Shown here one piece after another: positions 1 to 64,000 of a DNA stretch of 64,000 bases (position 1 is the stretch's first letter; each line of letters starts with the position of its first letter). Below the pieces are notes generated by a model. That model was not told the DNA's origin. It searched no databases and saw only the letters and a list, made by a program, of their open reading frames with translations. The position numbers and the translations under genes were made by a program. Source of the DNA: Eledone cirrhosa (taxonomy: Eukaryota); contig OZ024741.1 in NCBI GenBank assembly GCA_964016885.1, positions 337,652,001 through 337,716,000 on the forward strand, read 5' to 3'.

Positions 1-2915
1 CTCTCACCACCTCCGCCCATGTTTTTCGTGGTCTTCCTCTACTGTGTCTTCCTTCTACTGGCATTTCTTGGCACTTCTTTACCCAGCGGTCATCCTCCAT
101 GCCCATCACATGTCCATACCATCGCAGTCTTCTCTCCCGCATACTACAAATATCCCTCTTATATACAGTTTCTCTCTCAACTCATTCATGCTTGGTCGTT
201 CACGTACATTGACACTGCACATCCAACGGAGCATGCTTGCTTCATTTCTCTCCAGCCATTGCATATCCTCTGCAGTTGCTGCCCATGTCTCACTACCATG
301 CAGCATCACGCATCTCACACAGGCATCATATAACCGTCATTTCGTATGCAGGGAGAAACGCTGCTTTGTCAGAAGAGGAAGCAGCTCCCTAAACTTCTTC
401 CGGCTCGTCCTTATTTTAGATAGTATGGCCTCAGAACAGCCCCTCCCATGCTAATCTGATCTCCTAGGTTCCGGAAGCTATCAACCACTTCTATAGAACC
501 TACCTACATTTGAAAAATCTGTCTCTCACTGCGACTTCTACTGTCAAATTTCCCTGCATACGTAGTTTTTCTTACCTATTAGTTTGCCTGCTATCTCACT
601 ACATCTCTTGTGTACTCAAGATCTGCATTGTGTACATTTTATAGAATTTATGCCAGTTCCTTTTCTACATATCGAACATGGCCATTTCCCTGATGGGATC
701 AGAGTTTTGTCCTCTTTTCTACTTATCAACACTTTTGTCTTAACTAGGTTCACTCTCGGTCCTCTTGATTCCAACTGCTGTTTCCATAGCCAGAATTTAT
801 TCTCTAGCTCCTCTACTGATTTTGCTATAAGAAGCAGATCGTCAGCATAGAGACGTTCCCATGGGCAGCCAGTCTTAAACTCCTCTGTTCTGGCTTGGAG
901 GACTCTAATGAACAAGAACGGACTGAGGACCGAACCATGATGTACTCCTACTTGTATCTGGAATTCCTCACTAAACTCCATTCCTACCCTCACTTTACTG
1001 ACAGCACCTCTGTACAAAGTTTGCACTCTCCTCACAAGCCATTCCTCAACACCTAGTTTCCTTAGGGCCCTCCAGATGACAGATCGGTGTATCCTATCAA
1101 AGGCCTTCTCTAGGTCAACAAAAGCTAAGTATAGTGGCTTATTCTTCTCTAAGAACCTCTCTTGTAGTTGTCTCACTAAGAAGAGGACATCTGTTGTACT
1201 TTACCCAGACACAAAACCAAACTGCATCTCATCTAGTTTGACCCTTTCTCTAATTAGTTGTGCTGATATTCTTTCTGCCACTTTCATAACCTGATCCATC
1301 AGATTTATGCCTCTATAATTGCTCCTCTCCGGAGCATCCTCTTTACCTCTGTAGCAATTAACAAGTATACTGCTACAGCAGTCTTTGGGTATGACACCGC
1401 CATATATAGCTTGGTTAATGATGCATGCAACCAGTTTAGTACCTACTTCTCCTGATGCCTTCAGCATCTCAGCATCTATCCCCGACGGTCCAGCGGCCTT
1501 ACCATTTTTAATTTCCTTAATTGCCTCTTGGCCCCTATATTCGTCAACCTCAATAGCTGGTCCCTCTGTCGGGTCTTCTGGGGGTAGTTTCTCTCTCTCC
1601 CATTTGTTCTCCACATTCATCAGCCTCTCATAAGGACATTTCCAGGCCTCCTTTTTCTGATCATTAGTGACACTAAGTACACTAGCACCATTCCGGACAC
1701 ATTTATCTCCAACAACATCCTGATTTACACTGACATACTGCCTTGCAATGCGGAACAACACACGTCTCTGATCTTTCCATTGCAGGACATTAGCAAACCT
1801 CCTACTCTCAGCTGCCATGCATGCTAAGTACACCTGACGTCTAGCTTCCCTCTTAGCAGCTGTGTATCGGTCTCTACTCCCACCATTTTTCCAAGTGTTC
1901 CATGCTAGTCTTTTGTCTCTAATGGCCCTATCTACCGTGCTGTTCCACCACCAGGTCACTCTCTGTCGGGTCGGAGCTCTGCTCCAGCCACAAGTTTCTT
2001 CAGTAGCCTGCAGCAAGTTGCCACGTAAGAAATTCCAGTTGTCATCTATGTCATACGATTCTAAAACGTCTTCTTTCTCGTCATACACATCTTGAAGAGC
2101 TTTCCTAAATTTATATTTTAGTGAGAGGTCTTTTAGTTTCCAGACCCTCCTTTTCCACACCTTCCTGTATATCTCATTTTGTCTCTTGCTTATTGAGCTG
2201 TCACTAACGACTAACCTATGCTGTGGTGTACATTCTTCCCCGGAGTATGCCTTAGTATTTGACACCATCTGTCTGTCTCACTGCCTAACTAGTAAGAAGT
2301 CAATCTGACTTATGTGCTCGCCTGATTGGTAGGTTATTAGGTGGTTGGTAGATTTCTTGAAGTTAGTGTTGCAAATGGTTAGTGCACTAGCATCACAAAA
2401 TTCAAGAAACCTCACTCCTTCTTCGTTTCTTGAGCCATAACCATGCCCATAATGTACCCCAATGTATCCATCCAGGAGCTGTCCAGCATGACCATTGGAA
2501 TCCCCTGCTAGCATAATAATGTCTCTGCCCTATTTCATTGAGGCAGTTTCTAAAAGTTGCTCGTAAAAGTAGTCTTTCTCTTCTTTACCTAAGCCCGCCT
2601 GGAGAGCATAGGTAGAGATGATTGTCAACAGTCTCCTGCCTACAACTAATCTAATCTTAACTATTCTATTACTGACTCTAACTACCTCTATTGTCTTATC
2701 GATCCATCTCTCAGCCAGTAAAATGCCTACCTACCTAACCCATCATCATTACCTACCCAGAAAAGCTTATAAATAAGATGTTTGCCTGCGATTAATCTTG
2801 CAGAGGCACCTCTCCATATCACCTCTTTCACGCAGCACACATCCACCTGTTTTCTCTCTAGCATCTCCACTATCTCACCAGATATACCTGTTAGAGTGCC
2901 AAAATTAAGTGTGGT
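1..2915 (-). mobile_element. Degraded RTE-clade LINE (APE endonuclease, RT, C-terminal region)
   Basis: ORFs 2278-2514 (GDSNGH, SQIDFLL: APE), 1201-2268, 616-1176 (FVDLEKAFD, GVHHGSVLSP, YADD) and 106-318 (LHGSETW); stops and frameshifts. Confidence 0.93.
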
Positions 2916-3183
2916 GGACTATGTCTAAAAATATTGGTTGCTAAATGAAGGGGGCCCATCTACATATAGGCTGCTATCATTTAATTTTTATAATGAATAA
3001 ATAACATTTTTAAAAAATACATAAGTGGAAACAAAACAGTGCAATCAATATTTTGCGGAAAATTATCTTAACTTCTCCAATAAAAAATATTATGTATTTT
3101 GCGAAATCCAGAGACTTTCAATAATGACCTTTGCTGTTTCACACTCACAATCAATATATATATATCTATGTGTGTGCGCGCGC

Positions 3184-3246
<63 letters not shown>

Positions 3247-3373
3247 TATCTATCTATATATATATATATGTATAGTAATAATAATAAATGTGAAGACTAA
3301 AATCCAAAGAGGGCTCGATAAGAATAAATATATAAGAACCCTAGAGCAAATATTTATTAAAATAACAGATTAA

Positions 3374-3424
3374 AGTTTAAGCAAAAAATCGCTGCTTTCA
3401 CCCTTAACGGGATCTTCTGAAACT
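3374..3424 (-). ncRNA. Type I hammerhead-like motif with variant core CAGAAGA (second copy 3884-3934)
   Basis: Minus strand reads AGTTT-CAGAAGA-TCCC gttaa GGGT-GAAAGCA..TGCTT-AAACT: stem I 5 bp, stem II 3 bp, stem III 4 bp. Confidence 0.6.
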
Positions 3425-3437
3425 AAAAAAATCAATC

Positions 3438-3748
3438 TGTGTACGCAGAAGTAAATATTTCGAAAAACGTTGCAACTGAAGAAAAACAGGAAGACGATAC
3501 TTTGGTTCGTGAAAACGTTCCCTGGCAATGAACAGAAAAAAACGAAGATAACACGTCGTTATGAGAATAAATACACGCAAAGACAAAACCACGTTTATGG
3601 TATAAATGGAGTTGTAGACTAATATTCTATTTAAGAAACCAAATGATTCTCGGCTTCGGAGTTAACCATAATTGTTTCTACTTTTTGGCACAAGGCCAGC
3701 AATGGAGTTAAGAATAATGTAAATAAATTAGTGGAACGAAAATGACAA
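3438..3748. repeat. Unclassified dispersed repeat; inverted copy at about 21400-21680
   Basis: Colinear reverse-complement similarity (e.g. aacgttccctggcaatgaac). Confidence 0.75.
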
Positions 3749-3834
3749 GTGTATATATCTATATCTATATCTATATCTATCTATCTATCTATCTCTCTCT
3801 CTTGTTGCGCCCTTGTGGCTAATAAAGAAATCTA

Positions 3835-3868
<34 letters not shown>

Positions 3869-4034
3869 AAAATAACAGATGAAAGTTTAAGCAAAGAATC
3901 GCTGCTTTCACCCTTAACGAGATCTTCTGAAACTAAAAAGTCAATCAAATATATATAAATATATATTTGATATATATTTATCCTTATCGAGCCCTCTTTG
4001 GATTTTAGTCTTCTAATTTATTATTATTACTATA

Positions 4035-7000
4035 TCTCTATATATATAAAACGGTAGATGTCTGTCTGTGTGTGTGTATGACTTTTATGCATTTCCACAT
4101 TTCTCTGCCGATTTTGATGATTTGTTTTTTCCAATGTGCTCCAAATTTACCAGGCCAGGTCAACGCGTAATTATTTTTGCCAAACATTTTCTGCTTCTAT
4201 GAAAATAAATCGATAAAACTAAATACATGCTGTAACCCTCTCTCTTACACGCTTCATTCCTCTCACTACCCTCAATCTCCCCTGCAATTCTCTTTAAAAG
4301 GTTACTGTATCCGTCTCTGAAGGAACGCGACACAAACTTTGATAACCCTCTCTCTTACACGCTTCATTCCTCTCACTACCCTCAATCTCCTCTGCAACTC
4401 TCTTTAAAAGGTTACTGCCTCCGTCTCCATTACAGTTTAGGTTCACACTTACATTTTACATCAAATAACAAATATTCAAAAGCAACAGATGAATTTATAA
4501 AACAACAAACGCAACAATAACGACCTCTCTATAATTTAACTGCTTTACTCTCTCTGTCGCTCTTCACTCCCTATATGACAACACTGCAGAGAGAGAAACA
4601 ATGTATATGATCAAATGGAGCGTTCCGTATATTCCCCCTCTCAATAATTTAACTGCTTTACTCTCTCTGTCGCTCTTCACTCCCTATATGACATCACTGC
4701 AGTGGAGCGTTCCGTATTGACATACGGCTTATCTGGGGCATTTTCAATCGGCTTATTGCAAATAACAACCCGCAAAATAACACTTCATATAACAGATTAA
4801 TGCTATAGACATATGAATCGGAATGTAACCCGTGAACTTTTTCCTGGGCAAAATTATTCGAACAGACATGACCTCATTGCCAGAGTGTTCAGACTGAAAC
4901 TGGATAAACTCATGGCTTTAATCAAAAAGGTCAGGTATTTGGGGCTGTAAAATGTGACATGTTCACCGTCGAATGGCAAAAACGAGGGCTGCCACATGCT
5001 CACATTTTGATTTGGTTAGCTGATAAAATCAATTCAAATGCCACAGACAGCTTCATTTCGGCTGAAATCCCTAACCCAGCAACTGACCAGGAATTACATG
5101 ACATCGTCAAAGCTAACATGGTCCGTGTGCGTCGGGTCCTAATGAGCATCACACGTATCTGAAGGGGGGGGGTCGTCCAGTAAGGGATACCCAAAAAAAT
5201 TTGTTGACGAGACTCAGACTGGTGGCGATGGGTACCCCCGTAAGGGGGAGAAGGCCCGAGAACGGTGGCTTCACCACAACAGTAAAGGGAGGTCAAGTCG
5301 ACAATAGATGGGTGGTCCCTTACTGCCCGCTTCTCTTGAAGATGTTCAACGCCCACATCAACGTTGAGTTTTGCAACTTCGTCAAGTCTATAAAATACAT
5401 ATGCAAATATGTAAATAAGGGTTCTGATGAGGTCACAGAATACCTGTCGGGGCGGTACATCAGTAGCAAAGAAGCTTTTTGGCGCCTATTTGGTTTACCC
5501 CTACCCCAACGGCACCCCGCCATCGTACAGCTTGCGGTACATTTGGAAAATTGGCAAAGGGTTTACTTTACGGACCAAACCGCCGCAAAGCTGGCCACCG
5601 ATCCGAAAGAGATCACTCTGACAGGTTTATTCAAACTTTGCCAGTTCGATACATTTGCGCAAACAATTGTGTACTCCCAGGTTACATCCTACTTTATATG
5701 GTCGAAAAACACTTGGGTGCGAAGAAAGTCAGGTCAGGCTGTTGAAAGACATCCTGGTGTAAAATTTGACAGCTGTCTTGGAAGGGTTTATTACACTGTG
5801 CCCCCAAGTCAGCATGAGTGCTTTCATCTCCGCCTTCTTCTGCATGAAGTAGGCCCACAAAGTTTTCAGGACCTCAAAACTGTTGATAGAGAAATATGTG
5901 ATACGTACCGGGAAGCCTGCTTTAAGCGTGATCTTTTGGAAGATGATTCGCAATGGGATTCCACTTTAGCAGAGGGTGCTTTGTTGAAATCACCTAAAGG
6001 TCTACTGGAACTCTTTGCCATTTTTCTTCAAAAGTGTGAATTGGGTGATCCCAAATCTTTATGGGTCAATTACAGAGACTTCATGACTGAGGATTTCCTG
6101 CGCCTGGCTCATCTGCAGTATCCTTTAGTGGAAGTTGCTTACAGCGGCATTATCTACAACAGGGCACTCATTGATATCGAGGACGCCCTCCTCGACATGG
6201 GTGGCAGTGAGTTGGCGACGTATGGCTTGCCGTCAACCGTCACAGATGAAGCTAACACGTTGGCCCCGGATTTGTTGCGGGAAACAGCATATGACATCGA
6301 ATCTCTTTCCCAATACTTAGAGGAAAATGAGCCCAAACGTCTGTCGGACCAAAGGTTGGCCTATTTAACTATCATTGACGCGGTTCAAAATCAGACTGGG
6401 GGTATTTACTTTCTCGATGCTCCTGGGGTACCGGAAAAACTTTTGTAACAAAATTGATTCCCGCTAAGATTCGTCAGGAGAAAAAAATTGCGTTGGCCGT
6501 TGCATCGTCCGGGATTGGTGCTACTTTGCTGTCGAGAGACAGGACAGCACATTCAACCTTTAAACTCCCCTTGGATTTAGTAAAAACTGAGACACCAACA
6601 TACAATATCAGCAAGAGCTCACATGAAGCTCTGGTTCTCAAAAAATGTTGCCTCATTGGTTGGGATTAGTGCACAATGGCACACAAGGGTGCTCTTGAGG
6701 CATTGGACAGGACCCTGAAAGACATTAGGGATCCTACGGCTCCTATGGGTGGCGTAACCCTTCTGCTATCAGAGGATTTTCGGCAAACGCTGTCTGTCAT
6801 ACCCAAAGGGACAAGAGCTTATGAAGTGCGTGCCTGCCTTAAGTCATCCACGTTGTGGCCCCAGGTGAAGACTTTGTACCTGAGCACAAATATGCGTGCT
6901 CAGTTGCATGGTGACAACATGTCTGCAGCATTTGCTCAGAACATTTTAGCACTTGGTGAGGGCAAAGTCCCTGCGAATGACAAGGGCGACATAGCAATCT

Positions 7001-8024
7001 ACTCCCTGTGCAACATTGTGAGCAGCCCTTCTGATCTTTGGGAGGCAGTTTTTCCTAATGTCTCATCTAACTTTAAAAACTTCGATTGGCTCAGCGAAAG
7101 AGCCATCCTTGCTCCGAAAAATGCCATGGTTAATTTTATTAACGAGCAGCTGATTGAGAAAATTCCCGGTAAAGAGCACATCTTCAAATCTATCGACCGG
7201 ACGTCAGACCCCGACGATATCGTTAATTATCCGGTTGAGTTATTAAATTCCCTTGAGCCTCCAGGGCTCCCACCTCACATTCTTAAGCTTAGGGTTCGCT
7301 GTCTCATTATGCTAATAAGGAACTTGCGTCCACCAAAGCAGTGCAACTGTACTCGCATGGTCGTCAAGTCAATGACGCCCCACTTGATTGAGGCCACCAT
7401 TGTAACGGGGTGCGGGAGAGGGAAGAATGTTTACATTCCAAGGATGAACCTTTTCCCCTCGGCGTCAGATATCCCGTTCGATTTCCGGCGATCCCAATTC
7501 CCGATGAGACCATGTTTTGCCATGTCCATTAACAAGTCACAAGGGCAAACATTGTCGGTGGCGGGCATCCATTTGGGAGAGCCATGCTTTTCCCATGGCC
7601 AACTTTATGTTACCTGTTCCCACGTAGGGAGCAGGAATGGACTTTTTGCTTACACTTCTCAAGGGATGACACGCAATATCGTCTACAAAGAGGTGCTATA
7701 GATGTTGGTGCAGGTGTTGGAGGTGTTGGAGCTATGCCGTCTGGAAAACTATTTCCTGGTAGGGTCACCCATGGCGGACAGATGTGACACCCAGCGGCAT
7801 CAGGGCCACCATCTTGCAACTTTTGTCTGCTAAATTCGCTATTGGAAGATTATTAACCCATCATTGATTGTCCAAAATGCTAATTGGTTCGTAACTTTTA
7901 ATAACCGGTTCAACTGCTTTATGCACTTAATTGATAAGCTTATTCGCTTTCAAGCCACGTTTACCTGTATGTAACTTTTCATAGCAAATGAATAAACCCG
8001 AGCAACGCCGGGCTAAACTGCTAG
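4035..8024 (+). mobile_element. Helitron (internally deleted, with RepHel remnant)
   Basis: 5' TC(TC)TATATATATAAAA; 3' hairpin cccgagcaacgccggg followed by CTAG (8021-8024) and T; Rep and helicase motifs. Confidence 0.95.
4820..7701 (+). pseudogene. Helitron Rep (HUH) / PIF1-type helicase, disrupted
   Basis: EWQKRGLPHAHILIW, KYICKYVNKG, frameshifted Walker A (DAPG..), SINKSQGQTL, HGQLYV; stop at 6667-6669. Confidence 0.93.
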
Positions 8025-8026
8025 TA

Positions 8027-9208
8027 TCTATATATATATATATAAATCTGAGGATGTGTGAGTTAAGGTTTGTAACGGTTTCACGTCCACAATTTCCAAC
8101 GGATTCTATTCAAAGTCGGGACAATTATTGCTTTTGGTCAGGAAAAGGTCATTAAGCAAAAATATTTCAAATCCATCAACAATAAGGGCAAAAATCGATC
8201 ATGATCGTTCCCCCTCTCTATAATTTAACTGCTTTACTCTCTCTGTCTCTCTTCACTTCCTATATGACAACACTGCAGAGAGAGAAACAATGTATATGAT
8301 CAAATGGAGCGTTCCGTATATTCCCCCTCTCAATAATTTAACTGCTTTACTCTCTCTGTCGCTCTTCACTCCCTATATGACATCACTGCAGTGGAGCGTT
8401 CCGTATTGACATACGGCTTATCTGGGGCATTTTCAATCGGCTTATTGCAAATAACAACCCGCAAAATAACACTTCATATAACAGATTAATGCTATAGACA
8501 TATGAATCGGAATGTAACCCGTGAACTTTTTCCTGGGCAAAATTATTCGAACAGACATGACCTCATTGCCAGAGTGTTCAGACTGAAACTGGATAAACTC
8601 ATGGCTTTAATCAAAAAGGTCAGGTATTTGGGGCTGTAAAATGTGACATGTTCACCGTCGAATGGCAAAAACGAGGGCTGCCGCATGCTCACATTTTGAT
8701 TTGGTTAGCTGATAAAATCAATTCAAATGCCACAGACAGCTTCATTTCGGCTGAAATCCCTAACCCAGCAACTGACCAGCAATTACATGACATCGTCAAA
8801 GCTAACATGGTCCGTGTGCGTCGGGTGCTAATGAGCATCACACGTGTCTGAAAGGGGGGGGGGGGGGGGGGGTGCAGTAAGGGAGACCCAAAAAATTTGT
8901 TGACCAACTCAGACTGGTGGCGGCAGGTACCCCCTGTCCAGACGGAGACGGCCCGAGAACGGTGGCTTCACCACAACAGTAAAGGGGGTCAAGTAGACAA
9001 TAGATGGGTGATCCCTTACTGCCCTCTTCTCTTGAAGATGTTCAACGCCCACATCAACGTTGAGTTAATTGGTTCGTAACTTTTAATAACCGGTTCGACG
9101 GCTTTATGCACTTAATTGATAAGCTTATTCGCTTTCAAGCCACGTTTACCTGTATGTAACTTTTCATAGCAAATGAACATACCCGAGCAACGCCAGGCTA
9201 AACTGGTA

Positions 9209-9209
<1 letters not shown>
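8027..9209 (+). mobile_element. Second, tandem Helitron deletion derivative
   Basis: TC start; about 8215-9067 nearly identical to about 4525-5370; same 3' end with CTAG changed to GTAG. Confidence 0.92.
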
Positions 9210-9814
<605 letters not shown>

Positions 9815-11221
9815 TATATATATATATACATACATAAAAAACTCATCGCTAGAACAGTCGTTAAAAAAGCTAAATGCTGGACAAAAATACACTTTTGACT
9901 ATTCCCTTCTTAACGTTTCTATGGTGGTTTGAGAAGTAGCTAACATAATTGAGATTTTCATTTAATTTATGATATGGGTAGTATAGGCCAGAATTAAGAT
10001 TTAGCATTATGTTGATGAAGTTGGCTATTCTTCTGTTATTTCCTATTTCTAGCTTAAGACTATAATTGTTAAAAAAAAGTCTATTATTATTTTCTTTTTC
10101 CTATTTAGTCAAAAGTGTAGAACAGAGAATCTCTAGACTCTCAGCTAACAGGGAAATCGTTGATGGCAATGCTAGATACTATAATAATGCATTAGCTAGA
10201 GCAGATTACCAGGACAAAATTGAGTACATGCATATAGATAGAAACAATTACACACCCACTCATAGACTCAAACAAACCATAGACATAAACACTAACATAC
10301 ACACAATTAACGGTAATGGAAATAATAGGCGTACTCGAACCCCAAACAATACAGATGGGACAGCCCCGGCTCCAAATAGATATAACTCAAATACCATAAT
10401 AAAGTTAAATTAGAGGGTTAGATCTCACTCTGTTCTGTGGTACAATCCACCCCACTCCTTAGGACTACAAAAAACATAGCTAGGCTTTTTTTTAACACAT
10501 TAGATAAATGTCTCCCCAAATCACATAAATACAGTCAAATCTTTAATCGACACAGAAATAAACTTTCTTACTCGACAACCAAACGTATAGCCCAGAATAT
10601 AGCGAAGATTAACAATAGAAATCCAGGAATTAAACATAAAGAAATAACTCATAATAGCAAGCATAGAAACACTGATAGAGTAAACAGCAACTCGAATAAC
10701 AGGGATAACACCATTAACATAAATGAGATAAACCAACGGACACACAGACACAGGGAGGGAACAATGAATGGTAACGTAAATAATTGCAATTGCAGAAATC
10801 ATAGCAGTTGCCCAATGAAAAATAACTGTTTAGAGAAAAATATTGTTTATGAAATTGAAGTAAAAACGAGTAATAAGACGTATAGACATATTGATGCAAC
10901 TTCTACTAGATTTAAGAAAAGGTGGTACAACCATCACCACTCATTCAAAAGAACTAATAAAAGATCTAGCACAGCCCTGTCGGAACCGATTTGGTTGCTA
11001 ACAAATAAACAAGTGGAATACTCCCTTTCTTGGTCAAAACTCTCATATGCTTTTCCATATAAAAATGGATTTATATCTAGGGGTGTGTGACCTCTGTACT
11101 GCAGATACTTTACACATAAATAGTAGGCATAAAATTATTAACAAACGCTCTGAAATTTTTAATGCTTGTTTACACAAAATTAATAAGACATTCTGTTGAG
11201 TATATAGTTAAAACTTCAGAA

Positions 11222-11411
11222 AATAATTGTTTCTACTTTAGGTACAAGGCCAGCAATTATCCCAGTGTATTACTGGTACTTTATTTTATCGACCCCGTAA
11301 GGATGAAAGGTAAAGTTAACCTCGGCGGGATTTGAACTCAGACTATAAAGGGCCGTAACTCTATGCTGCAAAGCATGGCGTCCAACCCTCTACCGATACT
11401 GCCAATCCACC
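11222..11411 (-). mobile_element. tRNA-derived SINE with Nin/Deu-like core
   Basis: B-box gagttcaaatccc; core cctttcatccttacggggtcgataaaataaagtacc; (att)n tail. Confidence 0.85.
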
Positions 11412-11778
11412 TAAATAATGTTTAATAGACTACCAAATAATTAATTAAACATTCATAAATATATAGATACATTATAACATCAGCATCAAAGTACAAATAT
11501 CTAAAATTAGAATTAGTATCTAAGTGAATAAAATCTAATACAACATTTTTTTTTTAATAGACTAACAGTTCCTACATGCCTTACTATGAATCAAGTGATG
11601 AATCTGGTAACTTGATACCCAAGCCAGATCACAAGCAGCAACGCCAATTGGAATAACTATCTCCCACACATATAAGAACTGCTACTTGAGAAATTCGGAC
11701 ATATGCTTACGGGTCGGCAAAGTGAATAACACATATGACCGGTAACATATCAATGGAACTTTACATCTCATTTGGATA

Positions 11779-11857
11779 TTTGTCTGAAGAGAACACATGA
11801 GGCAGCTGTTATAAAACTTATAAAACTGCTTTACGTCTTTGAAATACATATAACAAA
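11779..11857 (+). ncRNA. Type I hammerhead ribozyme motif (long imperfect stem II)
   Basis: TTTGT-CTGAAGA-50 nt hairpin-GAAA-TACATA-TA-ACAAA. Confidence 0.7.
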
Positions 11858-11897
11858 ATAAATAGGGATGTATGAATGAAACCGTCTTTCTTGTTTG

Positions 11898-14130
11898 TCA
11901 TTATTCATCATTATCATCACCGTTTTACATCCGTTCTTCCATGCTAGCATGGGTTACACGGGTTTTCCTGTTGTGGGCAGTGTCTGGTCGGCTGACTATG
12001 CCTTGCTCATACAGGAACTGATTTTGGCTTGATTTCTACAGCTGGATGCCCTTCCTAACACCAACCTCATTTACAGTGAGTGCTGGGTGCTTTTTCCGTG
12101 GCGCCTACACGTCCACTTTACAGTGTGGGCTGGGTGCTTTTTTGCCGTGGCACCTCCACAACCACCTTGCAGTGGGAGGGTGTGGGGGCATATTGTCTAT
12201 ATGCTTCAGCTTGGACCCATGGGAGATCGGGTACTCTGTATTACTGCATGACGCCAGAGGTCACAGTCATGTGTCATCGCCTTTGAGAGGTGTAATTGGG
12301 TAAGGTCGGCTTTTATCACCTCATCCCAGGTCTTCTTGGGTCTCCCCACTCCGCGGTTTCCATTGACTTCTATTGCTCTACATCTTTTTATGCAGCTGTC
12401 GACCTTCATACGCATCACATGTCCATACCAACGCAACCGCCTCTCCTGCACACAGCATTTGATTCCTCTTATGCTCAGTCTCTCTCTCAATTCATTTATG
12501 CTTTGTCGTTCGCGTATATTACTATTACACATCCATCGGAGCACAGGCTTCGTTTCTCTCTAATCTACGTAAGTCTTCCACCTTCAGCGCCCAGAACTCA
12601 CTACCATGTAACATTGCTGTTCGGATACACGCATCATACAGTCTGCCTTTCATTTTGAGGGAGAAGCCTTTTGCAGCTAGCAGTGGCAGTAGTTCCCTGA
12701 ACTTCTTGCATCCTGTTCTTACCCTATTTATTGTACTTTCTGAACACCCACCTCCACTGCTAATTCGGTCATCTAGGTAGCAGAAGCTGTCTCCTGTTTC
12801 TACAGAGCCCTCCCAGAGATTGGTGGTACTTATTTCCTGTGGCTGTTTGGTACTTGCTGTCCCAGCACAGCTGCTGCATGTGAAGCCTACATTCTTAATT
12901 AAGCTTCCTGGGATGCCGCTACATCTCTTGTGTACCCATTGTTTGCTTTTAGGGCAGAGAATGGAGTTCCTACCTACACCTTTCCTACATACTGAGCAAG
13001 ACCATTTCCCTGAGGGGATCTGGGATCTGTTTTCTCATCTACTTACAAGGACCTTAGTCTTTGTCATGTTCACTTTGAGACCCTTTCTTTCTAGTCCTTG
13101 CTTCCAAGTTTGGAATTTCTTCTTTAGTTCTACCATAGATTCAGCTATAAGTGCGAGGTCATCAGCATACAGGAGTTCCCATGGGCATCCGGTCTTAAAC
13201 TCCTCCGTTATTGCCTGCAGGACTATGATGAACAGGAGAGGGCTAAGAACAGAGCCCTGGTGGACACCAACCTGTACGCTAAATTCCTCGCTATACTCAT
13301 TGCTAATCCTAACTTTGCTGACTGCTCCCCTATACATGGCTTGTACAGCCTTCACAAGCCATTCATCTACTCCTAGTTTTCCAAGAGCCCACCAGATTAC
13401 AGCATGTGGAACTCTGTCAAAGGCTTTCTTGAGATCGACGAATGCCAGGTAGAGTGGCTTACTTTTAGCTAGGTACATTTCCTGTAACTGCCTCACAAGG
13501 AAGAGGGCATTAGTGGTGCTTCTTCCTGGTACAAACCCAAATTGCATCTCATCTAGTTTCACCCGATCCCTAATCAACTGTGCTATAACTCTTTCTGTTA
13601 CTTTCATGACCTGGTCCATCAGCTTTATACCTCTATAGTTTCCTCTATCTAGTGCATCACCTTTACCTTTGTAGCAGTTGACAATGATGCTACTGCACCA
13701 ATCTTTTGGTATGACACCTTCTAGTATTACCTGGTTAACAATACGTGTGGTTATAGTGTGACCCAGATGCCTTCAGCATCTCGACAGTTATACCCGATGG
13801 ACCGGTTGCCTTCCCCATCTTCATATCTTCGATTGCCTTACTTACTACGCTGCTGCTGACTTGTACTGCTGGCCTCTCTATAGGGTCTACTTGGGGTAGG
13901 GTCTCTTCTTCCCATGCATTCTCCTCGTTAATAATCTATCATAATGGCTCTTCCATGCATCTTTCTTCTCAGCACCTGTGAGGGCAAGCTCACCTTTATC
14001 ATTCTGGATACACTTCTCTCCAATGACATCACAATTCTCTCTGACACACTGCCTTGTAATCTTGAACACCTCCTGTTTCTGGTCCTCACGTTGCAAAACA
14101 TGCTTGAATTTTCTATCCTCTGCTTCCCTT
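11898..14130 (-). mobile_element. RTE LINE, 5'-truncated and frameshifted, with 3' UTR and (ATG)n tail
   Basis: ORF 13035-13619 (GVHQGSVLSP, YADD); ORF 12206-12544 (RRLRWYGHV, GRPKKTW). Confidence 0.95.
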
Positions 14131-14405
14131 TCTCAGACCGGGTGATGTGTTGTTTCCTTGAGCAAGACACTTTATTTCACATTGCTCCAGTTTACTCAGC
14201 TGTAGAAATGAGATGATAGGGACTAGAGTCCCTATCATTCCACTGTAAAGTGGTCATGGAGGTGCCACGGGAAAAAAGCACCCAGCACTCACTGTAAATG
14301 AGGTTGGTGTTAGGAAGGGCATCCAGCTGTAGAAATCAAGCCAGAATCAGTTCCCGTCCCACCTTTGCAAGCAGGGAAAAAGCGGATGTAAAATGAAAAA
14401 TGAAA
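14131..14405 (+). mobile_element. 5'-truncated Meta-type SINE with RTE-derived tail
   Basis: Near-identical to 32343-32605. Confidence 0.85.
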
Positions 14406-14409
14406 TGTA

Positions 14410-15900
14410 TGTAAAAAGTAAACAGAAATAACAACACAAACGATACAGTATGTAATAACAATAATAATGAAATTATTGTGTGCAGTTCTCAGGTGCACTT
14501 CAACTCATCAAATGTGCATGTATAGTACATAGAATAATGTACAAATGTCAGGAAAGTAAACAGTGTATGAGTCATGATATACAAGTGTGCATGTGTATGG
14601 AGCGGGGATAGCAGATGTAGTGTCATCAAATTTCAGCTAACAACTGATGCAGGTAGTTTATTCCATGCTTCAGCAACTCTGAGTGTGAAAAAATGTTTCC
14701 AAAAGTCATAGGAGATGTGCTGTTTTCTGACTTTGTAGGCATGCCGATGTGTGTTAGACCCATGGAATTCAACAAGGGGCTCAGGGTTGTTGTTGGGAAG
14801 GTGGTTAATAATACTTTGGGCGTTTACCAAGTCAGTTGCCAGATGTCGGAGCTTCAATGTATTCATGCCCAGGGAAGCAAGGCGTTCAGAGTATGGTAGG
14901 TGTCTGATGGAGGGTATTCGCTTGGTTTTACATCTCTGAACAGTTTCCAGGAGGTCAATGTTCTGAGCAAGATAGAGGTTCCAGACTGGTGATGCAAATT
15001 CTAAGTGTGGCTGCACCATAACTATATACAGCTTTAAACAGATAGCTGGAGAGCAGCTAACAAAGGTCTTGCTGAGTGATGCCAAGACACCTTATTGACA
15101 ATTTTAGAGATTTGCTTTGTCCAACGCAAATCGCTGCTGACATTAATGCTCAGGTCGTGTTCACAAGAAGACTTCTTGATATTAGTGTTGTGGAGGAAGT
15201 ATGTGGATGCTGGGTTTTTCCTCCCAAAATGCATGGTGGTATACTTGTCCACAGATAGCTTGAGTTGCCAGTCCATGATCCATTGCTGCATTGTGTTTAG
15301 GTCTGATTGCAGGATCTGTCCTTTTTATCTCAAGGTACAGCTTGATGTCATCTGCATATTTCAGTACTGCAGCTTTCTTTAAGTTGGCATCTATGTCATT
15401 AATATATGCAACAAACAAAAGGGGACCAAGAACAGATCCCTGTGGTACACCAGATGACATCTCATATGGTGAAGAATGCTGTCCTAGAACTATGACTACC
15501 TCTCTTCTACTGAGAATAAAGGACTTCAACCAGTTAAATAGATCATCCTTCACACCCATTGCAGAGAGTTTTGCCATAAGTCTTTTGTGTGGCACAAAAT
15601 TAAAAGCTTTAGCAAAGTCAATATAAACAACATCCACCCATGAGCTGCCATCAGTGATCCGGGTGATGTCATCAAGAAACTCGATCACAGCAGATGGGGT
15701 TAGGGATAAATCCAAATTTGAGAATTCCAAAAGTTTCAGAGTGTTTCTCTGACACAGGATTTCATCAGTTTGGCAGGTGACATGCGGTCACCCTTTTTGA
15801 ACAAAGGAATGACACTGGCAGTTTTCCACTGCTCTGGTGTAGCACCGTTGTTAAGACAGAATTGGAAGAAGAGTGACAGCTGGTGCAGAAGGAAGTACCC
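14410..15900 (-). mobile_element. CR1/L2-group LINE fragment
   Basis: VDVVYIDFAKAF, SGVPQGSVLGPLLF, YADD, HFFTLRVAEAWNKLP. Confidence 0.9.
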
Positions 15901-16028
15901 ACCACGATAAGGAAGTAATATATTAGTTTAACGTTTGAAATAGCAGGAAGAGGGTCATTGTATATATATATAGGCTCTGATACCATCAACACTATAAACA
16001 CAGAGCTGGCATATCTAAGAACTGACTA

Positions 16029-16084
16029 ACTGCCTGATGAGGTCATAGGCATTCAATGGCTATCATCGAAATATATATAGCAGT
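16029..16084 (+). ncRNA. Type I hammerhead ribozyme, canonical core
   Basis: ACTGC-CTGATGA-ggtcataggcatt c aatggctatcatc-GAAA-TATATA-TA-GCAGT; stem I 5 bp, stem II about 10 bp, palindromic stem III. Confidence 0.85.
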
Positions 16085-16129
16085 AAATAAAGAAGTATGA
16101 GTTCATGCAATTGACTTATGTTTCGTCAC

Positions 16130-16684
16130 TATCATCATCATCATCATCATTTTACGTCCGTTCTTCCACGCTAGCATGGGTTAGACGGGTTTTCCTGTTG
16201 TGGGCAGTGTCTGGTCGGCTGACCATGCCTTGCTCATACAGGAACTGATTTGGCTTGATTTCTACAGCTGGATGCCCTTCCTAACACCAACCTCATTTAC
16301 AGTGAGTGCTGGGTGCTTTTTTGTGGCGCCTACACGTCCACTTTACAGTGTGGGCTGGGTGCTTTATTGCCGTGGCACCTCCACCACCACCTTGCGGTGG
16401 GGGGTGTGGGGGCATATTGTCTATATGCTTCAGCTTGTACCCATGGGAGGTCGGGTACTCTGTATTACTGCGTGACGCCAGAGGTCACGGTCGTGTGTCA
16501 TTGCCTTTGAGAGGTGTAATTGGGTAAGGTCGCGGTTTCCATCGACTTCTAGTGCTCTGCACCTTTTTATGCAGTTGTCATCCTTCATGCGCATCACATG
16601 TCCATACCAGCGCAACCACCTCTCCTGCACACAGCATTTGATTCCTCTTATGCTCAGTCTCTCTTTCAATTCATTTATGCTTTG

Positions 16685-16686
<2 letters not shown>
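16130..16686 (-). mobile_element. RTE LINE 3' end
   Basis: LRWYGHV, 3' UTR, (ATG)n tail. Confidence 0.92.
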
Positions 16687-16733
<47 letters not shown>

Positions 16734-16765
16734 TATAGTATATATATATATTATATTAAATTATA

Positions 16766-16796
<31 letters not shown>

Positions 16797-16809
16797 CTAT
16801 AACATAATA

Positions 16810-16860
<51 letters not shown>

Positions 16861-17012
16861 TATAATTTAATATAATATATATATATATATATATATTATA
16901 TTAAATTATATATATATATATATATAATATTATATTATGTTATAGTATATATATATATATATATAATATTATATTATGTTATAGTATATATATATATATA
17001 TGATATTATGTT

Positions 17013-17073
<61 letters not shown>

Positions 17074-17306
17074 TTGTATGTATGTATATAGCTGTATATA
17101 CAGAGAGAGAGAGAGAGAGAGGGGGAGAGAGTCTATGGTGCAGAGACTGAGGAGACCACTAATCATGGGAGCACTCAATGCATGGAGAGATGCAGAGTGG
17201 GTATAGAGAAATGTAAAATCCCGCGGCACCAAGCGGTTTCGGCTTGTGTGTCCAGCACCACACACTCGGAAAGGCTTGCTGAGCTGCTTGCTACCGCAGT
17301 CGGGAT

Positions 17307-17349
<43 letters not shown>

Positions 17350-17355
<6 letters not shown>

Positions 17356-18505
17356 CATCATCATCATCATCACCGTTTTACGTCCGTTCTTCCACGCTAG
17401 CATGGGTTAGACGGGTTGTCCTGTTGTGGGCAGTGTCTGGTCGGCTGACCATGCCTTGCTCATACAGGAACTGATCTGGCTTGATTTCTACAGCTGGATG
17501 CCCTTCCTAACACCAACCTCATTTACAGTGAGTGCTGGGTGCTTTTTCGTGGCGCCTACACGTCCACTTTACAGTGTGGGCTGGGTGCTTTTTTGCCGTG
17601 GCACCTCCACGACCACCTTGCGGTGGGGGGCATATTGTTTATATGCTTCAGCATGTACCCATGGGAGGTCGGGTACCCTGTATTACTGCGTGACGCCAGA
17701 AGTCACGGTCGTGTGTCATTGACTTTGAGAGGTGTAGTTGGGTAAGGTCGGCTTTTATCACCTCATCCCAAGTCATCTTGGGTCTCCCCACTCCGCGGTT
17801 TCCATCAACTTCTAGTGCTCTGCACCTTTTTATGCAGCTGTCATCCTTCATACGCATCACATGTCCATACCAGCGTAACCGCCTCTCCTGCACGCAGCAT
17901 TTGATTCCTCTTATGCTCAGTCTCTCTCTCAATTCCTTTATGCTTTGTCGTTCACGTATATTACTGTTACACATCCATCGGAGCATGCAGGCTTCGTTTC
18001 TCTCTAATCTACGTAAGTCTTCCACCTTCAGCGCCCAGGTCTCACTACCATGCAACATCGCTGTTCGGATACACGCATCATACAGTCTGCCTTTCATTCT
18101 GAGGGAGAAGCCTTTTGCAGCTAGCAGTGGTAGTAGTTCCCTAAACTTCTTCCATCCCGTTCTTACCCTAGTTATTGTACTTTCTGAGCACCCACCTCCG
18201 TTGCTAATTCGGTCACCTAGGTAGCAGAAGCTGTCTACTGTTTCTACAGGGCCCTCCCAGAGATTGGTGGTACTTGTTTCCTGTGGCTGTTTGCTTGCTG
18301 TTTCAGCACAGCTGCTGCATGTGAATCCTACATTCTTAATTAAGCTTCCTGAGATCCCGCTACATCTCTTGTGTACCCATTGTTTGCATTTGGGGCAAAG
18401 AATGGAGTTCCTACCTACACCTTTCCTACATACTGAGCAAGGCCATTTCCCTGAGGGGATCTGGGTTCTGTTTTCTCGTCTACTTATAAGGACCTTAGTC
18501 TTTGA
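17350..18505 (-). mobile_element. Young RTE LINE 3' fragment
   Basis: Open frame 17648 to about 18505; nearly identical to 33050-34208. Confidence 0.95.
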
Positions 18506-18509
18506 GACC

Positions 18510-18597
<88 letters not shown>

Positions 18598-18600
<3 letters not shown>

Positions 18601-18823
18601 AAAAACATGGGGAGAAGAATACTGCATGGTTGCACATGGATTACATATTATAAAATTAGTCCCTCATCAGTGATTTGCCAACGATCATTGGTATTTCATC
18701 GCATTAAAAATCATATACCTCAGGTTGGTGTGAGCAATAACTAAAATAAGCTATTGGGACAAGTGAGTCGCGTAAAGCGAGTGAGACAAGTAAACAACAT
18801 AGAAGGAAAAGCTAACCGAAGAA
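18598..18823. repeat. Dispersed repeat flanked by (TA)n; longer copy at 30400-30920; probable PLE terminus
   Basis: Direct similarity to 30400-30630; minus strand has a degenerate hammerhead-like motif at 18678-18728. Confidence 0.7.
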
Positions 18824-19109
18824 TATATATATATATATATATATATATACAGTAATAATGATAAATTTGAAGACTAAAATCCAAAGAGGGCTCGATAAGG
18901 GTAAAGCAGCGATTCTTTGCTTAAACTTTAATCTGTTATTTTAATAAATATATATATATATATATGAAAAGTGTAATTTTCTACACAAAACGAAGGTTGT
19001 AGAGAAAATTGAGGTTGGTAATGGCACATGGAATATATAAGAGACAGAATACTTTTTTGTGAAAAAACATATAATTTTATAAGGTAAGGAAATAATAAAG
19101 GGTATAAAA

Positions 19110-19153
19110 AATGACCGGTTTCGATGGGTCTGCAAAAGCCATCTTTTCAAATG
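19110..19153 (-). ncRNA. Degenerate hammerhead in probable PLE 3' remnant
   Basis: TTGAAAA-GATGG..CCATC-GAAACCGGTC; two core substitutions. Confidence 0.55.
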
Positions 19154-19305
19154 TTGATTAATATTAAGAAAAATTAATAATACGAAGAGTTAAAATTTGA
19201 GATTTGAAAATTCAAGTATAAAATTAATTGTGGGATTTCATAGTAGTTTTCATCTAGGTAGCAACAAGTTGACTGCTGTGTCCCTTTCTGGTAGTGAATA
19301 TATAT

Positions 19306-19427
<122 letters not shown>

Positions 19428-19579
19428 TTAACACACAAATGCAAAATAAATACAAAAACGATGTTTAGTAAAAGTTGTCTCCCTTTAATCAACAAAAAAT
19501 AAAAAAAGGATTTTGTTTTTACCAGATATGGGCGATGATTGTAAATGTCAAATCGTTTCCTGGGTGAGAATGAACCACC

Positions 19580-20690
19580 AAACATAGATTAGTTGTCGAT
19601 GATATGAGGATAAAATTTAGACATGCTAAGAGACAAAGACCAGTTTGCAGAGGCTTACATGGAAGTTGAAAGAACTCTTGGCAAGTAACAATTACAGAGA
19701 AATCTCTGACAGTAAGAAAGAGAAGATGGAGACATATTCACATACATAGAGAAAAATTGAGAATTTCTATGAGACAAGCTGCTAGAAGCTAAGAACCAGG
19801 TCTTCGGCTGAAACTAGGTCCCAGCATGATGGAGGGTGATGTGGTGGTGGAAGACAAACCAGGAGAAACTGGAGGAAAGGAGGAGGCAGAAATAATACGA
19901 GGCTGCTAGAAGTGAGGGGAGAAACAGTGAGGGGAGAAACAGTGAGGGGAGAAACAGTGAGGGGAGAAACAGTGAGGGGAGAAACAGTGAGGGGAGAAAC
20001 AGTGAGGGGAGAAACAGTGAGGGGAGAAACAGAAAAAAAGAAGTTTGCACGTTTTGCATCGTTAACATCAGAGACATGAAGTGTTTGGGATTGCGAGACA
20101 GTATGCTAGAGAAAATCGTGATATGGTTGGGGTAAAGTGTCTCCAAAATGGTAATGTTTGACGATGAAAAGAATGAGCTATGGAAGACATACTATGAGAG
20201 AGTGCTGAACGAGGAAAATATATGAGACAGTGGGGTCCTACCCCATCTAGACCCTACTGAAGGACCAGTTATAGAAGTTGACAATAGTATAATAGATAAA
20301 GCAATTAAGGACATGTAGGTAGGTAAGGCAGCTAAACAATCTGGTATAGTTGCTGAGATGCTAAAAGCATTTGGCATGGTAGATTACAAGCTAATCAGAT
20401 GTATAATTAATCAAATAATACAGGAAGGAGTCATACCCAATGTCTGGTGCAGTAGTAAATTGTTACAAGGGCAAAGGAGACACATTAGAAAGAAGTAACT
20501 ACAGAGGCATCAAGTTAATGGACCAGGTCATGAAAGAAGCTGAAAGGGCTATAGCCTAACCAATAATTAGGAACAAAATTTGGTTAGATGAAATGCAGTT
20601 TGGATTTATGACTGGTAGGGGTATTAGCGATACCCTCGTTTTGATGATACAACTGCAGGAGAGCTACTTAGCTAGGGGTAAGCCAAAGTT
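19580..20690 (+). mobile_element. Old RTE LINE internal fragment
   Basis: Decayed GKAA..SGIVAEMLKA, NYRGIKLMDQVMK, LDEMQFGF. Confidence 0.85.
19911..20030. repeat. Perfect minisatellite, 8 x AGTGAGGGGAGAAAC
   Basis: Direct count. Confidence 0.97.
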
Positions 20691-20822
20691 TAATGAAAAG
20701 TATCTCCACAAAAGTCATTGACAAATATAGATATAATTATATTGGGTCATCAAATATGAAATTTGTAGAAATTTTTTTTTTTTCTACAAATTTTCTACTT
20801 GACGATCCAATATATATGTATA

Positions 20823-21300
20823 CTAGCAGAGCTACCCGGCGTTGCTCGGGTATTAAATAGCAGTTGTGTATACCATTTATATCAATACTTCAGTGCTACT
20901 TCGAAAACTATACTTTTACAAAATCATCAGCTTTTTCCAAAAGAGGGTTCCTGCCCTCAGGGGTCTCCTACTCAATATGTGCCAATTCTGAGACTTCACA
21001 TTCATCTGAAGGACAAACGTAGCCCATGTGTCAAGTTTTGTGAAAATCGGTTGCGAACTCCAGAAGTTATGATGTTTTGTTGTATTGCACTGCAGTGCTT
21101 CAGTCGACTCCAAGGAAGTGGTTAAAGGGGGTTATCTGCCGGGAGGCCCTATAATCAATATCTGGAAAAATGAAAGTGCCCATAACCATCCGGAGTACAT
21201 AAGTAACCTATGTCTTAAGTTTGGTGAAAATACTGTAGAAATGCATAAGGTTTATACACGCGCGCGCTCGTGTGTGTGTGTTTGTGTGTGTGGGGGGGGG
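20823..21300 (-). mobile_element. Non-autonomous Helitron
   Basis: Minus strand 3' end tacccgagcaacgccgggta..CTAG-T, same hairpin as 7997-8012; 5' limit uncertain. Confidence 0.8.
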
Positions 21301-21998
21301 GGGTATTTGTGTGTGCGTATGTATGTGTATGTCCGTCGAGGCATACGTATGTACTGGCCTAAATCTTCACTATTTACTTTTACTATTTTAATAACCTCTG
21401 TCATTTTCGTTTTCAATTTTATTTACATCATTCTTAAACTCCGGGGCTGCAAATCATTCTGTTATGTTAAATAGAATATTAGTCTAACGACTTCATTTAT
21501 ACTATAAACTTGGTCTTGTCTTTGCATGAAATTGTTCTTCTCGCTCCACATAACAACGTATTATCCTTGCTTTTTTCCCGTTCATTGCCAGGGAACGTCT
21601 TCACGAACCAAAATATCGTCTTTCTGTTTTCGTTCGCTTGGAACGTTTCTCGAAATATTTACTTCTGCGTTCACAGATTACTCTCAGTTCAATTTGAATG
21701 GGAAATTCCTGTTTCATCGATTTTCTCCGTAACCATGGAAGCTTGTATCCTAAAAGTCAACCCAACACCTTCTCGGATCATTCTGCATAACTGTGTAAAT
21801 TTTTTCTGCATTCCACCAAGCCGTTTTGACGTTTATCCGACTACACTTACTTACTTAAATATACAACATCCGACCACTTCCAATTTATATAGTAGATAAG
21901 ATTATATATATATATAAAGATTGATATAAAAAGTATATCAAGAGGTGACCACAATTAAGAAAAGTACTCGATATGCTAGTAGAGTATAGACATTGAAC

Positions 21999-22180
21999 TG
22001 GCAGTATTGGTAGAGGGTCGGACGCCATGCTTTGCAGCCAAAAGTTACGGCCCTTTATGGTCTGAGTTCAATCCCGCCGAGGTTGACTTTGCCTTTCATC
22101 CTTACGGGGTCGATAAAATAAAGTACCAGTAATACACTGGGATAATTGCTGGCCTTGTGCCAAAAGTATAAACTATTATT
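21999..22180 (+). mobile_element. tRNA-derived Nin/Deu-like SINE
   Basis: Same consensus as 11222-11411. Confidence 0.85.
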
Positions 22181-22234
22181 ATAGAAATAACTTCTACAGG
22201 ATTAGAACAATTTCATTCATAAGAAATAATATAT

Positions 22235-22445
22235 AAAGTGGTCAGTCCACACTGTAAAGTGGTCATATAGGCGACTCAACAAAAAAACGCTCAGTACTTA
22301 CTGTAAATGAGGTTGGCATTAGGAAGGGCATCCAGCTGTAGAAATGAAGCCAGAATCAATTCTGTATGAGCAAGACATGGTCACCTGACCTGGCATTGCT
22401 CACAACAGGACAACTCGTCTAGTGTGGAAAATGGACGTAACACGC

Positions 22446-22485
<40 letters not shown>

Positions 22486-22910
22486 ATATAACCCACGCTG
22501 TAAAGTGGTCTTGTAGGTGTCACAACAAAAAAAAACCAGCCCACACTGTACAGTGGTTATGTAGGAGTCAAGACAAAAAGCACCCTGCCTACACTGTAAA
22601 GGGATTGTGTAGGAGTCACAACAAAAAGCGCCCAGCCCACACTGTAAAGTGGTTGTGTAGGAGTCACAACAAAAAGCACTCAGCTAACACTGTAAAAGGG
22701 ATTGTCACAATAGGAGTCACAATAAAAAGCGCCCAGCCGACACTGTAAATGAGGATGGCATTAGGAAGGGCATCCAGCTGTAGAAATCTAGCCAGAAAAA
22801 GTTCTATATGGGCAAGACACAGTCACTTGACACAACTTGCCTAAAATAGGACAACCCGTCTAACCCATGCTAACATGGAAAATGGACATTAAACTATGAT
22901 GATGATGATG
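22235..22910 (+). mobile_element. Two tandem RTE 3' UTR fragments, the second with about six copies of a 45-50 bp unit
   Basis: Units cactgtaaagtggttgtgtaggagtcacaacaaaaagc..; ggcatccagctgtagaaa; (ATG)n tails. Confidence 0.85.
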
Positions 22911-23257
22911 ATATATATATATACATGTGTGTGTGTACAGACATATATACATCCATGCATACATACATACATACATACATATACATATATAAATACATAC
23001 ATACATACACACACATATATATACATATATACTTACATAAATACATACAGACATACAGACATATATACATACATACTTATATACATACTTACACACACAT
23101 ACATGCATACATACATACATACATACATACATAAATGCATATATACATATACATACATACTTATATACATACATATATACATACTTATATACATACATAT
23201 ATATATACTTACACACATACATACATACATAAATACATACATATACATACTTATTTA

Positions 23258-23692
23258 CATGGTGGCTGCCAACTCGTTTTCGAGTACGGCCACTACTTTA
23301 TATCCATGTAGGAGAACCCCTACCGATGCGCTGAACGAATGTGACTTTTTAGTCCAGCCAGCGACTTGAAAACTCTGGTACAAACACGACATTTGTGACA
23401 ATTATTGACACCTAGTGCTGGGCTCATGGCACCATGTGTCCCAAGGTATCGTGTGAGATCACTACTCGACCTGCATACCCTTCCACAAACATTACATGTC
23501 GTCGTCTGATGAACACTTATAGCTCCACAGGTGCCTGCTTCCCTGTTCTGGTGCACTCTCAGGTGACTCTTTAGACCTGCCATGCTCAGACAAACCCTAT
23601 TACAGGTCTCACATGTCAGGTCAGGCCATCTGTCAATGCCTTTGGGAAGGCCAACATGGATTCCTTTCCGGACATCTCTTTTTAGTGTCGCG
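23258..23692 (-). mobile_element. RTE-like LINE 3' end encoding three C2H2 zinc fingers
   Basis: CETCNRVCLSMAGLKSHLRVH, CNVCGRVCRSSSDLTRYLGTH, CRVCTRVFKSLAGLKSHIRSAH; flanked by (TACA)n. Confidence 0.75.
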
Positions 23693-23779
23693 TACATACA
23701 TACATACATACATATGTACATACATACATACATACATACGTACGTACGTACATACATACATACATATATACATACATAT

Positions 23780-24375
23780 ACTCGTTTTCGAGTATGGCCA
23801 CTACTTTATATCCATGTAGGATAACTCCTACCGATCTGCTGAACGAGTGACTTTTTAGTCCAGCCAGCGACTTAAAAACTCTGGTACAAACACTACACTT
23901 GTGACAATTATTGAAACATAGTGCTGGGCCCTTGGTACCATGTGACGACAAGTGCAGAGAGATCTCCAGATATAAAGCAATGCCTGTGCTATGAAGCTTT
24001 TATAGTGAGCAAAAGCACTGCACAAAGCCAGTCCCACTCTCTTAACCAAGATGATATTTACCAAAAAGAAGAACAAGTCAACATCATTGGATACCATCAG
24101 AGTTGCAGGTGTTATATCAGAGTTTTCCTTTTCCTAGAATTCTGCCTTGACAAAGGCTAAGGGGACATCTCTCCCAGTAATTTTGGATGGACATTTACCC
24201 TCTAAGAGCTCCTTTGCCCTTTGACAGGTTTCGTTTTTAGTCCTGCAGGATGTCCAAAGTCACCCTCCTCACCAAGAAACCTTGGTGGGGTTGCCAGTTT
24301 AGTCGCCAACGACCCGACCATAGCACAGGTTGTACTGGAATACACGTTACCAGTAGCACCAACTGGTGACCTGAC
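23780..24375 (-). mobile_element. Short internally deleted RTE of the same family (5' UTR, APE start, last zinc finger, 3' UTR)
   Basis: 3' part matches 23272-23436; APE-like remnants RILGKGKL and RVGLAL; flanked by (TACA)n. Confidence 0.65.
24294..24371 (-). ncRNA. Degenerate HDV-like ribozyme candidate
   Basis: P1 ggtca/tggtc, P2 ccagt/actgg, L3-like aacctgt, GG, P4 tcg-ttgg-cga, J4/2 CTAA; at the element's 5' end. Confidence 0.45.
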
Positions 24376-24611
24376 ATATATATACATACATATATATATA
24401 CATACATATATACATACATACATACACATACATACATACATATATACATACATGCACATATATATACATACATATACATATACATACATATACATATATA
24501 TATGCATATACATGCACATACATATACATACATATATACATATATATGTCCAAACCCATGCAAGCATGAAACATGGACGTACGTACGTACATACATACAT
24601 ACATACATACA

Positions 24612-24647
<36 letters not shown>

Positions 24648-24884
24648 TGTACATTACACATGTGTATATATCTACATACCATTTTCTTTTCCAATGACTT
24701 TTCACAGGCAAAGTCATAACCCGCTATTTCCCACCGTTATTTACCCATGAGAACATTTCCCTACAAACAGCACACCCCCACCCACCCCCAACCCTAACAT
24801 CTCCCTTTTTCCCCAAACCCAACCTCCATCCCAGTTCCTTGATTATCACAACAGTGTTGTGATAATTAAAACTTCTTCCTCTTT

Positions 24885-26855
24885 CACTACCATCAGCACC
24901 TCCACCACCACCTCCACCACCACCTCCCTATCCTTCTTCCTCCATCATTACAACAACACCATCACTACCACCACTAACAACACCAACATCGCCACCACCA
25001 TTAACAACACCACCACCACCAACAACAACACCACCACTACCACCACCAACAACACCACCACTACCACCACTAACAACACCAACATCGCCACCACCATTAA
25101 CAACACCACCACCACCAACAACAACACCACCACTACCACCACTACCACCACCAACAACACCACCACTACCACCACTAACAACACCAACATCGCCACCACC
25201 ATTAACAACACCACCACCACCACCAACAACACCACCACTACCACCACTACCACCACCAACAACACCACCACCACCACCAACAACACCACCACTACCACCA
25301 CTACCACCACCAACAACACCACCACTACCACCACTAACAACACCAACATTGCCACCACCATTAACACCACCACCACCAACAACAATACCACCACTACCAA
25401 TACCACCACTAACAACACCAACACTGCCACCACCATTAACAACAACACCACCACCAACAACACCACTACCACCACTAACAACACCAACATCACCAACACC
25501 ACTAACACCACTACCAACACTAACAACACCAACATTGCCACCACCATTAACAACACCACTACCACCAACAACACCACCACCACCACTAACAACACCAACA
25601 CCACCACCACCACTAACAACACCACCACCACCACCAATACCACCACTACCACCACTACCACCAACAACACCACCACCACTACCACCACTAACAACACCAA
25701 CACTGCCACCACCATTAACAACAACACCACCACCAACAACACCACCACTACCACCAACAACACCACTACCACTACCACCACTAACAACACCAACATTGCC
25801 ACCACCATTAACAACACCACCACTACCACCACTAACAACACCACCACTACCACCACTAACAACACCAACATCACCACCACTACTAACAACACCACTACCA
25901 CCAACAACACCACCACCACTACCACCACTAACAACACCAACATCGCCACCACCATTAACAACACCACCACCAACAACACCACCACTACCACCACTAACAA
26001 CACCAACATTGCCACCACCATTAACAACACCACCACTACCACCACTAACAACACCACCACTACCACCACTAACAACACCAACATCACCACCACCACTAAC
26101 AACACCACTACCACTAACAACACCACCACTACCACCACTAACAACACCAACATTGCCAACACCATTAACACCACCACCACCAACAACAACACCACCACCA
26201 CTACCACCACTAACAACACCACTACCACCAACAACAACACCACCACTACCACCACTAACAACACTAACATCGCCACCACCATTAACAACACCACCACCAA
26301 CAACACCACCACTACCACCACTAACAACACCAACATTGCCACCACCATTAACAACACCACCAACAACAACACCACCACTACCACCACCACTACCACCACT
26401 AACAACACCAACATTGCCACCACCATTAACAACACCACCACCAACAACAACATCACCAACACCACCACCACCAACAACAACATCACCACCACTACCACCA
26501 CTAACAACACCACCACCACCAACAACACCACCATCACTACCACCACTAACAACACCAACATTGCCACCACCATTAACAACACCACCACCACCAACACCAC
26601 CACTACCACCACTAACAACACCAACATTGCCAACACCATTAACACCACCCCCACCAACAACAACATCACCAACACCACCACCACCAACAACAACATCACC
26701 ACCACTACCACCACTAACAACACCACTACCACCAACAACAACACCATCACTAACAACACCAACATTGCCACCACCACTAACAACACCACTACCACCACCA
26801 ACAACACCACCACTACCACCAACAACACTACCCCACCTCAACACTACCACCACTA
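24885..26855. repeat. 2 kb (ACC/AAC/ACT) triplet satellite with higher-order unit
   Basis: Recurrent accactaacaacaccaacat(t/c)gccaccaccattaac. Confidence 0.95.
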
Positions 26856-27059
26856 TAACCTATAACAAATAATTCCCATGACATGAACTAAGCCAACAAT
26901 AAAACAACAACACATGTTGTCCTTTGTTAAACAATAGGCATGGTCTATCTTTGTCATATCTTTTGTTATAGTTGATCTGCTGAAAAAAATAGGTATTATT
27001 GTTATTATAATTAGGGTGTTGGGTTGACAGTATCAGTAGATATGGTTTGTGACACTTAG

Positions 27060-27673
27060 TTATGGGTCGATTTAATCGACTTCCCTCTCCCCCAAAATTG
27101 CTGACCTTGTGCCTAAAGTAGAAACAATTATTATTATTATAATTAGGGTGTTGGATTGGCAGAATCGATAGAGCGTTGGACAATATACTTTGTGACAGTT
27201 ATGGCCATTTACATTCTGAGTTCAAACTCAACTGATGTCAAATTTGCCTCTTATTCTTTCAGTGACGGTGAGGAAAGGTTGATAAAATAAAGTACCAATC
27301 AAGTACTGAGGTTGATTTAACTGGACTTTCTCTTCCCATAAATTGTTAGCTTTGTTCTTAAATTAGAAATCATTATTAAACTTTGCCTTTCATCCTTACG
27401 GGGTTGATAAAATAAAGTACCAGTAATGCACTGGTAATTGCTGGCCTTGTGCCAAAATGTAGAAACAATTATTATTATAATTATTAGGGCGGTGGATTGG
27501 CAATATCGGTAGAGGGTCGGACGCCATGCTTTGACGCATAGAGTTACGGCCCTTGCCATTCTGAGTTCAAATCCCGCCGAGGTTAACTTTGCCTTTAATC
27601 CTTACGGGGTCGATAAAATTAAGTACCAGTAATGCACAGGGTAATTGCTGGCATTGTGCCAAAAGTAGAAACA

Positions 27674-27700
<27 letters not shown>
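27060..27700 (+). mobile_element. Tandem cluster of Nin/Deu-like SINE copies and tails (full copy about 27486-27680)
   Basis: Repeated core and tail ttgctggccttgtgcc..gtagaaacaattatt. Confidence 0.85.
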
Positions 27701-27706
<6 letters not shown>

Positions 27707-28829
27707 TATTGTTGGCATTGTGCCTAAATCAGAAACCATTATATATATATATATATTGTTAAAAATCAGCATTGCATTGTAATTCTGTATCCACTCAATC
27801 TTTAGCTCATACTTGTGCCAATTATTTCATAATTAATCTGGTAAAATAAGGTGTTTAACTCCATAACAAAGAAAGCCACAGTTTACTTTCAGTGTGGAAA
27901 GGATAATGCATTTGTCACCTTTCCCCTAAAGCTAAAGAGATTAAAAAACACGATAGGTACAAGCTAGAAGTTAAGCCTTTTCATAAATTAATACATGTGC
28001 CTAGCATGTATAATGAATGAATTCCCATGTTTATATTTCAATATGAATGATTTTAGTTATTAGCAGGTACTAACCTCATAAACAGACAGGGGTACCCCAT
28101 TTACATATGTTCTAGTTTTGACATGATTTATATAACTGTTTATTTCTTCAAACACAAACCATTTGACAGAGTCTAATGTCAATTCTGAAGGCAGCAAATT
28201 GGCAGAGTCATTTGAATGTCGGATAGAATACTTTGCAGTATTTATTTCGGCTTTCTGCTTTCAGAATTCAAATCCTGCCAAAGTCAACTTTGCTTTTCAT
28301 CCATTCAAGGTCAATAAAAATGTACCAGTCAAGTGCTGGGGGATGGTTTTTCCTTTATATCTCTTTCTCTTTTCCATTCTCTTATTATCTATCCTTCTCT
28401 GGAAGAAATCCGCTGTATTCAGCCATGGCGAAGAGATGGGCTCTGCCAGGTTTAAAGAATGACCTAAAAATACTGAATGTCAATAGGGCACCCCTATGAC
28501 TCCCTCAGGAGTTATGGGATCATGCATGCATGCAATACAAATTCTAGGGAAAATATGACCAAGGTGGACCACATCTAACTTACATATGTTTTGACATGGT
28601 CTCTGCAGCTGTTTGTTCTTCTATACACAAACTATTTGATAGAGCCTAATACCAGTTATAGAACCATTGAACTTCTTAAGTTCAACATTTTTGGCAATAT
28701 TTGAAGTACTCACATGGTTACTGAGGTAGCTGTGATCGTGATCACAGCTTACAATACCCAGTTTATATAAATAAACATACTTGTATTATATATGTTTCCA
28801 ACTCACTAACAATTTTGTTAATCCACCAT

Positions 28830-29052
28830 CATAATGATTTCTAGTATAGGCATAAGGCCAGCAATTTGGAGAGAGGAAAAAGTCGATTAAATCGACCCCA
28901 GTGCATTACTGGTGCTTTATTTTAGTGACCCCGTAAAGATGGAAGGTGAAGCTAACCTCGGCAGGATTTGAAGTCAGAACGTAACGGGCCATAACTCTAT
29001 GTTGCTAAGTATGGTGTCCGACTCTCTACCGATACTGCCAATCTACCACCCT
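28830..29052 (-). mobile_element. Nin/Deu-like SINE
   Basis: Reverse complement of the SINE consensus. Confidence 0.85.
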
Positions 29053-29199
29053 GACAACTCATCATTATAATAATAAAGTACCAGTAATGCACTGGTTAAT
29101 TGCTGGCCTTGTGCCAAATGTAGAAACAATTATTATTATAATTATTTCTACTTTTGGCACAAGGCCAGCAATTATTTTCAGAATAATTGATTATGAATA

Positions 29200-30336
29200 A
29201 TTTTGAACCTCCAAATTTGTGGAAGAGACACGGAGTTCTTCTTGGAATCCGCGTCGGGAGGACAAATAAGGAAATTTCAGACTTTCTCAGCGTCAGCAGA
29301 AGAATGGTGGAAAAGGTCAGAAAGGAATTGGAAGATTCAGGATTCGACTACGAAGCAACATCATAGAGAAAAACACATGATCGACGATCTGACGTCTTCA
29401 GAACACCCGAGTTCGTCGCTGAAGTTCAGGGTATCATCAACAATGAACCTAGCAAGTCGATGCGTGCCATTGCAAGGTAGAAAGGCATAGATGAAAAGCT
29501 CATTAGGCTGGTGGTACATGAAGACATTCGCTATGTTTCATACAAGATGAGAAAAGGACAATTTCTGTCAAAGACGATGCAAGAAAAGCGACTGAAGCAT
29601 GTAAAGAAGCTGATCAACAAGTTGAAACACCCACTGGAGCCAGACATGCTGTGGTTTTTCTCCAATCTCCAACGAGAAAAACTTCTGCCAAGACCAGAAG
29701 ATCAACTCCCAGAACAACAGGTGGCTCGCTGTCTCATCCAAAGACGTGCCCAGAGTCATGCAGACAAAGTTTCCAGCGACAACATTGGTCTTAGGTGTCG
29801 TCATGCCACCTCACTTTCTTCCCTGAGGGCCTCAAGCTGAACACCGATGGCTACATCCGCGTTCTGAGTGAGATAGTAAAGCCCTGGATCGACCAGGTAG
29901 CTGCAGGTAAGCCGTATGTGTGGCAGCAAGACTCAGCGCCCTGCCATACCAGCCGAAAGACCCAAGCCTGGCTGTCAGAGAACTTCGTCGACCACACTTC
30001 ATCTGACATCTGGCCTCCCAGCTCGCCTGACTGCAACCCCCCCCCCCCCCTGACTTCTTTGTGTGGGGTGCAGTGGAACAAGATACCAACAGATCTAGCT
30101 GCAATACGAAAGACGATCTGAAGACGATTTAGGGGCCTAAGTCAGAGGACAGTGACGAAGGCCTATAGCTGGTTCCGAGGCCGTCATCAAAGCCAATGGT
30201 GGGTTTATTGAGTGGGATCGAAAGAACAAGTGATGAAGACAAACTGACCTAAGTTTGATAAATATATCTTAAAAAATAAAACTATTGTGTTATTTTTTCC
30301 TAGACAGTAATCTTGCGAACAAATATCGTCCGCACC

Positions 30337-30339
<3 letters not shown>
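29200..30339 (+). mobile_element. Tc1/mariner-superfamily DD37D (maT-type) transposon, disrupted, left TIR not seen
   Basis: WFFS(D)EKNF, QQDSAPCH..WPPSSPDCNP; 37-residue spacing after correcting the poly-C frameshift; ends cgtccgcaccctg-TA. Confidence 0.87.
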
Positions 30340-30399
<60 letters not shown>

Positions 30400-31696
30400 T
30401 AAAACATGAGAAGAAAGAAGAATACTGCGTGGTTTGCACATGGGTTACATATGATAAAAATAGTCCTTCGTCAGTGATTTTCCAACCATCATTGGTATTT
30501 CATCGCATTAAAAATCAGATACCTCAAGTTGGTGCGAGCAATAACTAAAAAAAGTTATTGGGACCAGAATTCGCGTAAGGCGAGGGGGACAAGTAAACAA
30601 CATAGAAGGATAAAAGCAAACCGAAGATAGGAAAATAAACAAGCAACATGGTTGTCCGGTCAGCATAAACTGGGTGGATTTCATGAGCGAGAGAGGTACA
30701 GACCGTGTTGATGTGTGTGAGATGTGAGCAAGAAGAGACCCACACAAGCCAAACGGGAGGAAGTGAGAAGGGAAGAAACAGAGAGTGAGTGAGTGGAAGT
30801 GTGAGGAAGAGGTCAGTCGAGAGAAAGTGTAACTGACAGAGGGGGCGAAAGAAGGTGAGAGAAACAGAGAGAGCGGGGAAGCAGTAAGAGAGAAACAGAC
30901 ATAAAAAACTGGTTCAGCAAATATTTACTAAAATAACAGATTAAAGTTTAATCAAAGAATCACTGCTTTCACCCTTAACAGGATCTTAAGGGTGAAAGCA
31001 GTGATTCTTTGCTTAAATATAATAAATAAATATATATATATAAATAAGAGGAAAGCACGAATGGGGGTTAGTTTCCCTTCATCAGCTGTCTTCTGGAGAT
31101 CATGGACATTTCTACGCATTAAAGAGAAGATATCTAGCTCCAGTGCATCAATAACTAAAGGAAGTTATTATGGAAAAATTCTGTGACCTGTTCTCTCTTT
31201 CTCCCTATCTACTTTCTCGCTATCAACTCTTCCCCCCTCTTTCTTTCTCTCCCTTTCTCCCTCTCTCTCTGCTAGCTGCCCCGTTACTTCTGCGGTTTTT
31301 CTCAACTCTGCCTCTTTGTTTTTCTACTCTCATGGAGGTCAGACCTGTTTTTTTTTTCACTCTCTGTTTTACCGTCTACTCAGCCTCGGTCTCAAGTCCA
31401 GTAGCTGTTGTTGACAGCCTTTCTTTCTCTTCCATTGCTACTACACGTGCTTCTCGTGTTTCTCTCTTCAGTATGTTTTTTCCCGATTTCTTTCCGATTT
31501 TTCTTTGGTTTTTTTTCTTTCTTTTTTTCCCTTCTGTTATATTTTTTTTCCTCTCTCTCAATTTTTCCCTAATAACTTCCTTAGCTATTAACGTACTGGA
31601 GTTAGACATATTGTCTTTAATGCGTAGAAATGTCCATGATCTCCAGAACAACGCAACAACACAGCCCCTGTTCTTTCACAAATTTATATACATACA

Positions 31697-31963
31697 TCAT
31701 CATCATCACCGTTTTACGTCCGTTCTTCCACGCTAGCATTGGTTAGACGGGTTGTCCTGTTGTGGGCAGTGTTCGGTCGGCTGACCATGCTTTGCTCATA
31801 TGGGAACTGATTCTGGCTTGATTTCTACAGCTGGATGCCCTTCCTAACACCAGCCTGATTCACAGTGAGTGCTGGGTGCTTTTTTTCCGTGGCGCCTACA
31901 CGACCACTTCACAGTGTGGGCTGGGTGCTTTTTTGCCGTGGCGCCTCCACGACCACTTTGCAG
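31697..31963 (-). mobile_element. RTE 3' UTR-only insertion
   Basis: Matches RTE 3' UTR and (ATG)n tail. Confidence 0.9.
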
Positions 31964-32102
<139 letters not shown>

Positions 32103-32285
32103 AGGGAGAGAAAGTGAAAAAATCCCAACCACAGCACTAAGCCAAAACTGCTTGGTGCTGCAGTCGGGATTTTACATATCTCTATACCCACTCTGCATCT
32201 CTCCATGCATTGAGTACTCCCATGATTAGTCGTCTCAGCATCGCAGAGTCTTTCTCTCTCTCTATATATATATATATATCATCAG

Positions 32286-32626
32286 GCACATGGCTTAGTG
32301 GTTAGAGCATTGGCCTTGCAATCGAAGGGTTGTGAGTTCAATTCTCAGACCGGGTGATGTGTTGTTTCCTTGAGCAAGACACTTTATTTCACATTGCTCC
32401 AGTTTACTTAGCTGTAGAAATGAGATGATAGGGACTGCAGTCCCTATCATTCCACTACAAAGTGGTCGTGCAGGTGCCACGGCAAAAAAGCACCCAGCAC
32501 TCACTGTAAATGAGGTTGGTGTTAGGAAGGGCATCCAGCTGTAGAAATCAAGCCAGAATCAGTTCCCGTCCCACCCTTGCAAGCAGGGAAAAGCGCACGT
32601 AAAATGATGAGGATGATGATGATGAT
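32286..32626 (+). mobile_element. Full-length tRNA-derived Meta-type SINE with RTE 3' tail
   Basis: A-box tggcttagtgg, B-box gagttcaattct, ccttgagcaagacacttt core, palindrome atgatagggactgcagtccctatcat, RTE tail, (ATG)n. Confidence 0.88.
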
Positions 32627-32930
32627 TCATGATGATTTCATACAAATGAAACAGTACTAGTCCTGTATAAGTCTTTTCTATATAAACTTCAGTCTTCACT
32701 CTACACATGTATTGAGTACCTTATTTACTGTGGTTACCCCGACTCAACTCGAGACCTACTTATATATATATATACACCCCATGCACCACTACACTATGCC
32801 CTCTCCGATCATATACCCCTATCACTTTTTTATAACTTTTTTAACCTTTATTTTCCACTTCATGTTTTATTTTTATCCCATTTTTCTCGCTAACTCCCCC
32901 CTCACTCCTTCTCAGAGTTCCTCCCCCCAC

Positions 32931-32966
32931 TCTCCTGATGAAGAGCTTATGCCTGAAACGTCGCAA
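32931..32966 (+). ncRNA. Minimal hammerhead motif, stem I decayed
   Basis: CTGATGA-AGAGC ttat GCCT-GAAACGTC. Confidence 0.6.
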
Positions 32967-33049
32967 CCACATCCCCCACTCTCATTAAGCATGACACTAA
33001 TAATATTTGTAACATTTACTCCTGCGTTTGTCTGTTTTTTATATATATA

Positions 33050-34557
33050 TCATCATCATCATCATCATCACCGTTTTACGTCCGTTCTTCCACGCTAGCA
33101 TGGGTTAGACGGGTTGTCCTGTTGTGGGCAGTGTCTGGTCGGCTGACCATGCCTTGCTCATACAGGAACTGATCTGGCTTGATTTCTACAGCTGGATGCC
33201 CTTCCTAACACCAACCTCATTTACAGTGAGTGCTGGGTGCTTTTTCGTGGCGCCTACACGTCCACTTTACAGTGTGGGCTGGGTGCTTTTTTGCCGTGGC
33301 ACCTCCACGACCACCTTGCGGTGGGGGGGGGGGGCATATTGTTTATATGCTTCAGCATGTACCCATGGGAGGTCGGGTACCCTGTATTACTGCGTGACGC
33401 CAGAAGTCACGGTCGTGTGTCATTGACTTTGAGAGGTGTAGTTGGGTAAGGTCGGCTTTTATCACCTCATCCCAAGTCATCTTGGGTCTCCCCACTCCGC
33501 GGTTTCCATCAACTTCTAGTGCTCTGCACCTTTTTATGCAGCTGTCATCCTTCATACGCATCACATGTCCATACCAGCGTAACCGCCTCTCCTGCACGCA
33601 GCATTTGATTCCTCTTATGCTCAGTCTCTCTCTCAATTCATTTATGCTTTGTCGTTCACGTATATTACTGTTACACATCCATCGGAGCATGCAGGCTTCG
33701 TTTCTCTCTAATCTACGTAAGTCTTCCACCTTCAGCGCCCAGGTCTCACTACCATGCAACATCGCTGTTCGGATACACGCATCATACAGTCTGCCTTTCA
33801 TTCTGAGGGAGAAGCCTTTTGCAGCTAGCAGTGGTAGTAGTTCCCTAAACTTCTTCCATCCCGTTCTTACCCTAGTTATTGTACTTTCTGAGCACCCACC
33901 TCCGTTGCTAATTCGGTCACCTAGGTAGCAGAAGCTGTCTACTGTTTCTACAGGGCCCTCCCAGAGATTGGTGGTACTTGTTTCCTGTGGCTGTTTGCTT
34001 GCTGTTTCAGCACAGCTGCTGCATGTGAATCCTACATTCTTAATTAAGCTTCCTGAGATCCCGCTACATCTCTTGTGTACCCATTGTTTGCATTTGGGGC
34101 AAAGAATGGAGTTCCTACCTACACCTTTCCTACATACTGAGCAAGGCCATTTCCCTGAGGGGATCTGGGTTCTGTTTTCTCGTCTACTTATAAGGACCTT
34201 AGTCTTTGTCATGTTGACTTTGAGGCCCTTTCTCTCTAGTCCCTGCTTCCAGGTTTGGAATTTATTCTCTAGTTCTACCATAGATTCAGCTATGAGTGCG
34301 AGGTCATCAGCATACAGGAGTTCCCATGGGCATCCGGTCTTAAACTCCTCCGTTATTGCCTGCAGGACTATGATGAACAGGAGAGGGCTAAGAACAGAGC
34401 CCTGGTGGACCCCAACCTGTACGCTAAATTCCTCGCTATACTCATTGCCAATCCTAACTTTGCTGACTGCTCCCCTATACATGGCTTGTACCGCTTTCAC
34501 AAGCCATTCATCTACTCCTAGTTTTCTAAGAGCCCACCAGATTACTGCACGTGGAAT
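33050..34557 (-). mobile_element. Young RTE LINE 3' half with intact frame
   Basis: 382-aa ORF: GVHQGSVLSP, YADD, PHD-like finger, LHGSETW, RRLRWYGHV. Confidence 0.96.
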
Positions 34558-34588
34558 TTTTTATGTTATATATATATATATATATATA

Positions 34589-34919
34589 ATTCAATGATAT
34601 TAAATAAATGGAAACTATATTTATAAAACCATATTTATTCTATTATATATATTTCAAGGGTACCAAAATTTTGGTATGCTATCATCAGATAAAATACAAA
34701 ATCTTTTATAAATATTTGACATGACCAAAGATAAAGTGACTTTCCATGGATAACATGAACCGTTAAGGTATATTATCTTTGGTCATGTCAAATATTTATA
34801 AAACATTTTGTATTTTATCTGATGATAGCGTACCAAAATTTTTGGTACCCTTGAAATATATATGATAGAATAAATATGGTTTTATAAATATAGTTTCCAT
34901 TTATTTAATATCATTGAAT
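34589..34919. repeat. Inverted repeat (about 146-bp arms, 38-bp spacer) with a hammerhead in each arm
   Basis: Arms 34589-34734 and 34773-34919; motifs at 34639-34693 (-) and 34814-34869 (+). Confidence 0.92.
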
Positions 34920-35478
34920 ATTTACTCCAGAAATCTGTCAAGTGCTCTGAATCAGTTATAAACATCTATATTTGTTGATTTCCAACAAATTAAATATCTC
35001 TTCTACATATATAATATATACATATATATATATATATCTCCCTTGTCGAATTCCATGTGCGTATTTCGCTTGTAGTTAGCCTCTTATCCGCTAGGAAAAA
35101 GCTCGTTGATGAAGTAAACTCCATTCCGCTTGCTCTAGTAGTCTTATATATTTATATGTGAGCTGATAGAGTACAGTCTAAGGATTTACAGAAACCCAAG
35201 AAGCTAGATTTAACACCTTTCTAGTGGGTCCGGGTATGATTTTACATTCATTTAAATTATTGATGTATTGTTTTATTGATATTTTTTATCTGTTTGTCCC
35301 GAATCTTCTATTATCGATTTTTTATCGTATGGTTGATTTTAGACTTGTTCTATGTGTGACGGTATTTTAACGATAGTTATAGCTCTGATTCATCTGAATT
35401 ATTGAGCCCTCTGCCGCTCATTTCGAATATTGTTTATCGTGAACTCGTGCGCCGATTTTTCGATACTCGATCTTTCTA

Positions 35479-35516
<38 letters not shown>

Positions 35517-35517
35517 G

Positions 35518-35583
<66 letters not shown>

Positions 35584-35944
35584 GTCAAAGGCATGACATC
35601 TTCTCCTGTGCACACAGTAGAACATGGGACTATACATAAGCAAGATGCAGATCCTTAGCCTGTCTGGAAGATCAGTAGCCCTGTTTCAGTACTGGCTTAG
35701 TCAAACTTTGCTAGCAGGAAAAGTGGATGTTAAATTATGATGATGATGATGATGATGATTGACAGAATGATGACAGCATCAGATAAATACTTGACAGCAT
35801 TTGTTCCAGATCTTTATGTTCTGAGGCCAAGATTGGTAAAATGTCTTTCCTTTCTCCACAAAAACTGATGCCCTTTTGCCAAAATTAGAAAGAATTATAT
35901 TTATACTTTAAAAAAAAGTAACATAATAGGGGGTTATAACAAGG

Positions 35945-36185
35945 GTCAGATTTAAACCTGGAACAGGGTGGGGGACTGGGACACTTCAAATCCAATAGGC
36001 CCTTCATACACCACAATTTAGACATGAGATGGGGTCTGAGACACTTTAGGCTTAATAGGACCTTTATACACAACAATTCAGACCTTGGGATAGAGGTGGA
36101 TCTGGGATGCATCAGGTTTATAGGCCCTCCAAACATAACAATTTAGACCTGGGGACAGTTCAGATTTAGTAGGCCCTTCATACAC
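35945..36185. repeat. Diverged minisatellite, about 65-bp unit, 3-4 copies
   Basis: atttagacctggg..taataggcccttcatacacaaca repeated. Confidence 0.8.
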
Positions 36186-36510
36186 AAAAAAAAACATTAA
36201 AAAATCATAAATAACATAAAAAAATCCCTTCAGTCACAAATCACCATGGGATTTGTTGTTTGTGGAAGACCGGCAATGACCCATATTCGTTTCCCCTCTC
36301 CATACCATGTTAAGACTCTCTTCCGGCTATTTCAAGTGTTAAACTAATATATTTCTTCTATGTACTGTGCTGTTTGTTTTGTTATTTTTGTTATTACGTT
36401 TACATATATATATATATATATATACATATATATATACATATATATATAGAGAGAGATATAGATATATATAAATAAATATACACGGGTGTGTATGATTGTG
36501 TATAGAAGAT

Positions 36511-36720
36511 TATATTAATAAAAGGAATTCCAACTTTGTCTGATTTACTCGTTTTATTTACAATCCTTTAAAATTTATAATGGTATTAGAATGAAATAGT
36601 ATGGTAGATTAAAACTTAACATTTAATAATCTACCATACTATTTCATTCTAATACCATTATAAATTTTAAAGGATTGTAAATAAAACGAGTAAATCAGAC
36701 AAAGTTGGAATTCCTTTTAT

Positions 36721-36727
<7 letters not shown>
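36511..36727. repeat. Perfect inverted repeat, about 101-bp arms, 15-nt loop
   Basis: Direct reading; adjacent to (TA)n. Confidence 0.95.
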
Positions 36728-36758
<31 letters not shown>

Positions 36759-36857
36759 ATTTATATATAGGAAAAGAGTTAGGACCCCACTCTACCCTAA
36801 GTATCAAGTACTCTGGTGCGTTATGGTCCACCTGGTTCCTTACCACACTTTCTTTGT

Positions 36858-36893
<36 letters not shown>

Positions 36894-36951
36894 TAAATAT
36901 ATATGTAAATATCCATATATAAATATATATATATATATAAATGTAAGTATG

Positions 36952-37074
<123 letters not shown>

Positions 37075-37978
37075 ATATATATATACATATTTGTATGCAT
37101 ATATACATACACAGACAGACAGACAGATACACACACACACACACACATATGTTTGCTGTGTATCAGTGTGCCTCCTATGCTGCCATTTAGAATATGGTTT
37201 TTATCCATTAGTGTTCCTTAAAATTGTGCCTTTCAGATATTACTTTCCACTTTCCATGTTTTTCTTTTGCCTGCTTTCCCTCACTCAATCTCTGTCTCCC
37301 TCTCCTTCACTATCTCTCTCCTCCCTCTCTCTCTCTCTGTTTCTTACTCACTCTCACTCTCTCTCTCTATATATATATATTTATATATCCTCCTCTTATG
37401 TTTCTGTCATTCACTCCATCCTTCTGTCTCCAAGCATGTAAATAAGATACCATGTGCACATTTACACACATACATGCACACACACATACATGCACACACA
37501 CACACATATGCACATACACACTCATACGTTCCCAGACACACACACCCATTCACTTACAGACACGTTCACACACAGATATATGCATGAACACAAAGTCTCC
37601 CACTCACACACACACACACACACACTCACACACGTGCATTCATACACATACACAAATTAATACACATGCTACACAATATGATATGGTAATGAGAAATCCC
37701 CTACATGATCGCTCAACCTACTAGAAATAGCAGCAAAATCTCCTTTAAATCACATCCTAGCATCTTAAACACAAGAAAGACATTGAAAATATGAGCCTTT
37801 AGATGCAACATACATGAAAATAAGGTTTTGATGGCCATGGCTGGAATGCTTTTTATCATAGATTTGCAGGATTATGTTTGACCTAGGGCTAAAATACATC
37901 ACAGATACACATGCACAGATACACACACACACACATATATATATATATACATATATATGTATGTAGATATATAAATAT

Positions 37979-38032
<54 letters not shown>

Positions 38033-38129
38033 TTTAATATTAATAACTCTGGAAAATATCCACTGTTGAGTGCTTTCAATCTACTGTAAAACTCATTCTT
38101 TGATGTACTCATTGAATCTTGTTTAACTC

Positions 38130-38184
<55 letters not shown>

Positions 38185-38449
38185 CACCACACAGACATAC
38201 AGACTTGTACACAGATATATATATATATATATGAACAAAGAACGAGGACATTTATTTCTCTAAACTTTTTCCTTTGTCAGAAAAGAGTTAGACAAACTTG
38301 TTAAGATTTCCAATTAGTTTTGTAATTAATTAATTCCATATAGTAAGTCTAATTAAATATTTCTTTTTTTGTTGTCTTTGGGATTTTTTATTTATATTTA
38401 TGAATGTGCAATCAATACTTTATATACATATACATTATATATATATATA

Positions 38450-41400
38450 TTGTTATACTTTGGGAGGGTCATGTTGCCAATAAGAAACACATGCACCAGT
38501 TGCTTTCACTTCAATTTATTATAATAAATTTATAAATTTAGGAATTTTTATGATTCTTTACTATCTTGAAGGTCTCGCCAGTGTTCATTTATCCGTTCCC
38601 CTATACTACGAGCTGTCTCACCTATGTACACTATATTCTTATCTCTACATTATCCTTCAGTACATCTTATGCTATATACTACATTTCTAGTTTTATAGTT
38701 AATATGGGGGCTTAATTTACAGATTACACATTTCTTATCTATACAGGGAGGTCTTTGGAAAGGTATGTATTGCTAATAAGTGTTTTTATGGAGGTACCTG
38801 GTCTTTCTACTATCTTACTATTGAGTTTATGTTTATCTAGGGCCCTTCTAAATTTGTAAGCTAATTCACCTCTAGGGGTTGTATCGATGAACATTACACT
38901 CTGGTATTTATTGCTATCATACCATGAGTTTATTCTATTAACCTTATTCCTAGTTCTTTCTATTCTATTCCAAAATTTGTTCCTATACAAGGGGCAGGTC
39001 CCATTTGTGTCATTATTTACCATTTTTTCCCATTTGGTTCTGACTCCTCTATATACTCTGATTTTATCTCTCTGGTTGTAACCAGAGAACTGCATACGGT
39101 GGATGAAGTGTTGTATGTGTCTCTCTAGTTCTTTGGGGTTGCACATGCGGGACTCGTTTCTCATCACTCGTACCAAATCCGCAATCAGTATGTTGATTTT
39201 GGTATGGTCCGAAACAGCTGAGTTTCGGTGGATCAGATGTTTGGAAGTCATGGGTTTGGCATAATGGGAATGGAAGATTTGTTTTTTGTTATTAATGGTA
39301 TCTAACCAGAGTTCTGTGTCTAGTACAGGTAATCGATGGTTGGGGTGTTTACTTGGGTAGTTTATAGTAACTCTAATGCTCTGGTGGATGGAGTTAGCTA
39401 TTTGCTGGATGCTTTCCATTGTGTTTTTCTCTTGTTCCTGACTGTTCTCTAGTGGGGGTGTCTTAACTACGATGTTTATATCATCAACGTAGCGGGAGTA
39501 CATTATCAGGGTTAAGGGGTCTTCTAATCGTTCTTTAAGTTTAAGTTTACGTCTACTGTCCCACCATACCATGAATAAGTTAGCTATGTCACCTGCAATG
39601 CTAACACCAATGGCTGCTCCTTCCTCTTGGGCATATGTTTTTCCATTAAATTTGAACATATGTTCCTTAAGGGTTAGTTTTATGCTGGCCCCTACCGCAT
39701 GTGCAATCATTTTCTTCAGTTCATCGTGGTTTTCGGGTGTCCGTATGGCTCTGGTTCACCCGTTCCATCTATCTGTGTGGGTTTTCTTGGCCATTGAGGT
39801 AATGGTAGGTGGTCTGCCTCTTGCTGGTCTTGTAGGGCACAGGTTGCTAAAGTCATATGTGTCTAGGTAATTATTACTATAGGTAAGTTTAAGTAGGAGT
39901 CCCAGCTCACTGGTATCAATCCCACGGAACTCAACATTGCTCTCACTGATCATTTCTACACATTTCTCCACAGCAAAATCCACGTCAATAGATGGATACA
40001 GGGACACAACATCCATACTACCTATTATGCAGTTTGTTAGGTCCCTAGATCGCTTACTCTCGCCGATTCTGCTGAGGAGGTCCTCCGTGCTGTCACATAC
40101 ATCTGGGGACATTTCAATGATCAGGGAGAGGAAGTAGGACAGTCTGTAGTTACTAGCAATGTTAGCTCCACAGACTGGCAGTGTTGGTGGTCCCGCGACA
40201 GGGTCACTGCCCATTTTATGGTCTTTTCGAAGCCCATACAACGCCGGCACGTCATTGTTCCAGGCCTGGAAGTTGTTGGCAGTCCTTTTGTTGGGCTGCA
40301 TTATATTCGTCCACATCACCATATGGGCATTGAGGGCTTTTTCGCTATCCTCATGCTCCTGTTGTGTTACCTCTCTTGTGTTGGTGATGTTGGGTTGCAT
40401 TGCCTGGATGTAGTTTGGCAGGCTGTCAACCGACATTCTGCCAGACTTGTCTGTTGGAAAGCATGCTATCTCTCCATTACGCGAGCGCTGCATGAGCTTA
40501 CGCAAGCCATTTGCAGATTTTTCTCCCAGTTGCTGGGCCTCCATTATATTATGCTTCTTGCTATACTGTTCTATAATATTTCTAAGTTCGGATCTAGCTA
40601 TACTAAATTGTGCTTCTGTTTGTTCATCGACCTGCGACGGCAATTGCGTGCGTTTATTAAATGGTAAAGTCGTGGCGTGGACTCGTCGCAGGTCGAACGA
40701 TTTATCGGAGGGATTATAAAAAGTAGAGTTCCAGGCTGCTGCTTTATGTGTACTAGTGCTATTGTTATTGTTAGTTGTGTTGTTTCTATTTCTATTTCCA
40801 CCAACAGCCTCATGGTTGTTTCTATGTCTCCCATAATTACTCCTGTCTCTTTCCACTGGCTCATTGTTGTTATCTACCCTATTTGTGTGTCTGTGTGTTC
40901 GTCTTGGTTATTTTCTTTGTCCTTAGTCTCCCTTCTCCTTTTAATCCTATTACTTTCCCTTATTTCTGTGATTTCTGTGCTACTGTCATTACTTGTTTTC
41001 TGTGTCTGTGTGTTTGTTAAGATTGTGGTGGTGGTGAGAGGCATTGAATGTGTGTGTGTTGTTGTTGTTGATGTGTGTTGTTGTCTCCGTGTGTGTTATT
41101 ATTGTTGTGTGTGTTGTTATTGTTGTTTGTGTCTGCGTGTCTGTTGTTGTTGTTTCTGGGTATGTTATTATTGTTGTTGTTGTTGTTGTTGTTGTTGGTG
41201 TGTGTGTTGTTGTTATTGTTGTTTGTGTCTGTGTGTCTGTTGTTGTTGGGATGTGTGTTGTATATGTGTGTGCGTATATTGTTACTTTTGTTTTTGTTTT
41301 TGTTTTTGTTTTTGAGGCTCCAGCGTAGTTTTGTAAATGATTTTTCTATTTCTGACAGACAACTAATCATATTTACCTTCTTGAGTGTCGCAAATTTCGG

Positions 41401-42529
41401 TGGTAGACGTAATACAGATAACTCATTGTCATCTATTACTGTGTTGCCGTATATATTTGTGTTGTTGTTGTTGTTGAACTCTTCTGTTAATGAGGTGTCG
41501 GCCATATTTATACCGTCAATTTTGTCGGGATATCTATTGGTATTCTCTACAGTATCCTGATTTAGCTTTATCTGCTTAAGCCACTTTAGTTTCTTGTTAA
41601 AGTGCTTATCACAATCTTGAGTAATGTACTGTTCTTCAGGACGTATAAGGCTTATAAATATTAGTTTCTCTCTTGGTGTGGTGATCCTAGCTATTCCTTG
41701 TATTACGCTTGTATACGCTTATGTTTTTCTTGATGACTTAATTCTCTATAGATCTTTTTTATGTTTAGAATTAGTGTTCGTTTTAGCCTATCTGCTTGTT
41801 TTTTTGGTGAGTTGTAATCTTCTTACGTCGGTGTTGATGGTGTTGGTGTAAACTCGGGACGAGGCACATTCTTTTATGAAGTGTAGTTGTCGAGATGTTA
41901 TGGTTTTTCGTAGACAACAGAACATGGTGGTTTTCAGTATCTTGTTAGCCTGGCTAAGGCTTACGATATTTCGTTTCTGAATTTGTTTAGCAAGATTCTT
42001 TATCTGAAATCGTGTGTTGAAACCGATATTGTTATACTTTGGGAGGGTCATGTTGCCAATAAGAAACACACGCACCAGTTGCTTTCACTTCAATTTATTA
42101 TAATAAATTTATTATAAATTTATAAATTTCTGGTTGGTTGGTTGGTTCCACAACCAGATAGTTGTTTATATATTGTCATAGTTCTTTCGTCACACACTCT
42201 GTGACCTCTTCAGTGACTGGGGATTCCTTTCTTTGTTTCTGTGCCTCTCCTTTGTTCTGTCCTACGCCATTTTGTTTCTGTGTGTGTGTTGTGTGCAGAA
42301 CAAAGGAGAGGCACAGAAACCAAGAAAGGAATCCCCAGTAACTGAAGAGGTCACAAAGTGTGTGACGAAAGAACTATGACAATATATAAACAACTATCTG
42401 GTTGTGGAACCAACCAACCAACCAGAAATTTATAAATTTATTATAAATTTATTATAATAAATTGAAGTGAAAGCAACTGGTGCGTGTGTTTCTTATTGGC
42501 AACATGACCCTCCCAAAGTATAACAATAT
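38450..42529 (-). mobile_element. Near full-length Penelope-like element (Naiad-like), disrupted ORF, inverted pLTR at the 5' end
   Basis: ORF start MTLPKYNN at about 42051; LRLPPKFA..KLRW, PTDKSGR, GSMDVVSLYPS, GAAIGVSIAGDIANLFMVWWD, YVDD, GIY-YIG remnant; clade assigned from remembered motifs. Confidence 0.92.
42175..42217 (-). ncRNA. pLTR hammerhead (further copies 42338-42380 +, 42958-43000 -)
   Basis: Same motif as 45579-45621. Confidence 0.8.
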
Positions 42530-42538
42530 GTATATATA

Positions 42539-42591
<53 letters not shown>

Positions 42592-42596
<5 letters not shown>

Positions 42597-42702
42597 AACA
42601 AGTAAGACCCCGACGGCTGAGCTCAAGCCGTTTCGACGGCTAATTCAGAATTAGCCGTCGAAACGGCTTGAGCTCAGCCGTCGGGGTCTTACTTGTTCCT
42701 AT
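42592..42702. repeat. Perfect palindrome, 55-bp arms, 1-nt centre, built from the 3' half of a hammerhead
   Basis: Centre at 42647; GAA-ACGGCT-tgagctc-AGCCGT-C-GGGG. Confidence 0.95.
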
Positions 42703-42859
42703 TACCCACTCTACTACCCTAAGTATTGAGTACTTTGGTGCGTTATGGTCCACCTGGTTCCTTACCACATTTCCTTCGTTATATATATATATGGGAGGAG
42801 ATTATAGTTCACTTGAAGCATTGTGTAATGAGGTATAAACGTTTGTATATGTATAATAA

Positions 42860-45778
42860 AGTTGCTTTCACTTCAATTTATTATAATAAATTTATAATAA
42901 ATTTATAAATTTCTGGTTGGTTGGTTGGTTCCACAACCAGATAGTTGTTTATATATTGTCATAGTTCTTTCGTCACACACTCTGTGACCTCTTCAGTGAC
43001 TGGGGATTCCTTTCTTTGTTTTTGTGCCTCTCCTTTGTTCTGTCCTACGCCATTTTGTTTCTGTGTGTGTGTTGTGTGCTCAGTCTGCGCATGCGCCTCA
43101 TCCGGGTGTCTGTGTGTGTTTATGTTCATTTATTTATTTGTTTATTTACATGTTACTGGTTGGTTGTTTGTCTATGTGTGTGTGTGTGTTCATTTTGTCC
43201 TTAATTGTAAGTTGTGATGTTGCTGTTCCACTCATATTTTCTATTTAATTTTGGTTGTAATTCTTTTATGTTTATTGCCTCTGTGATTTGTCTAAACATT
43301 GCGTCTTTTCTGTGTGTAGATTCTATTTTTATTTCTATGTTCTCTAATTTACCCTTGTGTTCTATTTTAGCATGTTGGTAGAGTACAGATGATTCTTTAC
43401 TATCTTGAAGGTCTCGCCAGTGTTCATTTATTCGTTCCCCTACACTACGAGCTGTCTCGCATATGTACACTATATTTTTGTCTCTACATTATCCTTCAGT
43501 ACATCTCATGCTATACACTACATTTCTAGTTTTACAGTTAACATGGGGGCTTATTTTACAGGTTATACATTTCTTATCTATACATGAGGGTCTTTGAAAA
43601 CGTTATGTCTTGCTAATAAGTGTTTTTATGGAGGTACCTGGTCTTTCTACTATCTTAATATTGAGTTTATGTTTATCTAGGGCCCTTCTAAATTTGTAAG
43701 CTAATTCACCTCTAGGGGTTGTATCGATGAACATTACACTCTGGTATTTATTGCTATCATACCATGAGTTTATTCTATTAGCCTTGTTCCTTGTTCTTTC
43801 TATTCTATTCCAAAATTTGCTCCTATACAAGGGGCAGGTCCTACTTAAACTTACCTATAGTAATAATTACCTAGACACATATGACCTTAGCAACCTTTGC
43901 CCTACAAGACCAGCAAGAGGCAGACCACCTACCATTACCTCAATGGCCAAGAAAACCCACACAGATAGATGGAACGGGTGGACCAGAGCCATACGGGCAC
44001 CCGAAAACCACGAATGAACTGAAGAAAATGATTGCACATGCGGTAGGGGCCAGCATAAAACTAACCCTTAAGGAACATATGTTCAAATTTAATGGAAAAA
44101 CATATGCCCAAGATGAAGGAGCAGCCATTGGTGTTAGCATTGCAGGCGACATAGCTAACTTATTCATGGTATGGTGGGACAGTAGACTTAAACTTAAACT
44201 TAAAGAACGATTAGAAGACCCCTTAACCCTGATAATGTACTCCCGCTACGTTGATGATATAAACATCGTAGTTAAGACACCCCCACTAGAGAACAGTCAG
44301 GAACTAGAGAAAAACACAATGGAAAGCATCCAGCAAATAGCTAACTCCATCCACCAGAGCATTAGAGTTACTATAGACTACCCAAGTAAACACCCCAACC
44401 ATCGATTACCTGTTCTAGACACAGAGCTCTGGTTAGATACCATTAATAACAAAAAACAAATCCTCCATTGCCATTATGCCAAACCCATGACTTCCAAACA
44501 TCTGATCCACCGAAACTCGGCCGTTTCGGACCATACCAAAATCAACATACTGATTGCGGATTTGGTACGGGTGATGAGAAACGTGTCCCGCATGTGCAAC
44601 CCCGAAGAACTAGAGAGACACATACAACACTTCATCCACCGTATGCAGTTCTCTGGCTACAATCAGAGAGATAAAATCAGAGTGTATAGAGGAGCCAGAA
44701 CCAAATGGGAAAAAATGGTAAATAATGACATAAATGGGACCTGCCCCTTGTATAGGAGCAACTTTTGGAATAGAATAGAAAGAACTAGGAACAAGGCTAA
44801 TAGAATAAACTCATGGTATGATAGCAATAAATACCAGAGTGTAATGTTCATCGATACAACCCCTAGAGGTGAATTAGCTTACAAATTTAGAAGGGCCCTA
44901 GATAAACATAAACTCAATATTAAGATAATAGATAGACCAGGTACCTCCGTAAAAACACTTATTAGCAAGACATACCCTTTTCAAAGACCCTCATGTATAG
45001 ATAAGAAATGTATAACCTGTAAAATAAGCCACCATATTAACTGTAAAACTAGAAATGTAGTGTATAGCATAAGATGTACTGAAGGACAATGTAGAGACAA
45101 AAATATAGTGTACATAGGCGAGACAGCTCGTAGTGTAGGGGAACGGATAAATGAACACTGGTGAGACCTTCAAGATAGTAAAGAATCATCTGTACTCTAC
45201 CAACATGCTAAAATAGAACACAAGGGTAAATTAGAGAACATAGAAATAAAAATAGAATCTACACACAGAAAAGACGCAATGTTTAGACAAATCACAGAGG
45301 CAGTAAGCATAAAAGAATTACAACCAAAATTAAATAGAAAATATGAGTGGAACAGCAACATCACAACTTACAATTAAGAACAAAATGAAAACACACACAC
45401 ACATAGAACAAACAACCAACCAGTAACATGTAAATAAACAAATAAATAAATGAACATAAACACACACAGACACCCGGATGAGGCGCATGCGCAGACTGAG
45501 CACACAACACACACACAGAAACAAAATGGCGTAGGACAGAACAAAAGAGAGGCACAAAAACAAAGAAAGTAATCCCCAGTCACTGAAGAGGTCACAGAGT
45601 GTGTGACGAAAGAACTATGACAATATATAAACAACTATCTGGTTGTGGAACCAACCAACCAACCAGAAATTTATAAATTTATAAATTTATTATAAATTTA
45701 TTATAATAAATTGAAGTGAAAGCAACTGGTGCGTGTATTTCTTATTGGCAACATGACCCTCCCAAAGTATAACAATAT
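42860..45778 (+). mobile_element. Second copy of the same PLE: 3' part (43839-45778, +) preceded by an inverted duplicate of its 3' ~980 bp (42860-43841, -)
   Basis: 427-aa ORF with YVDD, CxxxxCxxC and NVVY..YIGETAR; junction microhomology TCC. Confidence 0.93.
45579..45621 (+). ncRNA. Minimal type I hammerhead ribozyme in PLE pLTR
   Basis: GTCA-CTGAAGA-G-GTCACA gagtg TGTGAC-GAAAGAACTA-TGAC. Confidence 0.82.
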
Positions 45779-45886
45779 ATATATATATATATATATATAA
45801 GTTAAAATAATATATACACACACACACACGCACACACACACATATATATATATATACACACACACATATATATATATACATATATA

Positions 45887-47171
45887 CAGGGTGGGGCATA
45901 ATTCCTGTTACAAAGTTTTAAATCAATTTAAAAATACATTATGTTGCTAATATAACTAATATATCTGTATCAAATCCATGCACTATAACCATATTAACTA
46001 TTTTTCAGAACATTACTCCATTAACAATTTGCAATGTCCATAGATTTGAAAAGAAAGTTCATTATAGAGAAGCATGAAAAAGGCCTGACTCCACCCAAGA
46101 TATTTAAACTGGGGAAAATTCTTAAGATCAATAGAATGTTGATCAAAAGGAAAATCGATCGATTTAAAGAAACTTCCTCGACCAAAGACAGACCTTGATC
46201 CGGACGCCCTCGCACCTCAAGAACACCAAAACTCGTTAAAAGTGAGGGAAAAAATAAGGCGTAATCCAAGAAGGTCCATGAGAAAAATGGCAGAAGAAGC
46301 AGAAACGTCACCGAGAACTATGCGGAGGATATGTCGAGATGATCTGGGGATGTCACCCTATATGTTCCAAAAGAGGCAGCTTCTTTCTGCAGCCACAATT
46401 GAAAAGAGGCTCTCCAGAAGTAAACTGTTATTGAACCGTATCAAGGATGGCACGCTGCAAAACATCATCTTTACAGATGAGAAGTTATTCCCTGTGCAGC
46501 AGTCTCACAATCATCAAAATGATCGAGTACTTGCAAAAAGTCTCCAATCAATTCCTTCAAGTGTAGGAAAAGTGTTCAGAACACAGAAACCAGCATCAGT
46601 GATGGTTTGGGCAGCCATTTCTGAAAGAGGGAAGTCTCCTTTGATTTTTGTGCCTCAAGGAGTTAAAATTAACAAATAACTTTGCATAAAGGATATTTTG
46701 GAAGGAGCACTGATGCCATGGTGCATATCTGTTTATGGCGATGACATTTGGACTCTCCAATAAGATGGAGCGACGAGCCACACTGCTTGCGTAACACAAT
46801 AGTGGTGTAGAGACCGTTGTCCTGCATGGATCAGTAATGAAGAGTGGCTTTCCACATCACCAGATCTCAACCCTCTCGATTTTTTTTATGGTCAATTCTT
46901 GAGAGTGAAGAGTGCTCTACTCCTAGCTAAAATATTGAAACTCTAAAATCAAAACTGAATAAGGTATGGGAGAAAATAACCATGGAAACTGTTTGTGCAG
47001 CCATCGAAGACTTTCCTAGAAGTGAGAGCTAGAGGAAAGCATTTCGAATAAATGTTTGTGCAGTTGTTTAATAGTATATTACTTACTATTTGTTGAAGTC
47101 AGATCTTGAAATAAATGTTTTTTTCAAGAACTATTTGCATTTTATTTTGTAACAGTTTTTATGCCCCACCC

Positions 47172-47173
<2 letters not shown>
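45887..47173 (+). mobile_element. DD37D (maT-type) transposon, complete TIRs, dead transposase
   Basis: TIRs cagggtggggcata..ctgttacaaa; TA target; IIFTDEK, VMVWAAIS, DGATSH..SPDLNPLD (37-residue spacing). Confidence 0.92.
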
Positions 47174-47204
<31 letters not shown>

Positions 47205-47231
47205 TTATATGTGTGTACATATATATATATA

Positions 47232-49462
<2,231 letters not shown>

Positions 49463-49463
49463 C

Positions 49464-49500
<37 letters not shown>

Positions 49501-49885
49501 ACAGGATTCAGCAGTTTCCATCTACCAAATTCCACTTACAAGACATTGGTCAACTCAAGAATATAACAAAAGACACTTTCCCAAGATGTCACATAGTAGG
49601 ACTGAACGCTGGACTTGATGGTTGTGAATTAAACTTCTTAACCACATCTGTTAGTCTTATACTTCTTTCAATCATAAGACTGGAGACATGATTAGGTACC
49701 ACCTTGAATGGATTTAGTTGATTGTATTGATCCCAGTACTTATTATTTTGAAGTCTAGTACTTATTTTATCGATCTCTTTTTGTTGAACTGTTAAGTTAC
49801 ATATGTGTGTATATGTATGCATATATCATCCTCCTCATCATCATATCTAGATACAGTAATGTTGTAGTTGTGAATTATTATAATA

Positions 49886-50092
49886 AAAGGTGTTGGATTG
49901 GCAGTATCAGCAGCGTATCAGACATAGGGTTACAAACCTTTATGTTCTGAGTTGAAAATCTCAACAAGGTTAGCTTTGTCTTTCATCCTTATGGGGTCGA
50001 TAAAATAAAGTACCAATAATGCACTGGGGTTGATTTAATCGACTTTCCTCTTCCCCAAAATTGCTGGCCTTGAGCCTAAATCAGAACCATTG
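49886..50092 (+). mobile_element. Nin/Deu-like SINE (another copy at 51432-51600)
   Basis: SINE core and tail. Confidence 0.82.
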
Positions 50093-50338
50093 TTTTGTGA
50101 TGATATAAAAGAAACATTGGTAAAACTCTATCTAAAATAAAACTCATGCTAAGTTTACCATGAGATGGTTTTATGTCTTAACATTATGTATGAAAATTTC
50201 ACCTTTATACTAGGTGCTGTTAGAATGGCAGATAGAATGCTTTGCAATATATATTCTGGCCCTTTGATATCAACTTTACCTTTCATCCTTTCAAGGTCGC
50301 GAAATCAATAAAAAAAGTACCTGTTTTGTACTGAAGTC

Positions 50339-50429
<91 letters not shown>

Positions 50430-50792
50430 ATCTCTCTCTCTCTCTCTCTCTCCTTATTTGGAAGAAATTGGCTGTGATCAAACCTGGAGAATGATGTGCC
50501 CTGCCAAGTTCAAAATATCTGCGGCACGCTGTATGACTCCATTAGAAGTTACAGATCCATACACAGAGGTGTAAATAGGGAAAATAGTGCTTATGGCAAG
50601 CAGTGAAATTGTGCCCCTGTTCATGCAGTTCCCAGCACTTATTTTTAACTATTACCCTAATAATTTATATAAATGGTTTAATGATCCAGGCACCATAGTG
50701 CTTTGCACCCATGATAATCAAAGACAAATCATACGTCTGAAGAAATTTTTTTTTCACTCTCTGACGATAGTTTATCTGATTTAATTATTATA

Positions 50793-51014
50793 ACCTTTTA
50801 GTATTGACATTACTCTATATTTACTATTATATTTTCACATTAAAGGCTTTATAGCACATAATTATCTCACATATTATCGGATCTATGAGATTCTGATATC
50901 ATTTATTTTGAAAACAATACCTTGGTGTAGTTATGAGCAGCCGGTTACAGCCAGTTTAAAGAGAAATAGGTAAGAGAATTTTGGCTGGATACGGCCGGTT
51001 TAATTGGGAAAAGG
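50793..51014 (-). mobile_element. piggyBac-like MITE, inverted diverged copy of 53088-53307
   Basis: Colinear reverse-complement similarity; ends aaagg-TTAA. Confidence 0.7.
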
Positions 51015-52199
51015 TTAATAGAAAGTGCCCCGAGTCCAAGTGATGCCCATGGCACATGCCATGCTTACCATACTTTAGATATGCCTCTACCCATACATAC
51101 ATACTTTATGCAGGCTTGACAACAAACCAACTGGACCTGCATAAAGAATATAGCTGCATTTTTTCTTATTTTTGAAATCTTTCCTTTTCTTATTATTTCA
51201 ATAAAGAGTTTCACCCAAAACGTCAGATCTCTTCCTCAATTTGTATTCAGTGTAAATATTTCTACTGTACACACATTGTCCTTATTTTTGTACAAATATT
51301 TTCTCAACTAAATTTTTTGTTATTATTTTTCACAATTGTTTTCACTTTTAGTTAATCTATTAAACTTTTATGTTTTAATTTAACTCCACTGTGTTGTTCT
51401 GATGTCTAAAATGCTAAGAAACTTTTCCTACTATTGGTAGAGGGTTGGTCGCCATGCTTTGCAGCATAGAGTCACGGCCCTTTACGGTCTGAGTTCAAAT
51501 CCTGCCGAGGTTCACTTTGCCTTTCATCCTTACGGGATCAATAAAATAAAGTACCAGTAATACACTGGGATAATTGCTGCCCTTTTGTCAAAAGTAGAAA
51601 TATCTATATCAAGCATTAGATTAATATGTTCATTTCCATTGTACTGTATGGCTTTACTGTATTGTCTTCCATTTACTTTTCACACACACCACATGCATAT
51701 ATATATATGTATTATATAATATATATATATAAAATACAAATATTATAATGATGATGATATATGTATATATTACATTAAATATATTACCAGACACTGTTAG
51801 TTATATCATAATTTAACTTACACATGTTTCATCCTGCTGCAATTCATTGGAATTAAACAAGATATTTTTACCTCAACAAGTTCATCTCTCCTAAAAACAA
51901 AACATACATATATATATGTATATTGTAGTTGTATTTGACTTGTTCTGATTTGCTGTAATTGATATAGCTATTTTTTTTACTGGGGCATTGCTTTATTTTA
52001 GTCAATCATATCGAAGATCCCCAGTATTTATTTTTACAAGTCTGGTAGTTAGTTTATCAATTTTTTTGTTTATTTTGAAGACCCACTAAATTAAGGGACA
52101 AATTGCAGACACACATACCAATGTGTATATAGACATAGACACACACACAGCCGCATGCACACACACACAGCCGCATGCACACACACACACATATGCACG

Positions 52200-52628
52200 C
52201 ACACAAAACACCCAGTCAACTTTTTAAAGTGCCTATGCTGGCGATACAACAAAAAAGCACTTGTCCCATCCTGTAAGGTGGTCATACTGATGTAATGACA
52301 AAAAACATCCTGACTACTCTGTAAGATAGTTTGCTGGTGCCTCAACAAAGAAAGCATCTGTCCACCCTGTAATCTGGTAGCAGGGGTACCACAGCAGAGA
52401 AAGCAGTCAGTCCCCTATATAAAATGGTAGCAGTGAGGACATGAAAATTGCTCCCAATACATGTAATGTGGCTGACATTAGAAAAGGCATCCAGCAGTAG
52501 AAAACCATGCCAAAAAATGGATCATATGAGCAAGATGTGGTTACCTGACATGTCTAACCTCTTAATATGACAACCCATTTAACCCATGAAAGCATGGAAA
52601 ATAGATGTTAAACGGTGGTGATGATGAT
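52200..52628 (+). mobile_element. Old RTE 3' UTR with decayed tandem units
   Basis: ggcatccagcagtagaaa; aacccatgaaagcatggaaaa; (ATG)n. Confidence 0.75.
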
Positions 52629-52644
52629 TATGTATATATATATA

Positions 52645-52710
<66 letters not shown>

Positions 52711-52713
<3 letters not shown>

Positions 52714-52931
52714 TAGGATATAAACTTTATTGGCATATTACAATCATTTCAATATTGATCAGCTCAGGATACAATCATAATGACCAGGGCCTGATTATTC
52801 CTTGATATCTCATCAGATTGGTGTGTGTCTTTGCACATATAAACTCGTATATTTGATGAGATGTCAAGGAAGAGTAGAGCCCAATCGATATTGAAACAAT
52901 TGTAATATGGCGATAAAGTTTATAGATATGC
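52711..52931. repeat. Diverged inverted repeat with a hammerhead in each arm
   Basis: + 52849-52908: ATAT-TTGATGA-GATGTC..GATATT-GAAACAATTGTA-ATAT; - 52735-52819: CTGATGA..GAAATGATTGTA. Confidence 0.75.
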
Positions 52932-53087
52932 TGCAACAATGACTTCGATTCTACTTACTTTATTTACACTCAGCACAATGCAGCTGCCTTAACTCTGAAA
53001 TACAATCCCACACAAGACGGACCTTGTACCAGCATTGAGTGTTTGGAACATTGAGCCTCCTGTAACTGTAGATACACACTTACTTAA

Positions 53088-53307
53088 CCCTTTAATGTTC
53101 AAACTGACCAAAACCGGCCAAAATTCTCTACCTCTTTCTGTTGAAACTGGCTGTAACTGGCCACTCATACTGATGTTAAGGTATTGTTCTCAAAATAAAT
53201 ACTTTCAAAATCTCATAGATTCGATATTATGTGAGATAATTATGCGAGATAAAGCCTTTACCATGAAAATATAATAGTATATATAGAGTAATGTGAATGC
53301 TAAAGGG
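53088..53307 (+). mobile_element. piggyBac-like MITE
   Basis: TTAA-ccctttaatgttc..gaatgctaaaggg-TTAA. Confidence 0.8.
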
Positions 53308-53454
53308 TTAAACACATATATGTGTGTGTGTGTGTGTGTGCTGGGCTAGAGCAGTTTCCGTTTATAAACACTGTTTATATAATGTTGGTCAACCTGAGAC
53401 TATAGTTGAAAACATTTCCCAAAAGTGCTGCAATGTGGGATTGAACCCATGCAT

Positions 53455-55490
53455 ATCATCATTATCATCATCATCATCATCATCGTTTAACGTCCATCTT
53501 CCATGCTAGCATGGGTTTGGACGGGAATTGTCCCACTTGAGGCAAGATTGGTTGTCTTGCTCGTATAGGACTGTCTGGTGGGTTTTCTATGGCTGGATGC
53601 CCTTCCTAACACCAACCACGTTTACAGTGTGGACTGGGTGGTTTTTACCATGTTACCTACACGGCCACATTACAGTGTGGACTGTGTGTTTTTTTGTTGT
53701 GACACCTACACGACCTCATTTATTTAGGACTGGATGTTATGGTACCAACATAACTTTACATCGAAAGGAGTGGTGTGGATGGGGTGGGGGTAGTGGGACG
53801 GGGGTGTATTTTGGTTAAGAGGTGCCTACTGATTGTAGGTTTTGCTTTGTACTTAGGCAAGGTGGGTCGTCTGTATTACTGCGTAGTGCCAAAGATCTCG
53901 GTCCAGTGATATTGTCTTGGAGAGGTGTAAGTGTGTGAGGTCGGAATTTATTAAGTCGTCCCAGGTTTTTCTGGATCTGCCTACTCCATGGCTACCGTCT
54001 ATTTTGATCACCCTGCACGTTTTTATACAACTGTCGTCTTTCATGCGCATCACGTGACCATACCAACATAGTCTTCTCTCGAGTAAACAGCATCTGATCC
54101 CTCTTATTCCTAATTTCTCACTTAGTTCATTTATGCTTTGCCGTTCACGTATATTACTATTACACATCTAACGGAGCATGCAAGCTTTGTTCCTCTCCAG
54201 TCTGCATTTCTCCTCTGCACACAATGCCCAAGTCTAACTGCCATATAACATTGCTGTTCGTATGCAGGCATCATACAGCCTGCCTTTCATTTTTAGAGAG
54301 AAACCTTTAGTGGCCAATAGTGGTATAAGCTCTCTGAACTTTTTCCATCCAGTTCTGACTCTAACTACTGTACATTCAGAGCACCCTCCACCACTGCTGA
54401 TTTTGTCACCCAGGTAACAGAAAGTGTCCACTATTTCTATAGAACCATCTGTGCAATGGAATGAGCTAGTATTCTGTGAGCACTTGCTGCTACTTAGTGC
54501 ACCTGAGCACCGGCCACATATAAAATCTATATTCTTAGTTAGCTTACCTGTGATCCCACTACATCTTTTATGCACCCATACTTTGCATTTGGGACATAAA
54601 ATGGAGTTTCTGCCTACTCCTTTCCTACACACTGAGCATGGCCATTTCCCAGATGGGACCAGTGCCCTATTTTCCTTCCTACATACTAGAACTTTAGTCT
54701 TAGACAGGTTAATTTTAAGGCCTTTTGATTCTAGGCTATGCTTCCATGTTTGGAATTTCTTCTCTAGTTCAGCCATTGATTCAGCTATGAGCGTTAGATC
54801 ATCTGCGTATAGGAGTTCCCATGGGCAACCAGTCTTGAACTCCTCTGTTATAGCCTGAAGGGCAATAATAAATAGGAAGGGGCTAAGGACAGAGCCCTGA
54901 TGAACACCAACTTTTACGCTAAACTCTTCACTATATTCGTTGTTAATTCTAACCTTGCTGACTGTTTCTTTATACATGGCTTGTATAGCTCTCACAAGCC
55001 ATTCATCAACACCTAGTTTTCTGAGAGCCCACCAGATAATGGGGCATGGGATTCTGTCAAAGGCTTTCTCCAAGTCAACAAAAGCTAAGTATAGGGGTTT
55101 ACTTTTAGCTAGGTACTTCTCCTGTAGTTGTCGTACAATGAAAAGAGCGTCTGTGGTACTTTTACCTGACACAAACCCGAACTGCATTTCATCTAGCTAA
55201 ATTCGCTCACTGATTAGTTGTGCTATTACTTTTTCTGTGACCTTCATGACCTGGTCAATTAATTTAATGCCTCTATAGTTTCCCCGATCTAGGGAATCTC
55301 CTTTACCCTTGTAGCAGTTAACGATGCTGCTGCTATGCCAGTCCGCGGTACAACCCCATTCAGTATGACTTGGTTTACTATCCGGATGACCATAGTGTGT
55401 CCTACTGTTCCAGATGCTTTCAGCATTTCAGCAACTATTTCCGAAGGCCCAGCCGCCTTGCCTGTCTCCATATCTTTGATTGCCTTACTT
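53455..55490 (-). mobile_element. RTE LINE (distinct subfamily), 5'-truncated
   Basis: 317-aa RT ORF 54234-55187, C-terminal ORF, 3' UTR. Confidence 0.95.
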
Positions 55491-55711
55491 ATTATACTGT
55501 TTGTTTACAAACAAACAGAACATTATAATAAATGTTCGGTAAACCCATACGTACATATATATGTGTGTGCATGTATGTATATATATACATACTACTGTGC
55601 ATCTGTACACATATATGTATGTACGTATACATACTTACATTTATATAAAATACATATATATATATTAAGTACAAAATGAGGTTTCACATTAAGGTCTTTA
55701 TTGATGATGCA

Positions 55712-55796
55712 CAGTTACAACCATTTCAGAGATGGGTGGCTCAGGATTCATATAAATTTAAAGACCTGACTCCAGCCTGATCTGCTCATCAGAATT
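55712..55796 (-). ncRNA. Degenerate hammerhead with long stem II
   Basis: CTGATGA-long imperfect hairpin-GAAATGGTTGTA; stem I poor. Confidence 0.5.
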
Positions 55797-55989
55797 TGTT
55801 AATCAAACAAAACTAAAACTTCATCCCATAGAGTGCTGACTTTGGTATCTTCTTTAGTAAACCCTGGATCAACTGAACAACTTTATTATATATATATATA
55901 GGGACTGAACCTGTGTATATATATATTTAAAAAAAGGAAATATACCTAACTGTACCAAGGATTTCACACATTTTCCAATATATATTTAT

Positions 55990-56061
<72 letters not shown>

Positions 56062-56229
56062 CAGGAAGGAAACAACACAATGAGAAATTCATTTCTCTTA
56101 AAATTACAGACTTGTGTGTTTTACATTAATATAATCAGATTTATGATCTTTTGATAATAGTGAAATATCAATTTAAAGAAAGATGACTAATTTATATAGA
56201 AAATTCTAATTGCCAGCCTAAGGAGACAA

Positions 56230-56629
56230 GTTGGGGTGGTGGGGTTTATTGTATTTCCTGTGTTCTTCTCATATCCCCACCCACCCAACGATATACCTCC
56301 CACAGACACCTTACTGGATAGCAAGTATTAAGCTGCCTGCTATTGGCTTACTGTGTGTTGTGTAGTGTATATGATAACATACACACAGTCACAGTAAAGC
56401 AAAGCACATGAAGTTGTAACAACAGCAGCAGCAGCAAGCCGGTTTCACTCCATCACAGACAAAGCAAAACAACATTCACAACCCTTAAAAACACTTTAAC
56501 ATAGGGAGTATAAAGCACAAGGGATTATTATTAAGCAGCAAAGGGACAGAATTTCTTCTCTCATTTTTAGTTTTGTTTTGTTTTACTTTTTTTTATTTCT
56601 GGATACACACTGGAAGGATTCACATCTAA
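56230..56629 (+). promoter_or_regulatory. Candidate protocadherin promoter and first non-coding exon
   Basis: Non-repetitive island with GT/CACCC boxes and reverse CCAAT (56342), ending at donor GTAAGT 56630; inference only. Confidence 0.35.
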
Positions 56630-56695
56630 GTAAGTTTTTCTCATCATTATTTTGAAATATTATTTTCACCAAATATATATATATGTATATATATC

Positions 56696-56734
<39 letters not shown>

Positions 56735-56859
56735 GGGGTAACAGATTGTATAGCAAACCGTGTCACTCTTCTTTCCTGATTTATATATATATATATATAT
56801 ACACACACACAGAAAATAATATATATATCATATATATATATATACATACATATATATAC

Positions 56860-56950
<91 letters not shown>

Positions 56951-57106
56951 ATATATATTATTTTCTGTGATTGTTAATAGTTGTCAGGCAATGCTGCAAT
57001 ATCTAATATAACAAAATTATACATCATTACATAAGAACAAAGAGCTTTACCATATTCTTATTTATTTGGTTGGTTCATTCAAAAACAGTGATGCTTATTT
57101 CGGGGA

Positions 57107-57137
<31 letters not shown>

Positions 57138-57177
57138 CTTCTTCTTGATCAGTCAGTTTGTGATGGTGATGGTGATG

Positions 57178-57257
<80 letters not shown>

Positions 57258-57331
57258 AATAGAATTTAAAATCTTTGAAAGTTGTTGACATTTTTTTTTC
57301 TTGTGTTTAAAAAATGATTTTTTTTTTCTAG

Positions 57332-57511
57332 GATAAAATTACATAAAAATAAGATTATTATTTATTTGAAATTTTAACCATTTCAGTATTAAGTTTCAGC
57401 ATTCAACAGTTTCTACAAACTGTCTGGATTATAATCAATATATAAACAGTGAATAAATTAACATTTAATAAACAAACAGGTTTGTGAATGAGTCAGAGAT
57501 TGAGAAGAGAT
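57332..57511 (+). other. Candidate 5' UTR exon of the protocadherin
   Basis: poly-T-CTAG acceptor at 57331; GTAAGT donor at 57512. Confidence 0.45.
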
Positions 57512-58522
57512 GTAAGTTTTCTTGTTTTCACTAAGATGGATAGATTTATTTATCAATGTTCATAAATTCTGGATCTATTTCTTAAAAATTCTCTCAAATA
57601 ATTTTTAACTTTAGAGAAATAATTAGAAAGGATTTTAAATCAATCTTAATTGTTTGTTGTTTTATGTGTGTGTGTGTATGGGGGGAGGGGGGGTTCTATT
57701 TGACTTTTTGTTATTATTAACCATTTCAGGGCCTTATTTATTATTTTTGTTGTTGCTGTTTTTCAACTATAAGAAGTACTAGATACTTCCCTGAATCTCT
57801 CATGGCTTACTAGTTCTATACGGACATTTAAATTGATTAAATAAATAAATAAATAAATAAGTAAATAAATAAATATATAAATAAGGGCCTGTTTTGTCCA
57901 GATTTTATATGACAAATAAATAAGGGACCTATTTTGTTCAGATTTTATATGATAGATAAATACATTAATAATTGTAATTCTAAGATGGACAAAAATCTAT
58001 ATAAGAAAATAAAAGACTTTCATTATCTACTGATAGTATAGCATGTTTAGTTTATTGCTTATTGATACCTAAATATTGTGTATTGATTGCTAAATATTGT
58101 TTCACAATAGTTAGCTTACTTGCAAACTGTCCCAGAAAAACAATAACAATGCTAACACACACTTACACTGACATGCACACACACATACATACAGGTACAT
58201 ACACACAGAAACATGCACATATTGACACACATTCACACACACACACACATATATATATATACACACACACAGACAGACATACACATATACATACACACAC
58301 ACACACACACATACAGACACAGACATATACACAGACACAGAGACACATATACACACAGACACACGCACATTGACACACACACACAAATACACACATATGT
58401 ACACACACACACAGACATACACAGACACACACAATCACAGATAGACAGACACATAGACACATACATAGATACACACACACAGACATGCACACACATGCAC
58501 ATACACATAGACACACCCTCTC

Positions 58523-58568
<46 letters not shown>

Positions 58569-59412
58569 ATTCTTCCTTGTCCCCTATTGTATTAGTCACC
58601 TTCACCTAGAAGGCAGGGCGAAGGGGCAGGACAGGGCATTGGTAGATGCAAGTGCAATAATCACAAACAATGTCACTGCCAACAATCCAACTCATCTTAA
58701 TTGTTTGATATTGAAGAAGTGACACAAAGCAGAATTTACTTGCTATATAAACAAGGAAGAAAAGAAAATACTGAAAATGATATTTTTTTTAAAAACCTGA
58801 TTTTACAAATTGTATGAAAAATTCAAGACAATATTTATAATTTATTTGTATTATTTTTAATGTAGTATTTTTTGTTGCTATTTATTAATACCTTTGTATA
58901 TTTACATCATGTTGTGGATCAGTGTTTCGCAAGTTAAATAACACACACACACACATATATAATGTTGTCATTTGATTAGTTAAAAATGCAATTAATTATT
59001 TACTTAGGAATAAGAAACTCTTAGGAGAGCTGGACAGCAGAAGGTCATCAGAGAAGACACCCTCCCCCTCCTCAAGTAAGTGTTTCGGCCCTTAACTTCT
59101 CATGCACAGAAATATATGATAAGTGAGAGAAAAAAGAAATGTAGTATTAGTGACCAGATGATAAAATTGTTTAAAGTTTTTAAAAAATATTAAGGAAGTT
59201 ATAAAATAACTGAAGTGAAAAACAAACATTCAATATACAAAATTTCACAATGCCATGAAATATCATTGACAATATACAAAAATTGAGCAGTATCTAATAA
59301 AAACAAAGCACACTAATAATTATTCCTTAATTCTTAAAAAAAATCTTTTAAATTTTATTTTTATTTAAAATTTTATTTTTTTCTAAATTATAATTTCAGA
59401 TAAATATATATA

Positions 59413-61791
59413 ATGTTTCAAAAAGTCTGTTTTTTGTTGCTTTTTGTTACAACTGTCAGTGTAGACATTACATACAGAGTGAAGGAAAATTTACTCCCAG
59501 GGACGTTCATAGGAGATATAGCACGAAATGTCACACTGCCATCTATAAGACGAAGTGAGGTGAAATTCTCACCACTACAAAAGAATGAATTTTCTGATTT
59601 TTTCAATATCAGTAAGAAAGGACGCCTTTATCTGGCTAAAACAATTGATGCTGAAATAACATGTAAATATAACACAGAATGCTTTGAAATACTCGAAATT
59701 GCTGTCCTAAAGAAAAAATCATTTGTGAAGATACTGGAAGTAAAAGTTATAATCGAAGACGTGAATGACAACAGACCAGATTTTCAAGAGAAGTATATAA
59801 ACCTGCAGTTTTATGAAACAGATGGGAAAGGAACAAAAAAATCTGTTCCAAATGCAGTTGATAAAGATGTTGGATTCTTAAATTCACAGATAACATACAG
59901 CTTAGGGAATATACACAAGCAATTTATGTTGAAATCAAACAAAAGAGTTGACGGTTCATCAAAACTAGAGATTGTCCTCACTGAAGAATTAGATCGAGAA
60001 ATAAAAGACACTTACTTAATACAAATAATTGCAAAAGATGGAGGCTCTCCACCAAAATTGGGTGTTTCGAATGTTCAAATAATGGTCACTGATGCAAATG
60101 ATAATACTCCTGAATTTACTCAAAATACCTACAATATTTCACTCAATAATACACACAAAATAAGCAAACCAATTGTTACACTACAAGCAAGTGATATTGA
60201 CTCAGAAAAAAATGGACAAATTTCTTACCATTTTGGAGCAAAAACTACACCATTAACCAAACTACATTTTAAACTTAACAAGTCAACAGGAGAGATATTC
60301 TTGTCAAATGATTTCTCTTTTAATAAGAAACAGAAATATATGTTATATATTGATGCCAAAGATGGTGGTAATCCACCTATGAGTTCAACTGCCATTCTAC
60401 AAGTCAATATTGAAAATCAAGATAACGAAACTCCAAGTATAGAACTCAATTTCTTTTCACAGACAAATGAAGAAACAGCCAATATATCTGAAGATGTTGA
60501 TATTGGAAACTTTGTAGCTTATGTGAAAGTTATTGACAATGATATTGGAACCAATGGACAAGTAAGCTGTCAATTGGAACATGAAGATTTTATTCTTCAA
60601 CCTTTAGATGATAAGAAATATAAGATAGTTGTGAAGAATACCATTGACAGGGAAGTAAATAGCTATATTGAATTTAATATTTCTTGTCATGACAGAGGCT
60701 CACCACCAAAAACAGCAGTAAGAAAAGTTTCTATACAAGTGATAGATGTCAATGATGTTAAACCTCAGTTTAGTCAGGAAACCTTTCAATTTTTCACTTA
60801 TGAAAATGGAGAAGCAGACTTTCCAATCGGTCTAATCAATGCCACTGACCCGGACCTGGGTGCAGGCGGTCAACTGACATATTATCTCATGAATACCACT
60901 GAAAATCTACTCCCTTTCAGGATTTCAAATTATGGTTTTATCACAACAACACAACCACTGGACAGAGAGAAACAAGATAGATACAGGCTGGTAGTTGTAG
61001 TAAAAGATAATGGGACACCATCACTGAAAAATACAGCAAATGTTATTGTTGAAGTTATGGATAAAAATGATAATGTTCCCTATTTCACTTTTCCTGGAGT
61101 GGATCCTTTCCATCTTAAAGTCCATTATCATCCTCAAAGACAAAAATCCATCACAACTCTCAGAGCATATGACAGAGATAGTCAGTTAAATTCTTTTCTT
61201 CAATATGAAATACTTAATGGCAATGACAAACAGTTATTTTCCCTTGACACATATTCTGGAGTTTTATCATTTTCTCGTACCATTTACAATATTGATGCTG
61301 GTTTCTATAAATTGAATTTGTCTGTTAAAGATGGTGGAACTCCAGTTTTGTTAACAACAACATCATTAACTTTGACATTGACAGTCAGTAATAGTACCTC
61401 TAAATTATTGACAAGCCGTCACAAATTCTCAACCAAAGAAATACCAGTTAACATGATGGTTATTATACTAGTAGCAGCTGTTATTGTATCTATAACTATT
61501 GTGGTGTCTATAACTGTATGTATTGTGAGGAGAAACCATCAAAGAGAAATCCTTTACAGTGAAAGAAGAGAACAAGGTCAGAAATTCATGAATGAAAGTG
61601 GACAGCCTGAATATAGATGTAACCCAATGTCTCCTCAGAGTGACAGCCAAGAAGTAATGTTGACACATCCAGGAATTGATTCTGCAGTTTCTCAAGCAAC
61701 ACTGTTAAGAAAAGAACTCTATCCTGATTCATCATGGCAAGGTTCTCCATTGCAGTCTCATCGACAGAACATCTGCCAGGGAACAAACCAG
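59413..61791 (+). CDS. Protocadherin, large first coding exon (signal peptide, 6 cadherin repeats, TM, proximal tail)
   Basis: DVNDNRP, LDRE, AKDGGSPP, DANDNTP, IDRE, DKNDNVP; EC1 C-x5-C; TM MVIILVAAVIVSITIVVSITVCIV; acceptor at 59399; phase-0 donor cag/gtaaaa at 61791. Confidence 0.96.
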
Positions 61792-62399
61792 GTAAAAATG
61801 CAATATCTACATTAAACAAGATGAAATGATTGTGTACATATTCCTGCATGAATTAATTCTGAATATAAATGATGTTAAACTAGCTATAAAAACTTCAGGA
61901 GGAGCTGTATCAAACTTCTTCTATCTCACAGTAAATTATAACTTTCCTTATATCCAATTTTCTATGACAGTAAGCAAACAAATGTTATCTTGAATCTATA
62001 ATTTTGATTACAATAATCATTACATTGGATGTGATTTTTTTCTTGTCAATATATGACTAACATTCATCAACACTATTAATCATTTTGTTACTGTATTTCT
62101 AATGAGATATTTTGTATTTTAATTAATTAACAAAAGATTTGCAAAAATGTTCATCTCATTAAGATAGTTTTTGTAGCATAATCTCATTTAAAGTTATGCT
62201 GGAAGGTTTTAACTTAAGTAGGAACTCTTTAAAATAGGTGGGGGTTTTCATAGAAACTAAAGCAGTCTAAAGGTTGGTACAAAAAGGGTTAACCTGTTTA
62301 GTATAAGAATCCTGTTAACTTAACTCAGGAGAGCTGAAAAACAGGTCTTCAGAGAAGAACAACCCTCATGCAAGTGTTTCAGCCCTTAACCTCTTCACA

Positions 62400-62760
62400 A
62401 CACTAGATATTCTTAAACATTTTCAATCCACATCAATTTTGTTCTGGCTCTCAACATTCTGAATTCAAAGAGTAAAGTCTTCAAACACTCCTTCCAACAG
62501 GATCCCCAAGCAAGACCAGCCAAGTTCATGGATGTTATCCAATCATATTGCTCAGGGTCTTCCTCCCCTGGGCCTCCTACCTGCTGGTTTTGCCCATAAA
62601 ATCTATCCAGCCTTGTGTCTAAATAAAAAGTTAATATTATTACTAATATCCCATTCTTTTCTATTAGTTCTTGATAGGATGGGATCTCAGCAAAGCAAAC
62701 TAATAGGACACATGTCACTTATTTCACAATGTTTCACGTGTCGTCAGTAGTGAACAATCT
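62400..62760 (-). mobile_element. Old LINE (RTE-like) 3' remnant in the intron
   Basis: Decayed RPRGRP..IRLDNIHEL reading. Confidence 0.5.
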
Positions 62761-63267
62761 TTCCTTCCCCATTGTTGCAGCTTGAAGAATTTAAGCCTTT
62801 TGCTACCAAACTCAATGAAACCATCCCTCCTTGGTTCAATGATGCTCAGCTGTTTATATTTATCTAAAAACCCTCCTATCATAATTTTATGTAAGAGCCT
62901 TTGTTAAGTTATGTTCCAAACACCAACTTTATAGCAAGAAAGTTAGTTACATAACTAAATCCTACCAAGTTCTTGTTAATTCTAAAAATTATTTGAAAAC
63001 CATAGGCAGTGTCTTTCATTAGATATATGATAGTGATAGACATAAAATCATGTTCTCACAATTTAAATATATTACTAAGTCCCTCTAAATACTTTATTAA
63101 GTTATGTTCCAAATACCAGCTTAATAACAAGAATGTTAGTTTTATTACTAAATCTCTCCAAATTCTTGATTATTTTCAAAATTATTTCAAAGACAATAGA
63201 CAGTATCTGTAATTAGAAATATGGTAACAAAAAGGTTAAAATAATCCCTGTTTCTTTTTAATTCCAG

Positions 63268-63430
63268 ATGGTTTTACATAATGCAATGACAGCTGATAAT
63301 TTCAGAGGTGAAAGAGATGAAATCCTGACATCATCTGATCATTTTAGCGAGAAGTCAACCATGTCATCATATGATGATAGTGGTAATGGCAACAGTGATG
63401 GCAATACAATCCTCTATGAGGAATTACCAG
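63268..63430 (+). CDS. Protocadherin cytoplasmic exon
   Basis: ttccag acceptor in phase 0 matching the previous exon; SDHFSEKSTMSSYDDSGNGNSDG; donor cag/gtaaga. Confidence 0.85.
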
Positions 63431-63857
63431 GTAAGATTCACCCGCTTCAACCCCCATCACCACAACCACAACCTTTACCACTACCACCATCACCACAACC
63501 ACAAGCTTTACCACTACCTCCACCACCACCACCTTCATCACCATCACCACCACCTTCAGAACTTTTCTGGTGATTTCTTATGAATGAAACAGCTCTAGTC
63601 TTGTAGAAGTAATTTCTATAATAGAATAAATACATATATATATATATATAAAATGAATTAACAGAGTCATAGACTTGCATTAGTCCTTGTAAATTATGTG
63701 CTCAAAGGAAAAGGAATCCTGGGCTCTTCAAATATAATATGTAGAAAAGATAACAGTTGAGAGAGAGAGTGTGTGTGTTTATCAATATACTGGAAATTGG
63801 TAAACACACACACTCTCTCTCTCAACTGTTATCTTTTCTGCATATTATATATATATC

Positions 63858-64000
63858 TAGGGCAGGTAAAATTCCTGAAATCCATGGACGAGTTCTCTCC
63901 AACGGTCTCTGTCCCTCATTATCGCTGCCATGTCCTGCGTCTCCAACAGACCAGTGTCTGTCCTTAGGGCATCAACATACATTAACCTTGGTCTTCCTCT
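63858..64000 (-). mobile_element. RTE-type LINE 3' end (different family)
   Basis: RGRPRLMYVDALRTDTGL..MRDRDRWRELV. Confidence 0.8.

What the first reader, a model, noticed from the sequence alone, without database searches (positions are those of the whole stretch)
42592..42785. Fold-back element whose palindrome axis is a hammerhead stem II loop
Seen: a perfect palindrome with 55-bp arms beside (TA)n. Its right half reads stem II strand-GAAA-6-bp stem III (ACGGCT/AGCCGT, loop containing palindromic GAGCTC)-GTC-GGGG, which is the 3' half of a type I hammerhead. The CUGANGA half is replaced by the inverted copy. An 80-nt unpaired tail follows, and the same tail occurs at 36768-36860 with a shorter inverted piece. 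Known: PLEs carry hammerheads and produce inverted pLTRs lacking a tail. Inference: reverse transcription stalled after copying stem II, and the cDNA hairpin self-primed the second strand, so ribozyme structure would set the inversion point. The same coincidence appears in two other families in this window. I do not know of this being described.
Basis: partly seen in the sequence, partly recalled or inferred. Interest (0 to 1): 0.85.

Follow-up and report, generated by a model that had tools for sequence, protein, structure and literature searches.

The report
Retroelement palindromes marking RNA 5′ ends
This palindrome is one of tens of thousands of short back-to-back copies of a Penelope-like retrotransposon, and their joints likely mark where the element's RNA begins (a capped start inside its hammerhead ribozyme, or more rarely the ribozyme's cut site), which would give DNA evidence for how these elements copy themselves.

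Summary
The 55-bp palindrome, hammerhead 3′ half and 80-nt tail are real. They belong to a Hydra-clade Penelope-like element; a 32-nt tail word has 21,375 exact genomic matches, and an intact 718-aa ORF exists elsewhere. The missing hammerhead half exists, but with a U3–A8 core (UUGANAA) and a longer stem II. Inversion points are strongly clustered: 52 of 58 tailed arms and 54 of 54 inverted arms that reach the zone end 11–24 nt upstream of GAAA, inside loop II. Stalling with fold-back explains this poorly. The cluster sits at an initiator-like YAGT. An untemplated G precedes that A (6,014 G vs 997 A; control 46:54), as expected for a copied 5′ cap. In 276 insertions both arms carry this G, which self-priming cannot produce. 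A second family shows the same G at a site upstream of its hammerhead-like core. In 302 insertions both arms end at or near the predicted cleavage site (controls 7 and 11), suggesting cleavage in vivo. Best model: two target-primed cDNAs from two internal start sites run off the RNA's 5′ end and are joined head-to-head. No RNA data were available, and full-length copies do not start at this site.

The parts
42540..42591 (.). (TA)n target tract, left flank
   Evidence: sequence; Hydra-clade elements insert into (TA)n (PMC8557442 section 11)
42592..42646 (-). Tail-less inverted arm, covering element positions -12 to +42 (0 = G of GAAA); likely the cDNA primed at the pLTR end
   Evidence: 64 of 68 inverted arms start at this same site
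42646..42647 (.). Head-to-head junction with a 1-nt overlap; the tailed arm starts at -14, 4 nt short of the inferred RNA start at -18
42652..42659 (+). 3' strand of hammerhead stem II
   Evidence: pairs with its 5' strand in full-length copies; 3 stem II pairs change on both sides between subfamilies
42660..42663 (+). GAAA half of the hammerhead core
42663..42681 (+). Stem III (6 bp) with a loop holding a 6-nt palindrome
42682..42683 (+). Predicted self-cleavage site, between C42682 (C17) and G42683
   Evidence: type I hammerhead fold; 302 insertions have both arms ending at or just before it, vs 7 and 11 at control positions
42683..42687 (+). Stem I 3' strand
   Evidence: pairs with its partner upstream of the core in full-length copies, 94-99% of cells
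42702..42780 (+). About 80-nt tail: the start of the next unit, running into the ORF-bearing body; lies between the two inferred RT start sites
   Evidence: continues into the body in L155; 68 tail-to-body matches; meaning of the tail from PMC11167929
42780..42792 (.). (TA)n target tract, right flank
36768..36788 (-). Second copy: short inverted arm ending at or within 3 nt of the cleavage site (CCC overlap makes the exact end ambiguous)
36786..36863 (+). Second copy: tail only
30916..31017 (.). Short palindromic copy of a second Hydra-clade family (F2), used as an independent test

Best explanation
The locus is a short head-to-head insertion of a Hydra-clade Penelope-like retroelement, likely made when two target-primed cDNAs, started at two internal sites about 80 nt apart, ran off the RNA's 5' end and were joined. 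Shown by sequence counts: the parent element, its U3-A8 hammerhead, the two fixed 3' ends (one per arm), the upstream limit of both arms near position -18 in loop II, and the untemplated G before A(-18). Inferred: A(-18) is a capped Pol II start at an initiator, so the 5' copy of the ribozyme is only a half. The endonuclease would nick both strands of a (TA)n tract and each nick would prime one cDNA, usually on the same RNA or on RNAs of one source element. The two 3' ends are then trimmed by 0-7 nt in most copies and joined by microhomology, blunt joining or a template jump; here they were trimmed to -12 and -14. A minor class (hundreds of insertions) was likely copied from the ribozyme's 3' cleavage product, so the hammerhead would be active in the germ line.
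For: Upstream limit: 52 of 58 tailed and 54 of 54 inverted arms that reach -11 end by -24; adding two long copies I left out of the sample gives 52 of 60. Loss per nt is 6-7% in this zone, 0.4% downstream and 0.05% upstream. Base before A(-18), where the template has T or C: G 6,014 vs A 997. Control before A(-13): G 46, A 54 of 100 listed (counted by eye). About 17 of 30 inspected G cases are not explained by the other arm (by eye). Sibling subfamily with a different loop II keeps TAGT at -18: G 32, A 11 of 100 listed; C 57 is a templated variant. Family F2, start site upstream of its core: G 61, A 18, C 21 of 100 listed. Both arms ending in G-A(-18): 276 insertions. Untemplated A/T runs at some junctions. 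Arms match each other more than random arms do: 33 of 39 differ by at most 1 vs 30%. Tailed arm paired with a tail-less arm in 64 of 68. Cleavage class: 302 vs 7 and 11; 25 of 50 listed loci end exactly at G+23 on both arms with an untemplated, mostly A/T spacer. A 5' untemplated G as a cap signature is stated for L1 in PMC9341517; two internal RT start sites are shown in vitro in PMC11167929; an Inr start in the pLTR in PMC2377424.
Against: No full-length copy starts at -18: 11 of 11 long tail-to-body copies that reach the zone extend upstream of it. Long copies therefore need a further step (strand transfer, circular RNA or read-through transcripts) that I did not show. Direct jumps from the -18 end to a cleaved 3' end are rare, 12 matches. 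Some arms match the template to -19...-24; this may be chance, microhomology or further start sites. Part of the G excess (about 13 of 30) can be read as coming from the other arm. The control at -13 includes C-to-A substitutions in read-through copies. Of the 50 cleavage-class loci, 14 are also explained by a CG overlap and 11 extend past the site. In the 90-copy sample, single arms ending at +20 to +24 (5) were not clearly above background. The Neptune-like family in the window shows no such limit near its hammerhead, so the rule may be specific to Hydra-clade elements.
Confidence: 0.75

Rival explanations
1. RT stalls in loop II after copying stem II, and the cDNA folds back to prime its own second strand.
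For: Breakpoints do cluster in loop II. A weak distal hairpin covers -24 to -15 in this subfamily. The two arms are usually of one subfamily. Later deletion of palindrome centres could explain unequal arms.
Against: 276 insertions have both arms ending at the same base plus G with 0-6 nt between, leaving no room for a paired primer and loop. The tail-less arm is longer in 27 of 68, by 10 nt or more in 18. 11 of 11 long copies cross the zone. F2 stops upstream of its core. A stall does not predict the position-specific G. The second strand would have to stop at one TA site in 64 of 68 copies.
Confidence: 0.08
2. The -18 end is a processed RNA end, not a transcription start: for example an endonucleolytic cut with RT adding C, a recapped end, or a splice acceptor at the nearby YAG.
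For: The region resembles a 3' splice site (pyrimidine run then AG), and Penelope pLTRs hold introns (PMC2377424, passages). RTs can add C without a cap (recalled).
Against: No shared upstream exon appears at junctions. At the cleavage site, where the end would be uncapped, single-base spacers are A/T in 12 of 13, so the G is specific to -18. The YAGT word is kept at -18 while loop II diverges.
Confidence: 0.1
3. Self-priming on an antisense transcript, as proposed for rotifer Penelope palindromes (PMC3846280).
For: It explains head-to-head orientation and was argued from palindromes at inverted junctions (PMC3846280, Discussion passage).
Against: The untemplated G sits at the 5' side of the sense strand. 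The cleavage class matches a sense-strand ribozyme. Two fixed sense-strand 3' ends match the two RT start sites seen in vitro (PMC11167929).
Confidence: 0.05
4. The palindrome is a sequencing or assembly fold-back artefact.
For: The short-read contigs laid on the locus did not span it.
Against: 68 of 90 sampled loci share the architecture with varied junctions, untemplated bases and arms that have diverged by mutation. Inverted joints also occur in short-read contigs (these runs may be of the same sample).
Confidence: 0.02

Closest known systems
Hydra-clade Penelope-like elements (Craig et al. 2021, PMC8557442), including Hydra-1_Obim
   Same: Single ORF with C-terminal GIY-YIG-type endonuclease, DKT, CxCX5C, CxxC and CxH motifs, about 3-kb unit, (TA)n targets, sense-strand hammerhead in the pLTR, inverted 5'-truncated copies and a one-sided tail.
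   Different: Core is U3-A8 with a loop II of about 45 nt, whereas the Hydra hammerheads in the four supplement rows I saw have C3-G8 cores and short loops. The tail is about 80 nt rather than 30-40. RWK reads RWR. The paper gives no start-site or junction analysis in the passages I read.
PAc (Poseidon, Anolis) in vitro system (Frangieh et al. 2024, PMC11167929)
   Same: Two adjacent internal RT start sites define the tail; both target strands are nicked and extended; AT-rich targets; predicted dimer.
   Different: They did not explain inverted copies and found no RNA-seq reads ending at the hammerhead cut. Here genomic junctions point to a capped start and to the cut site.
Cercyon PLE hammerheads of Schistosoma (Cervera and De la Peña 2014, PMC4209133)
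   Same: U3-A8 core variant, palindromic loop III, paired motifs on opposite strands.
   Different: Those are minimal hammerheads thought to need dimers; this one has a 5-6-bp stem III and an extended stem II whose loop holds the inferred start site.
Adineta vaga Penelope palindromic junctions (Arkhipova et al. 2013, PMC3846280)
   Same: Head-to-head inverted pLTRs with palindromes at the junction.
   Different: Interpreted there as self-priming, probably on an antisense template; the junctions here favour two cDNAs from a capped sense RNA.
L1 twin priming and retroviral minus-strand strong-stop DNA (recalled, not read here)
   Same: Two primers on one RNA joined by microhomology; a short cDNA running from an internal primer to the RNA cap.
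   Different: L1 twin priming copies two non-overlapping parts of the RNA; here both cDNAs copy the same 5'-terminal stretch, giving a palindrome. No tRNA primer is involved.

Membership tests
Hydra-clade PLE | Single ORF with RT and C-terminal GIY-YIG-type endonuclease | tested here: met
   Intact 718-aa ORF L155:3480-5633 with RT-like YRDD and a C-terminal YIG. Pfam gave no hit, so the call rests on motifs and on likeness by eye to Hydra proteins in the supplement of PMC8557442.
Hydra-clade PLE | DKG modified to DKT | tested here: met
   SDKT at residue 116
Hydra-clade PLE | N-terminal RWK motif | tested here: met
   RWR at residues 37-39, a conservative variant
Hydra-clade PLE | Linker CxCX5C, with CxxC and CxH near the end and no CCHH | tested here: met
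   Motifs at residues 572, 670 and 698; absence of CCHH judged by eye
Hydra-clade PLE | Short unit (about 3 kb or less) inserted in (TA)n | tested here: met
   Unit 3,118 bp between successive hammerheads in L155, slightly above the '<3 kb' of the paper; (TA)n flanks
Hydra-clade PLE | Placement in the Hydra clade by RT phylogeny | not tested
   No tree was built; reference proteins were seen only as text in the supplement
Type I hammerhead ribozyme | Core: position 3-8 pair, UGA-N-xA, GAAA, NUH cleavage triplet | tested here: met
   UUGANAA core with position 7 taking all four bases, GAAA and GUC. A subfamily has C3-A8 and some copies U3-G8, which may be weaker.
Type I hammerhead ribozyme | Three stems closing the core | tested here: met
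   89.6% of cells paired, 3 stem II pairs changed on both sides, far above slid controls; within one subfamily no two-sided change. Hammerhead fold is the minimum-energy fold in 3 of 5 full-length copies, z -0.3 to -2.7. Rfam gave no hammerhead hit among the 150 of 187 window matches shown.
Type I hammerhead ribozyme | Self-cleavage at the predicted site | not testable with these tools
   Indirect only: 302 vs 7 and 11 double-ended junctions
Naiad PLE | N-terminal endonuclease | tested here: not met
   The endonuclease motifs are C-terminal
Non-LTR retrozyme | Non-coding tandem repeats, each with a complete type I hammerhead | tested here: not met
   Short copies are inverted and hold half a ribozyme; the parent encodes RT

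The most novel reading that the evidence does not exclude
The element starts transcription inside its own ribozyme, so the RNA's 5' end carries only half a hammerhead and keeps its cap. Cleavage of the complete 3' copy leaves a 40-nt terminal redundancy (-18 to +22). That redundancy allows either retrovirus-like transfer of a strong-stop cDNA or completion of the 5' half-ribozyme in trans and circularisation. This would regenerate the pLTR and partial tandems, and the abundant short palindromes would be failed strong-stop products.
Probability: 0.3. Interest if true: 0.88.

Novelty: new variant of a known kind. Interest (0 to 1): 0.7.

Why it matters
How Penelope-like elements form inverted repeats and regenerate their pLTR, and whether their hammerheads cleave in vivo, are named as open in the papers I read (PMC8557442, PMC2377424, PMC11167929). 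This family has tens of thousands of recent copies whose junctions can be counted. They point to a capped sense template and two cDNAs per insertion rather than self-priming. They also give base-level predictions for the start site, two RT start sites and the ribozyme cut. The same counting can be applied to any PLE-rich genome. The element class, the U3-A8 variant and the inverted architecture are already known.

Tried and rejected
DNA search of the own genome with the unit found nothing because the words are too common. A CUGANGA-based pattern missed the true core and mostly returned chance junctions. Rfam gave only sub-threshold hairpin and microsatellite matches among the rows shown. Pfam did not recognise the Hydra ORFs. 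The first breakpoint script was spoiled by (TA)n in the references and was redone; two spurious inverted calls at -322 were dropped (70 to 68). The structure string was out of register and was corrected. Direct template jumps from the -18 end to the cleavage end: 12 matches only. A one-sided count at the cleavage site (364 matches) was too mixed with substitutions and microhomology to use. No RNA holder was listed; the laid runs are contigs and cannot show starts. The Neptune-like family: 3 of 100 listed copies break within 19 nt upstream of its core, so no limit there; my first anchor lay too far upstream. The 34590-34950 family: 1 of 10 harvested copies breaks in loop II. The 36511-36727 palindrome has no GAAA on its outward strand and no other copies in my loci. 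Naiad identity was considered and rejected. Earlier scan findings: three look-ups, nothing. Literature searches that did not turn up this junction analysis; the library lacks most subscription papers, and PMC5785218 was not read.

Full report
Coordinates: window positions are absolute; element positions count from the G of the hammerhead GAAA (0 = window 42660).

1. Observation. The palindrome is perfect over 55 bp per arm with a 1-nt centre, 42592-42702, and lies between (TA)n tracts. The right arm reads stem II 3' strand, GAAA, a 6-bp stem III, C17 at 42682 and stem I 3' strand; a tail follows at 42702-42780. The second copy at 36768-36863 has the tail and a 21-nt inverted piece. A 32-nt tail word has 21,375 exact matches in the 3.0-Gb genome and none for the reversed control.

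2. Parent element. Longer copies extend upstream into a 3' UTR and an ORF. L155 holds an intact 718-aa ORF between two hammerheads 3,118 bp apart, and the tail runs straight into the body. The protein has RWR, DKT, CxCX5C, a C-terminal YIG, CxxC and CxH. These match the Hydra-clade description in PMC8557442 (section 11 read; other passages and supplement rows seen). Pfam does not recognise it and I built no tree. The host is probably a cephalopod, inferred from likeness by eye to Hydra-1_Obim; this was not tested.

3. The ribozyme. The missing half exists about 60 nt upstream of GAAA: stem I 5' strand, then a core that is mostly UUGANAA (5,696 matches). Position 7 takes all four bases while its neighbours are nearly fixed. 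The U3-A8 variant is known from Schistosoma PLEs (PMC4209133, parts 1-2 of 4 read). Across 18 copies from two subfamilies, 89.6% of cells pair and three stem II pairs change on both sides; these are few independent events. Within one subfamily there is no two-sided change.

4. Breakpoints. I aligned 90 tail-anchored loci to natural full-length copies. They are 90 of the first 100 listed matches, all in the first 25 Mb of contig C1. I left out the last seven, one unexamined locus, and two long copies already held. Of 58 tailed arms that reach -11, 52 end by -24 (52 of 60 with the two long copies added). All 54 inverted arms that reach -11 end there too. Loss per nucleotide is 6-7% in this zone, 0.4% downstream and 0.05% upstream. 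Sixty-eight of 90 loci have a short inverted arm; 64 of these start at the pLTR end and one carries the tail.

5. Why the limit is likely the RNA's capped start. The zone holds T/C-A-G-T with A at -18, an initiator-like word (consensus recalled; PMC2377424 passages show an Inr start in the Penelope pLTR). Where the template has T or C before that A, the genome shows G 6,014 times and A 997 times. Before A(-13), a control, I counted G 46 and A 54 in the 100 listed matches. About 17 of 30 inspected G cases are not explained by the other arm, and about 13 could be. An untemplated 5' G is read as a copied cap in L1 work (PMC9341517, passages). A sibling subfamily with a different loop II keeps TAGT at -18 and shows G 32, A 11 in 100 listed, with C 57 templated. 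A second Hydra family, F2 (window 30916-31017; ORF 53% identical), has its site 25 nt upstream of GAAA. That is at the start of a putative stem I, upstream of a degenerate core read by eye; G 61, A 18, C 21 of 100 listed. F2 has more read-through copies (about 16 of 30). The limit therefore follows the initiator word, not stem II.

6. Why not stall and fold-back. In 276 insertions both arms end in G-A(-18) with 0-6 nt between them, most often one A or T. A self-primed hairpin needs paired bases and a loop, so its second arm must begin several bases short of the first arm's end. The tail-less arm is longer than the tailed arm in 27 of 68 loci, and by 10 nt or more in 18; later deletions could cause some of this. 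Among 30 of 68 tail-to-body loci, 13 match the body for 1,200 nt or more; 11 of these reach the zone in their upstream pLTR and all 11 cross it. Arms usually come from one subfamily (33 of 39 differ by at most one base, against 30% for random pairs), which fits one RNA as well as fold-back. A few joints link different subfamilies or families (L104, L255, L018).

7. A second end at the cleavage site. Both arms end at or just before G+23 in 302 insertions, against 7 and 11 at two control positions. Of 50 listed loci, 25 end exactly at +23 on both arms with an untemplated, mostly A/T spacer, 14 are blunt and also explained by a CG overlap, and 11 extend past the site. Single-base spacers are A/T in 12 of 13, so no cap G appears here. 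This suggests that the ribozyme cuts in the germ line and that its 3' product is sometimes copied. PMC11167929 (parts 1-2 of 4 read) found no RNA-seq reads at the cut site of its element. In the 90-locus sample, single arms near +23 were not clearly enriched.

8. Mechanism. Shown: two fixed 3' ends, one per arm, both joined to (TA)n; a shared upstream limit; the G; the cleavage-site class. Inferred: the endonuclease nicks both strands of a (TA)n tract; one nick primes at the pLTR end and the other at the tail end, like the two internal start sites of PAc; both cDNAs run to the RNA's 5' end; their 3' ends are trimmed and joined. The window's copy was trimmed to -12 and -14 with a 1-nt overlap.

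9. What does not fit. A linear capped RNA copied from its 3' end should give full-length copies starting at -18; none of the 11 does. Long copies need strand transfer, a circular RNA (proposed in PMC4209133) or read-through transcripts. Direct jumps from -18 to a cleaved end are rare (12 matches). The Neptune-like family shows no limit at its hammerhead. The data are DNA only.

10. Novelty. The clade, inverted copies, tail and core variant are known. Self-priming was proposed in PMC3846280 (passages read), on an antisense template. I did not find cap-G mapping of PLE junctions, a start site inside hammerhead loop II, or junction evidence of cleavage in searches. The library lacks most subscription papers; I read part 1 of 5 of bioRxiv 10.64898/2026.07.22.740005 (its supplements are closed) and passages of PMC6765202. 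Verdict: a new variant of a known kind, with junction statistics that make an open mechanistic question testable.

Noticed in passing
window 38550-45682: Neptune-like Penelope element with large inverted pieces, RT and GIY-YIG ORF fragments and a minimal hammerhead in four pLTR copies; the finding sits inside a (TA)n of this cluster. Upstream of the hammerhead are words resembling NRF1 and YY1 sites (recalled motifs).
   Followed up: partly
window 30916-31017; L301:1645-4903: Second Hydra-clade family (F2, 34,342 matches of one word) with a degenerate hammerhead-like fold (position 4 changed, U at the cleavage position) and possible further 5' end clusters about 76 and 105 nt upstream of GAAA.
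   Followed up: partly
window 34590-34950: Palindromic copy of another PLE family with a canonical-core minimal hammerhead on both arms; its axis lies about 60 nt upstream of the core.
   Followed up: partly
window 36511-36727: Palindrome with arms of about 100 bp beside (TA)n, one arm with a tail; family not identified.
   Followed up: partly
window 16022-16095 and 32926-32965: Two more hammerhead-like motifs with a canonical first core half.
   Followed up: no
window 59404-61815 (+): 803-codon ORF with cadherin-type repeats, likely a protocadherin exon (judged by eye from the translation).
   Followed up: no
window 5117-7701 (+): Helitron-like Rep/helicase fragments (by eye).
   Followed up: no
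window 46143-46679 and 47633-48921: Tc1/mariner transposase fragments (Pfam Transposase_1 and DDE_3 for the second).
   Followed up: no
window 9882-11193: Degraded pieces of a further Hydra-like ORF, with an inverted segment (tblastn).
   Followed up: no
L255 (G000:C1:4180831-4183864), L018: Chimeric insertions joining an arm of this family to an arm of F2 or of the Neptune-like family, suggesting joining between cDNAs of different PLEs.
   Followed up: no
L171/L172 (G000:C14:35628608-35628682): Head-to-tail repeats of the -18 to +28 segment, a rare direct-repeat product.
   Followed up: no
window 24751-26872: About 2-kb array of 9-15-nt CAC/CAA-rich units, open in several frames.
   Followed up: no
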